In this document: positions 1 to 64,000 of the stretch, piece after piece | Layout: each line of letters opens with the position of its first letter | How positions within the stretch are numbered: the stretch's first letter is position 1 | Assembly (NCBI RefSeq): GCF_036365525.1 | Contig: NC_090421.1 | Location: forward strand, 7,823,133-7,887,132 | Source of the DNA: Heterodontus francisci | Taxonomy: Eukaryota | DNA: 64,000 nucleotides | Direction of reading: 5' to 3' | The notes under the pieces: generated by a model | Told to the model about the DNA's origin: nothing | Database searches by the model: none | The model's input: the letters and a program-made list of their open reading frames with translations, nothing else | Position numbers and translations under genes: made by a program

Positions 1-689
1 CTAGGGGAACACTGAGCCTTTCCTGCCATTTTCCAAGGTCTTCCACCATCTTCCACATGGTGACCCAGGGAATTGGTGGTAAGTGGGGGATACAGGAGGG
101 AAATCTTCTGGGGATCTGGTTCCTGCTGCCCCACTGCCTTTCACATACAGTGGACAGGGAAGGAGTGATCAGTGGCAGTCTTGGATGGGACAGGAGGGAT
201 GGAAAATCCCAGTCGAGCGTGGATGGGCCTCACTGTCAGCACTTTCCCTCATTCTATGCTGTGATCCTTCCCAGAGTTCCAGTACTCTGAGAAAATGTAA
301 ACACTGCACTGTAGGTGAGCGAGCATTTGAAGGAGACAAATGGGCCACGTTTCTGGGTGGTACCAATGTTCCCTGTAAGCTGGGCGGGTGCGCAGCTGCT
401 CAGCAATCGGGTATGTGCCACGCAGGGGACAAACGGGCCACGCACAAGCTGCGGTCTCTTTAAGATGCCCAGCTGTGCTGCGATCTTAAAGGGACCACGC
501 AGTGCAACAAACAGCCCACAAAGGGGAATTAAAGGGAACGAGACCCTTCCCCCAGAAGACTATCACCACGCGTTGCTTTTCCTGTTGCTCTCAGGTACTC
601 CCAGGCTAGGTTTGGTTTCATTATCTGAACCCGTTGATCAATGCAATCCCTCCTATATCTTTGACTAATATACTGAGGTTTGGTTGTCA

Positions 690-1290
690 TCCTTCCATCT
701 ATGAAAGATGGACAGGCAGCAAACAATACATTTAGGTGGGGTGTCTTCTCTTGCTGCACCTTTGCTGATGGCTGTGAAGACCAATCCTTGAGAGGCAGGT
801 TCTGCTACAAGTGCCGCACATGAAGCTGCCAAGTGATGCTGTGAGTTGTTTTTGACCTTGGTGCCTGTTGCCAAGCTGCTATAACAACTGGTCGTCATGG
901 TAGTGCACACCAGATGTGTCGCCATTTCCCTTTCACCAGCTAGTGACTCCCAGGTGCGATAGTCGACATTTAGGGCCTTCATGTCACGCTTGCAAGCATC
1001 CTTGAAGCGGAGCATTGGGCTCCCCACTGGTCCTCTGGCCCCAGCTACCTCACCATACAGAAGGTCCTTGGGTATGCGATCATCTTCCATCCTGTGGATG
1101 TGTCCAATCCACCAAAGCCGCCTCTGTTTGATTAGTGCCAACACACTTGGGAGCTCTGCCTTTGAGAAGACTGCTGCATTTGTGATTTTGTTCTGCCAGG
1201 ATATACCCATAATGTGCTGCAGACAGTGAAGATGGAAATTATTGAGCATCTTTTCCTGGTAGCTGTAACTCGTCCGTGTTTCACAGCCTA
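690..1290 (-). mobile_element. RTE-clade LINE 3' fragment
   Basis: QRRLWWIGHIHRMEDDRIPKDLLYGE...RFKDACKRDMK. Confidence 0.85.
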
Positions 1291-1679
1291 TGTTTCACAC
1301 ACTGATATACGCCCTTTTAAATAAGGGGTCTTAATCCAGTGCCAGGAAGCCTTTTCCTGTGCACTCTGACTATGGTTCCCTCGAGCTCCATTCTCTTCTC
1401 ACCCAGATGTTGTTCACAATAACGTAGAAAAAGTAATTCAACATACAAACTAAATGTTTTGTATGTATTAAATGTAAAATAAATACTGGCACATGTGCAG
1501 GTGGATAGCCCAGTCTAAAATACAGATAAGCCTGGGACCAACTGAGTACAATTCATTCGTACAAACCCGAACTGTGGTTGTATGAAACCCCTGGTATTTT
1601 AATGGGGGCAGTGCCTAATTTTTAAAGTAAACACGTGGCATTAGGAAGAGACACCAATGTATGATTTGGTAATGATGGC

Positions 1680-2110
1680 CACACAGTGAGGGGCAAGGGG
1701 TCACCTCCTGTGAGCCCAGTTTCCATCAAAGCCAGGATGTCCATGTATTGTCCATGATTGTTGATCCATTGACAGTGTTCAAGGGGGAAGTGGTAGGCAG
1801 GATGGGAAGGAGAGATTAGCCCCCAGTGGACAAACTGGATGGGAAGGTCAGTGAGAGATGAGGATAGGGCAGTTGGGATTACTATTTGTAAGAAGGCAGT
1901 GACAATGCCTCAATGGTTCATTTGGAGAATGCTGAGAGAGGGACTGGAGGGTAACTGTGGGCTTATCGAAGCAGAATTCAAGCCTGCAGAGTCCAAAGGC
2001 AAAGGAGTAGTGATAGGTTGGGATTGGGGGAGGGGAGATATTAAAGGTGGCATGACTGGGGGGGGGGGGGGGTTAACAAGAAGGAGAGGAGACCAGAGAG
2101 AAGAGCCCAA
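1680..2110 (-). mobile_element. Decayed L2-like LINE endonuclease-region fragment
   Basis: Minus strand resembles DILALTETW...D endonuclease N-terminus; degenerate. Confidence 0.4.
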
Positions 2111-2207
2111 GAGGTAAGAAAAGGAAAGTAGAGGTAATGGGCTTGGGTCCGGAGCTGCAGCCAAAGTATGCAAGTGAATGGCCACAGAGAATTCAGGCTA
2201 CATAGAT

Positions 2208-2510
2208 CATAAGAACGTAAGAAATAGGAGCAGGAGTTGGTCATTCGGTTCTTCGGGCCTGTTCCACCATTCTATAAGATCATGGCTGATCTTTTACCTC
2301 GACTCCACTTTCCTGCACTATCCCCATAATCCCTTAATTTCCTTACTATCCAAAAAGCTATCTATCCCAGTCTTGAATATACTCAATGACTGAGCTTCCA
2401 CAGCCCTCTGGAGTAGAGAATTCCAAAGATTCACAACCCTCTGGAGAAATTTCTCCTCATCTCAGTTCTAAATGGCCAACGACTGTGACCCTGTGTTCTA
2501 GTTTTCCCAA
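2208..2510 (-). mobile_element. CR1 3' fragment
   Basis: CATAAGAA tail, AGGAGCAGGAG 3'UTR, GAATTCCAAAGATTCACAACCCTCTG. Confidence 0.75.
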
Positions 2511-3711
2511 TAAGAACATAAGAAATAAACAGGGGAGGGATTAGGAGAGTCATTTCCTCATTGTAAACATAAGACAGGAAGGTGATGATATAAGAGAGTC
2601 CAAAGTGAAGGTCTGGGGTTCTGTGGTGGGATGAAGTTGACTTGTCGACAAAGTGGAGTCAGCTGGGAGCATCGACAAACCAACGTCTGGATTCAGAGTT
2701 AGTTGTGAAGGAGCGATTTGAGGGGCAGAGTGCCAGTGGAAACAGAGGGCTGAGAACAGGTGGAGCGTCAGCCATGAGCCAGCAGAGGTTGATCCAGGGG
2801 CAAGACATGAATGCTGGGGAATGGAAGACTTTCCATTTTGAGCATCAAGCCCTCCCAGGTCAGGTACTGCACATTTCGATACAGGGTAAAACTCTCTACT
2901 CTGCCCCAGCAATGTGTTTGAGACCCAACTACAGGAGAATACCCTGTATTGTTACACTTTTCCATTTCCCACCGTAATGCCCTGTGGCCTCTGAGTGCTC
3001 ATTCGGACAAAATTAGTGACCGTTTTATCAAAAGAATCAGCTCCATTTATAATACAAGTCCATCAACAGAATGCTAGAGACAGAGGAACAGGGTTAGAAA
3101 TTCAGCCCCTCGAGTTTGTTCCGTTATTCAATTAGACAATGGCCAATCTGAGAACTCGTCGTTAACTGACAGTGTTATCTCCGCCCACACTGAAAGCAAA
3201 TGTAGGGACATGAGAACATTGAACTTGCAAGTTCACATTTGACTTGAATTATTTCAGTGAGTGTTATTAATCCTTTAATTTGAGGATTACTTAAGTGCCA
3301 AGATCACTATTAATAGCCATGCCCACTCGGAACTGGATTGAGACTGTCTGTACTCAGCAGAGGCTGTGTTTAACCTGCTATTGCAGATGACAGTAACCTG
3401 TGGACACCTGTTATCTTACACTTTTGTAAGATAGCTAGTGGGTATGAATTGTTTCCATGTGAACATGTTCACAAGTAGAATATATCCCAGTGTCAAATGC
3501 CTAATGTACCAAACTAACACTGGTGTAAAAGCACCAGCAGAAGTGACCTTTATAACAGTGTTTTCCAGTTAGTCCTGTTGACACAACTCTCACATGGTGT
3601 ACAATACAAATATGATCTGCTTTTTTGTTTTTATTTCAACAAGGGCTGTGACTGGTAAGTGGGACATGAGCATTGTTAAACTGAAGTACACCTACTTCTT
3701 TTCCTACCCAG

Positions 3712-3876
3712 GAAATCCGTGAGCTGCAGGCCCAGATCAAGAACACTGCTGTTACTGTGGAGGTTGACACCAACCGTAATCTGGACCTTTCCAGCATCAT
3801 CAATGATGTCCGTGCTCAGTATGAAGGAATGCTGGTTAAAGTTCGCCAAGACACTGCGCTCTCATGGGAAAGCAAG
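3712..3876 (+). CDS. Keratin gene A exon 5
   Basis: cag|GAAATCCGT...AGCAAG|gtaag, 165 bp, [38 protein letters not shown]. Confidence 0.92.
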
Positions 3877-6800
3877 GTAAGGCTTGGCTTACTCTGTCAA
3901 AGAGTAAGTACCTCCATTTGGAGGTTCTAGGATGCTGTGATTAACAGAGAAAGGGAAAAAACCTATTAGCATCTGGCATGGACATAAATATTGAACTCCA
4001 AAGCGAAATATCTTGACCAATAGGGCTGGATTTTGTTTTCACAGAGGCGGGCAAACAAAATGGCAGCCCGCACGCCGCTGCAATCTTCAGCCTGGTGGCT
4101 CATTACAATATGCAGGATAGCTCCTGCCCCCTCCTCTCCCCCTCTTCTCTCACCCTCTTTTCCCTCCTCTTTCCTCCCTTCCCTCCCCACCCCCCTCCTC
4201 TTTCCTCCCTTCCCTCTCCCCCCTAATCACGTGCCTGGGGCGGCCTCAGTTACGCCATGAATGGTGTCCCTGAGACAGGAGCTGCTGCCATTTTTAAAAG
4301 GCTGCCAACCGTGCAGAATGTTGAATCTATAAATTATTGGCCCCTCCCGACCCCTATGCACAACATGCACAGTTGACGGCCCCTCTCAGACAAATCGTGC
4401 CCCTTCACGAAACAAGTGTGCAGGATTCCCCACCACCCGCAAAGATGGATGCAGAATTCCAAACCCCCTCAGGAGATTTAATTTGGCTTTGCTCAAAAAC
4501 ACAGGAGAGCAGCACAGTCCTTCCCGGCCTTCACAGGCTCCGAGGGCTTTCGCCTCGGTGGCGCTGGCTTTTCTAGCACGGCAAACTGAAGGCACGTAAG
4601 TGCCGCATGTCTACCTGAAGATCAGTAACTGCTGGTTGGATCGTGACAGGGCACGTGGAAATATATGCAGATAGCTGTTTAACATATGCTAAATCGGGTC
4701 CCGTTGCAGAATGGCGGAGGGGCCACCACGGAGCTTCCCCACTGCCGGGAAGATCGGGCCTGGTATTCCCTATGTCTGGCTCTAAAGCGGGCTGCTGCTG
4801 CTCCAATCATCCGGCCCCCCCCCCACCACGGAACCTGACGCTGGGTGGGAGGACAAGATTCAGCCCATAGTGTGGGAGAGTCTCCTGCACATAACATTTG
4901 TACTTTTGGCGAATGTCATGCAGTATAATTTCAACCAACTTTACAATTATATCTCACCTATTATACAGCCCAGAAGGAGGCCATTTGGCCCATCTTGCCG
5001 GGGCCAGCTCTTGGAAAGAGCTAGCCAATTAATTCCACTCCCCTACTCTTTCCCCGGAGCTCTCCAAGTTGTTTTCCTTTTCAAGTAAATACCCAATTGC
5101 CTTTTGAAAGTTACTATAGAATCTACTTCTACTACCCCTTTTCAGACAGCACATTCCAGATCAGAACAACTCATTGTGAAAATTCTCCTCATTTGCCTTC
5201 TGGCTCTTTTGCAACTTCCCTTAAATCCGTGTCCTCTTGTTACCAACCCTCCTGCTTGAAGAAATAGTTTCTACTTACTTACTCTATTTGAACCCCAAGA
5301 TCAAAACTTTTCCATTGGGTGTGAGTCGGTGGCTGGGCGCAGGGGTGACAAAACATCCCCTTGCAGTTTTAGTTGACAGGTCAGAGTGAGTACATTCAAA
5401 AATCCCAAACGAGAAATTCCATTCTGCACTCACGTCAACTTCTGTGCTAAAATTATGAACCGAATAAATTTGATCCTCTGGGAGATCAGTTTAGATCCCA
5501 AGCCATTGACATTAGAAAGTAGCATTTTGCCTGCAGAATAGCCATTTCAAGTGCTTATTCATTTCAACATAAGGCCCCACATAATTGTAACTCGTGGCCC
5601 TGAAGTTCTGTGCAGGTTGTTCAACTTTCCACTCACACTCTGGTCGGAGACTGCTCCGAGCCCTGACATAACCCAGGTCTGTGCGATTTCCCTGTGGATT
5701 GCAGCACTGATGTCCTGCTCCGAGGTAAATCCCATTTTGCTTGATAAACCCCTTTCCATTTCAAAGTCTTCGAAAATGTTGCAAAGCTATTTGTCTTGAC
5801 AATGTAGAGCCTCACCCACTGAGTCAAAAATACCGAATTTCTTGTGTATCCCAAGATGATAACCCACTGTGCTGTACTCTCATGAGAATGGTATTTTGTA
5901 AAATGATGACGTGCAGCCACTCCACTCTCCTCTTTCTCCTTCCTGCATTCTTGTTATGTTGAAACCGAGACGCATCACAGAATCTCCTACTCTAATTCAT
6001 GATATAGAATTAACAGCACAGAAACGGGCCATTTGGCCCAACTGCTTTATGCTCCACATAAGCCTCCTCCCTACCCATCTTCAGATGATCCTATCCGCAT
6101 AAGCTTCGAGTCCTTTCGCTTTCATTTAATTCTCAAGCTTCCCTTGAGATACATCTACTGCTCCCAGTGGTAGTGTGTTCCACATTCTCACCACTCTCTA
6201 GGTCAAAGAAGTTTCTTCTGAATTTTATTGGTGACTATCTTGAAGTTATGAAGATAAATTAGAGAAGTTTATTTTATTTTTTCCTTGGAGGAAAAAAAGG
6301 TTGAGAGGTGATTTGATAGAGGTATTCAAAATCATGAGGGGTCTGGACAGAGTAGATAGAGAGAAACTGTTCCCACTCGTGAAAGGATCGAGAATGAGAG
6401 GGCACAGATTTAGATTGACAAAAGAAGCAAAAGTGACACGAGGAAAAACTTTTTCACACAGCGAGTGGTTAAGGTCTGGAATGTGCTGCCCAAGAACGTG
6501 GTGGAGGCAGGTTCAGTTAAAGCATTCAAAAGGGAATTAGACAGTTATCTGAAAAGGAAGAATGTGCAGGGTTACAGGGAAAAGGTGAGGGAATGGAACG
6601 AAGTGAATTGCTCATTTGGAGAGCTGGTGCGCAGACAATGGGCCGAATAGCTGCCTTCTGTGCTGTAACAACTCTGATTCTGTGAGATGGAAACATCTTC
6701 TGTCTACCGTATCGAACCCTTACATAATCTTAAAGACCTCTGTCAGGTCACCCCTCAGCCTGTTCAATCTGTCCTGATGGGTATAACCCCTCAGTTCTGG

Positions 6801-9800
6801 TATCATCCTTGTAAATTTGCAATTTCTTTCCCATGACCAGAACTCCGTGCCTCCGTCAGTTTTATCCTCATACAATCCAAAATCAGAGCTTCCTGATTTA
6901 CAGCATCTTCTCACCTACCTTTTTTTTTTAAATCAACCTTGATAGGATCCTGTACTAAGGCAGATGAAAAGGGAAAACACAACTGCAATTTGGAAATCAA
7001 CAGATAATGAGGGTCCATCACTGTCTGTAAAGAGCGAAATATGTTAATGTTTGGGGTGTAGGCCCATCGTCAGAACTGTCTACAATGGCTTCTTGAAGGG
7101 ATGGTTTGGGCTCCTTTAAAAAAAATGATTGAATTTTATGTTAATAATCATTCTCCATTTTAGTTCAATGATATGAAGAAAAATTCTGGAAAATATGCAG
7201 ATGAGATTCGTATTGTGAAGACTGAAATTTCAGACATGCAAAGACAAATCGGAAGACTAACCTCTGAAATCCAGGCTTTGAAGCAACAAGTAAGATCTCT
7301 TTGCAGAGGATTGAAATTCTTAAGTTGTTGCTTTACATTTGTTGTAAATGCTGCACACCCCCCCCCCCCCCCCCCCCCCCTGCAATTACTTTCACCCCTC
7401 TTCGAAAGGTGATGGCTCTGTGGTTCCACAGGTGCCGGCTGCCCTCCAGCACCACAGTCAAGTGGCCAAGTTTCATGTTTGGCCTTTACATGGACCATTT
7501 TGATGACCATCTCAATGGATTTGAAATCATTGGAAAGGACGATTGTGCGGGGTGTGTAAACGGGCAGCCAATCTGTTAACGCTCATTTTCCGCTACTGCT
7601 GAACGTTAAAATTAGCCCTACAGCCTTTCCAGCAGGAGTCGCTGAACAACAGAGCAGGAATGGGAGCTCTGGCTGATTGTTCCTCCTCTGATCTAGGGGT
7701 CAATTTGAGGATAGCTGACTTAGCACAGACCACGGACTAAACCTGGAACCTTCCTGGTCTGTATGGCTCAGTTCCACACTACCAGGTGCACTTATAACTG
7801 GAACAAATTGACCAAGGAGGAGGGAAGAGCCAAGTTAAGACATTTCTACCATTTATACATGGGGGACTGTGATGTCATGGTCTTTATTTTTAGTGAACTA
7901 TGAATTTTGTGAAAACAATTTTATGAATTTAAAATTGGCAAAGGTCATTGCCACGAACTGCCATTTTATTTTTAATAAAGCGAAGAAATGTACTTGTAGG
8001 GAAAAAGGAGAACTGGCAGAGTAAACTAACCTGGGTTACTCTGGTGTCCTTACTACTGACTAACTAAGAGGATACTGGCAGAGACCAATCAGTTTCCTAT
8101 CTTCTAGCTCAAGGAATGGGAGCAGAGCATGGGAGTGGAAAATGAGTAAAGATGGGGGGAGGAATTATTAAAGACTTGCATTTCTATAGCACCTTTCACA
8201 ACTTCAGGGCATCCCAAAGTGCTTTACAGCCAATGAGGTACTTTTTGAAGTGTAGTCACTGTTGTAATGTAGGAAATGCAGCAGCCAATTTGTGCACAGC
8301 AAGATCCCACAAGCAGCAATGTGTCAATGAGCAGATAATCTGTTTTAGTGATGTTGATTGAGGGATTAATATTGGCCAGGACACAGGGGAGAACTCCCCT
8401 ACTGTTCAAAATAGTGCCGTGGGATCTTTTCCATCCACCCGAGGGCGGACGGGACCTCTCCAAAAGGCAGCACCTCCAAAAGTGCAGCTGTCCCTCAATA
8501 CTGCACTGGAGTGTCCAGTGCTTAGGTCCTGGACTGGGCCTTGAACCCACAATCGCTTGACTCGGGCGAGTGTGCTAACAACTGAGCCACAGCTGACGTG
8601 CAGTGATTGTGTTCCCCATCACAAAAGAATTCCTATTGCTTTATGCATGTGCTAATTAGAAGTTGTTGCAAATGTGTTCATTTTTGTTAAAATGGTGCAC
8701 GTACATTAGTGAAGCGAAGGGCTCTCCGCAATGCTAATTATCAGTTCAGAACATAGGAACAGAGGAGACCATTCAGCTCTTTGAGCCTATTCTGCTGTTC
8801 AATTAGATTATGGTTGAGCAGTATCTTAACTCCAACTACCCAACTTGGTTCTGGGACCCTTAATACCCCTGCCTCTCAAATCTATTCATCTCCGCTCTGA
8901 AATTTTTCATTGAACCCCAGCCTCATTCGCTTTTTGGGGGAGGGAGTTGCAGAATTCCAATACCCTTTATGTGACGATGTTCTTCCTGACATCTCTTCTG
9001 AATGGCCTGGCTCTAATTTTAAGGTTATGCCCCCTTGTTCTGGATTCCCCCACCAGAGGAAATAGTTTCTCTCCATCAAATCCTAAGTTGGGGCATTGGT
9101 TCACTTAACACTGACGGTTTTCCATACGTTACAGAAAGAGCACCTGGAGGCAGCGATTGCAGAGGCGGAGGAACGCGGGGAGATGGCCCTTGTGGAAGCT
9201 AAGAAACGCATCACCGAGATACAGGAAGCCATAGAGCAGGCTAACAAGGAAATGATCCGCCAAGTGCGCGAGTACCAGGACTTGATGAGCACTAAGCTTG
9301 CCCTGGACATCGAAATTGCCACCTACAGAAAACTGCTTGAAGGAGAAGAGAGCAGGTTAGTACACTGAGCACCCCTTGATCTGGATTAGTTCAAATTTCG
9401 AGAAGGCTGCATTCAGGGAGCGAGTTCCAGATTTCTGAGACCCTTTGTGTGGAAAAAGTGCTTCCTGATTTTCCTCTGAAATGACCTACCCCTCATTAAG
9501 ATCATCTCCCCTTGTTCTTGCTTCTCCCACCAGAGAAAATAAGTTTCTCTATAACCTACCCTGTTGTACTTATAAGGTTTTAAGTACCTCGATCAGATCA
9601 CCTCCCGATCTCCTATATTCAAGGGAATACAAACCAAGTTTATGTAACCTCTCCTAATAATTTAACCCTCCAAGCTTTGGTATCATTTGCCCTCTGGAAA
9701 ACACCTATCGCCTCACTAAAATGCAGAAACCTAGAAATTACTGTTGACGATATTAATGGACAGACTGTGCTCATGTCAAACGACATTCTTTTCTCTGCAA

Positions 9801-12558
9801 CTTTCGTCGAGGTATTAACCCTACATGTTAACACCTACGTTAAATTATCAGACCAATGGATAGCATATGATCAGGGAGATTGACAATCAACATCCAGAAA
9901 CCTTTTGGTCTTTCTTACTGGACATCAGAATGAAATCACATCAATTTGGTAGATCTTTAGCAGGTCAGCATTGATGGCCATGTTAAAAACCCAATGCATC
10001 TGAATGTTTTACTTTAAAGTAATATTCTGGGTTCATTTAGCAGAGATGCGATAAGCCGAGAAAATTATTCCCCAGTCACACAGGTGGAGCCTGAGGTCAA
10101 AATTGAAATTGTTGTAAAACAAACTTAAAACAAACTTAAAACAAAGTGCGTAAGGAAATGCCTCCTACTAGTGGATGGTAGAATGCCTGGCAAGGTATTT
10201 CCAGGCAAGGTAGTGGGAGACGATGGCCAGGAAATCTCCTCAGAGCTGCTCTCTCTCTGCTACTGTAACTTCACCTGGTGTGCAGTGGAAACTCTGTTTA
10301 CACCGCCCTTGCAGCAAAGTTATGGCATATGGAGCGGGAGAAACTCTGAGGAAATCCCTGACCTAAGAGATTAAGGCCATTCAAAGTACAGTTGAATCCT
10401 GCACTAGCGTAGGATAATAGAGGGTGTGAGCTTTCTCGTACCTTTTAGTCATTCTTGACTATTCCTGTGTGCGTATGTTCATTGCAGTTAACACTAGTGT
10501 CTCTGATTTCAGGCTGTCGACACCAGTGAATGTGACCTATCACCAATCAATGAAAAGTAAGAGAACTGCTCAGTTATTTCAGTTACAAGATCAATTTCAT
10601 GAAGAACAAGATACATTTTTACCTGCCTGATGTGGTCCGAAAGACTCTGATCATTCTCCTATCTGTAACCAGGGCTGGGATGGGGTGCTACATGGAGTGT
10701 GGGGGTTGGGGTGGGTCTTTGTGCGCCTAGGTCAAAAAGTGGTAGGGGTTAGGGAGGGGGCAGGGTTGCTGCCAAATCAGCTTTGTCCTTGTTGATTAAC
10801 CAGCGACCCCTTCTGGACAGTGCTCAAGTCCAGACAATCGGGGGCAATTTTTAAATTTGGGTGTTATCAAATTGGTCATCCATTAGATATTCTGCCCAAA
10901 TTTACTTTCCATTGACTTCAATGGACAGGAAAATAGGCCACGATCTATAAAAGGCAACAAATTTAAAACCAAAGATAAAATTACCCCCCCCCCCCCCCCC
11001 CCAATCATTGAGGAGAGAGAGATTCAAGCTGGGCTATGATGTTTTCCACCCCCACCCCCCAACCACTCCTACCCCTACAGTAAAATGGCTTGTTAGCATT
11101 CACTGAGGCTCACATATGAAGACTGGCCACTTTGGCCAGGTATGGAGTGGCATCATGCCTCAACATCTTCAGAATAAATGGTGAGAAAATTGGGGTGTGG
11201 AAAAGCAAGCGACAGCCGAAGATAGTGTAAAAATAATGTGAAAGCCCTGATAACTTGAGAATTATGGCTATGGGCCTATGTATGCCTATTTTGATTGTTT
11301 TCCCTTAATAGGTTCATAATCTATGGTATAAAACATGTCTTGCTTTGTTGTGCTAAGTATTTTTCTTTGGGCTGTGAGTTCAGCCAGAGACACTCCATTG
11401 CCCTCTAGCCCAGTGGTACTCCAAATACAACCAGGAACTCTTGGTGGCTTCCTCCCCTTGGCTGCAGTCCTCCAGCAGACCTGCTCTTTGACTTGCCTTT
11501 GGACCTCTGTGAATTGCCTGCCTAGCTGTAGGATGCCAACTGAACTGTGACCCAACACTATTTCATGGCCTTTCACTTGCTCCACAGCAAAAGGCAGCAA
11601 GGGAATGCTACGACAAGCAAAACAAGAACAACTTGCACTTAGTGCTGTTTAACATAGTAAAGCACCCCAAACAAAATATCACATCAAGCCCAAGCCACAA
11701 GAAGGTATTAGGACAGATGGCCAAAAGCTTGGTCAAAGAGGTAGGTTTTAAAGAGTGTCTTAAAGGAGGAGAGATTTAGTAAGGGAATTCTTGAGCATAG
11801 GAGCTAGGCAGCTAAAGGCACAGCTGCAGATGGTGGAGCGATTAAAATCGGGAATGTGCAAGAGGCCAGATTTGGAGGAGTGCAGAGATCTCGAAGGGTT
11901 GTAAGGCTGGAGAATGTTAGAGATGGAGATGAGGGACAAGGAGGTGGGGAGGGGGGGACCTACCCCTCATTAAGATCATCTCCCCTTGTTCTTGCTTCTC
12001 CCACCAGAGAAAATAAGTTTCTCTATAACCTACCCTGTTGTACTTATAAGGTTTTAAGTACCTCGATCAGATCACCTCCCGATCCCCTATATTCAAGGGA
12101 ATACAAACCAAGTTTATGTAACCTCTCTTGGCAACTGCACCCTGTTTGGACCGATCACGACCAGAGCCACAGTCCCCTTAATTTACCTGAGTAAAACATT
12201 GGTTGGGATTGACCCTTGACCAATCTGATGGACCGCACAAATGAATATCACAATTTTGACCCCCAACCCAGTACAGTTGCAGATCTGCACTGCATCAGTG
12301 TTTAATGTTGATCACACGTACTGCTTAGCACTTAGTATAATAAATTGGGAGATTAAGAAAGTTGCTTACATTCTTTCCTCACATTTTAAAATCTGTACCC
12401 ATTCAGCAGGTTCTGGATTTTCGCAGTTACAGGCCGAAAGCTCCAGCCGTGGTGGTGGGCTGGAAACGAGTGGAGTAAGCAGATCCCTTATTGTCAAGAC
12501 GATTGAAACCAAGGATGGCAAAACACTCTCAGAGTCCCCTTTTCATCCAAGAAAATGA
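3712..12558 (+). CDS. Type II keratin gene A (K8-like), 3' part: join(3712..3876,7164..7289,9135..9355,10513..10556,12407..12558); exons 1-4 lie upstream of the window
   Basis: GT-AG exons of 165/126/221 bp match canonical type II keratin exons 5-7. Canonical helix-termination motif [22 protein letters not shown]8-like tail [17 protein letters not shown]. Confidence 0.92.
4023..4866. mobile_element. Non-autonomous PIF/Harbinger-like DNA element in gene A intron 5
   Basis: Imperfect TIRs GGGCTGGATTTTGT / ACAAGATTCAGCCC; 3-bp TSD ATA on both sides. Confidence 0.6.
4960..5300 (-). mobile_element. CR1 3' fragment
   Basis: AGAAGGAGGCCATTTGGCCCATC tail and CR1 C-terminal remnants. Confidence 0.6.
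6010..6820. mobile_element. Nested CR1 3' fragments (minus ~6010-6240 and ~6690-6820; plus ~6250-6680)
   Basis: [24 protein letters not shown] on +; [11 protein letters not shown] on -. Confidence 0.7.
7164..7289 (+). CDS. Keratin gene A exon 6
   Basis: tag|TTC...CAA|gtaag, 126 bp, [42 protein letters not shown]. Confidence 0.92.
8170..8595 (-). mobile_element. Deu-domain tRNA-SINE with L2-like tail
   Basis: Reverse complement contains GGAGGTGCTGCCTTTTGGA...AAAGATCCCACGGCACTATT...TGTCCTGGCCAATATT. Confidence 0.7.
8750..9080 (-). mobile_element. CR1 3' fragment
   Basis: AGAACATAGGAAC tail; CCCCTTGTTCTGGATTCCCCCACCAGAGGAAATAGTTTCTC. Confidence 0.65.
9135..9355 (+). CDS. Keratin gene A exon 7 (coil 2B, helix termination)
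   Basis: cag|AAAGAG...AGCAG|gttag, 221 bp, ends [15 protein letters not shown]. Confidence 0.95.
9400..9670 (-). mobile_element. Decayed CR1 fragment (source of the 171-bp copy at 11957-12127)
   Basis: CR1 C-terminal remnants. Confidence 0.6.
10513..10556 (+). CDS. Keratin gene A exon 8
   Basis: cag|GCTGTCG...ATGAAAA|gtaag, 44 bp, phase-compatible with exons 7 and 9; [14 protein letters not shown]. Confidence 0.75.
11625..11950 (-). mobile_element. L2 LINE 3' fragment
   Basis: AAAAGCTTGGTCAAAGAGGTAGGTTTTAA...GGAATTC...CAGCTAAAGGCAC. Confidence 0.65.
12407..12558 (+). CDS. Keratin gene A exon 9 (tail, stop)
   Basis: Tandem cagCAG acceptor; [49 protein letters not shown]. Confidence 0.85.
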
Positions 12559-12729
12559 AGTACTTGTGTTTTACAAAGAGATGTGTCTGGTCATTTCAAT
12601 CATTTTTAATTTGAGTTTCAAATTTTGTTGGTTAAAATGTACCTCAAGACCTCATCAATGGGTCCTTTGAAGGATTTTGAAAATAAGGAATTATGAAGGA
12701 TTTTGCCCCATTCCTGGTGCCAAATATGA

Positions 12730-12735
12730 AATAAA
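12730..12735 (+). terminator. Likely polyadenylation signal of gene A
   Basis: AATAAA 172 bp after the stop, followed by T/GT-rich sequence. Confidence 0.55.
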
Positions 12736-12919
12736 GTTTGATAATACGAAACATATGTGATTACTGTTTTGAGTAATTTTTTTTTACAATTAACTCTCCT
12801 CAGAGGTCAGACGTCTTCACTCGTGTTTGGTAAACTGTAGCAGATCTGGACGTTCATCAATAGACAATCTCTTAGCAATTTCCTCAAAGAACTTGCTTTG
12901 GTTCCCCAGGTGACATAGT

Positions 12920-13500
12920 GGGCTGAATTTTATGTGCCTGCTGCCGATTCCGGCGGCAGGCGAGAAAATGGCGGTCCGCACAGAGCCGCCACAATCTTCC
13001 ATGAGGCGGCTCATTTAAATAGCCAGGGCAGAGCTCCCTCCCCTCCCCTCCCCCACCCATCACATGGAGGGGGCGGGCTGTGCACAGGCGCTGACGCCAA
13101 TCCTCCCCTCACCTACCAAACTGCACAAACTTTCAACTCCAACCCTTCCCACCATCCCCTACACCGTGACGTTAATTTGACCCCATAGCCACCCCCCACA
13201 CTGATTAAACATAACTTTCCCCACCCCCCCCCCCCCCCCCCACAAACTGCTCTGCCTCATTTCCCTAGATAGGGATCTGAAGGCATGGGAGTACTGGCCG
13301 CCAGGCTGAAGATCAGGAAACAATGTGAGATTAATTAATTCACCGAGGGGGGGACGCCACCACGATGCCTCACCACCAACGGTACTATTGGGCCGGCCCT
13401 CCTGGTGTCAGGGTGCGTGGCGGCCCTCTCCCAGAGGCATTTTCCGCCCCACCATGAAACCTGATGTCAGAGGTGGGGGGGGATCAGTAAAGTCCAGCCC
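12920..13500. mobile_element. Harbinger-like MITE
   Basis: TIRs GGGCTGAATTTTA / TAAAGTCCAGCCC; flanks AGT and ACT are not a perfect TSD. Confidence 0.5.
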
Positions 13501-13629
13501 ACTGTACACAGTTCTGATCTCCATGTTATATTAAAAAAAAAAGCATGTAGAGGCACTGGAGAAGATGGGGGGGAAAAGATTCAAAAGAATGTTACCAGAA
13601 CTGAGAAGATCTTGATTTTATGTAATAAG

Positions 13630-14600
13630 AACATAAGCAATAGAAGCAGTGGGCCATTCGGCCCTGCTCTGCCATTCAATAAGATCATATCTGATCTGGT
13701 TGTGGCCTCAACTTCGCTATCCTGGTTGCTCCCCATAACCCTTGACTCCCTTGTAGATCAAAAATCTGTCTAACTCAGCCTTGAATATATTCAATGATCC
13801 AACTGCCATTGCTCTCTGAGGAAGAAAATTCCAAAAACTAATGACAATCTGAGAAAAGAAATTCCTCCCCATCTCCATCTTAAATGGGAGATCCTTTATT
13901 CTGAAACTGTGCCCCCTAGTTCTAGATTCCCCCACGAGGGGAAACATCCTCTCAGTATCTACCCTGTCAAGCCCCCTCAGGATCTTATATGTTTCAATAA
14001 GATCATCTCTCATTCTTCTAAACTCCAATGCGTAGCGGCTCAACCTTTCCACATAAGACAACCCCTTCACCCCAGGAATCAGCCTCGTGAACCTTCTCTG
14101 AACTGCTTCCAATGCAGGTATATCCCTCCTTAAATAAGGAGACCAAAACTGTACACAGTACTCTAGGTGTGATCTCACCAACACCCTGCACAGTTGCAGC
14201 AAGGCGTCCCTACTTTTATACTCCAACCCCCTTGCAATAAAGGCCAACACTCCATCTACCTTCCTAATTACTTGCTGTACCTGCATGCTAACTTTTTATG
14301 ATTCTTGTACGAAGTTTCCATACCAAAAGGAAGGATATACTTTCCTCGGGGGGTATAATGAAGGTTCACTAGATTAATTCCGTGGATGAGAGTGTTGCCC
14401 GATGAGGAAAGATTGAGTAGAATGGGCCTATACTCTCTGGAATTTCGAAGAATGAGAGGTGATCTTGTTATAACATATAAAACTGAGGGGGCTTGACAAG
14501 GTTGATGATGAGAGGTTGTTTTCTCTGACTGGAGAGTCTAGAACTAGGGGTCACAGGCTCAGGATAAGGTGTCAGCCATTTAGGACTGAATCCTAAACTG
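13630..14600. mobile_element. Two divergently oriented CR1 3' fragments (minus ~13630-14310, plus ~14315-14600)
   Basis: 189-aa ORF ...LEYCVQFWSPYLRRDI...; + strand EFRRMRGDL. Confidence 0.8.
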
Positions 14601-14886
14601 AGCTGCTATGAACGATGCTTAGCTAGGGCAAAAGGTAAGGAGCAAAAATTGGACTCAGTGTCTCATTTGGGGAAGGAGGTGCATTCACTCCATGTGGTAT
14701 CAAGAAACAGCTGAAGGCACTGGATACTGCAAAGGCTATGAGCCCTGATAACATCCCAGCAATAGTACTGAAGACTTTTGCTGCAGAACTAACCGCACCC
14801 CTAGCCAAGCTGTTCCAGTACAGCGACAACACTGCCATCTACCTGGCAATGTGGAAAATTGCCCAGTTATGTCCTGTCCGCAAAAA

Positions 14887-17360
14887 GCAGAAGTAACAGG
14901 GTGGTTGTCATGGGTGACTTCAACTTCCCTAATATTGATTGGAACCTCCTTAGTGCAAATAGTTTGGATGGAGCAGTTTTTGTCAGGTGTGTCCAGGAAG
15001 GTTTCCTGACTCAATATGTAGATAGGCCGACTAGAGGGGAGGCGATGTTGGATTTGGTGCTTGGCAAGGAACCAGGCCAGGTGGCAGATCTCTCGGTGGG
15101 AGAGCATTTCGGTGATAGTGATCACAACTCCCTGACCTTTACTATAGTCATGGAGAGGGACAGGAGCAGACGGGATGGGAAAATATTTAATTGGGGGAGG
15201 GGGAATTACAATGCTATTAGGCAGGAACTGGGGAGCATAAATTGGGAACAGATGTTCTCAGGGAAATGCACGACAGAAATGTGGAGGTTGTTTCGGGAGC
15301 ACTTGCTGCGACTGCTGGATAAGTTTGTCCCGATGATGGTATGGTAGGGTGAAGGAACCTTGGATGACAAGAGATGTGAAACAGCTAGTCAAGAGGAAGA
15401 AGGAAGCTTACTTAAGGTTGAGGAAGCAAGGATCAGACAGGGCTCTAGAGGGTTACAAGGTAGCCAGGAATGAACTGAAGAATAGACTTAGGAGAGCTCG
15501 AAGGGGACATGAAAAAGTCTTGGCGGGTAGGATTAAGGAAAATCCCAAGGTGTTCTACACTTATGTGAGGAACAAAAGGATGGCCAGAGTGAGGGCAGGG
15601 CCGATCAGGGATAGTGGAGGGAACTTGTGCCTGGAGTCGGAGGAGGTAGGGGAGGTCCTAAATGAATACTTTGCTTCAGTATTCACTAGTGAGAGGGACC
15701 TGGTCGTTTGTGAGGACAGCGTGGAACAGGCTGATATGCTCGAACAGGTTGAGGTTAAGAGGGAGGATGTGCTGGAAATTTTGAAAGACATGAGGACAGA
15801 TAAGTCCCCGGGGCCAGACGGGATATACCCAAGGATATTACGGGAAGCGAGGGAAGAGATTGCCGCGCCTTTGACGATGATCTTTGCGTCCTCACTGTCC
15901 ACTGGAGTAGTACCAGATGATTGGAGGGTGGCAAATGTTATTCTCTTGTTCAAGAAAGGGAATAGGGATAACCCTGGGAATTATAGACCAGTCAGTCTTA
16001 CGTCGGTAGTGGGCAAATTACTGGAGAGGATTCTGAGAGACAGGATTTATGATTATTTGGAAAAGCATGGTTTGATTAGAGACAGTCAGCATGGCTTTGT
16101 GAGGGGCAGGTCATGCCTCACAAGCCTTACTGAATTCTTTGAAGATGTGACAAAACACATTGATGAAGGAAGAGCAGTGGATGTGGTGTATATGGATTTT
16201 AGCAAGGCATTTGATAAGGTTCCCCATGGTAGGCTCATTCAGAAAGTAAGGAGGCATGGGATACAGGGAAAGTTGGCTGTCTGGATACAAAATTGGCTGG
16301 CCTATAGAAGACAGAGGGTGGTAGTAGATGGAAAGTATTCAGCATGGAGCTCGGTGACCAGTGGTGTTCCGCAGGGATCTGTTCTGGGACCTCTGCTCTT
16401 TGTGATTTTTATAAATGACTTGGATGAGGAAGTGGAAGGCTGGGTTAGCAAGTTTGCTGATGACACGAAGGTTGCTGGAGTTGTGGATAGTGTGAAAGGC
16501 TGTTGTAGGTTGCAATGGGACATTGACAGGATGCAGAGCTGGGCTGAGAAGTGGCAGATGGAGTTCAACCTGGAAAAGTGTGAAGTGATTCATTTTGGAA
16601 GGTCGAATTTGAATGCAGAATACAGGCTTAAAGACAGGATTCTTGGCAATGTGGAGGAACAGAGGGATCTTGGGGTCCATGTCCATAGATTGCTCAAAGT
16701 TGCCACCCAAGTTGATAGGGTTGTTAAGAAGGCGTATGGTGTGTTGGCTTTCATTAACAGGGGGATTGAGTTTAAGAGCCGCGAGGTTATGCTGCAGCTC
16801 TATAAAGCCCTGGTTAGACCACACTTGGAATATTGTGTTCAGTTCTGGTCGCCTCGTTATAGGAAGGATGTGGAAGCTTTAGAGAGGGTGCAGAGGAGAT
16901 TTACCAGGATGCTGCCTGGACTGGAGGGCATGTCTTACGAAGAAAGATTGAGGGAGCTCGGGCTTTTCTCATTGGAGCGAAGAAGGATGAGAGGTGACTT
17001 GATAGAGGGGTACAAGATGATGAGAGGCATAGATAGAGTGGATAGCCAGAGACTTTTTCCCAGGGTGGAAAGGGCTATCACCAGGGGATGTAATTTTAAG
17101 GTGATTGGAGGAAGGTTTCAGGGAGATGTCAGAGGTAGGTTCTTTACACAGAGAGTGGTGGGTGCGTGGAATGCGCTGCCAGCGGTGGTAGTAGAAGCAG
17201 ATACATTGGGGGCATTTAAGCGACTCTTGGATAGGTACATGGACGATCGTAGAGTGAAGGGTAGGTAGGTAGTTTGATCTTAGAGTAGGTTAAAGGTTCA
17301 GCACAACATCGTGGGCCGAAGGGCCTGTACTGTGCTGTACTGTTCTATGTTCTATGTTCT
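14887..17360 (+). mobile_element. Young 5'-truncated CR1 LINE (partial APE endonuclease plus RT, one frameshift near 15340)
   Basis: VVVMGDFN...SDH endonuclease motifs; RT motifs GVPQGSVLGP and KFADDTK; (TTCTATG)n 3' tail. Confidence 0.93.
15349..17268 (+). pseudogene. CR1 ORF2 reverse transcriptase, 639-aa open stretch
   Basis: NYRPVSLTS, QHGF, DFSKAFD, PQGSVLGP, FADD, LEYCVQFWSP. Confidence 0.85.
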
Positions 17361-18694
17361 AAATCCAACCCAGCCAATTACCACCCGATCAGTCTACACT
17401 TGATTATCAGCAAAGTAATGGAAGGGGTCGTCAACAGTGCTATCCAGCGGCACTTGCTCAGCAATAACCTGCTCACTGATGCTCAGTTTGGGTTCCTCCA
17501 GGGCCACTCAGCTCCTGACCTCATTACAGCCTTGGTTTAAACATGGACAAAAGAGCTGAACTCAAGAGGTGAGGTGAGAATGACTGCCCTTGACATCAAG
17601 GCAGCATTTGACGAGTATGGCATCAAGGAGCCCTAGCAAAACTGGAGTCAGGGTGAAAAACCTCCGTTGGTTGGAGTCTTACCTAGCACAAAGGATTGTG
17701 GTTGTTGGTGGTCAATCATCTCAGTCCCAGGAAAACACTGCAGGAGTTCCTCAGGGTAGTGTCCTTGGCCCAAACATCTTCAGCTGCTTCATCAATGACC
17801 TTCCCTCCATCATAAGATCAGATGTGGGGATGTTCGCTGATGATTGCACAATATTCAGCACCATTCCTGACTCCTCAGATACTGAAGCAGCCCGTGTCCA
17901 GATGCAGCAAGATTTGAACAACATCCAGGCTTGGGCTGATAAGTGGCAAGTAACATTCACACCACACAAGTGCTCGGCAATAACCATCTCCAACAAGAGA
18001 GAATCTAACCATCTCCCCTTGACGTTCAATGGCATTACCATCGCTGAATCCCCCACTATCAACATCCTGGGTGTTACCATTGACCAGAAACTGAACCAGC
18101 CATATAAATACCGTGGCTACAAGAGCAGGTCAGAGGCTGGGAATTCTGCCGTGAGTAACTCACCTCCTGACTACCCAAAGCCTGTCCACCATCTACAAGG
18201 CACAAGTCAGGAGTGTGATGGAATACTCTCCACTTGTCTGGATCAGTGCAGTTCGAACAACACTCAAGAAACTTGACACCATCCAATACATTCACACATA
18301 CATACATACCTTCAACATTCACATCATTTTCATGCACCCACTTTTTTCACTATGTACGGATATGAGAAGGTGACAAAGAGATCACCCATTCTGCAATATG
18401 GGTGCAATATAGCCCAGGAGAAAGTGAGAGATAATACAGAATCTGCCCCAGAGAAGGGACAGTACTGAAGATTTGGACAGACATGACTTTGTAAAGAGCT
18501 ATGAATTGCTGAGGGGAAAATAAGTATTTAACACCAAAGAGAAAATTGAGCTCCTTGGAGGCAACTTCAGCAATGGAAAGGAGTTTGAGATCAAAGGTGA
18601 ATGTGAGCAATGAATGTTGATAAATGAGAGAATGGGAGACTAAACATCAGTAGTAAGAGATGGTAGCTGCACACTAACATTTACCTGTCTTTGG

Positions 18695-19105
18695 CCAGTG
18701 GTCGCACTCTCGCGTCTGAGTCAGAAGGTTCTGGGTTCTAGTCCCACTCCAGAGATTTGAGCACAAAATGTAGTTGATACCCCAGTGCAGTACTGAAGGA
18801 GGTGCTGCCTTTTGGATGAGATGTTAAACCAAAACCCCATCTGCCCTCTCAGGTGAACTTCCCCCCCCCCCGCACTATTTCAAAGAAGAGCAGAGGAGTT
18901 TTTCCTGGTGTCCTGGCCAATATTTATCACTCAATCAAAATCACTACAAATGAATTAGCTAGTCATTATCACATTGCTTTTAGTTGGAACTTGCTCTGTG
19001 AAAATTGTCTGCTGTATTTCCTACATTACAACAGTGACTACACTGCAAAAGTATGGGGAATCCTGAGGCCATGAAATGTGCTACATAAATGTAAGTCTTT
19101 CTTCT
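18695..19105 (+). mobile_element. Deu-domain tRNA-SINE
   Basis: tRNA-like head GAAGGTTCTGGGTTCTAGTCCCACT, Deu core, CTACATAAATGTAAGTCTTT tail. Confidence 0.7.
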
Positions 19106-19369
19106 CTTTACTATGTAGTTTCATAAAAATGAGAGGATGGGAATTATGTTGACATAATTCAAGGACAAGATAGATTTCTCATCACTGAGTCAGAAGGCTA
19201 TGAGTTCAATCCTTCCCCTCGAATTTCAGCACATAATCTAGGCAGACACTCCAATGCAGTATTGAGGGAGTGCGGAATCATTGTTGGTACCATTCTTTAG
19301 ATGAAACTTTAAACCAAAGTACTATCTGCCTGTCCCAGTGGTTTAGTAAAAGATCCTCTGGGAAAAATA

Positions 19370-21150
19370 GTGATCATAAATACAATTGAATTCCATATTC
19401 AGTTTAAGAGTGACATACTCAAGTCCAAAACAATAATTTTAAATTTAAACAAAGGTATGAGAAGAGAGTTGTTTGGGTAAATAGGCTGAAAGCTACGGTG
19501 GTAAATGAACAATAGGAAACATTGAAAGAAATGATTCAAAATTTTCAACAAAAATAGGTTCCATTAAAAAAAATTAGTCAGTGAGAAAGATCCATCCTTG
19601 GCTTACTAGGGAAGTTAAAGATAGTATTAGATTAAAAGAAGAGGCTTATAATGTTGCAAAGAATATTTCTAAGCCCTAGAATTGGGAGGGTTTTAGAAAC
19701 CAGCAAATGGCGACCATAAAGTTAATAAAAAGGGAACAAATATAATGTGAGAGTAAACTAGCCAGGAATATAAAAATAGATTATAAGAGCTTTTACAAGT
19801 ATATACGAAGGATGAGGGTAGCTAAAGTAAACATTGGTCCCTTAGAGGCAGAGACAAGAGAAATTATCATGGGGAATGAGGAAATGGCAAAGACATTGAA
19901 CAATTATTTTGTGTTTGTCTTCACAGTAGAAGACACAAATTACATACTAGAAATAGAGGGTAACCAAGGGGCTAATAAGAGTGAGAAATTTAAAGTAATT
20001 AATAACAGTAGAGAAAAAGTATTAGAAAAACTTGAGCTAAAAGCCAACAAATCCCCAGGACTTGATGGCCTACATCCGAGGGTTCTAAAAGAGGTAGGTG
20101 CAGAGATAGTGGATGCACTGGTTATGATTTTTCAAAATTCCCTAGACTCTAGAATGGTCCCAGCGGATTGGAAATTATCAAATGTAACACCGCTATTCAA
20201 GAAAGGAGGGAGAGAGAAAACAGGGAATTACAGGCCAGTTAGCCTGACATCAGTCATCGAGAAGATGCTGGAATCTATTATTAAGGAAGTCTTAACAATG
20301 AACTTCAAATATCATAGTATGATCAGACAAAGTCAACACAGTTTTACGAAAGGGAAATCCTGTTTGACAAATTTATTCAAGTTTTTTGAGGATGTAACTC
20401 GTAGGGTAGATAAAGGGGAGCCAGTAGATGTAGTGTAATTGAATTTCCACAAGGCATTCAATAAGGTGTCGCACAAAAGTTTAATAGGCAAGATTAGGGC
20501 TCATGGAGTTGGGGGGGGGGTGATATATTAGTGTGGACAGAGGATTGATTAATGGACAGGAAGCAGAGAGTAGGGATAAACAGGGCATTTTCAAGTTGGC
20601 AGACTGTAACCAGTGGAAGCTGTGATGAAAGATCATCGACCTGAAACGTTAACTCTGTTTCTCTCTCCACAGATGCTGCCAGACCCACCGAGCGTTTCCA
20701 GCATTTTCTGTTTTAATTTCAAATTTCCAGCATCTGAAGTGTCTTGCTATTGTCAGGAAGGATATACTTGCCATCGAGGTGGTAGAGAGACACTTCACTA
20801 GATTGGTTCCTGGGATGAGAGGGTTGTCCTATGATGAGAGGCTGAGTAAATTGGGCCGATACTCTCTGGAGTTTAGAAGAATGAGAGGTGATCTCATTGA
20901 AACATACAACATTCTGAGGGGCCTGGATAGGGTAGACACTGAGAGGTTGTTTCCTCTGGCTGGGGAATCTAGAACACTGTGCCACAGTCTCAGGATAAGG
21001 AGTCAATCATTTAGGACTGGGATAAGGGGAAATTTCTTCACTCAGAGGGTTGTGAATCTTGGAATTCTCTATCCCAGCGGGTTGTGGATTCTCCATCGTT
21101 GAGTATATTCAATGCTGGGATAGACAGATTTTTGATCTCAGGGAATGAAT
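19370..21150 (+). mobile_element. Decayed CR1 LINE, interrupted by a Penelope fragment (~20614-20750); its 3'UTR end resumes at 25478-25547
   Basis: ORF 19812-20438 (KSPGLDGLHPRVLKE...NYRPVSLTS); CR1 C-terminus 20779-21100; tail GAATGGCGGAGCAGG...CTTATGTTCTT after the inverted insert. Confidence 0.8.
20621..20748 (+). mobile_element. Penelope 3'-terminal fragment with degenerate hammerhead
   Basis: TGATGAAAGATCATCGACCTGAAACGTTAACTCTG...CACAGATGCTGCCAGACC, homologous to 47540-47630. Confidence 0.7.
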
Positions 21151-21309
21151 GAATGGGAATGATCCCAACTCGCAGCAAGTTCCATTCACTCATTCACCCT
21201 GTGCTCACTGATTCACATTGGCTCTCGGTCCCTGAACACCTATCTCAATGTTAAAATACTAATTCCCCTGTTCAACTCACCTGATGTAAAGTATTCTCCG
21301 GAGGCAGTG

Positions 21310-21850
21310 AAGATGGAATCAGGTGGCAGGACCGTATCTCCAACACAGAAGTCCTCGAGGCGGCCAACATCCTCAGCTTATACACACTACTGAATCAGCG
21401 GCGCTTGAGATGGCTTGGCCATGTGAGCCGCATGGAAGATGGCAGGATCCCCAAGGACACATTGTACAGCGAGCTCGCCACTGGTATCAGACCCACCGGT
21501 CGTCCATGTCTCCGCTTTAAAGACGTCTGCAAACGCGACATGAAGTCCTGTGACATTGATCACAAGTCGTGGGAGTCAGTTGGCAGCGTTCGCCAGAGCT
21601 GGTGGGCAGCCATAAAGGCGGGGCTAAAGTGTGGCGAGTCGAAGAGACTTAGCAGTTGGCGGGAAAAAAGACAAAAGCGCAAGGGGAGAGCCAACTGTGT
21701 AACAGCCCCGACAAACAAATTTTTCTGCAGCACCTGTGGAAGAGCCTGGCACTCTAGAATTGGCCTTTATAGCCACTCCAGGCGCTGCTTCACAAATCAC
21801 TGACCACCTCCAGGCGCTTACCCATTGTCTCTCGAGATAAGGAGGCCAAA
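21310..21850 (+). mobile_element. RTE-clade LINE 3' fragment (inverted copies ~44335-44880 and ~57885-58430)
   Basis: RLRWLGHVSRMEDGRIPKD...C-terminal CSTCGRAWHSRIGLYSH. Confidence 0.85.
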
Positions 21851-21864
21851 AGAAACAAAAGAAA

Positions 21865-23140
21865 TTAGTAGAATAGATAAGGGAGAACCAGTGGATGTGG
21901 TGTATTTGGATTTTCAGAAGGCTTTTGATAAGGTCCCACATAAGGGGTTAGTGTGCAAAATTAAAGCACATGGGATTGGGGGTAATGTACTGGCATGGAT
22001 TGAGAACTGGTTGACGGACAGGAAACAGAGTAGGAATAAACAGGTCTTTTTCCGGGTGGCAGGCAGTGACTAGTGGGGTACCGCAGGGATCAGTGCTTGG
22101 GCCCCAGCTATTCACAATATGTATTAATGACTTGGGTGAGAAAAGTAAAAGTAACATTTCCAAGTTTGCACACAACACAAAGCTGGGGTGGTGCAGGTGG
22201 GGGGGGGGGGGGGGGGGGTGTGGGGGGGGGGAAGGGAGTGGGGGGGTGGAATGTGAGCTGTGAACAGGATGCAAAGAGGCTCCAATGTGATCTGGACAAG
22301 TTGGCTGAGTGGGCAAATGCATTGCAGATGCAGTATAACGTGGATAAATGTGAGGTTATCCACTTTGGTTGTAAAAACAGAAAGGCAGATTATTATCTGA
22401 ATGGTGATAGATTGGGAAAGGGGGAGGTGCAACGAGGCCTGGGTGCCCTTGTACACCAGTCGCTGAAAGCAAGCATTCAGGTGCAGCAAGCAGTTAGGAA
22501 GGCGAGTGGTATATTGGCCTTCATTGCAAGAAGATTTGAGTACAGGAGCAAGGATGTCTTACTGCAGTTATACAGGGCATTGGTGAGACCACATCTGGAG
22601 TATTGTGTGCAGTTTTGGTCTCCTTATCTGAGGAAGGATGTTCTTGCTATGGAGGGAGTACAAAGAAGATTTACTAGGCTGATTCCTGGAATGGCAGGAT
22701 TGATGTATGAGGAGAGATTGGGCTATATTCACTAGAGTTTAGAAGAATGAGAGGGGATCTCATAGAAACCTATAAAATTGGAACAAGACTAGACAGGCGA
22801 GATGCAGGGAGGATGTTCCTGATGGCTGGGGAGTCCAGAACCAGGGGTCACAGTCTCAGGATGTGGGCTATGCCATTTAGAACCGAGATGAGGAGAAATT
22901 TCTTCACTCGGAGGGTGGTGAACCTGTGGAATTCTCTACCGCAGAAGGCAGTGGAGGCCAAGTCATTAAATATATTCAAGAAGGAGATGGATATATTTCT
23001 TAATGTCAAAGGGATCAAGGGATATGGGGAGAAAGCGGGAACAGGGTACTGAATTAGACGGTAAGCCATGATCTTTTTTGAATGGCGGAGCAGGCCCGAA
23101 GGGCCGAATGGCCTACTCCTGCTCCTATTTTCTATGTTTC
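21865..23140 (+). mobile_element. CR1 3' portion (inverted copies ~43085-44320, ~56635-57870, partial ~40040-40474)
   Basis: DFQKAFDKVPH, SGVPQGSVLGP, LEYCVQFWSP, CR1 3'UTR. Confidence 0.85.
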
Positions 23141-23589
23141 CTTCAAAGCGTTCTCTTTCACGAAGCTTCTGCTCACCTCTCCTCAAGTCTCTTTATATAG
23201 CTCAGTGTCAAATGATACCTGACTATCCTCTTGTGAAGCTCATGGAGACGTTTTAGTTAAAGGCGCGAGATAAATGCAAGTTATTGTTTGTAGCAGAGTT
23301 CCCTCGCCCAAAGTGTTTGAGCATGAAAGTGTTTTTTGCACTCTTTGGGGTAGACAGAATGCAGACAGCAGCACAGTGTGGGAGCTGATTGAAAGACTCC
23401 ACTTGCCAGAGCAATCAAATTGCCTGAGTGCTATGTCGCAAGGGCTCCACCAGCTGGTTTACTGTGGAAACTCAGGAGGATCCCTGCTGCGTTTTTGTCA
23501 GCGTGTGGTAACTGGAAGATTGCTAAATTTGGGGAATAAATAGCTCTTAAAAAAAAGGATTTAAATGGAAAAGAGTATCCATTTTTTGG

Positions 23590-24250
23590 TTTATTCGTTC
23601 ATGAGGTGTGGGATTTGCTGGCAATGCCAGCATTTATTGCCCATCCCTAATTGCACTTGAGAAGGTGGTGGTGAGCTGCCTTCTTGAACCGCTGCAGTTC
23701 ATGTGGGGTAGGTACACCCACAATGCTGTTAGGGAGGGAGTTCCAGGATTTTTATCCAGCCACAGTGAAGGAACAGCGATATATTTCCAAGTCAGTATGG
23801 TGTGTGATTTGGAGGGGAAATTACAGGTGCTGCTGTCCTTGTCCTTTTAGGTGTTTGAGGTCACGGGTTTGGAAGGTGCTGTCGAAGGAGCCTTGGTGAG
23901 TTGCTGCAGTGCATCTTGTAGATGGTACAAACTGCTGCCACTGTGCACCGGTGGTGGAGGGAGTGAATGTTTAAGTTGGTGGATGGGGTGCTGATCAAGC
24001 GGGCTGCTTTGTCCTGGATCGTATTGAGCATCTTGAGTACTGTTGGATCTGCACTCATCCAAGTAATTGGAGAATATTCCATCAGACTCCTGACCCATCC
24101 CTTGTTGATGGTGGAAAGTGTTGAGTCATTTGCCACAGAATAGTCAGCCTCTGACCTTTTTTAACCACAGTATTTATGTGGCTGATGCAGCTAAGTTTCT
24201 GGTCAATGGTGACACCCAGGATGTTGATGATGGGGGATTCAGGGATGGTT
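23590..24250 (-). mobile_element. LINE 3' fragment, same family as 14680-18285 (copies ~38940-39600, ~41985-42645, ~55535-56195)
   Basis: VRSLMEYSP...IQDKAARLI...HSLHHRCTVAAVCTIYKMHC. Confidence 0.7.
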
Positions 24251-26902
24251 TTGCCACATTATACATGGACAATTCCTAGAAGGAATATTCCTATTCCAAG
24301 CAAACTGCTCGTTTGTAATCTTAGCCATGTAATTTCCTGGAGAGGCAAAATGGCAAAGTAAGGGAGAAAACCCCAGGGCCCGTAAGGGAAGAAATGCTCC
24401 GGAAAGTTCCTCCCCAACCCGCTCAGGTGATCAGAACCAGTCCAGGAGATCACATGCACCAAGTGTTGCCTATGATGCCACTGACCTTCTAGATGATGCA
24501 ATCTCTGCCCCAGTCAAGAACTGGTCCAGCTCCCTCTTGAAGTGTGCAGAGTCAGAGGACACCACACAAGCCAGCAACATATTCCAGAGGAATATGAGGA
24601 CGATAAGAAGAGCTGCCCAACATCCAGTCTGTTGCTACTATTGTGTAGTTTAAACCCATGTCCCCTGGTACTCCATAATCTGTTAAACTGGAATAGTCTA
24701 TCAGCAGACACACTATCCAGCAACTTACATTACTTTATAAAGTTCGACCTGGTCTCCTCTGTATCTACACTGCTCGAATGTAAATAGACCTGGCTTATTA
24801 CGCCTATCTGAGTAACTAAGGTTCTTTAGAATAGTCGACATCAAATATGCCCAGTTGCCTTTTCGAAGCATGGCTTAATACAGAGTAGAGCTCCTCTCCT
24901 CTGCTCCAAGAATATGCCTCAGTCCCTATGGCATTACTACATCAGTGTGATATTTCTCCATTCCCCACACGAGCTATCCTGTGGCCTGTCTTAGCGAGGC
25001 TGCTTACTGAGTGCTTGTTACTACAAATTAGTCAGCACTTTGTACTGTAGGCCTATACTAACTGCACAAAATCATTTCATGTACAACACTTACAGTCAGT
25101 AGATAGGGATACTTTCCTCGATCGCACTGCACTGTATTTGAACACAGACCCGAGGGCAAGTGTTCTAACCCAACGCATCTCTCGCTATCGCATACAAATG
25201 AGGTGGCCTGCATTTTAGATACACAGGTTCCGTTGTGACCAGATCGGGAGATTTAAAAAAAAATCATGTGCCCAAAGCTGGTATTCTCAACTGATGGGAG
25301 AAGTTATATCATTGTGGAGGAGAAAAAGGTTGGAGTTGGATTGTTGTTAAACTTTGCTGTATCTATATTAGTGCACTGAATGGTTTCAGTGACAGTCTGG
25401 TGTGTTTTTGCTATGGAATACACAAAGTAGTCTTTCTATATTTCATAACATTGCTCCAAACTTTATGTTCAAATATTGAATGGCGGAGCAGGCTTGAGGG
25501 GATGTTTGGTCTACTCCTGCTCCTATTTCTCATCTTCTTATGTTCTTAAAGATCTCAGAGCACTATCTGAAGAAGAGCAGGGTATTTTCCCAGTGACCTG
25601 GCCAATAGTGTGGCAATAACTAACACCACTATTATCCTCTAGTTGTTTGTGGGAACAAGCTGTGTGGAAAATGGCTCCTGTGTTTGCTGACATAACAAGT
25701 GACTGCACTGCCAAGAAATCCATTGTGTATGAAGGGCCCTGGGATGTTTTTGAGAGATGTAATGTCCTATAGAAACAAGTCTTTCTTTCAAAAAGCAAAA
25801 ATATTACTGTGAGTAAAATTTGCTATCAGATTTATTCCGTTTTCTTAAACAACACTGCCTCTTTGTGGCAAACACAAAGTATTTGATTGGAAGTGACATG
25901 TCTTATCGCTATCACCACAAGAGTGCGCTTGTGACTCTATTGCATACACCAGCATAGTGATTAGACTTGCATGCTTGTCAAGGAAGGTAACACTGGCTCA
26001 TTTACGCATTTGAAGCTTTGCTCCCTCTATATCATTTTTTGTATGAACTATATCATATTGGGCACTGGATGCTGCAGTGGGTTAGAACAAAGTTCTAGGT
26101 TCAATTCCAAGCACAAACTGATAAGATCACACTCTGATAGCTGATAGGGCCACAAAGTGAAATGAGCTTGACCGTCTCAACCCAATTTACAGTGGCACAC
26201 AGCACAAAACTTCTGAGGTTGTGGTTAAGGCAGATTGCAGTTGGAAGTTTACCTTATAATGAACAGTTTTCTATCTATACCAAGGCCTGACCTATGAATG
26301 TACACAGTCGAAAGATTTTCCATCCCCCAGCATACCTATCATGATTAACAGCTATTGGTGACCTCAATTATGTCACAGAAACTGTGCATTTACATAAAAC
26401 ATTTACAAAGATATGATGTTAAAGTAGAAGTCTTCACAAATCAACAGTTAAAGATGCTTTTGATTATCTTTGACGTTCTTTTTCTCAGATTTCATTTGGA
26501 TATGTGAACACTTTTATTAACATTTAATGGGTGACGTCATTGAGCAAAGTGGCTGGGAGACACCTTTGGGTCCTGTAGGAGTGTGTGTGCTTTATGTGGA
26601 GACATAGAAATATAAAATTACGCAGATTGAGGAAGTCAGATCTTTTACTCCATTTTTTGCATTCACCATACAATTGATTTAAACTTGTTCTCTCTAGTTA
26701 TGTATTTAGCCAAAACATGTAGATATCCAACATGACACAACAATCCAAAAAAAAATTCAAGCAACATGTAGAGATGAGGATATGCTGAAGGGACACTAAT
26801 TTCTCAGCTTGGAAAGAAAGCATCTGAGAGGCGATATTAGACAGATATAACAGGATTGTAAATGGCATGAAGAAAGCTAATCCGGAATAATATGTTAAAT
26901 TA

Positions 26903-27233
26903 GACAAGAAAAAGCTGCTCCCATTAACTGATGGTGCAAGGACTCGGGGATACAGATGGAATGTTTTGGGCAAGAGATGCAGGGAGAATATGAAGAAACA
27001 CTTTGTTACACAGCGGGTGGGAATGACCTGGAACTCGCTGCCCACAAGGGTGGTGGAGGCGGAGACGATCAATGACTTCAAGACATTGGATGGCCACCTG
27101 AGAGAAATAGACTTGCAGGGCGATGGAGATCGAACAGGGGAGTGGGACCAACTGAATTGTTCCGTGGAGAGCCAGTATGGACTCAGTGGGCCAAATGGCC
27201 TCCTTCTGTGCCATAAATGACTCTATGGTTCTA
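26903..27233 (+). mobile_element. CR1 3' fragment with 7-bp TSD, inside an older CR1 (~26760-27420)
   Basis: TAAATTA at 26896-26902 and 27234-27240; FVTQRVGMTWNSLP. Confidence 0.7.
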
Positions 27234-27489
27234 TAAATTATGGGAGTATCTAGGCTCACACAGTGACCAACAGGGACCTTAGGGCAGACTGATGTGGACG
27301 AATACCCTGGTTGCACTTACAAAGTGATTTGATGCTGCAATGGGGACACTTTAGGATGCTTCTGGATGCATGACCAAATATGGACCAAATTGCCATCCTC
27401 TTCCATAATTAACTTGGGAATGAAGAAACAAATGAGAGGACATTAGAAGGTTAACATAATTCACATCAATATTGCATGTCGGCCATGGC

Positions 27490-27920
27490 TCTCTTACCTC
27501 TGATTAAAAGATTGTGGGTTCATCTCTCATTCCAGGACATGAGCACAGAAATTAAGGCTGACACTCCAGTGCAGTACTGAGGAAGTGCTGCACTGTTGGA
27601 GGGGCTGTCTTTTGCATGAGGCCCTGTCTGCCTTTTCAGGTGGATGTAAAAGATCCCAGGGCACTGTTTTGAAGAAGAGCAGGGGAGTTCTCCCCGGTGT
27701 CCTGGCCAATATTTATCACTCAATCAACATCACAAAAACGGATGATCTGGTCATTATCACATTGCTGTTTGTGGGAGCTTGCTGTGCATAAATTGGCTGC
27801 CACGTTTCCTACATTACAACAGTGACTGCACTTCAAAAAATACTTTGTTGACTGTAAAGCACTTTGAGACGTCCAGTGGTCATAAAACGTGCTATATAAA
27901 CATAAGGCTCCCTCTTTTCT
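27490..27920 (+). mobile_element. Deu-domain tRNA-SINE
   Basis: GGATGTAAAAGATCCCAGGGCAC...CCCCGGTGTCCTGGCCAATATT...GCTATATAAA. Confidence 0.7.
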
Positions 27921-28319
27921 TTTTTAAAACACATTTTTCAAAGAATACATACTGTGAGACTTCTTCAACTCAACACATATCTTCTCAATCAACAGAAAGA
28001 GTCTGAAAAAAATGAGAAGGATGTTAATTAATCAAAATAATTGCAACTGCTTGCTTTTGAAACAAGACAGAGATTGGGAGACTTCACGAATTGTCACAAC
28101 TACTTATGGCCTGCAGATGGCATGGTTTAACTTCAAATGAACAGGTTTTTGTGGCAGTCCACCAATTAACTCTGACTCTTGTATGAAATTTTACATTTCA
28201 AATTTTAAAGATTATCCTCCAGAATCCCTGAGGAAAATAGTCCTCTGTCAAATTGAAAAGAATTGTAAGTCATTTTTTACAATACTGCCATACTGTCCGA
28301 TAGAGAAAAAGAAAGTTAG

Positions 28320-28770
28320 TTTTAGTGATGTTAAGGGGTAAATATTGGCCAGGACACCAAAAGAACTCCCTTGCTCTTCATCAAGTAGTGCCTCAGACAT
28401 TTTACGTCCACTTGAGAGGACAGATGGAGCCTCACTTTAACATCTCATCTGAAAGATGACGCCTTCAACAGTGTAGCACTCCTTCAATATTGTACTGGAG
28501 TGTAAGCCTAGATTATTTGCTCAAATCTCTTTTGTGGGACTTGAACCCCAAACCTGCTGACTCAGAGGCAAGAGTGCTACCACTGGGCAATATTCATCCC
28601 TCAACTAACATCACTAAAGCAAATAATCTGGTCATTATCACATTGCTGTTTGTGGGAGCTTGCTGTGCGCAAATTGGCTGTCACATTTACGACATTACAA
28701 CAGCGTCTACACTTCAAAAGTGCTTCATTGGCTGTAAAGCATTTTTGGACGTCGTGAGGCCATGATTTTT
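28320..28770. mobile_element. Deu-SINE with its 5' part inverted (minus ~28320-28585, plus ~28585-28770)
   Basis: Head and core on -, 3' part on +, joined near GGGCAATATT. Confidence 0.55.
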
Positions 28771-28837
28771 CTTTGCCCTGCTTCACTCATGCAGAAAGAA
28801 CAAAAGTAATCAATTTTTAAAGAGGCCACAGATGCCA

Positions 28838-29145
28838 TGATGGTGCAAGGACTAGGGGACACAGATTGAAGGTTTTGGACAAGAGATGCAGGGGGAATGG
28901 GAGGAAGAATTTCTTTTTACACAGCGAGTGGTAACGACCTGGAACTCGCTGCCTGTGAGGATGGTGGAAGCGGAGACGATCAATGATTTCAAAAGGAAAT
29001 TGGATGGGCACCTTGAGGGTAAAAAACTTGCAGGGCGATAGAGATAGAGCAGGGGAAAGGGACTGATTGGATTGCTCAACAGAGAGCCAGAATGGACACG
29101 ATGGGCCAAATGGCCTCCTTCTGTGCTGAATCGCTCAATGACTCG
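28838..29145 (+). mobile_element. CR1 3' fragment
   Basis: FFTQRVVTTWNSLP...GGGCCAAATGGCCTCCTTCTGTG. Confidence 0.7.
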
Positions 29146-29549
29146 ATTTTGAAAAGTAGGGCAGGAGAAGGCACATTGCATAAATTGACACATTGGCAGG
29201 TTCTGGCCTTTCCCTTTGAACTCTAATATTCTGGCACAGAAGCAGTGGACAAGGAATGCATGCAGTGTGGGGGCAGGGATTGGGGAAAACTGTATGGGAG
29301 GGCAAATTGGCAATTGGAAAGCAAGAACAGTCAGGATAGTAGTGGTTGAGTTCCTCTGTGATTCTCTGTGTCTCCTCATCATTGAAGCTTCTCAACACTG
29401 CTATCTTCTCACGAAATTGTTTCTGCTTTCCTCTCCATAGACTTGACACTCAAATGTCATCTCCAAACTTTCTGCAGTGAGATAAATAGACATTGTCCCT
29501 GAAGGGCAGCTTGCTGAAAGATAAAATAGGTGGGTGGGAAATCAATTGG

Positions 29550-29895
29550 CCTCAAATTTAAAGTTTTTATCCTTGTGTTCAAATCCCTCCAGAGCCTTGG
29601 CCCTCCCTACCTCTGGAATCTTGTCCAGCCCCTCAAGCCTCTGAGATCTCTGCCTCACTCCAATGCTAGCACATGGCCGATTCTCTTCATCCCATCACTG
29701 GTGGTCCATCCTGTCAGCTGTCTACAGGTTCTAAGCTCTGGAAATCCCTCCCTAAACCCCTCCACCTTTAAGGCAGTCTTAAAAACCTATCTCTCTGACA
29801 TGTCCTAATGTCCCCTTATGTAATTGGGTGTCAAATTTTGCCTGATTACACTCCTGTGAAGCACCATGTGCTACATAAATGCAAATTGTTCTTGT
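29550..29895 (+). mobile_element. L2 3' fragment
   Basis: FKVFILVFKSLQSLGPPYL...LKTYL; GCTACATAAATGCAAATTGTT tail. Confidence 0.7.
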
Positions 29896-31050
29896 AGTTT
29901 CCATGATAAGGGATATTGTGGCTATTAAGGAGCCAATGGGACAGATTCTCATTCCACAATTTCTCATATTCTGATGCTCAAGGTTAACAATATACCTTTC
30001 GGAAGCAGTGCAGTGTTCATTTAAATCTTAGGTGGCGGTTTGTTCTCTGTTTTGAAAACCAGCTAAGGCTTCACAGTGAGACAGTAATTTGTTACGAGGC
30101 AACACCCTGCGTTAACTTGCGGCACCGGTTTATCTTGCTGAGAAAGCTGCAGGATCATGGGTGGAAATACTGCCTTAGTCACGAATGAAATAAAAGATGT
30201 AATCGGGCCAAACTGTGAGAGAATCCATGTTAATGTAAACCATAGATTTACTGTTTGTAAATGGGGCAATGGGGATCACGCAAACAAGTAGCTGAGAATT
30301 GACGAGAGCCATCAAGCAAAAGCTGAAACATAAACCGAGGGGCTGGAACCTGTGTAAAACCCCTGGGGGTGCATGCACCAGAATATTTTTTTCACTATAC
30401 ATTGCATTGAAAATGGAATGGCAAGAATTGTTTTACTGCATTGAAGAAATCGGATCTCAATTGTACTTCCTTGAATGTGAAATTTGAGCTGTTATGTAAT
30501 GTATTTTTGCATTTTTTTAAATGAATAAAGTACACTTTTGGAAAGACAAAGATCAAACGAAGACTGAAACAATTGCCCTCGTTCATTTCCGAGGTAATTT
30601 CGGAAGTAAGGCACAACTCTGAAGAGCTGTAATGATAACCTTGTTAATGAATTACACTGAATCTCATCACATATCCCAAGCACAAAAACAAGTAGGAAGA
30701 ATTTAGAAAGGATGTCCAGCTTTTCGATAGTGAGCCCAACCTCAAGAGCTGGTGATAGGGGTTTTTGAGCAACATCGTTTCACTCCGATTTTTTAATGTG
30801 AGCAAGAAAAATATCACTGCACAGCACAGAAATATTTTTTTTGGAAGGGGAAGAAATCAGTGAGAATAAAGAACTTTGGGATTACATTCTGAAATTATTG
30901 CGCTGAATCACTGAATGGTGACAGAGAAGGAAAGGTCGGGCAATCACTGGCAATGAGATCCACACTTCTCCAACGACAGACTGTTCGAAAAGAAGCCTGG
31001 CGCAGTATTTTCCGAATTAACTCGTTCACTTGAATTCCCGACTGCTGCGG

Positions 31051-31072
31051 GAACATGTTCGAAGACTTGTTT
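31051..31072. promoter_or_regulatory. p53/p63-family response element upstream of gene B copy 1
   Basis: GAACATGTTC-ga-AGACTTGTTT: two perfect RRRCWWGYYY half-sites with a 2-bp spacer, ~360 bp upstream of the ATG. Confidence 0.6.
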
Positions 31073-31347
31073 GAAGACCAAACAAAGTGCTTTTACCCAT
31101 TTGACTGCAGCTCACTATTTTCCGCTAACCCGTGAACACCGGAATGCACACCAGCTGAGATGTCTCGTTGCAGAGTGTTGAAGTAACTGCACACCTTGTC
31201 ACTGCCGCTAAGTCGCACTCAAGGCAAGATGCAGCTGCTGCTGCTCCGCAAAGGGACAGGTTGGAACCCGTGGCAGAGGGCGGCGGCTGGCTCCTCCTCT
31301 CTATTGCTGTTATCTGACACCCTGACCAAGCTTCCATCCACAGAGCC

Positions 31348-31354
31348 CATAAAA
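31348..31354 (+). promoter_or_regulatory. TATA-like box (CATAAAA), copy 1; repeated at 47953-47959 and 61500-61506
   Basis: CATAAAA 75-81 bp upstream of the ATG, in GC-rich context. Confidence 0.55.
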
Positions 31355-31428
31355 GCAGCTGAAGCCGCCCTCAGCTGCACCAGCCGTTCAGTTTCGGACT
31401 CTCCGCTCTCTCAAGCAACGTCAACACG

Positions 31429-31860
31429 ATGTCCAGTCAGCAGGTTCGCTATTCCAGCAGCAGCAGCAGCGGAGGCGGCGGCGGCGGCCGCATGACAATC
31501 AGACAACATTTCGGCGCACCGAGCACCGGCAAAAGCTATGCCATGTCCAGCCGCTTAAGTGGCTTCAGCTCAGGTGGCTTCAGCTCAGGTGGCTTCAGCT
31601 CAAGTGGTGGACTGCAGCGCGCACGAAGTATGATCAGCACTCCACAACTGAGAATGTCAATGTCGACCAAACGAGGCACTTTCCAGAATCGGAGCGGTTT
31701 CAGCTCTGGCTCTTTGTCTCAGGGGCTGTTGCAGGCAACTAGTAATATTGACCTGAACGCCCCTCTCCCCCAAAATGACACCAGCCTGCAAAATGTCCGG
31801 GTGCAGGAGAGCAAACAGATCATGCATCTCAACGACAAGTTTGCCTGTTTCATTGACCAG
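31429..31860 (+). CDS. Gene B copy 1 exon 1
   Basis: ATG...[11 protein letters not shown]|gtaat. Confidence 0.92.
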
Positions 31861-34800
31861 GTAATTTGAACGATTGTCCAGTCGGTCGTCTTTGTAACCC
31901 AGAGTTTTGTGCCTCTGCTCAATCACTTGCTGTCACTCTGCAAATTGCTCTTCTCGCTTTGCAACCGATTGCGTTCAAATGTAACCGTGCATTCATTTTA
32001 CACCGTCAGGTTCGTGCCCTGGAAGAGATCAATAAGAAGCTGGAGATCAAACTGAATCTTCTGAAAGAACAAGGAACTTACAAATCAAACATCGACTCTA
32101 TGTTCCAGACTTACATTGATAACCTCAAAAGGCAACTGGATACTCTTGGGCAGGAGAAGCTGAAGTTCGAGGCTGACCTTGTCCAGATGCAGGGTCTGGT
32201 TGAGGACTTTAAGTGCAAGTAAGTGTGTTGCTGCTGAATTTGCGAGGGCATTTCTTCTGATCCCGTATCGTGTCCCAACTGAACAAAGTCCCAGGTTCAG
32301 ATTAAGATCATTTTGACCAATTGATCAGGACCCGGCAAAATATCACCGGGCGAAATAATCCGTAGGATGGTCATGTGGACAAAAGTGAAATAGCGAAGAT
32401 AAATGGCTGTACTCGTCACCGTGACAGTAGCCTGTGCTGAGTCAGCTGGTCTCTGCTGGGATACAGCTGTGGTGCCACATTTGGCCTCAGTACCTGTGGA
32501 GAAGGAAACATCAACCAGTGCCCCTGTAGGTGTGGCAATTGAGTCTGGGCGGGAGCCCGAGTGTGTGTTCGTGCTTTGTTAAACTGGGGCTTTAGTGTGG
32601 GTGATCCATTCTGTTGAAGCGCTAACAGGACTGATGCTTCTCAGAGCAGAGTGTGAACACTTCGGGGATGGTGTATATCTTGTGGAGGGAAACATATGAA
32701 GGATAGTGCACAATAGAATATAGATAAATAAGGAGTGTGAGGAAAGCGTGGCTTCGCGATGGGAACCTGCATTTACTCAGTGCAAGGGGCTCCGAGCAAT
32801 AAGTTAGGGCTGGGCAACCCAGAATTGCTTCCTTCACCATGGAAACGGACAGAAAGGTTTATTAACAGCAAGAGATTAACAGCAAAATAATCTGTTTCAT
32901 TCCAGATACGAAGATGAAATTAACAAGCGCACAGAAATGGAAAATGAGTTTGTCTTGGTCAAGAAGGTGAGTATAACCATATATTTCTGTCTGCCGGGCC
33001 AGAGCAAGCGGATCTCTTGGCAGAGTTTCTCAAAGCACTTTGTCCCTCTCCTCTTTAGGATGTCGATGACTCCTACATGAGCAAAGTAGAGCTGGAAGCT
33101 AAACTGGAAAGCCTCACCGATGAAATCGAATTCCTCAAGTCAATCTTTGAAGAGGTAAAAATGTGACAGGGTCCACCAGTTGGCCTTCTGCTGTTTAATC
33201 CAATCAAATGTAATCCAATCCAGTTTGAATGCTTCCTATCTCCTTTCAATCTGTTTTTTTTTCTCCCCTTCGCCGTTCTTTAGGAAATCCGTGAGCTGCA
33301 GGCACAGATTCAGAACACATCTGTCTGCGTGCAACTGGAGAGCAGACCCAACCTGAACGTAGATGACCTGATTGCTCAAGCCAGACATCAGTACCAATTA
33401 CTCGCAGACGCCAACCGTGCAGACGCTGAAGCATGGAAACAGACCAAGGTCAGCTCTTTAAGATCCCGATCACCATTTACCACTTGTATTGGTTGGTCTG
33501 TAGCCGACGCTGAAGTGTGAAATCTTTTACTAACCAGTTGCCAATGTTTCATTGCAGATGCAGGAACTGTCCATGTCGTCTGGACAATGCGGTGATGACC
33601 TCCGTGTGGTGAAAAGCCAGATTGTTGAAATGACTAAGTTGATCAGTAGACTGAATGGTGATATCGACGGTCTGAAACAGCGGGTAGGCAAAGAACTGAA
33701 ACCAAACAGGATATTGGGACCACCTGAATTAGTGTTGTCAAGGACCTGTCTTGTCTTTCTGGGTCTCTCTTTCTCATTTCCCTCCCCCATCCAAAATAAT
33801 GGGAAGAACCAGTTGAAGGATCAGCTCAATCTGGCCTATTTCTGCCAGTCTCAGTCTCTCACTGATGATTCCATTTCGATCCTTGTAAGGAAAAGTTTTG
33901 ATATGAATCCATTGCCAGTCAGTCTGCGGTCCACACCACACCTACTCTTTCCCAATTCACTGACATGAGGGAGAGGCTTTCCCCTTTTGAGTGCTCTTCT
34001 GATACACAAAATGTCCAGGAAACTAACCATATTAATATTTGTGCTACTTAGCGTGTCAGACTGGAGGCTGACATCCAAGAAGCTGAGGAACGTGGTGAGC
34101 TCTCCCTCAAAGATGCCAGGATTAGGATTGCAGAACTGGAAGCTGCCATCAACAAAGCAAAAAATGACCTGACCCGCCAAGTCCAAGAATACAATCAGCT
34201 GCTGAATGTCAAGGTGTCTCTTGATCTTGAAATTGCCACCTACATGAAACTACTGGAGGGAGAGGAGGACAGGTAAGATGTGGGACAGTTACAGATTCCA
34301 GACATCACACTGAGCACAGTCCACAGTTTCCTATAGGAGCAGATTACAATCTGTACTTGCAGTTTATTGGTATTGTCATTACCGTAGCTTTGATCTCTGA
34401 TAATGGAATGAAGTGTGGACACTCATGAGTGGCAGGTTACTCTAAATCACTTACTTTGGTTTAAAGGCTGCTTTGTATCTAAGTAGACACAAACATCACA
34501 CTCCCTCCCAGGATGAAGCCCTGCATGGTGATTCACTCTTCCTTTTATAGAGATGGTCCAGGAAAGGTCTCCTGATGACTCACTGGGTGAAGACATTGTG
34601 GAACTGAGCCACATTGACCAGAAGTTCCACCAGGCCAGCAGTTGGGGTGTACAGTTGGGCGGTGTGCCCCAAGCAAGGGAGGGTAAAAGCAACCCAAGAT
34701 CCTGTTCCTGATTGCCGGACAGTGAAGGTGCAGATCTTCCTTCCCCATGGCCAAATAGCCTGCTGGCATTTGCTGTCTGTGCTCACATGTGAAGAATGGG

Positions 34801-37199
34801 CACTTTGGGTGAGGGCCTGGAGGTTGACTGTACCCATGGAACTGCTCCACAGTTGTTGTCAGTGTCCTTGCGACAGGGAGAAAATTGGTAAACTAGAGGT
34901 AAATCTGACTGTGAATGTAATGCAAATACCTGCTGTAATGTGAAGATGTTTCCTTTATCAACAGAATGGCATCTGGGATAAAAACCCTCAACATCCAGCA
35001 AGTACAGAACCAAGGTAAAAGAACTTCTAATTCCTAGTTTGAGATCATAATTCCTGGAGGAAAACCTAGACATCGAAAAGAAAAATGGGAAATTCTGGAA
35101 ATACATCGTAGGTTCATCATCAGCTGAAATGAAAGGAGACAGGTTGTCATTTTAGGTTTCGACCCGAGGTCACTGTGTATGTGTTCTGAAGAAGGGCCTA
35201 CAGTGCTCCTCAAAACTTAAGCTCTCTTTGTTCTGTTTTCAGAGGCTGATGGACCTGCTGTGCATTTCCAGCATTTCAGTTGTCATTTCAGTCAATCATA
35301 ATTGTAAATAATGTCTCTGTGTTTAATAATGAGAGCAATAGTTGTCGAATATAAGGACAAGATGTAATTACTTCTAGTACTGCTGACTACCCAACTTGCC
35401 TTCCTGGCCACCATGCTGGCTGATAAGGTTTAATGATTCCTTCTCCTCTGGCACTGTCCCCCTCCCGTTCAAATCAGCCATCATCACCCTCCACCTCAAA
35501 AAACCCACATTTCATCCTCTGTCCTTGCAAACTGCCGCCCATCTCCAACTTTCCTTTCCTCGTCAAAGTCTTTGAATGTGTTGTTGCCTCCCAAATACGT
35601 GCAACTCCATGCTTGAACCTCTTCAGTCAGGTTTCTGCCCTGGCCACAGCACTGCAGCAGCCCTTATCAAAGTCACAAATGACATCCTACGTAGTAAACT
35701 ATCTCTCCTCATTCTTCACTACCTGTCTGCAACCATAGATATGGCTGACTGCTCCATTGTTCTCCATTGCCCCTTCTGCTTGGTACAGCTGGGTGGGACT
35801 GCCCTTGCCTGATTCCATTGCTGTCTGTCCAGTCATAGCCAGAGAATTTCCTACAATGGCTTCTTTTCCTGCTCCCGCATTGTTAACTCTGGAGTCCCCA
35901 AGGATAGATTCTTACTCCAATCCTATTTCTCATTCACAGGCTGTCTCACGACGATATCATCCAAAAATGTAACATCAGATTCCATATGTATGCTGATGAC
36001 ACCCAGCTGGACCTCATTACCACTTTTGGCCCCTCCACTGCTTCTGCTTTGTCATCCTGCTTGTCCAAAATCCAGTTTTGGATAAGCAGAAATTTCCTCC
36101 AATGCAACATTGGGATGACCAAAGCCATTGTCTTTGGTCTCCATCACAAATGCCATTCACTAACTACCAACTGCACCCCTCCCTGGCCATTGTCTGTGGC
36201 TGAACCTGTTGGCAACCTTGGTATCATATTTGACCCTGAGCTGTGCTTCTGAACCCAAAGCCACTCCATCACCAAGACCACCCACTTCCACCTCCGTAAC
36301 ATCCTCTGTCTCCGCGACTACCTCAGCCCATCGAATGCTGAAAGCCACATTTCATGATTTGTTAGCCCCAGACTCAACTACTCCAATTACTCTTGGCTGG
36401 CCTCCCACCTCCCACCCTCATAAATTTCAGCTCATCCAAAATTCTGTTCCCGTAGCTTAACATACATCAAGTCCTGCTGACCTTTTGTGCTCAATGACCT
36501 ACCTTGGCTCCCAATCTGGCAATGCCTCGAATTGATAATTCTCATCTTTATGTTCACATTCCTCCCTGGCATCGCCCCTCTCTATCTCTGTAACTTCCTC
36601 CAGCTCTACAATCCTCTGTGAGATCTCTGCACTCCTCCATTTCTGTCCTCTTGTGCATCACCGATTTCCATCATCCCACCATTGGCGGCCATGCTTTCAA
36701 CTACCACGTCCGTAAGTTTAGGAATTCCCTCCATAAACCTCTCTGCCTCTCTACCTCCCTGTCTCCTCCTTTAAGACTTCTGTGTTTGAGCAAGCTTTTG
36801 TCCAAATATATTCTTTACGTGGTTGGGTGTCCAATTTTTATTTGATAAAGCTACTGTGAAGCACCTTGGAATGTTTTGTGAAGTTAAAGGTGCTATATAA
36901 ATGCAAATTGTTTCTCTTGTTGTACTATGTTCTTATAATCTAGGTTCCTACAATTAAAAGAGTGTATTTTTTCCCCTTTTACAGCTAATGTTCAGCAGTT
37001 TAGTGGAATGAGTGGGGGTTTGTCTGGATATGTCCAAGGCATGAGCAACAGCAGTGGGTACGGCAACTTGGAAACCTCTGTACTCAGTTCAGGAGGCTCT
37101 GCTTTCAGTGGCGGCATGGGTGGCGGCGGAGGTAGCAGCAAAACTGTGATTGTGAAATCAGTGCAACAAACCAGTGGTGGATATAAAAGTTCATCTTGA
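31429..37199 (+). CDS. Type II keratin gene B copy 1, complete, 524 aa: join(31429..31860,32010..32218,32906..32966,33059..33154,33284..33448,33558..33683,34052..34272,34965..35014,36985..37199)
   Basis: Nine GT-AG exons; internal sizes 209/61/96/165/126/221 are the type II (K8-like) pattern. Ser/Gly head, [23 protein letters not shown] rod, Gly/Ser tail. 1575 nt, open frame. Confidence 0.95.
32010..32218 (+). CDS. Gene B copy 1 exon 2
   Basis: 209 bp, [14 protein letters not shown]...LVEDFKCK. Confidence 0.93.
32906..32966 (+). CDS. Gene B copy 1 exon 3
   Basis: 61 bp, [20 protein letters not shown]. Confidence 0.93.
33059..33154 (+). CDS. Gene B copy 1 exon 4
   Basis: 96 bp, [32 protein letters not shown]. 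Confidence 0.93.
33284..33448 (+). CDS. Gene B copy 1 exon 5
   Basis: 165 bp, [38 protein letters not shown]. Confidence 0.93.
33558..33683 (+). CDS. Gene B copy 1 exon 6
   Basis: 126 bp, [25 protein letters not shown]...LKQR. Confidence 0.92.
34052..34272 (+). CDS. Gene B copy 1 exon 7
   Basis: 221 bp, [16 protein letters not shown]...[18 protein letters not shown]. Confidence 0.93.
34965..35014 (+). CDS. Gene B copy 1 exon 8
   Basis: cag|AATGGCATCT...CAAG|gtaaa, 50 bp, [16 protein letters not shown]. Confidence 0.85.
35430..36920 (+). mobile_element. Decayed L2 LINE in gene B intron 8 (copy at ~52026-53516)
   Basis: [29 protein letters not shown]-like motif, GCTATATAAATGCAAATTGTT tail. 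Confidence 0.8.
36985..37199 (+). CDS. Gene B copy 1 exon 9 (tail, stop)
   Basis: Pyrimidine tract then cag|CTAATG; Gly/Ser tail ...[21 protein letters not shown]. Confidence 0.9.
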
Positions 37200-37605
37200 A
37201 TCAACAAGGAATAAACTAATGCCAGCAGTGTCTCTTACCAGTGCAGTGATGAGCTCATTGTCAGAGGCTGTCTTTCCTATACGTACTATGTTTAGTGCAG
37301 TGGTTAACACGTTTGGATTAACTTCATGTCTGCTATTTAGAACACCTTCATTAACCTGTTTTACTTCACATAGTTAAATGACATGAAATTAACATTGACT
37401 TCTTAACCAGTGCACAGGGGAAATTCAACCTAGTAAAGGCCAATATTTTGGGTTTGTGGGAAAAGCGGTTAAGAAACTCACATTTTATTTGTTGGTCCCT
37501 TTTAAAATGGGAAATAAACCAAAGTTTTCGGTGCTGAACTCTGTTTCAAGATTCTGTATCATTTTGTATTGGGGATTTATCTTCTTTGACATTCCTGTTA
37601 TGGTG

Positions 37606-37611
37606 AATAAA
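37606..37611 (+). terminator. Candidate polyadenylation signal of gene B copy 1 (alternatives at 37210 and 37513)
   Basis: AATAAA hexamers in the 3' region, before repeat-derived sequence begins. Confidence 0.45.
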
Positions 37612-38099
37612 CTTCTGAACTACAAATATGGACTGCTCTTTGCTTAAGCACAATATTAACTTGCTGAAAAGAACAAGTTTCATACACTCTTGTGAAATTT
37701 AACAACTTTGAAATATTTGAACATAAAGTTTGGAGCAATGTTATGAAACATAGAAAGACTACTTTGTGTATTCCATAGCAAAAACACACCAGACTGTCAC
37801 TGAAACCATTCAGTGCACTAATATAGATACAGCAAAGTTTAACAACAATCCAACTCCAACCTTTTTCTCCTCCACAATGATATAACTTCTCCCATCAGTT
37901 GAGAAAACCAGCTTTGGGCACATGATTTTTTTTTAAATCTCCCGATCTGGTCACAACGGAACCTGTGTATCTAAAATGCAGGCCACCTCATTTGTATGCG
38001 ATAGCGAGAGATGCGTTGGGTTAGAACACTTGCCCTCGGGTCTGTGTTCAAATACAGTGCAGTGCGATCGAGGAAAGTATCCCTATCTACTGACTGTAA

Positions 38100-38325
38100 G
38101 TGTTGTACATGAAATGATTTTGTGCAGTTAGTATAGGCCTACAGTACAAAGTGCTGACTAATTTGTAGTAACAAGCACTCAGTAAGCAGCCTCGCTAAGA
38201 CAGGCCACAGGATAGCTCGTGTGGGGAATGGAGAAATATCACACTGATGTAGTAATGCCATAGGGACTGAGGCATATTCTTGGAGCAGAGGAGAGGAGCT
38301 CTACTCTGTATTAAGCCATGCTTCG
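38100..38325 (+). mobile_element. LF-SINE-like remnant (also in the duplicated and inverted copies; related pieces near 26070-26210 and 2840-2915)
   Basis: GCAGCCTCGCTAAGACAGGCCACAGGA...GGGACTGAGGCATATT...GGAGCAGAGGAGAGGAGCTCTACTCTG resembles the LF-SINE 3' half; judged from memory of the consensus. Confidence 0.4.
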
Positions 38326-41300
38326 AAAAGGCAACTGGGCATATTTGATGTCGACTATTCTAAAGAACCTTAGTTACTCAGATAGGTGTAATAAGCCAGG
38401 TCTATTTACATTCGAGCAGTGTAGATACAGAGGAGACCAGGTCGAACTTTATAAAGTAATGTAAGTTGCTGGATAGTGTGTCTGCTGATAGACTATTCCA
38501 GTTTAACAGATTATGGAGTACCAGGGGACATGGGTTTAAACTACACAATAGTAGCAACAGACTGGATGTTGGGCAGCTCTTCTTATCGTCCTCATATTCC
38601 TCTGGAATATGTTGCTGGCTTGTGTGGTGTCCTCTGACTCTGCACACTTCAAGAGGGAGCTGGACCAGTTCTTGACTGGGGCAGAGATTGCATCATCTAG
38701 AAGGTCAGTGGCATCATAGGCAACACTTGGTGCATGTGATCTCCTGGACTGGTTCTGATCACCTGAGCGGGTTGGGGAGGAACTTTCCGGAGCATTTCTT
38801 CCCTTACGGGCCCTGGGGTTTTCTCCCTTACTTTGCCATTTTGCCTCTCCAGGAAATTACATGGCTAAGATTACAAACGAGCAGTTTGCTTGGAATAGGA
38901 ATATTCCTTCTAGGAATTGTCCATGTATAATGTGGCAAAACCATCCCTGAATCCCCCATCATCAACATCCTGGGTGTCACCATTGACCAGAAACTTAGCT
39001 GCATCAGCCACATAAATACTGTGGTTAAAAAAGGTCAGAGGCTGACTATTCTGTGGCAAATGACTCAACACTTTCCACCATCAACAAGGGATGGGTTAGG
39101 AGTCTGATGGAATATTCTCCAATTACTTGGATGAGTGCAGATCCAACAGTACTCAAGATGCTCAATACGATCCAGGACAAAGCAGCCCGCTTGATCAGCA
39201 CCCCATCCACCAACTTAAACATTCACTCCCTCCACCACCGGTGCACAGTGGCAGCAGTTTGTACCATCTACAAGATGCACTGCAGCAACTCACCAAGGCT
39301 CCTTCGACAGCACCTTCCAAACCCGTGACCTCAACCACCTAAAAGGACAAGGGCAGCAGCACCTGTAATCTCCCCTCCAAATCACACACCATACTGACTT
39401 GGAAATATATCGCTGTTCCTTCACTGTGGCTGGATAAAAATCCTGGAACTCCCTCCCTAACAGCATTGTGGGTGTACCTACCCCACATGAACTGCAGCGG
39501 TTCAAGAAGGCAGCTCACCACCACCTTCTCAAGTGCAATTAGGGATGGGCAATAAATGCTGGCATTGCCAGCAAATCCCACACCTCATGAACGAATAAAC
39601 CAAAAAATGGATACTCTTTTCCATTTAAATCCTTTTTTTAAAGAGCTATTTATTCCCCAAATTTAGCAATCTTCCAGTTACCACAGGCTGACAAAAACGC
39701 AGCAGGGATCCTCCTGAGTTTCCACAGTAAACCAGCTGGTGGAGCCCTTGCGACATAGCACTCAGGCAATTTGATTGCTCTGGCAAGTGGAGTCTTTCAA
39801 TCAGCTCCCACACTGTGCTGCTGTCTGCATTCTGTCTACCCCAAAGAGTGCAAAAAACACTTTCATGCTCAAACACTTTGGGCGAGGGAACTCTGCTACA
39901 AACAATAACTTGCATTTATCTCGCGCCTTTAACTAAAACGTCCCCATGAGCTTCACAAGAGGATAGTCAGGTATCATTTGACACTGAGCTATATAAAGAG
40001 ACTTGAGGAGAGGTGAGCAGAAGCTTCGTGAAAGAGAACGCTTTGAAGGAAACATAGAAAATAGGAGCAGGAGTAGGCCATTCGGCCCTTCGGGCCTGCT
40101 CCGCCATTCAAAAAAGATCATGGCTTACCGTCTAATTCAGTACCCTGTTCCCGCTTTCTCCCCATATCCCTTGATCCCTTTGACATTAAGAAATATATCC
40201 ATCTCCTTCTTGAATATATTTAATGACGGCCTCCACTGCCTTCTGCGGTAGAGAATTCCACAGGTTCACCACCCTCCGAGTGAAGACATTTCTCCTCATC
40301 TCGGTTCTAAATGGCATAGCCCACATCCTGAGACTGTGACCCCTGGTTCTGGACTCCCCATCCTCCCTGCATCTCGCCTGTCTAGTCCTGTTCCAATTTT
40401 ATAGGTTTCTATGAGATCCCCTCTCGTTCTTCTAAACTCTAGTGAATATAGCCCAATCTCTCCTCATACATCAACCTAGTAAAGGCCAATATTTTGGGTT
40501 TGTGGGAAAAGCGGTTAAGAAACTCACATTTTATTTGTTGGTCCCTTTTAAAATGGGAAATAAACCAAAGTTTTCGGTGCTGAACTCTGTTTCAAGATTC
40601 TGTATCATTTTGTATTGGGGATTTATCTTCTTTGACATTCCTGTTATGGTGAATAAACTTCTGAACTACAAATATGGACTGCTCTTTGCTTAAGCACAAT
40701 ATTAACTTGCTGAAAAGAACAAGTTTCATACACTCTTGTGAAATTTAACAACTTTGAAATATTTGAACATAAAGTTTGGAGCAATGTTATGAAACATAGA
40801 AAGACTACTTTGTGTATTCCATAGCAAAAACACACCAGACTGTCACTGAAACCATTCAGTGCACTAATATAGATACAGCAAAGTTTAACAACAATCCAAC
40901 TCCAACCTTTTTCTCCTCCACAATGATATAACTTCTCCCATCAGTTGAGAAAACCAGCTTTGGGCACATGATTTTTTTTTAAATCTCCCGATCTGGTCAC
41001 AACGGAACCTGTGTATCTAAAATGCAGGCCACCTCATTTGTATGCGATAGCGAGAGATGCGTTGGGTTAGAACACTTGCCCTCGGGTCTGTGTTCAAATA
41101 CAGTGCAGTGCGATCGAGGAAAGTATCCCTATCTACTGACTGTAAGTGTTGTACATGAAATGATTTTGTGCAGTTAGTATAGGCCTACAGTACAAAGTGC
41201 TGACTAATTTGTAGTAACAAGCACTCAGTAAGCAGCCTCGCTAAGACAGGCCACAGGATAGCTCGTGTGGGGAATGGAGAAATATCACACTGATGTAGTA

Positions 41301-44300
41301 ATGCCATAGGGACTGAGGCATATTCTTGGAGCAGAGGAGAGGAGCTCTACTCTGTATTAAGCCATGCTTCGAAAAGGCAACTGGGCATATTTGATGTCGA
41401 CTATTCTAAAGAACCTTAGTTACTCAGATAGGTGTAATAAGCCAGGTCTATTTACATTCGAGCAGTGTAGATACAGAGGAGACCAGGTCGAACTTTATAA
41501 AGTAATGTAAGTTGCTGGATAGTGTGTCTGCTGATAGACTATTCCAGTTTAACAGATTATGGAGTACCAGGGGACATGGGTTTAAACTACACAATAGTAG
41601 CAACAGACTGGATGTTGGGCAGCTCTTCTTATCGTCCTCATATTCCTCTGGAATATGTTGCTGGCTTGTGTGGTGTCCTCTGACTCTGCACACTTCAAGA
41701 GGGAGCTGGACCAGTTCTTGACTGGGGCAGAGATTGCATCATCTAGAAGGTCAGTGGCATCATAGGCAACACTTGGTGCATGTGATCTCCTGGACTGGTT
41801 CTGATCACCTGAGCGGGTTGGGGAGGAACTTTCCGGAGCATTTCTTCCCTTACGGGCCCTGGGGTTTTCTCCCTTACTTTGCCATTTTGCCTCTCCAGGA
41901 AATTACATGGCTAAGATTACAAACGAGCAGTTTGCTTGGAATAGGAATATTCCTTCTAGGAATTGTCCATGTATAATGTGGCAAAACCATCCCTGAATCC
42001 CCCATCATCAACATCCTGGGTGTCACCATTGACCAGAAACTTAGCTGCATCAGCCACATAAATACTGTGGTTAAAAAAGGTCAGAGGCTGACTATTCTGT
42101 GGCAAATGACTCAACACTTTCCACCATCAACAAGGGATGGGTTAGGAGTCTGATGGAATATTCTCCAATTACTTGGATGAGTGCAGATCCAACAGTACTC
42201 AAGATGCTCAATACGATCCAGGACAAAGCAGCCCGCTTGATCAGCACCCCATCCACCAACTTAAACATTCACTCCCTCCACCACCGGTGCACAGTGGCAG
42301 CAGTTTGTACCATCTACAAGATGCACTGCAGCAACTCACCAAGGCTCCTTCGACAGCACCTTCCAAACCCGTGACCTCAACCACCTAAAAGGACAAGGGC
42401 AGCAGCACCTGTAATCTCCCCTCCAAATCACACACCATACTGACTTGGAAATATATCGCTGTTCCTTCACTGTGGCTGGATAAAAATCCTGGAACTCCCT
42501 CCCTAACAGCATTGTGGGTGTACCTACCCCACATGAACTGCAGCGGTTCAAGAAGGCAGCTCACCACCACCTTCTCAAGTGCAATTAGGGATGGGCAATA
42601 AATGCTGGCATTGCCAGCAAATCCCACACCTCATGAACGAATAAACCAAAAAATGGATACTCTTTTCCATTTAAATCCTTTTTTTAAAGAGCTATTTATT
42701 CCCCAAATTTAGCAATCTTCCAGTTACCACAGGCTGACAAAAACGCAGCAGGGATCCTCCTGAGTTTCCACAGTAAACCAGCTGGTGGAGCCCTTGCGAC
42801 ATAGCACTCAGGCAATTTGATTGCTCTGGCAAGTGGAGTCTTTCAATCAGCTCCCACACTGTGCTGCTGTCTGCATTCTGTCTACCCCAAAGAGTGCAAA
42901 AAACACTTTCATGCTCAAACACTTTGGGCGAGGGAACTCTGCTACAAACAATAACTTGCATTTATCTCGCGCCTTTAACTAAAACGTCCCCATGAGCTTC
43001 ACAAGAGGATAGTCAGGTATCATTTGACACTGAGCTATATAAAGAGACTTGAGGAGAGGTGAGCAGAAGCTTCGTGAAAGAGAACGCTTTGAAGGAAACA
43101 TAGAAAATAGGAGCAGGAGTAGGCCATTCGGCCCTTCGGGCCTGCTCCGCCATTCAAAAAAGATCATGGCTTACCGTCTAATTCAGTACCCTGTTCCCGC
43201 TTTCTCCCCATATCCCTTGATCCCTTTGACATTAAGAAATATATCCATCTCCTTCTTGAATATATTTAATGACGGCCTCCACTGCCTTCTGCGGTAGAGA
43301 ATTCCACAGGTTCACCACCCTCCGAGTGAAGACATTTCTCCTCATCTCGGTTCTAAATGGCATAGCCCACATCCTGAGACTGTGACCCCTGGTTCTGGAC
43401 TCCCCATCCTCCCTGCATCTCGCCTGTCTAGTCCTGTTCCAATTTTATAGGTTTCTATGAGATCCCCTCTCGTTCTTCTAAACTCTAGTGAATATAGCCC
43501 AATCTCTCCTCATACATCAATCCTGCCATTCCAGGAATCAGCCTAGTAAATCTTCTTTGTACTCCCTCCATAGCAAGAACATCCTTCCTCAGATAAGGAG
43601 ACCAAAACTGCACACAATACTCCAGATGTGGTCTCACCAATGCCCTGTATAACTGCAGTAAGACATCCTTGCTCCTGTACTCAAATCTTCTTGCAATGAA
43701 GGCCAATATACCACTCGCCTTCCTAACTGCTTGCTGCACCTGAATGCTTGCTTTCAGCGACTGGTGTACAAGGGCACCCAGGCCTCGTTGCACCTCCCCC
43801 TTTCCCAATCTATCACCATTCAGATAATAATCTGCCTTTCTGTTTTTACAACCAAAATGGATAACCTCACATTTATCCACGTTATACTGCATCTGCAATG
43901 CATTTGCCCACTCAGCCAACTTGTCCAGATCACATTGGAGCCTCTTAGCATCCTGTTCACAGCTCACATTCCACCCCCTCACTCCCTTCCCCCCCCACCA
44001 CCCCAGCTTTGTGTTGTCTGCAAACTTGGAAATGTTACTTTTACTTTTCTCACCCAAGTCATTAATATATATTGTGAATAGCTGGGGCCCAAGCACTGAT
44101 CCCTGCGGTACCCCACTAGTCACTGCCTGCCACCCGGAAAAAGACCTGTTTATTCCTACTCTGTTTCCTGTCCGTCAACCAATTCTCAATCCATGCCAGT
44201 ACATTACCCCCAATCCCATGTGCTTTAATTTTGCACACTAACCCCTTATATGGGACCTATCAAAAGCCTTCTGAAAATCCAAATACACCACATCCACTGG

Positions 44301-45733
44301 TTCTCCCTTATCTATTCTACTAATTTATTTTGTTTCTTTTGGCCTCCTTATCTCGAGAGACAATGGATAAGCGCCTGGAGGTGGTCAGTGATTTGTGAAG
44401 CAGCGCCTGGAGTGGCCATAAAGGCCAATTCTAGAGTGCCAGGCTCTTCCACAGGTGCTGCAGAGAAATTGTTTGCCGGGGCTGTTACACAGTTGGCTCT
44501 CCCCTTGCGCTTTTGTCTTTTTTCCCGCCAACTGCTAAGTCTCTTCGACTCGCCACACTTTAGCCCCGCCTTTATGGCTGCCCACCAGCTCTGGCGAACG
44601 CTGCCAACTGACTCCCACGACTTGTGATCAATGTCACAGGACTTCATGTCGCGTTTGCAGACGTCTTTAAAGCGGAGACATGGACGACCGGTGGGTCTGA
44701 TACCAGTGGCGAGCTCGCTGTACAATGTGTCCTTGGGGATCCTGCCATCTTCCATGCGGCTCACATGGCCAAGCCATCCCAAGCACCGCTGACTCAGTAG
44801 TGTGTATAAGCTGGGGATGTTGGCCGCCTCGAGGACTTCTGTGTTGGAGATACGGTCCTGCCACCTGATTCCATCTTCACTGCCTCCGGAGAATACTTGG
44901 CATCAGGTGAGTTGAACAGGGGTTTTTAGTATTTTAACATTGAGATAGGTGTTCAGGGACCGAGAGCCAATGTGAATCAGTGAGCACAGGGTGAATGAGT
45001 GAATGGAACTTGCTGCGAGTTGGGATCGAGGCAGCAGACTGTTGGATGAGCTCAAGTTTGTGAAGGCTGGAAAGTGGGAGGCCAGTTAGCAGAGAATTCA
45101 AATAGTCAAGAGCGAACAAAAGTATGGCTGATGGTTTCAGCAGCAGCAGCAGCAGCAGTTGTCCAAAGGGCTGAGACGGGTGATAATCCGGAGGCGATGG
45201 AATGGCAAGATCCCAGTGATGAAGTAGCTGCACACTCTTTGCCCTCGCTCACACAGTCTCGCTGTGCTGTTCTGCACTGAATTCTCGAGATGCATTGGGT
45301 TTTAGAGCTGGTCGGGAACAAGTGACATTTCTGCTGGCCCGGGTATGTGAGCTGTAAGCTGCCAAAACAGACAATCCCAGAAACAGCCGACGCAGGGGTG
45401 AGCGAGATTGGAGCTCAGATAATCCCTCCTCCATCAGGATTTAACGCTTTATTTACAACAGGCAGCTACCAACAGCGAATAGGCGACTTCAACATCTGCA
45501 AATTTGTTTAGGCTCAAAGAGCAAGCGAGCCATTCGCAAACTGTGCAGATACATCAATAAAAGTTCATCCAGCCCACTCCCCAAGACACATTTAAAGCCA
45601 CGGAATTGACCCTCAGTAATGGACTATCTGCTGTCTAAAAGCAAAATACTGCGGATGCTGGAAATCTGAAACAAAAACAAGAAATGCTGGAATCACTCAG
45701 CAGGTCTGGCAGCATCTGTGGAAAGAGAAGCAG

Positions 45734-45770
45734 AGTTAACATTTCGGGTCAGTGACCCTTCTTCGGAACT
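45734..45770 (-). ncRNA. Hammerhead motif (unit 1, left arm) with mutated helix III palindrome
   Basis: GAAATGTT instead of GAAACGTT (position 45741). Confidence 0.5.
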
Positions 45771-46123
45771 GACAAATATTAGAAAAGTCACAGATTATAA
45801 ACAAGTGAGGTGGGGGTGGGGCAAGAGATAACAAAGGAGAAGGTGCAGATTGGAACAGGCCACATAGCTGACCAAAAGGTCACGGAGAACAGGCAAACAA
45901 TATGTTAATGGTGTGTTGAAAGACAAAGCATTAGTACAGATTAGGTGTGAATACACTGAATATTGAACAGCAGCAAGTGCAAACCTGAAGAAAAACAACC
46001 TGAAAAAAAGTGGGTAAGCAAACTGAACAAACTAAGATGAAATGAAATAAATGCAAAAAAAGATTGTAAAAAATGTAAAAAGGAAGAAAAAATAACTAAA
46101 AATGAAAGTAAAGTGGGGGGCTG

Positions 46124-46453
46124 TCATGCTCTGAAATTATTGAACTCAATGTTCAGTCCGGCAGGCTGTAGTGTGCCTAATCGGTAGATGAGATGCTGTT
46201 CCTCGAGCTTGCGTTGATGTTCACTGGAACACTGCAGCAATCCCAGGACAGAGATGTGAGCATGAGAGCAGGGGGGAGTGTTGAAATGGCAAGCAACCGG
46301 AAGCTCAGGGTCCTGCTTGCGGACTGAGCGGAGATGTTCCGCAAAGCGGTCACCCAGTCTGCGCTTGGTCTCCCCAATGTAGAGGAGACCACACTGTGAG
46401 CAGCGAATACAGTATACTACATTGAAAGAAGTACAAGTAAATCGCTGCTTCAC
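46124..46453 (-). pseudogene. Penelope GIY-YIG endonuclease domain (fragment of truncated pol)
   Basis: VVY...YIGETKRRLGDRFAEH...HF...EQHLI...GLN motifs; an upstream in-frame TGA interrupts the thumb region. Confidence 0.85.
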
Positions 46454-47533
46454 CTGAAAGGAGTGTTTGGGGCCTGGGATAGTGAGGAGAGAGGAGGTAA
46501 ATGGGCAGGTATTACACCTCCTGCGATTGCAGGGGAAGGTGCCCTGGGATGGGGACGAGGTGGTGGGGGTAATGGAGGAGTGGACCAGGGTGTCGCGGAG
46601 GGAACGATCCCTTCGGAATGCTGACAGGGGAAGGGAGGGGAAGATGCGACTGGTAGTGGCATCACGCTGGAGGTGGCGGAGGATGATCCTTTGGATATGG
46701 AGGCTGGTGGGATGAAAAGTGAGGACAAGGGGAACCCTGTCACGGTTCTGGGAGGGAGAGGAAGGGGTGAGGGTAGAGGTGCGGGGAATGGGTCAGACAC
46801 GGTTGAGGGCCCTGTCAACCACAGTGGGGGGAAATCCTCGGTTGAGGAAAAAGGAGGTCATATCAGAAGCACCGTCATGGAAGGTAGCATCATCAGAGCA
46901 GATGCGTCGGAGACGGTGAAACTGGGAGAATGGAATGGAGTCCTTACAGGAGGTAGGGTGTGAAGAAGTGTAGTCGAGGTAGCTGTGGGAGTCAGTGGGC
47001 TTATAATGGATATTGGTAGACTCTCCCCCCTGCTCTCATGCTCACATCTCTGTCCTGGGATTGCTGCAGTGTTCCAGTGAACATCAACGCAAGCTCGAGG
47101 AACAGCATCTCATCTACCGATTAGGCACATTACAGCCTGCCGGACTGAACATTGAGTTCAATAATTTCAGAGCATGACAGCCCCCCATTTTACTTTCATT
47201 TTTAGTTATTTTTTCTTCCTTTTTTACATTTTTTACAATCTTTTTTTGCATTTATTTCATTTCATCTTAGTTTGTTCAGTTTGCTTACCCACTGTTTTTT
47301 TCAGGTTGTTTTTCTTCAGGTTTGCACTTGCTGCTGTTCAATATTCAGTGTATTCACACCTAATCTGGACTAATGCTTTGTCTTTCAACACACCATTAAC
47401 ATATTGTTTGCCTTTTCTCCGTGACCTTTTGGTCAGCTATGTGGCCTGTTCCAATCTGCACCTTCTCCTTTGTTATCTCTTGCCCAACCCCCACCTCACT
47501 TGTTTATAATCTGTGACTTTTCTAATATTTGTC

Positions 47534-47570
47534 AGTTCCGAAGAAGGGTCACTGACCCGAAACGTTAACT
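47534..47570 (+). ncRNA. Minimal type I hammerhead ribozyme motif in the Penelope arm
   Basis: AGTT-CCGAAGA-A-GGGTC-ACT-GACCC-GAAACGTT-AACT: stem I, CUGANGA-like core (C at U4), stem II, GAAA, ACGU palindrome. Confidence 0.65.
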
Positions 47571-48033
47571 CTGCTTCTCTTTCCACAGATGCTGCCAGAC
47601 CTGCTGAGTGATTCCAGCATTTCTTGTTTTTGTATCTGCTGTCTAATACTGCCAGCTGCTCTCTCCATTTCCATTCATCATGTCCATAGGAGTTGCTCGC
47701 CTATCAAACAGCTCCTTCACAGGGCCCTTTCACGGCCCTTGGAGCCTCCCGGTCCTACACACAACTGATGATCTCGGGGGCTGCTCCCAACAGCCACACC
47801 TTGTCACTGCCGCCAAGTCGCACTCAAGGCAAGATGCAGCTGCTGCTGCTCCGCAAAGGGACAGGTTGTAACCCGTGGCAGAGGGCGGCGGCTGGCTCCT
47901 CCTCTCTATTGCTGTTATCTGACACCCTGACCAAGCTTCCATCCACAGAGCCCATAAAAGCAGCTGAAGCCGCCCTCAGCTGCACCAGCCGTTCAGTTTC
48001 GGACTCTCCGCTCTCTCAAGCAACGTCAACACG

Positions 48034-48456
48034 ATGTCCAGTCAGCAGGTTCGCTATTCCAGCAGCAGCAGCAGCGGAGGCGGCGGCGGCGGCCGCATGA
48101 CAATCAGACAACATTTCGGCGCACCGAGCACCGGCAAAAGCTATGCCATGTCCAGCCGCTTCAGCTCAGGTGGCTTCAGCTCAGGTGGCTTCAGCTCAAG
48201 TGGTGGACTGCAGCGCGCACGAAGTATGATCAGCACTCCACAACTGAGAATGTCAATGTCGACCAAACGAGGCACTTTCCAGAATCGGAGCGGTTTCAGC
48301 TCTGGCTCTTTGTCTCAGGGGCTGTTGCAGGCAACTAGTAATATTGACCTGAACGCCCCTCTCCCCCAAAATGACACCAGCCTGCAAAATGTCCGGGTGC
48401 AGGAGAGCAAACAGATCATGCATCTCAACGACAAGTTTGCCTGTTTCATTGACCAG
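48034..48456 (+). CDS. Gene B copy 2 exon 1
   Basis: 423 bp, in frame. Confidence 0.9.
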
Positions 48457-51400
48457 GTAATTTGAACGATTGTCCAGTCGGTCGTCTTTGTAACCCAGAG
48501 TTTTGTGCCTCTGCTCAATCACTTGCTGTCACTCTGCAAATTGCTCTTCTCGCTTTGCAACCGATTGCGTTCAAATGTAACCGTGCATTCATTTTACACC
48601 GTCAGGTTCGTGCCCTGGAAGAGATCAATAAGAAGCTGGAGATCAAACTGAATCTTCTGAAAGAACAAGGAACTTACAAATCAAACATCGACTCTATGTT
48701 CCAGACTTACATTGATAACCTCAAAAGGCAACTGGATACTCTTGGGCAGGAGAAGCTGAAGTTCGAGGCTGACCTTGTCCAGATGCAGGGTCTGGTTGAG
48801 GACTTTAAGTGCAAGTAAGTGTGTTGCTGCTGAATTTGCGAGGGCATTTCTTCTGATCCCGTATCGTGTCCCAACTGAACAAAGTCCCAGGTTCAGATTA
48901 AGATCATTTTGACCAATTGATCAGGACCCGGCAAAATATCACCGGGCGAAATAATCCGTAGGATGGTCATGTGGACAAAAGTGAAATAGCGAAGATAAAT
49001 GGCTGTACTCGTCACCGTGACAGTAGCCTGTGCTGAGTCAGCTGGTCTCTGCTGGGATACAGCTGTGGTGCCACATTTGGCCTCAGTACCTGTGGAGAAG
49101 GAAACATCAACCAGTGCCCCTGTAGGTGTGGCAATTGAGTCTGGGCGGGAGCCCGAGTGTGTGTTCGTGCTTTGTTAAACTGGGGCTTTAGTGTGGGTGA
49201 TCCATTCTGTTGAAGCGCTAACAGGACTGATGCTTCTCAGAGCAGAGTGTGAACACTTCGGGGATGGTGTATATCTTGTGGAGGGAAACATATGAAGGAT
49301 AGTGCACAATAGAATATAGATAAATAAGGAGTGTGAGGAAAGCGTGGCTTCGCGATGGGAACCTGCATTTACTCAGTGCAAGGGGCTCCGAGCAATAAGT
49401 TAGGGCTGGGCAACCCAGAATTGCTTCCTTCACCATGGAAACGGACAGAAAGGTTTATTAACAGCAAGAGATTAACAGCAAAATAATCTGTTTCATTCCA
49501 GATACGAAGATGAAATTAACAAGCGCACAGAAATGGAAAATGAGTTTGTCTTGGTCAAGAAGGTGAGTATAACCATATATTTCTGTCTGCCGGGCCAGAG
49601 CAAGCGGATCTCTTGGCAGAGTTTCTCAAAGCACTTTGTCCCTCTCCTCTTTAGGATGTCGATGACTCCTACATGAGCAAAGTAGAGCTGGAAGCTAAAC
49701 TGGAAAGCCTCACCGATGAAATCGAATTCCTCAAGTCAATCTTTGAAGAGGTAAAAATGTGACAGGGTCCACCAGTTGGCCTTCTGCTGTTTAATCCAAT
49801 CAAATGTAATCCAATCCAGTTTGAATGCTTCCTATCTCCTTTCAATCTGTTTTTTTTTCTCCCCTTCGCCGTTCTTTAGGAAATCCGTGAGCTGCAGGCA
49901 CAGATTCAGAACACATCTGTCTGCGTGCAACTGGAGAGCAGACCCAACCTGAACGTAGATGACCTGATTGCTCAAGCCAGACATCAGTACCAATTACTCG
50001 CAGACGCCAACCGTGCAGACGCTGAAGCATGGAAACAGACCAAGGTCAGCTCTTTAAGATCCCGATCACCATTTACCACTTGTATTGGTTGGTCTGTAGC
50101 CGACGCTGAAGTGTGAAATCTTTTACTAACCAGTTGCCAATGTTTCATTGCAGATGCAGGAACTGTCCATGTCGTCTGGACAATGCGGTGATGACCTCCG
50201 TGTGGTGAAAAGCCAGATTGTTGAAATGACTAAGTTGATCAGTAGACTGAATGGTGATATCGACGGTCTGAAACAGCGGGTAGGCAAAGAACTGAAACCA
50301 AACAGGATATTGGGACCACCTGAATTAGTGTTGTCAAGGACCTGTCTTGTCTTTCTGGGTCTCTCTTTCTCATTTCCCTCCCCCATCCAAAATAATGGGA
50401 AGAACCAGTTGAAGGATCAGCTCAATCTGGCCTATTTCTGCCAGTCTCAGTCTCTCACTGATGATTCCATTTCGATCCTTGTAAGGAAAAGTTTTGATAT
50501 GAATCCATTGCCAGTCAGTCTGCGGTCCACACCACACCTACTCTTTCCCAATTCACTGACATGAGGGAGAGGCTTTCCCCTTTTGAGTGCTCTTCTGATA
50601 CACAAAATGTCCAGGAAACTAACCATATTAATATTTGTGCTACTTAGCGTGTCAGACTGGAGGCTGACATCCAAGAAGCTGAGGAACGTGGTGAGCTCTC
50701 CCTCAAAGATGCCAGGATTAGGATTGCAGAACTGGAAGCTGCCATCAACAAAGCAAAAAATGACCTGACCCGCCAAGTCCAAGAATACAATCAGCTGCTG
50801 AATGTCAAGGTGTCTCTTGATCTTGAAATTGCCACCTACATGAAACTACTGGAGGGAGAGGAGGACAGGTAAGATGTGGGACAGTTACAGATTCCAGACA
50901 TCACACTGAGCACAGTCCACAGTTTCCTATAGGAGCAGATTACAATCTGTACTTGCAGTTTATTGGTATTGTCATTACCGTAGCTTTGATCTCTGATAAT
51001 GGAATGAAGTGTGGACACTCATGAGTGGCAGGTTACTCTAAATCACTTACTTTGGTTTAAAGGCTGCTTTGTATCTAAGTAGACACAAACATCACACTCC
51101 CTCCCAGGATGAAGCCCTGCATGGTGATTCACTCTTCCTTTTATAGAGATGGTCCAGGAAAGGTCTCCTGATGACTCACTGGGTGAAGACATTGTGGAAC
51201 TGAGCCACATTGACCAGAAGTTCCACCAGGCCAGCAGTTGGGGTGTACAGTTGGGCGGTGTGCCCCAAGCAAGGGAGGGTAAAAGCAACCCAAGATCCTG
51301 TTCCTGATTGCCGGACAGTGAAGGTGCAGATCTTCCTTCCCCATGGCCAAATAGCCTGCTGGCATTTGCTGTCTGTGCTCACATGTGAAGAATGGGCACT

Positions 51401-53795
51401 TTGGGTGAGGGCCTGGAGGTTGACTGTACCCATGGAACTGCTCCACAGTTGTTGTCAGTGTCCTTGCGACAGGGAGAAAATTGGTAAACTAGAGGTAAAT
51501 CTGACTGTGAATGTAATGCAAATACCTGCTGTAATGTGAAGATGTTTCCTTTATCAACAGAATGGCATCTGGGATAAAAACCCTCAACATCCAGCAAGTA
51601 CAGAACCAAGGTAAAAGAACTTCTAATTCCTAGTTTGAGATCATAATTCCTGGAGGAAAACCTAGACATCGAAAAGAAAAATGGGAAATTCTGGAAATAC
51701 ATCGTAGGTTCATCATCAGCTGAAATGAAAGGAGACAGGTTGTCATTTTAGGTTTCGACCCGAGGTCACTGTGTATGTGTTCTGAAGAAGGGCCTACAGT
51801 GCTCCTCAAAACTTAAGCTCTCTTTGTTCTGTTTTCAGAGGCTGATGGACCTGCTGTGCATTTCCAGCATTTCAGTTGTCATTTCAGTCAATCATAATTG
51901 TAAATAATGTCTCTGTGTTTAATAATGAGAGCAATAGTTGTCGAATATAAGGACAAGATGTAATTACTTCTAGTACTGCTGACTACCCAACTTGCCTTCC
52001 TGGCCACCATGCTGGCTGATAAGGTTTAATGATTCCTTCTCCTCTGGCACTGTCCCCCTCCCGTTCAAATCAGCCATCATCACCCTCCACCTCAAAAAAC
52101 CCACATTTCATCCTCTGTCCTTGCAAACTGCCGCCCATCTCCAACTTTCCTTTCCTCGTCAAAGTCTTTGAATGTGTTGTTGCCTCCCAAATACGTGCAA
52201 CTCCATGCTTGAACCTCTTCAGTCAGGTTTCTGCCCTGGCCACAGCACTGCAGCAGCCCTTATCAAAGTCACAAATGACATCCTACGTAGTAAACTATCT
52301 CTCCTCATTCTTCACTACCTGTCTGCAACCATAGATATGGCTGACTGCTCCATTGTTCTCCATTGCCCCTTCTGCTTGGTACAGCTGGGTGGGACTGCCC
52401 TTGCCTGATTCCATTGCTGTCTGTCCAGTCATAGCCAGAGAATTTCCTACAATGGCTTCTTTTCCTGCTCCCGCATTGTTAACTCTGGAGTCCCCAAGGA
52501 TAGATTCTTACTCCAATCCTATTTCTCATTCACAGGCTGTCTCACGACGATATCATCCAAAAATGTAACATCAGATTCCATATGTATGCTGATGACACCC
52601 AGCTGGACCTCATTACCACTTTTGGCCCCTCCACTGCTTCTGCTTTGTCATCCTGCTTGTCCAAAATCCAGTTTTGGATAAGCAGAAATTTCCTCCAATG
52701 CAACATTGGGATGACCAAAGCCATTGTCTTTGGTCTCCATCACAAATGCCATTCACTAACTACCAACTGCACCCCTCCCTGGCCATTGTCTGTGGCTGAA
52801 CCTGTTGGCAACCTTGGTATCATATTTGACCCTGAGCTGTGCTTCTGAACCCAAAGCCACTCCATCACCAAGACCACCCACTTCCACCTCCGTAACATCC
52901 TCTGTCTCCGCGACTACCTCAGCCCATCGAATGCTGAAAGCCACATTTCATGATTTGTTAGCCCCAGACTCAACTACTCCAATTACTCTTGGCTGGCCTC
53001 CCACCTCCCACCCTCATAAATTTCAGCTCATCCAAAATTCTGTTCCCGTAGCTTAACATACATCAAGTCCTGCTGACCTTTTGTGCTCAATGACCTACCT
53101 TGGCTCCCAATCTGGCAATGCCTCGAATTGATAATTCTCATCTTTATGTTCACATTCCTCCCTGGCATCGCCCCTCTCTATCTCTGTAACTTCCTCCAGC
53201 TCTACAATCCTCTGTGAGATCTCTGCACTCCTCCATTTCTGTCCTCTTGTGCATCACCGATTTCCATCATCCCACCATTGGCGGCCATGCTTTCAACTAC
53301 CACGTCCGTAAGTTTAGGAATTCCCTCCATAAACCTCTCTGCCTCTCTACCTCCCTGTCTCCTCCTTTAAGACTTCTGTGTTTGAGCAAGCTTTTGTCCA
53401 AATATATTCTTTACGTGGTTGGGTGTCCAATTTTTATTTGATAAAGCTACTGTGAAGCACCTTGGAATGTTTTGTGAAGTTAAAGGTGCTATATAAATGC
53501 AAATTGTTTCTCTTGTTGTACTATGTTCTTATAATCTAGGTTCCTACAATTAAAAGAGTGTATTTTTTCCCCTTTTACAGCTAATGTTCAGCAGTTTAGT
53601 GGAATGAGTGGGGGTTTGTCTGGATATGTCCAAGGCATGAGCAACAGCAGTGGGTACGGCAACTTGGAAACCTCTGTACTCAGTTCAGGAGGCTCTGCTT
53701 TCAGTGGCGGCATGGGTGGCGGCGGAGGTAGCAGCAAAACTGTGATTGTGAAATCAGTGCAACAAACCAGTGGTGGATATAAAAGTTCATCTTGA
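48034..53795 (+). CDS. Type II keratin gene B copy 2, complete, 521 aa: join(48034..48456,48606..48814,49502..49562,49655..49750,49880..50044,50154..50279,50648..50868,51561..51610,53581..53795)
   Basis: Matches copy 1 at offset +16596 after the head repeat; exon 1 is 9 bp shorter; splice sites intact. Confidence 0.93.
48606..48814 (+). CDS. Gene B copy 2 exon 2
   Basis: Same as copy 1 exon 2. Confidence 0.92.
49502..49562 (+). CDS. Gene B copy 2 exon 3
   Basis: Same as copy 1 exon 3. Confidence 0.92.
49655..49750 (+). CDS. Gene B copy 2 exon 4
   Basis: Same as copy 1 exon 4. Confidence 0.92.
49880..50044 (+). CDS. Gene B copy 2 exon 5
   Basis: Same as copy 1 exon 5. Confidence 0.92.
50154..50279 (+). 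CDS. Gene B copy 2 exon 6
   Basis: Same as copy 1 exon 6. Confidence 0.91.
50648..50868 (+). CDS. Gene B copy 2 exon 7
   Basis: Same as copy 1 exon 7. Confidence 0.92.
51561..51610 (+). CDS. Gene B copy 2 exon 8
   Basis: Same as copy 1 exon 8. Confidence 0.85.
53581..53795 (+). CDS. Gene B copy 2 exon 9
   Basis: Same as copy 1 exon 9. Confidence 0.9.
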
Positions 53796-56700
53796 ATCAA
53801 CAAGGAATAAACTAATGCCAGCAGTGTCTCTTACCAGTGCAGTGATGAGCTCATTGTCAGAGGCTGTCTTTCCTATACGTACTATGTTTAGTGCAGTGGT
53901 TAACACGTTTGGATTAACTTCATGTCTGCTATTTAGAACACCTTCATTAACCTGTTTTACTTCACATAGTTAAATGACATGAAATTAACATTGACTTCTT
54001 AACCAGTGCACAGGGGAAATTCAACCTAGTAAAGGCCAATATTTTGGGTTTGTGGGAAAAGCGGTTAAGAAACTCACATTTTATTTGTTGGTCCCTTTTA
54101 AAATGGGAAATAAACCAAAGTTTTCGGTGCTGAACTCTGTTTCAAGATTCTGTATCATTTTGTATTGGGGATTTATCTTCTTTGACATTCCTGTTATGGT
54201 GAATAAACTTCTGAACTACAAATATGGACTGCTCTTTGCTTAAGCACAATATTAACTTGCTGAAAAGAACAAGTTTCATACACTCTTGTGAAATTTAACA
54301 ACTTTGAAATATTTGAACATAAAGTTTGGAGCAATGTTATGAAACATAGAAAGACTACTTTGTGTATTCCATAGCAAAAACACACCAGACTGTCACTGAA
54401 ACCATTCAGTGCACTAATATAGATACAGCAAAGTTTAACAACAATCCAACTCCAACCTTTTTCTCCTCCACAATGATATAACTTCTCCCATCAGTTGAGA
54501 AAACCAGCTTTGGGCACATGATTTTTTTTTAAATCTCCCGATCTGGTCACAACGGAACCTGTGTATCTAAAATGCAGGCCACCTCATTTGTATGCGATAG
54601 CGAGAGATGCGTTGGGTTAGAACACTTGCCCTCGGGTCTGTGTTCAAATACAGTGCAGTGCGATCGAGGAAAGTATCCCTATCTACTGACTGTAAGTGTT
54701 GTACATGAAATGATTTTGTGCAGTTAGTATAGGCCTACAGTACAAAGTGCTGACTAATTTGTAGTAACAAGCACTCAGTAAGCAGCCTCGCTAAGACAGG
54801 CCACAGGATAGCTCGTGTGGGGAATGGAGAAATATCACACTGATGTAGTAATGCCATAGGGACTGAGGCATATTCTTGGAGCAGAGGAGAGGAGCTCTAC
54901 TCTGTATTAAGCCATGCTTCGAAAAGGCAACTGGGCATATTTGATGTCGACTATTCTAAAGAACCTTAGTTACTCAGATAGGTGTAATAAGCCAGGTCTA
55001 TTTACATTCGAGCAGTGTAGATACAGAGGAGACCAGGTCGAACTTTATAAAGTAATGTAAGTTGCTGGATAGTGTGTCTGCTGATAGACTATTCCAGTTT
55101 AACAGATTATGGAGTACCAGGGGACATGGGTTTAAACTACACAATAGTAGCAACAGACTGGATGTTGGGCAGCTCTTCTTATCGTCCTCATATTCCTCTG
55201 GAATATGTTGCTGGCTTGTGTGGTGTCCTCTGACCCTGCACACTTCAAGAGGGAGCTGGACCAGTTCTTGACTGGGGCAGAGATTGCATCATCTAGAAGG
55301 TCAGTGGCATCATAGGCAACACTTGGTGCATGTGATCTCCTGGACTGGTTCTGATCACCTGAGCGGGTTGGGGAGGAACTTTCCGGAGCATTTCTTCCCT
55401 TACGGGCCCTGGGGTTTTCTCCCTTACTTTGCCATTTTGCCTCTCCAGGAAATTACATGGCTAAGATTACAAACGAGCAGTTTGCTTGGAATAGGAATAT
55501 TCCTTCTAGGAATTGTCCATGTATAATGTGGCAAAACCATCCCTGAATCCCCCATCATCAACATCCTGGGTGTCACCATTGACCAGAAACTTAGCTGCAT
55601 CAGCCACATAAATACTGTGGTTAAAAAAGGTCAGAGGCTGACTATTCTGTGGCAAATGACTCAACACTTTCCACCATCAACAAGGGATGGGTCAGGAGTC
55701 TGATGGAATATTCTCCAATTACTTGGATGAGTGCAGATCCAACAGTACTCAAGATGCTCAATACGATCCAGGACAAAGCAGCCCGCTTGATCAGCACCCC
55801 ATCCACCAACTTAAACATTCACTCCCTCCACCACCGGTGCACAGTGGCAGCAGTTTGTACCATCTACAAGATGCACTGCAGCAACTCACCAAGGCTCCTT
55901 CGACAGCACCTTCCAAACCCGTGACCTCAACCACCTAAAAGGACAAGGGCAGCAGCACCTGTAATTTCCCCTCCAAATCACACACCATACTGACTTGGAA
56001 ATATATCGCTGTTCCTTCACTGTGGCTGGATAAAAATCCTGGAACTCCCTCCCTAACAGCATTGTGGGTGTACCTACCCCACATGAACTGCAGCGGTTCA
56101 AGAAGGCAGCTCACCATCACCTTCTCAAGTGCAATTAGGGATGGGCAATAAATGCTGGCATTGCCAGCAAATCCCACACCTCATGAACGAATAAACCAAA
56201 AAATGGATACTCTTTTCCATTTAAATCCTTTTTTTAAAGAGCTATTTATTCCCCAAATTTAGCAATCTTCCAGTTACCACAGGCTGACAAAAACGCAGCA
56301 GGGATCCTCCTGAGTTTCCACAGTAAACCAGCTGGTGGAGCCCTTGCGACATAGCACTCAGGCAATTTGATTGCTCTGGCAAGTGGAGTCTTTCAATCAG
56401 CTCCCACACTGTGCTGCTGTCTGCATTCTGTCTACCCCAAAGAGTGCAAAAAACACTTTCATGCTCAAACACTTTGGGCGAGGGAACTCTGCTACAAACA
56501 ATAACTTGCATTTATCTCGCGCCTTTAACTAAAACGTCCCCATGAGCTTCACAAGAGGATAGTCAGGTATCATTTGACACTGAGCTATATAAAGAGACTT
56601 GAGGAGAGGTGAGCAGAAGCTTCGTGAAAGAGAACGCTTTGAAGGAAACATAGAAAATAGGAGCAGGAGTAGGCCATTCGGCCCTTCGGGCCTGCTCCGC

Positions 56701-59280
56701 CATTCAAAAAAGATCATGGCTTACCGTCTAATTCAGTACCCTGTTCCCGCTTTCTCCCCATATCCCTTGATCCCTTTGACATTAAGAAATATATCCATCT
56801 CCTTCTTGAATATATTTAATGACGGCCTCCACTGCCTTCTGCGGTAGAGAATTCCACAGGTTCACCACCCTCCGAGTGAAGACATTTCTCCTCATCTCGG
56901 TTCTAAATGGCATAGCCCACATCCTGAGACTGTGACCCCTGGTTCTGGACTCCCCATCCTCCCTGCATCTCGCCTGTCTAGTCCTGTTCCAATTTTATAG
57001 GTTTCTATGAGATCCCCTCTCGTTCTTCTAAACTCTAGTGAATATAGCCCAATCTCTCCTCATACATCAATCCTGCCATTCCAGGAATCAGCCTAGTAAA
57101 TCTTCTTTGTACTCCCTCCATAGCAAGAACATCCTTCCTCAGATAAGGAGACCAAAACTGCACACAATACTCCAGATGTGGTCTCACCAATGCCCTGTAT
57201 AACTGCAGTAAGACATCCTTGCTCCTGTACTCAAATCTTCTTGCAATGAAGGCCAATATACCACTCGCCTTCCTAACTGCTTGCTGCACCTGAATGCTTG
57301 CTTTCAGCGACTGGTGTACAAGGGCACCCAGGCCTCGTTGCACCTCCCCCTTTCCCAATCTATCACCATTCAGATAATAATCTGCCTTTCTGTTTTTACA
57401 ACCAAAGTGGATAACCTCACATTTATCCACGTTATACTGCATCTGCAATGCATTTGCCCACTCAGCCAACTTGTCCAGATCACATTGGAGCCTCTTAGCA
57501 TCCTGTTCACAGCTCACATTCCACCCCCTCACTCCCTTCCCCCCCCACCACCCCAGCTTTGTGTTGTCTGCAAACTTGGAAATGTTACTTTTACTTTTCT
57601 CACCCAAGTCATTAATATATATTGTGAATAGCTGGGGCCCAAGCACTGATCCCTGCGGTACCCCACTAGTCACTGCCTGCCACCCGGAAAAAGACCTGTT
57701 TATTCCTACTCTGTTTCCTGTCCGTCAACCAATTCTCAATCCATGCCAGTACATTACCCCCAATCCCATGTGCTTTAATTTTGCACACTAACCCCTTATA
57801 TGGGACCTATCAAAAGCCTTCTGAAAATCCAAATACACCACATCCACTGGTTCTCCCTTATCTATTCTACTAATTTATTTTGTTTCTTTTGGCCTCCTTA
57901 TCTCGAGAGACAATGGATAAGCGCCTGGAGGTGGTCAGTGATTTGTGAAGCAGCGCCTCGAGTGGCTATAAAGGCCAATTCTAGAGTGCCAGGCTCTTCC
58001 ACAGGTGCTGCAGAGAAATTGTTTGCCGGGGCTGTTACACAGTTGGCTCTCCCCTTGCGCTTTTGTCTTTTTTCCCGCCAACTGCTAAGTCTCTTCGACT
58101 CGCCACACTTTAGCCCCGCCTTTATGGCTGCCCACCAGCTCTGGCGAACGCTGCCAACTGACTCCCACGACTTGTGATCAATGTCACAGGACTTCATGTC
58201 GCGTTTGCAGACGTCTTTAAAGCGGAGACATGGACGACCGGTGGGTCTGATACCAGTGGCGAGCTCGCTGTACAATGTGTCCTTGGGGATCCTGCCATCT
58301 TCCATGCGGCTCACATGGCCAAGCCATCCCAAGCACCGCTGACTCAGTAGTGTGTATAAGCTGGGGATGTTGGCCGCCTCGAGGACTTCTGTGTTGGAGA
58401 TACGGTCCTGCCACCTGATTCCATCTTCACTGCCTCCGGAGAATACTTGGCATCAGGTGAGTTGAACAGGGGTTTTTAGTATTTTAACATTGAGATAGGT
58501 GTTCAGGGACCGAGAGCCAATGTGAATCAGTGAGCACAGGGTGAATGAGTGAATGGAACTTGCTGCGAGTTGGGATCGGGGCAGCAGACTGTTGGATGAG
58601 CTCAAGTTTGTGAAGGCTGGAAAGTGGGAGGCCAGTTAGCAGAGAATTCAAATAGTCAAGAGCGAACAAAAGTATGGCTGATGGTTTCAGCAGCAGCAGC
58701 AGCAGTTGTCCAAAGGGCTGAGACGGGTGATAATCCGGAGGCGATGGAATGGCAAGATCCCAGTGATGAAGTAGCTGCACACTCTTTGCCCTCGCTCACA
58801 CAGTCTCGCTGTGCTGTTCTGCACTGAATTCTCGAGATGCATTGGGTTTTAGAGCTGGTCGGGAACAAGTGACATTTCTGCTGGCCCGGGTATGTGAGCT
58901 GTAAGCTGCCAAAACAGACAATCCCAGAAACAGCCGACGCAGGGGTGAGCGAGATTGGAGCTCAGATAATCCCTCCTCCATCAGGATTTAACGCTTTATT
59001 TACAACAGGCAGCTACCAACAGCGAATAGGCGACTTCAACATCTGCAAATTTGTTTAGGCTCAAAGAGCAAGCGAGCCATTCGCAAACTGTGCAGATACA
59101 TCAATAAAAGTTCATCCAGCCCACTCCCCAAGACACATTTAAAGCCACGGAATTGACCCTCAGTAATGGACTATCTGCTGTCTAAAAGCAAAATACTGCG
59201 GATGCTGGAAATCTGAAACAAAAACAAGAAATGCTGGAATCACTCAGCAGGTCTGGCAGCATCTGTGGAAAGAGAAGCAG

Positions 59281-59317
59281 AGTTAACGTTTCGGGTCAGT
59301 GACCCTTCTTCGGAACT
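59281..59317 (-). ncRNA. Minimal hammerhead ribozyme motif (unit 2, left arm)
   Basis: Exact reverse complement of the right-arm motif. Confidence 0.62.
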
Positions 59318-61080
59318 GACAAATATTAGAAAAGTCACAGATTATAAACAAGTGAGGTGGGGGTGGGGCAAGAGATAACAAAGGAGAAGGTGCAGATTGG
59401 ACCAGGCCACATAGCTGACCAAAAGGTCACGGAGAACAGGCAAACAATATGTTAATGGTGTGTTGAAAGACAAAGCATTAGTACAGATTAGGTGTGAATA
59501 CACTGAATATTGAACAGCAGCAAGTGCAAACCTGAAGAAAAACAACCTGAAAAAAAGTGGGTAAGCAAACTGAACAAACTAAGATGAAATGAAATAAATG
59601 CAAAAAAAGATTGTAAAAAATGTAAAAAGGAAGAAAAAATAACTAAAAATGAAAGTAAAGTGGGGGGCTGTCATGCTCTGAAATTATTGAACTCAATGTT
59701 CAGTCCGGCAGGCTGTAGTGTGCCTAATCGGTAGATGAGATGCTGTTCCTCGAGCTTGCGTTGATGTTCACTGGAACACTGCAGCAATCCCAGGACAGAG
59801 ATGTGAGCATGAGAGCAGGGGGGAGTGTTGAAATGGCAAGCAACCGGAAGCTCAGGGTCCTGCTTGCGGACTGAGCGGAGATGTTCCGCAAAGCGGTCAC
59901 CCAGTCTGCGCTTGGTCTCCCCAATGTAGAGGAGACCACACTGTGAGCAGCGAATACAGTATACTACATTGAAAGAAGTACAAGTAAATCGCTGCTTCAC
60001 CTGAAAGGAGTGTTTGGGGCCTGGGATAGTGAGGAGAGAGGAGGTAAATGGGCAGGTATTACACCTCCTGCGATTGCAGGGGAAGGTGCCCTGGGATGGG
60101 GACGAGGTGGTGGGGGTAATGGAGGAGTGGACCAGGGTGTCGCGGAGGGAACGATCCCTTCGGAATGCTGACAGGGGAAGGGAGGGGAAGATGCGACTGG
60201 TAGTGGCATCACGCTGGAGGTGGCGGAGGATGATCCTTTGGATATGGAGGCTGGTGGGATGAAAAGTGAGGACAAGGGGAACCCTGTCACGGTTCTGGGA
60301 GGGAGAGGAAGGGGTGAGGGTAGAGGTGCGGGGAATGGGTCAGACACGGTTGAGGGCCCTGTCAACCACAGTGGGGGGAAATCCTCGGTTGAGGAAAAAG
60401 GAGGTCATATCAGAAGCACCGTCATGGAAGGTAGCATCATCAGAGCAGATGCGTCGGAGACGGTGAAACTGGGAGAATGGAATGGAGTCCTTACAGGAGG
60501 TAGGGTGTGAAGAAGTGTAGTCGAGGTAGCTGTGGGAGTCAGTGGGCTTATAATGGATATTGGTAGACTCTCCCCCCTGCTCTCATGCTCACATCTCTGT
60601 CCTGGGATTGCTGCAGTGTTCCAGTGAACATCAACGCAAGCTCGAGGAACAGCATCTCATCTACCGATTAGGCACATTACAGCCTGCCGGACTGAACATT
60701 GAGTTCAATAATTTCAGAGCATGACAGCCCCCCATTTTACTTTCATTTTTAGTTATTTTTTCTTCCTTTTTTACATTTTTTACAATCTTTTTTTGCATTT
60801 ATTTCATTTCATCTTAGTTTGTTCAGTTTGCTTACCCACTGTTTTTTTCAGGTTGTTTTTCTTCAGGTTTGCACTTGCTGCTGTTCAATATTCAGTGTAT
60901 TCACACCTAATCTGGACTAATGCTTTGTCTTTCAACACACCATTAACATATTGTTTGCCTTTTCTCCGTGACCTTTTGGTCAGCTATGTGGCCTGTTCCA
61001 ATCTGCACCTTCTCCTTTGTTATCTCTTGCCCAACCCCCACCTCACTTGTTTATAATCTGTGACTTTTCTAATATTTGTC

Positions 61081-61117
61081 AGTTCCGAAGAAGGGTCACT
61101 GACCCGAAACGTTAACT
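61081..61117 (+). ncRNA. Minimal hammerhead ribozyme motif (unit 2, right arm)
   Basis: Identical to 47534-47570. Confidence 0.65.
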
Positions 61118-61580
61118 CTGCTTCTCTTTCCACAGATGCTGCCAGACCTGCTGAGTGATTCCAGCATTTCTTGTTTTTGTATCTGCTGTCTAATACTGCC
61201 AGCTGCTCTCTCCATTTCCATTCATCATGTCCATAGGAGTTGCTCGCCTATCAAACAGCTCCTTCACAGGGCCCTTTCACGGCCCTTGGAGCCTCCCGGT
61301 CCTACACACAACTGATGATCTCGGGGGCTGCTCCCAACAGCCACACCTTGTCACTGCCGCCAAGTCGCACTCAAGGCAAGATGCAGCTGCTGCTGCTCCG
61401 CAAAGGGACAGGTTGTAACCCGTGGCAGAGGGCGGCGGCTGGCTCCTCCTCTCTATTGCTGTTATCTGACACCCTGACCAAGCTTCCATCCACAGAGCCC
61501 ATAAAAGCAGCTGAAGCCGCCCTCAGCTGCACCAGCCGTTCAGTTTCGGACTCTCCGCTCTCTCAAGCAACGTCAACACG

Positions 61581-62018
61581 ATGTCCAGTCAGCAGGTTCG
61601 CTATTCCAGCAGCAGCAGCAGCGGAGGCGGCGGCGGCGGCCGCATGACAATCAGACAACATTTCGGCGCACCGAGCACCGGCAAAAGCTATGCCATGTCC
61701 AGCCGCTTCAGCTCAGGTGGCTTCAGCTCAGGTGGCTTCAGCTCAGGTGGCTTCAGCTCAAGTGGTGGACTGCAGCGCGCACGAAGTATGATCAGCACTC
61801 CACAACTGAGAATGTCAATGTCGACCAAACGAGGCACTTTCCAGAATCGGAGCGGTTTCAGCTCTGGCTCTTTGTCTCAGGGGCTGTTGCAGGCAACTAG
61901 TAATATTGACCTGAACGCCCCTCTCCCCCAAAATGACACCAGCCTGCAAAATGTCCGGGTGCAGGAGAGCAAACAGATCATGCATCTCAACGACAAGTTT
62001 GCCTGTTTCATTGACCAG
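61581..62018 (+). CDS. Gene B copy 3 exon 1
   Basis: 438 bp, in frame. Confidence 0.9.
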
Positions 62019-63841
62019 GTAATTTGAACGATTGTCCAGTCGGTCGTCTTTGTAACCCAGAGTTTTGTGCCTCTGCTCAATCACTTGCTGTCACTCTGCA
62101 AATTGCTCTTCTCGCTTTGCAACCGATTGCGTTCAAATGTAACCGTGCATTCATTTTACACCGTCAGGTTCGTGCCCTGGAAGAGATTAATAAGAAGCTG
62201 GAGATCAAACTGAATCTTCTGAAAGAACAAGGAACTTACAAATCAAACATCGACTCTATGTTCCAGACTTACATTGATAACCTCAAAAGGCAACTGGATA
62301 CTCTTGGGCAGGAGAAGCTGAAGTTCGAGGCTGACCTTGTCCAGATGCAGGGTCTGGTTGAGGACTTTAAGTGCAAGTAAGTGTGTTGCTGCTGAATTTG
62401 CGAGGGCATTTCTTCTGATCCCGTATCGTGTCCCAACTGAACAAAGTCCCAGGTTCAGATTAAGATCATTTTGACCAATTGATCAGGACCCGGCAAAATA
62501 TCACCGGGCGAAATAATCCGTAGGATGGTCATGTGGACAAAAGTGAAATAGCGAAGATAAATGGCTGTACTCGTCACCGTGACAGTAGCCTGTGCTGAGT
62601 CAGCTGGTCTCTGCTGGGATACAGCTGTGGTGCCACATTTGGCCTCAGTACCTGTGGAGAAGGAAACATCAACCAGTGCCCCTGTAGGTGTGGCAATTGA
62701 GTCTGGGCGGGAGCCCGAGTGTGTGTTCGTGCTTTGTTAAACTGGGGCTTTAGTGTGGGTGATCCATTCTGTTGAAGCGCTAACAGGACTGATGCTTCTC
62801 AGAGCAGAGTGTGAACACTTCGGGGATGGTGTATATCTTGTGGAGGGAAACATATGAAGGATAGTGCACAATAGAATATAGATAAATAAGGAGTGTGAGG
62901 AAAGCGTGGCTTCGCGATGGGAACCTGCATTTACTCAGTGCAAGGGGCTCCGAGCAATAAGTTAGGGCTGGGCAACCCAGAATTGCTTCCTTCACCATGG
63001 AAACGGACAGAAAGGTTTATTAACAGCAAGAGATTAACAGCAAAATAATCTGTTTCATTCCAGATACGAAGATGAAATTAACAAGCGCACAGAAATGGAA
63101 AATGAGTTTGTCTTGGTCAAGAAGGTGAGTATAACCATATATTTCTGTCTGCCGGGCCAGAGCAAGCGGATCTCTTGGCAGAGTTTCTCAAAGCACTTTG
63201 TCCCTCTCCTCTTTAGGATGTCGATGACTCCTACATGAGCAAAGTAGAGCTGGAAGCTAAACTGGAAAGCCTCACCGATGAAATCGAATTCCTCAAGTCA
63301 ATCTTTGAAGAGGTAAAAATGTGACAGGGTCCACCAGTTGGCCTTCTGCTGTTTAATCCAATCAAATGTAATCCAATCCAGTTTGAATGCTTCCTATCTC
63401 CTTTCAATCTGTTTTTTTTTCTCCCCTTCGCCGTTCTTTAGGAAATCCGTGAGCTGCAGGCACAGATTCAGAACACATCTGTCTGCGTGCAACTGGAGAG
63501 CAGACCCAACCTGAACGTAGATGACCTGATTGCTCAAGCCAGACATCAGTACCAATTACTCGCAGACGCCAACCGTGCAGACGCTGAAGCATGGAAACAG
63601 ACCAAGGTCAGCTCTTTAAGATCCCGATCACCATTTACCACTTGTATTGGTTGGTCTGTAGCCGACGCTGAAGTGTGAAATCTTTTACTAACCAGTTGCC
63701 AATGTTTCATTGCAGATGCAGGAACTGTCCATGTCGTCTGGACAATGCGGTGATGACCTCCGTGTGGTGAAAAGCCAGATTGTTGAAATGACTAAGTTGA
63801 TCAGTAGACTGAATGGTGATATCGACGGTCTGAAACAGCGG
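61581..63841 (+). CDS. Type II keratin gene B copy 3, 5' part: join(61581..62018,62168..62376,63064..63124,63217..63312,63442..63606,63716..63841); continues past the window end
   Basis: Matches copy 2 apart from one extra 15-bp head repeat and a synonymous ATC>ATT at 62188. Confidence 0.92.
62168..62376 (+). CDS. Gene B copy 3 exon 2
   Basis: 209 bp. Confidence 0.92.
63064..63124 (+). CDS. Gene B copy 3 exon 3
   Basis: 61 bp. Confidence 0.92.
63217..63312 (+). CDS. Gene B copy 3 exon 4
   Basis: 96 bp. Confidence 0.92.
63442..63606 (+). CDS. Gene B copy 3 exon 5
   Basis: 165 bp. Confidence 0.92.
63716..63841 (+). CDS. Gene B copy 3 exon 6
   Basis: 126 bp. Confidence 0.91.
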
Positions 63842-64000
63842 GTAGGCAAAGAACTGAAACCAAACAGGATATTGGGACCACCTGAATTAGTGTTGTCAAG
63901 GACCTGTCTTGTCTTTCTGGGTCTCTCTTTCTCATTTCCCTCCCCCATCCAAAATAATGGGAAGAACCAGTTGAAGGATCAGCTCAATCTGGCCTATTTC

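Follow-up and report, generated by a model that had tools for sequence, protein, structure and literature searches.

Organization of the keratin array

We identified a tandem array of type II keratin genes on contig NC_090421.1 of Heterodontus francisci, in and beyond the 64,000-nt stretch analysed here (hereafter the window, which maps to G000:C51). The locus reads U-(A-B)x3-A-D, where U and S denote upstream regions, A a homogenised block, B the unit between successive A blocks and D the end of the last copy. Genome-wide matches place four keratin copies at the locus, the fourth past the end of the window, where the original prediction had counted three. The promoter is matched four times, a 148-bp spacer three times in full length among four matches, and exon 9a with its UTR three times in full.

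Copy 1 (U-A-tail a; 31429..37199, + strand) has nine exons (31429-31860, 32010-32218, 32906-32966, 33059-33154, 33284-33448, 33558-33683, 34052-34272, 34965-35014 and 36985-37199) and encodes 524 aa. All eight of its introns are GT-AG, its frame is open and its length equals that of RefSeq model P0002. It is preceded by U (30640..31189, +), a single-copy region whose only genome match (1/1) is this one. Block A1 (31190..35988, +) comprises 239 bp of proximal promoter, with a GC box at 31278 and a CATAAAA box at 31348, exons 1-8 and the start of intron 8. Unit B1 (35989..47794, +), of which there are three copies, holds the rest of intron 8, exon 9a, the 3' UTR (AATAAA at 37606) and intergenic DNA; a tandem duplication of 3,046 bp with 100% identity (37425..43520, +) is found in the first unit only. 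The 148-bp spacer (47647..47794, +) is the proximal part of S and occurs only before copies 2, 3 and 4.

Copy 2 (S-A-tail a; 47795..53795, +; ATG at 48034) encodes 521 aa, its exon 1 being 9 bp shorter than that of copy 1. Its A block is followed by B2 (52585..61341, +), and copy 3 (S-A-tail a; 61342..64000, +; ATG at 61581; 526 aa) runs on into L001. Outside the window, in L002, is copy 4 (S-A-tail b; 514 aa), with its A block at 910-5695 and exon 9b at 5929-6125; it has the same upstream junction as copies 2 and 3 and a different last exon, here called tail b. Exon 1 measures 432, 423, 438 and 420 bp in copies 1 to 4, respectively. Proteins of these four lengths are listed for H. francisci, all of them labelled K8-like.

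The four A copies are 99.5-99.8% identical (they differ by 0.2-0.5%), and the B units differ among themselves by just 0.1-0.2% or so. As had been predicted, identity between copies begins exactly at 31190, 47795 and 61342, 239 bp 5' of each ATG, and the CATAAAA box is common to the copies (31348, 47953 and 61500). Copy 4 matches A only as far as the intron 8 position that corresponds to 35988, beyond which it has a paralogous intron end, exon 9 and UTR; this junction is non-homologous, falling in the middle of a repeat with short microhomology. Identity between the a and b genes falls stepwise from 99.5-99.8% in A to 86% in the leftover piece of intron 8, 72% in the 3' UTR and 66% in exon 9, as is expected for tracts of different ages.

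An assembly artefact was considered and set aside. In DNA run X1, possibly the source sample, contig depth rose from about 6-7 in U to about 28 in A, and this roughly fourfold difference fits a real array, as do copy-specific variants. Contig depth is compatible with a real array, though it is no measure of copy number, and it was not used to rank genes. The contig comparison covered four of the 23 listed sequencing runs.

The genes carry the PF00038 rod, match proteins named K8-like and have nine exons, as type II keratins do. In a tree of 25 rows without mammalian K5, the 12 chondrichthyan rows form a branch of their own (91/90), apart from tetrapod K75/K1b, which group with tetrapod K8. On this tree the gene appears to belong to a cartilaginous-fish K8-like group, and K5 membership is not evident. 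Among these rows the gene does not group with tetrapod epidermal type II keratins, as a K5 orthologue would. Canonical K8 is not part of the array either; it is the upstream neighbour, which faces a K18-like gene head-to-head. The link to K5 drawn in the original prediction is only an analogy. A member of the family from a catshark has been deposited as "epidermal keratin type II", and an epidermal role is plausible.

A Penelope-like insertion upstream of the later copies

Each B unit carries the same 5'-truncated Penelope-like insertion. In B1 it occupies 45625..47646 and is flanked by a 14-bp target-site duplication (45625-45638 and 47633-47646); in B2 its arms lie at 59215-59828 and 60567-61183. 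The main body (45639..47019, -) is antisense to the keratin genes and holds the end of the ORF, a pLTR and a tail; its 222-aa open frame (46124-46792) is, judging from the translation, presumably an endonuclease-type C-terminus. An inverted 3' fragment, the + arm (47020..47632, +), contains the last 50 or so codons and the pLTR and is 98.2% identical to the other arm. The upstream arrangement of copies 2 and 3 had been described as some 150 bp of spacer followed by the + arm, and we measured a spacer of 148 bp and an arm ending 402 bp before the ATG of both copies.

The pLTR, the inverted truncated arm, the tail, the target-site duplication and a dispersed family together identify the insertion as Penelope-like, and an inverted arm is described as typical of such elements (PMC8557442). 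The family is young, since the best 40 of its 2405 candidates are 97-100% identical. Because the insertion is shared by all three B units it predates the latest amplification, and it would postdate the a/b arrangement.

Both arms contain a minimal hammerhead-type motif (47534..47570, +, and 45734-45770, -), with helix I AGUU/AACU, core CCGAAGA, an extra A, a 5-bp helix II, GAAA and CGUU. In the + arm the core boxes, the extra base before helix II, G10.1-C11.1, the palindromic 15.2-16.2 and helix I fit a published description of minimal hammerheads (PMC4209133), with the exception of core position 4, which is C instead of U in all 10 copies found. An Rfam scan of 44500-48100 returned no hammerhead and one chance snoRNA match, and folding of the motif gave no stability signal (z 0.06). 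Of the ribozyme that had been ascribed to the element, then, the motif stands in both arms, and Rfam recognises none.

It is quite unlikely that this element controls the keratin genes, whether through a promoter in the + arm or through a ribozyme that cuts read-through RNA and so alters the expression of copies 2-4. The arm does lie in the keratin sense, the Drosophila Penelope pLTR is described as having a start site and an internal promoter (PMC8557442), and there are weak hints in RNA contigs, one from run X5 starting 20 bp before the TATA-like box and one from run X7 crossing the junction. However, an RNA started in S would bring with it an ATG at 47834 that is out of frame and opens a reading frame overlapping the start of the keratin, which may tell against such a promoter. 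As for cleavage, copies of the motif on one strand are separated by 13.5 kb, all 10 copies found have C as their fourth core base, and minimal hammerheads are reported to show no cleavage as monomers in vitro and little as dimers (PMC4209133).

A p53/p63-type site before copy 1

The sequence GAACATGTTC-GA-AGACTTGTTT at 31051-31072 consists of two perfect RRRCWWGYYY half-sites with a 2-bp spacer and is present before copy 1 alone, as the original prediction held. It lies in unique DNA, 118 bp outside the homogenised block and 378 bp before the ATG. With spacers of 0-13 allowed, it is the only perfect two-half-site match in the window, and there was none in 200 kb of flanking loci. At a spacer of 2, a match arose in 1 of 100 shuffles of the window; at spacers of 0-13, in 25 of 300 shuffles of positions 1-47794 and, when only the 1 kb upstream of the ATG was shuffled, in 59 of 20,000. 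The motif is therefore rarer than chance for a promoter, and not for the whole region. It corresponds to the p53/p63 element in its form with a spacer of 0-13 and not in the spacer-free form, which dominates ChIP data; spacer sites together with lone half-sites are reported to account for no more than some 1-5% of p53 peaks and to be sites of p53 only, not of p63 (PMC7735755). The site may be functional.

Other upstream words are less informative. A TEAD-type GGAATG (31141) and an AP-1-like TGAATCA (30904) had also been pointed out before copy 1, and both are present, though at the level of chance (1192 and 777 of 3000 shuffles, respectively); the second departs from the AP-1 consensus TGA[CG]TCA, which is absent from 30600-31428. 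A degenerate site at -358 in S that aligns with the -378 site was not counted, as 138 of 500 shuffles equalled it. Comparison of U with S after removal of the element revealed no significant similarity at three scales, 113 of 300 shuffles being as good, so the sequence does not establish S as a paralogous promoter. It is nevertheless clear that near-identical keratins lie behind two differing upstream regions, as had been proposed.

A further possibility, compatible with the account of the array given below, is that the p53/p63-type site works, and does so for copy 1 only, that U-type and S-type genes differ by layer or tissue, and that selection holds the border at -239. We regard this as conceivable and rather doubtful. 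The perfect match in unique DNA 378 bp before the ATG, its rarity among promoter shuffles (the 59 of 20,000) and the deposited epidermal keratin in the family speak for it. Against it, the motif was chosen after the fact, sites with spacers belong to the small p53-only class, none of the relatives' contigs compared reaches 31051-31072, and a site 16-44 kb away could also serve all copies.

Transcription of the array

Run X5 is presumed to be RNA from the sample that gave X1. Over exon 1 its main spliced contig shows 12 gap letters and is free of substitutions. This gap pattern is that of copy 4, whose exon 1 measures 420 bp against 432 bp, and could also come from an unassembled allele. Exon 9a is covered in the same run, and spliced RNA contigs align over several exons of copy 1. 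In run X13, from organism C, exon 8 is spliced to both tails, and over 30 letters the sequence that follows it is that of exon 9b. Genes of the S/b class are thus transcribed without a nearby p53/p63-type site. The suggestion that the extra copies could be silent is contradicted for the S-type class by the RNA with the copy 4 pattern, in data that do not separate copies 1, 2 and 3 singly. RNA cover of U was near zero in X5, X7 and X13, and we read no silencing of copy 1 into this.

Contig 15 of run X7, from organism B, whose introns are about 97% identical, aligns from exactly 31190 and is preceded there by 431 other letters, which might be S. The same break in a species about 3% diverged points to a break older than the amplification. 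All copies probably use the shared proximal promoter, and the p53/p63-type site may provide additional control of copy 1 or of the array as a whole.

Two keratin tails across cartilaginous fishes

Protein records of 18 cartilaginous fishes were collected by homologue search and from cluster lists. Both tail types were found in 14 of the 18 species; Mustelus has two a sequences and no b, and the other three species are represented by one full sequence each. In every one of the 14, a and b share 99.0-100% identity over head and rod, and the identity stops 13-20 residues past the exon-8 motif, roughly where exon 8 ends. Compared between species, head and rod have a mean identity of 61% (range 51-95%, 11 species). 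Each of the 13 elasmobranchs in which both tails occur has just one distinct b sequence, next to at least one a sequence.

In a tree built on exons 1-8 the sequences cluster by species (the b label needs 13 changes for 13 rows). The tail tree groups them largely by type, with 3 changes, a number that none of 500 shuffles reached; in this short, low-complexity alignment neither type is monophyletic, and the share of bootstrap trees with b on one side is 0%. In all 11 species compared, b tails score on average above a tails against the b tails of other species, and tail b outscores tail a against six of seven bony-vertebrate tails. The chimaera tails are closer to each other (score 105) than to shark b tails (at most 41), and the chimaera pair may be independent.

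Within-species paralogues are thus closer than between-species orthologues, and the unconverted parts make the paralogues older than the species split, with the reservation that the tails are not monophyletic and the chimaera is doubtful. As far as proteins can tell, the a/b pattern is one of long-running concerted evolution. A protein search with the tails returned only the cluster itself, and a degenerate exon-1 pattern had two matches in metagenome contigs, neither of them a keratin gene and neither shark DNA.

Since the other species are known from protein records alone, one might argue that a and b arise there by alternative splicing of the last exon, or from faulty annotation or assembly, and that H. 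francisci is the only species with separate genes. This is very unlikely. In H. francisci the genes are separate in the DNA, where depth fits a multi-copy A; elsewhere a and b have separate accessions, none of which is named "isoform", and the several a records of a species vary in head or rod.

Origin of the array

We consider it highly probable that the array descends from two genes, was shaped by recombination over block A and carries the Penelope-like element as a passenger. The ancestral locus would have carried a tandem pair of type II keratins, U-A-tail a and S-A-tail b. Repeated overwriting of the stretch from about -239 to intron 8, by gene conversion and unequal crossover between the two, would have kept head and rod alike in each species. 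Both upstream regions and both last exons lie outside the tract and would have stayed distinct. Unequal crossover inside A would add A-B units, each one a hybrid S-A-tail a gene. Tail b, located past the last A, would stay out of its reach, and hence there would be several a genes and one b gene, in agreement with the counts. S would represent long-standing intergenic DNA upstream of the b gene; an old repeat stretches without a break from B into S, 36 of the 40 matches listed being dispersed copies that span 45027. The Penelope-like element would have inserted recently into this DNA, 402 bp before the downstream gene, and have been amplified with B. A similar gene order may be supposed in the other species. 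Given concerted evolution and crossover inside A, 31190 is most likely the old left edge of the homogenised tract.

The original prediction told a different story, in which a recent tandem duplication swapped the promoter and copy 1 alone kept the ancestral state. In its fullest form, the new junction brought downstream DNA, the Penelope-like element with the spacer, in front of copies 2-4 at the cost of the p63 site, and the last copy was joined afterwards, through a deletion, to the end of another keratin gene next to it. We judge this unlikely. U and S have no detectable homology, the B units differ very little, and the non-homologous junction at 35988, a counterpoint to our crossover account, also fits a deletion. 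Yet two events are required, along with an exon fusion at the same border in 13 other species, and the break at 31190, present also in the relative, predates the amplification. With the a/b pair spanning sharks and rays, and with four A blocks and three B units being what a crossover of two pre-existing A blocks yields, neither a swap made by the recent duplication nor an ancestral state kept by copy 1 alone is supported. A promoter swap driven by the Penelope-like element is accordingly unlikely to be the main story.

The two-gene account also admits a bolder and more tentative version, which we think could be right with less than even probability. Since the common ancestor of sharks and rays the locus might have worked as a modular keratin, with one homogenised core between fixed borders and two upstreams and two tails outside. 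Recombination would deal out the combinations U-a, S-a and S-b and set the dose of tail a, leaving tail b single, and selection would keep the 5' border just short of the p63 element, giving the classes different expression. Such a locus would work like alternative promoters and alternative last exons, but encoded by gene conversion.

The finding that we would put in place of a promoter swap, and in which we have considerable confidence, is old, exon-bounded concerted evolution of a keratin array of sharks and rays with two upstream regions and two tails. The shark-ray split is put at 265-349 million years (quoted in 10.1101/2025.02.26.637739), and an exon-bounded tract maintained since then would be unusually old concerted evolution for a protein-coding array. 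It would explain why shark "K8-like" genes resemble recent species-specific duplicates, and it cautions against dating by rod identity. The array would also be a natural test of keratin tail function, because head and rod are held constant, and could test whether p63 control of epidermal keratins extends to cartilaginous fishes. In the open literature, with subscription journals mostly outside the scope, we found no account of concerted evolution in a shark keratin array.

Comparison with known systems

The element itself resembles the Penelope-like elements described with minimal hammerheads (PMC4209133, PMC8557442) in its 5' truncation, inverted arm, tail at one end and pLTR motif. The H. 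francisci family differs from those descriptions in its CCGAAGA core throughout and is otherwise in no way unusual.

In stratified epithelia, p63 controls basal type II keratins such as K5. Like K5, the shark gene is a type II keratin with a Gly/Ser-rich head, is likely epidermal and has a p63-like site upstream; it differs in that it groups only with chondrichthyan genes and in that its site has a spacer.

The locus also corresponds in layout to keratin cluster 2 with krt18 and krt8, where a type I gene likewise stands head-to-head with a K8-like gene and several type II genes follow (10.1101/2020.05.06.063123). That survey, as described, includes one chondrichthyan and keeps one of any sequences more than 99% alike; its main text, supplements aside, has no occurrence of "gene conversion" or "concerted".

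The closest system described is the mammalian KRTAP1 family (10.1101/282418). Both are tandem genes for skin proteins with a sharply bounded concerted tract and ordinary divergence outside it. According to that report, KRTAP1 is homogenised from start to stop codon, whereas the shark tract takes in the promoter, the introns and exons 1-8 and leaves out the last coding exon. Unlike KRTAP1 as reported there, the shark array changes in copy number.

Red/green opsin and gamma-globin arrays likewise combine upstream control next to the first gene with conversion, hybrid genes and changes of copy number by unequal crossover. These arrays are younger pairs, whereas the shark pattern spans sharks and rays, and its distal gene is apparently well transcribed.

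Copy-specific variation in the keratin array

In-frame length variants of the 15-bp head repeat (encoding GFSSG) and of a GGC run distinguish all four copies of the type II keratin gene, and lie at 31540-31605, 48145-48200 and 61700-61760 of the window. Within intron 8 (35140-35290 and 35380-36910) there is an older pLTR-like relic, judged by eye, together with an insertion of a high-copy repeat. This insertion also occurs in a relative whose introns are about 97% identical (organism B), and it is within this insertion that the homogenised tract of copy 4 terminates.

At copy 2, the upstream DNA that precedes copies 2-4 ends in AACAG|C at its junction with the homogenised block (47760-47795), which could act as a weak splice acceptor, whereas the single-copy DNA before copy 1 has no such sequence. 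We also observed an out-of-frame ATG at 47834 (equivalent to 31229 in copy 1), starting a reading frame that overlaps the keratin start.

Duplications and the 3' end of the tail-a genes

A tandem duplication of 3,046 bp with 100% identity (37425-40474 and 40471-43520) is confined to unit 1, where it repeats the poly(A) signal region; it is either very recent or an assembly error. On another contig, C47, a 5'-truncated copy of the 3' UTR of tail a, the ending of copies 1-3, was found at 90% identity (L029, 3315-3556), and about 15 nt past AATAAA it terminates in a short stretch of A residues. This looks like a retrocopy, and its end marks the tail-a poly(A) site near 37625.

Upstream of copy 1, a 4.3-kb piece (21161-25477, minus strand) is an inverted copy, with 98% identity, of 40758-45027 in segment B of unit 1, which runs from intron 8 to the next gene copy. 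This duplicate was found nowhere but at the keratin locus. Segment B was the donor, because the inverted copy breaks off within an old repeat that is complete in B.

Neighbouring keratin genes and chromosomal context

A K18-like gene (L014, 5715-8025, minus strand) and a K8-like gene (L014 8396 to about 9360 of the window, plus strand) lie head-to-head, 370 bp apart, and the gap contains a p53/p63-like site with no spacer and two mismatches. Downstream of exon 7 of the K8-like gene is a 171-bp direct repeat with 99.4% identity (9483-9653 and 11957-12127). Another, divergent type II keratin gene faces the array (L006 9864 to L005 8024, minus strand). X-chromosomal krt8-like genes have been reported from 13 elasmobranchs (10.1101/2025.02.26.637739), and the array, on contig C51, may be X-linked.

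Follow-up and report, generated by a model that had tools for sequence, protein, structure and literature searches.

To our knowledge, hammerhead ribozymes are nearly universal in the pLTRs of Penelope-like elements (PLEs). The closest described relatives of the motifs considered here are the minimal type I hammerheads (min-HHRs) that Cervera and De la Pena (2014, PMC4209133) described in metazoan PLEs, among them Neptune, Poseidon and Xena elements of fishes. As set out in excerpts of that paper, they combine a short helix I, an unpaired base before the pair G10.1-C11.1, GAAA, a CG palindrome that replaces helix III, and an NUH triplet; they sit in the pLTR, occur as thousands of dispersed copies, include opposite-strand pairs a few hundred bases apart, and are weak in vitro as dimers. 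EN+ PLEs of the Neptune/Nematis type are described, in the sections of PMC8557442 used here, as encoding an RT followed by a C-terminal GIY-YIG endonuclease, with a CX2-5CxxC linker and tandem pLTRs; inverted 5′-truncated copies with a one-sided tail of 30-40 bp are standard for EN+ elements. For a Poseidon element of the anole, PAc, the one reconstituted system, cleavage has been assayed with the protein (Frangieh et al. 2024, PMC11167929): excerpts of that study place the hammerhead in the pLTR near the tail, and describe cleavage only in the presence of the element's protein, insertion in vitro by catalytic mutants, uncut RNA as the main template, and a cut site at which RNA-seq showed no ends.

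Other hammerheads bear on the comparison. A natural U4C variant of a viroid hammerhead has considerably decreased activity in vitro and retains infectivity (Ambros and Flores 1998, as cited in an excerpt of PMC3088659), and a deep mutational scan of a type III hammerhead measured low activity for variants with one change in the CUGA turn (PMC9901934, in its excerpted text). Host-domesticated hammerheads are described from the 3′ UTR of Clec2 and an intron of RECK (excerpt of PMC6155905), and non-LTR retrozymes as tandem units of ~50-1000 nt that each contain a hammerhead (excerpt of bioRxiv 10.64898/2026.07.22.740005).

Four motifs of the PLE kind lie in the window, by which we mean the whole stretch of 64,000 nucleotides of Heterodontus francisci that was analysed. 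All four were found where a preliminary description had placed them – on the plus strand at 47534-47570 and 61081-61117, and on the minus strand at 59281-59317 and 45734-45770 – and their anatomy is as described there: a 4-bp stem I, the core CCGAAGA, an unpaired A, a 5-bp stem II, GAAA, the palindrome ACGU, and GUU, with the cut in the first motif predicted after 47566 (standard hammerhead numbering). The core, shared by all four, fits CUGANGA at six of seven positions, position 4 being C (C4 in place of U4). Palindrome and NUH triplet (GAAA-CG-UU) are kept in three of the four; the copy at 45734 reads AUGU, which had also been claimed and is seen in the sequence, and comparison of the copies shows this to be a CpG transition at 45741 that is private to one insertion copy and arose after duplication. 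In fold predictions stem II, with the unpaired A before G10.1-C11.1 in place, pairs with a probability of at least 0.98; stem I pairs with a probability of 0.57-0.79 in the isolated 37-mer and of 0.01-0.02 in RNAs of 267-501 nt.

These motifs are not a product of chance composition. With at most one mismatch allowed, the window holds seven matches vs 2.12 expected, a number reached by none of 100 shuffles, with the proviso that the seven include duplicate copies and hence are not independent. The exact 37-mer occurs 23,220 times in the 6.0-Gb genome vs zero times for its reversed control, and there is thus nothing keratin-specific about it. A search with Rfam, proposed earlier as a check, gave no hammerhead match at E up to 1 in the 64-kb window and returned only a weak match to uc_338; since the motifs lack helix III, the lack of a hammerhead match would be expected. 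A descriptor scan of the fetched loci produced matches from this Penelope family alone. Elsewhere in the window (20622-20748) an older stub from the same pLTR family survives in decayed form; it has G3 and U4.

The likeness to PLE min-HHRs covers each feature listed above, from the short helix I to the opposite-strand pairs. The departure is C4, where U4 stands in every row examined of the figure S3 alignment of PMC4209133; the descriptor given in the excerpted text of that paper fixed the core, and a C4 form could therefore have been missed. The word 'shark' is absent from the part of its supplement that was searched (file 2). The motif would work like the PLE min-HHR, from which it descends and whose consensus it matches at all but position 4; because U4 belongs to the defining core we file it as a variant, not as a strict member. 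The viroid U4C hammerhead shares with it a natural core change compatible with propagation, and differs in that C4 is there a viroid variant (PMC3088659, in part) and here the majority letter of a retroelement subfamily of ~46,000 copies, and in that the present motif is minimal and needs a partner. Full-text search found no report of a C4 PLE hammerhead and none of a shark PLE hammerhead. Either may be listed by Lunse et al. 2017, said to catalogue PLE hammerhead variants, or in the bioRxiv supplements.

The motifs make up the arms of a single Neptune-type Penelope-like insertion, 5′-truncated and partly inverted, that was later duplicated. The first copy spans 45639-47632 and is bounded by 14-bp target-site duplications (TSDs) at 45625..45638 (left) and 47633..47646 (right); the same 14-mer recurs at 59172 and 61180, and a single copy of it stands in the organism B contig with the empty site, discussed below. 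The main, 5′-truncated copy of the element (45639..47021, minus strand) comprises the RT end, the GIY-YIG endonuclease, the pLTR and the tail, and aligns in 1410 columns, with 96.6% identity, to a natural unit of full length at locus L041; compared with that unit, a 31-nt 'tail' extension (45639..45669, minus strand) belongs to this arm alone. A remnant frame at 46124..46792 (minus strand) carries a CX4CxxC linker and a GIY-YIG endonuclease (Pfam E 3.3e-4; 21.3 bits, under the 22.6 cut-off) and does not share its reading frame with the piece that lies upstream at 46793-47035. The inverted arm (47020..47632, plus strand) consists of the endonuclease end and the pLTR, is aimed at the keratin gene, and is 98.4% complementary to 45671-46281 over 614 columns. 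The earlier statement that motifs occur on both strands is correct as an observation and reflects a single inverted insertion of standard Penelope structure, as excerpts of PMC8557442 and PMC4209133 describe it. Elsewhere in the genome an inverted partner lies within 1.5 kb at 6 of 30 loci sampled by the young tail and 3 of 30 sampled by the old tail.

A second insertion copy, the product of segmental duplication, lies at 59186..61179 with TSDs at 59172 and 61180 and two differences from the first, and a third sits just past the window edge. The three differ at 2-3 positions. Being nearly identical, they indicate that the insertion came first and was then duplicated with a 13.5-kb keratin unit; with so few differences they are also too young to show selection.

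The unit used for comparison comes from a head-to-tail array (L041, G000:C1:23221404-23230620) of identical 3,290-nt units with an unbroken frame of 916 amino acids and a C4 motif at each unit junction. The frame matches RVT_1 (E 6.3e-6) and GIY-YIG (E 0.0018), both below the Pfam curated cut-offs, and contains YIDD at residue 561 and a linker, CNRRRCNTC, at residue 782 (CX2-5CxxC type). We assign the element, by this linker and not by a tree, to what would be the Neptune/Nematis type; its RT and C-terminal GIY-YIG, its linker, its tandem pLTRs and its inverted 5′-truncated copy with a one-sided tail agree with the EN+ elements of PMC8557442, and no structural difference from the excerpted description was found. 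The array is a candidate for a recently active element and provides a natural dimer context for the motif. The earlier identification is supported: these are minimal motifs of hammerhead type from Penelope pLTRs, a class believed to cleave in dimeric form. By extension from published PLE hammerheads, the proper setting of the motif would be the element's own head-to-tail array, in which two motifs on one RNA, spaced by 3,290 nt, could pair through ACGU, form helix III and be cut after GUU.

A critical question is whether C4 reflects decay. It does not: C4 is the letter of the source element and marks the youngest subfamily, and local decay is ruled out. Among one-letter versions of the exact 37-mer, U4 accounts for 1,083 copies and the CpG control G5A for 933; these are the two products expected from CpG decay of CCGA, from which it follows that C4 is the source letter. 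The excess of U4 over G5A is small (p = 0.0009) and leaves room for ~150 true U4 intermediates. The same counts, set against 23,220 C4 copies, dispose of two further candidates, namely that C4 is a private mutation and that the U4 copies of the young subfamily are its functional ones. A looser pattern of 33 places gives another picture of the family at large: 45,969 copies have C at position 4, 33,229 have U and 1,651 have a purine, with 2,196 copies of the G5A control. Here the U4 count lies far over the control, and ~31,000 U4 cores therefore represent real older subfamilies.

Sampling by the tail sequence downstream of the core tells the same two classes apart, with C4 in 23 of 29 young-tail loci vs 3 of 28 old-tail loci; the sample is non-random, being the first 30 matches on contig C1 per tail, with two pairs that are arms of one insertion and three register-shifted rows dropped. 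Divergence in 28 unselected columns is 0.7% for the young class (30 of 30 rows) vs 7.9% for the old (28 of 30 rows, two with indels having been dropped; p = 1e-7), a figure that overstates the age of the old class, which mixes subfamilies. The pair 10.1-11.1 is G-U in 16, A-U in 7, G-C in 2 and otherwise in 3 of 28 old-tail loci, and G-C in 25 and G-U in 4 of 29 young-tail loci, so that the young subfamily gained the canonical G10.1-C11.1 together with C4. The other four pairs of stem II show no covariation; all of this is one lineage, and C/U at 11.1 is also a CpG site. As a separate observation, 5 of 15 loci (L143-L157) have GG for AA in the 3′ strand of stem I after the cut site, which would give G-U pairs and is possibly a small subfamily.

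What the C4 core can still do is the next issue. Judging from the viroid variant, the mutational scan, the anole element and the weakness of minimal dimers in vitro, the motif is most likely a ribozyme that depends on a partner and acts slowly, more so than its U4 ancestor, a reading in which we place about half of our confidence. We looked for a footprint of cleavage, an indirect test in which genomic copies starting at the predicted cut are compared with those starting at neighbouring positions. Young-tail copies gave raw counts of 220 at the cut, 37 at +1, 59 at -1 and 157 at +2 vs 50,401 uncut. Flanks were truly unrelated in 6 of 30, 9 of 15, 3 of 15 (4 of 15 by script, one reclassed by eye) and 1 of 15 of these, respectively, and the corrected counts are ~44 (17-85), 22 (12-31), 12 (3-28) and 10 (0-50). 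For old-tail copies the raw counts were 481 at the cut and 129 at +1 vs 30,767 uncut, with unrelated flanks in 9 of 30 and 11 of 20 by script and in 2 and 8 by eye, and corrected counts of ~32 (4-106) and ~52 (25-82). Much of the raw excess among young-tail copies is AACT microhomology in inverted arms together with GAAA-to-AACT deletions, and the two-letter flank filter detects only about half of true junctions. For C4-linked and U4-linked tails there is no clear signal at the cut site, where the share of copies that begin is no more than a few tenths of a percent. As neither tail class shows a clear footprint, the test does not discriminate.

The strongest competitor to a slow ribozyme is a core that is catalytically dead, its sequence kept for a promoter, for the template RNA's 5′ end or for protein binding. 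We think this unlikely, yet it has substance: C4 breaks the CUGA turn (in the excerpted text of PMC9901934), copies show no excess of starts at the cut site, and excerpts of PMC11167929 describe hammerhead mutants without effect on insertion of the anole element in vitro. Against this, the young subfamily keeps the other core letters, both stems and the palindrome, and the pair 10.1-11.1 stays paired through A-U, G-U and G-C; moreover, the older U4 subfamilies are equally without a cut-site footprint, which means that the footprint cannot tell a dead core from a live one. Less probable still is that C4 is fully compensated – by G10.1-C11.1, by A7 or by the element's protein – and that the motif cuts as well as one with U4. 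C4, A7 and C11.1 are common letters of one subfamily, that subfamily is the most numerous in the genome, and protein-assisted cleavage is described in part of PMC11167929; but these letters may merely hitchhike on one successful source element, and in the excerpted scan of PMC9901934, made on a different, type III ribozyme, only a C3-G8 swap rescued the CUGA turn. The slow ribozyme remains our preferred account of the C4 core.

We turn now to the keratin genes among which the insertion lies. The array holds three insertions and four keratin copies, of which three have their ATGs in the window (31429, 48034 and 61581) and the fourth lies past its edge. Copy 1 (31190..37216, plus strand) is without insertion or shared upstream flank. 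Copy 2 (48034..53811, plus strand; Pfam Filament E 9.9e-14) has nine exons, a stop ending at ~53795 and AATAAA at 53806; by its exon layout it would be Type II-like. Copy 3 (61581..64000, plus strand) runs past the window. The plus-strand motifs precede the ATGs at 48034 and 61581, which lie 468 nt past the predicted cut, in line with the ~460 nt given earlier. Copies 1-3 have all nine exons and their own AATAAA, and the idea that they lack a last exon, forcing read-through, was discarded: it is copy 4 whose last exon is absent within the 40 kb fetched downstream. The repeat unit is the 13.5-kb keratin duplication, and its unique flank occurs three times in the genome, always in this array.

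The array copies differ at about 0.2-0.3% and may be an assembly artefact; depth of the flank contig in run X1, which may be the source sample, is 25.9 vs 5.7-9.4 for the six other contigs listed, a weak hint on this matter. The array is also circularly permuted. Over window positions 31190-64000 and on in G000:C51 to about the window equivalent of 79695, copy 1 is without its natural upstream flank (as judged from organism B), copy 4 is without its last exon, and the flank is found only in the three junctions. This suggests an origin from a circle or a rolling-circle product, or else later deletions at both ends. A 4.3-kb stretch at 21161-25477 is inverted relative to 40758-45027 and 54308-58577 (97-99% identity) and thus lies upstream of the array and in each unit; it resembles a young LINE, presumably CR1-like, through which the duplication may have come about. 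Unit 1 has one further tandem copy, of 3 kb, at 37425-40477, exon 1 (48079-48220 and its counterparts in copies 1, 3 and 4) shows small length changes in the Gly/Ser-rich head repeats, and exon matches to a more distant keratin gene at 3710-3786 and 9312-9350 place the window in a keratin cluster.

Sequencing runs that we take to be RNA (X5, X6, X7 and X10, a guess in each case) throw some light on transcription, with the reservation that contigs cannot show transcript starts. In runs X5 and X6 of organism A, contigs join keratin exons 1-8 at GT..AG ends and extend upstream to 47933 and 47953. They have a 3-nt gap at 48079, which fits exon 1 of copy 4 (518 vs 521 nt) or an allele. In X5, X6 and X10 there is no cover at 47671-47887, nor in X5 at 45074-45623; contigs drop rare forms, and missing cover is therefore not proof against read-through or against RNA started in the pLTR. 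The flank also has no cover in run X11, which is from another sample. Depth over the motif comes from the whole repeat family and is for that reason uninformative on this locus. A contig of 694 nt from run X7 of organism B joins 45369-45638 (record 3-283) to 47633-48057 (record 270-694), the two parts overlapping by exactly one TSD: this is the empty site, and it follows that the insertion is recent. Organism B, the one related species compared, thus has the orthologous site empty and spliced keratin contigs without a motif. The X7 contig begins ~670 nt, not counting the insertion, before the keratin ATG and runs on into exon 1, a hint of an upstream start or of upstream transcription through the site where the insertion later landed. 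In organism B the insertion site may accordingly be transcribed into keratin exon 1, which counts in favour of the premise of the preliminary description.

The motifs of the window are very probably pLTR passengers of one recent insertion duplicated with a keratin gene, and likely cut nothing there; a role in regulating keratin is not supported. The decisive point was already raised as a caveat when the motifs were first described, namely that pairing of the two arms could mask the motif. RNA crossing the insertion on either strand would make the complementary arm before the motif, and a hairpin of 614 bp is predicted that would bury the motif in RNA of the keratin locus. In the minimum free energy fold of 45601-47700, 36 of the 37 bases of the plus-strand motif and all 37 of the minus-strand motif pair with the other arm. 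The predicted energies are -64.9 kcal/mol for the duplex of motif and arm, -7.8 for the monomer and -5.5 for helix III of the dimer (-1.2 for that of an AUGU dimer); these are equilibrium predictions, and ADAR or helicases could open the hairpin. Cleavage as a dimer across the tandem array, an idea of the preliminary description, fares poorly given that 13.5 kb of DNA, including an entire spliced gene, separate the plus-strand motifs. Taken together, the read-through distance of 7,307 and 10,356 nt from the previous AATAAA to the predicted cut, the predicted masking by the other arm, and the 13.5-kb spacing over a polyadenylated gene make cutting at the keratin genes unlikely.

Masking would be escaped by RNA that begins inside the plus arm. 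Such RNA is without the masking arm, and stem II is still predicted to form, with a pair probability of 0.6-0.9. The corresponding proposal, which strikes us as quite improbable, is that the pLTR of the plus arm serves as a promoter for keratin, with RNA starting at ~47534, carrying an unmasked motif, and perhaps losing its first 33 nt when it pairs in trans with the element's abundant RNA. At 15 of 30 young-tail loci, and likewise at 22 of the 30 sampled by the old tail, the element does not reach beyond stem I on its upstream side, as if RNA began there, and TCAGTT at 47532 resembles an initiator. Drosophila Penelope pLTRs, moreover, are described as holding an internal promoter able to drive downstream genes (excerpt of PMC2377424). 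Against the proposal, four upstream ATGs intervene between 47534 and the keratin ATG, the predicted pairing of stem I falls to 0.01-0.02 in RNAs of 267-501 nt, and the pLTR bears CpG, its copies decaying like methylated DNA. Across both tails, 37 of 60 tail-anchored copies (L208-L267) stop at stem I, and many insertions are therefore stubs that start at the first bases of the motif.

In the original proposal, read-through RNA arriving from the preceding keratin copy is cut by the plus-strand motif, acting singly or together with the next one; the copies would thereby be insulated. In its favour, the motif has the same orientation as the keratin genes, each of the three junctions keeps it intact, and a contig of organism B crosses the site. 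We consider it very improbable indeed, given that the previous gene has an AATAAA 7,307 or 10,356 nt before the cut, that the complementary arm would precede the motif in the RNA and by prediction mask it, that partners on the plus strand are 13,547 and 13,568 nt apart, that organism B, whose site is empty, has spliced keratin contigs, and that insertions differing at 2-3 positions are too young to show selection.

Three other known systems invite comparison. Host-domesticated hammerheads resemble the present case in that a motif lies near a host gene (excerpt of PMC6155905); they differ in that the keratin motif is absent in a related species, lies outside the spliced contigs, is minimal and is identical to a young repeat. 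Non-LTR retrozymes differ by their ~50-1000 nt tandem units, as given in the excerpt cited above, in place of a 13.5-kb unit. The anole PAc hammerhead is alike in its location in the pLTR near the tail and in the predominance of uncut template without reads at the cut site, to the extent covered by the excerpts of PMC11167929, and unlike in belonging to the Poseidon clade and in having been assayed with its protein, the present motif being known from sequence alone.

The link to keratin is thus an ordinary one, that of a young transposon insertion which a segmental duplication carried along. The kind of motif is itself known, and the new point is the subfamily-wide switch from U4 to C4 in the youngest wave. 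One practical consequence is that searches which fix CUGA overlook most of the family, 45,969 out of the 80,849 cores that have this geometry and G5. A successful subfamily with a changed core base also lets one ask whether the rate of cleavage matters for spread; and given that U4C is reported to lower hammerhead activity, the C4 subfamily lets one test in nature if self-cleavage is needed by Penelope elements. It is quite possible, though somewhat less likely than not, that the youngest and largest wave of this Penelope family, with ~46,000 C4 cores and intact tandem elements that persist in the genome, took the place of the canonical U4 ancestors with a ribozyme that was crippled. Were this true, self-cleavage would be dispensable for PLE retrotransposition in vivo, or even a brake upon it, and the pair of C4 and U4 subfamilies would be a ready-made natural experiment on the purpose of PLE hammerheads.
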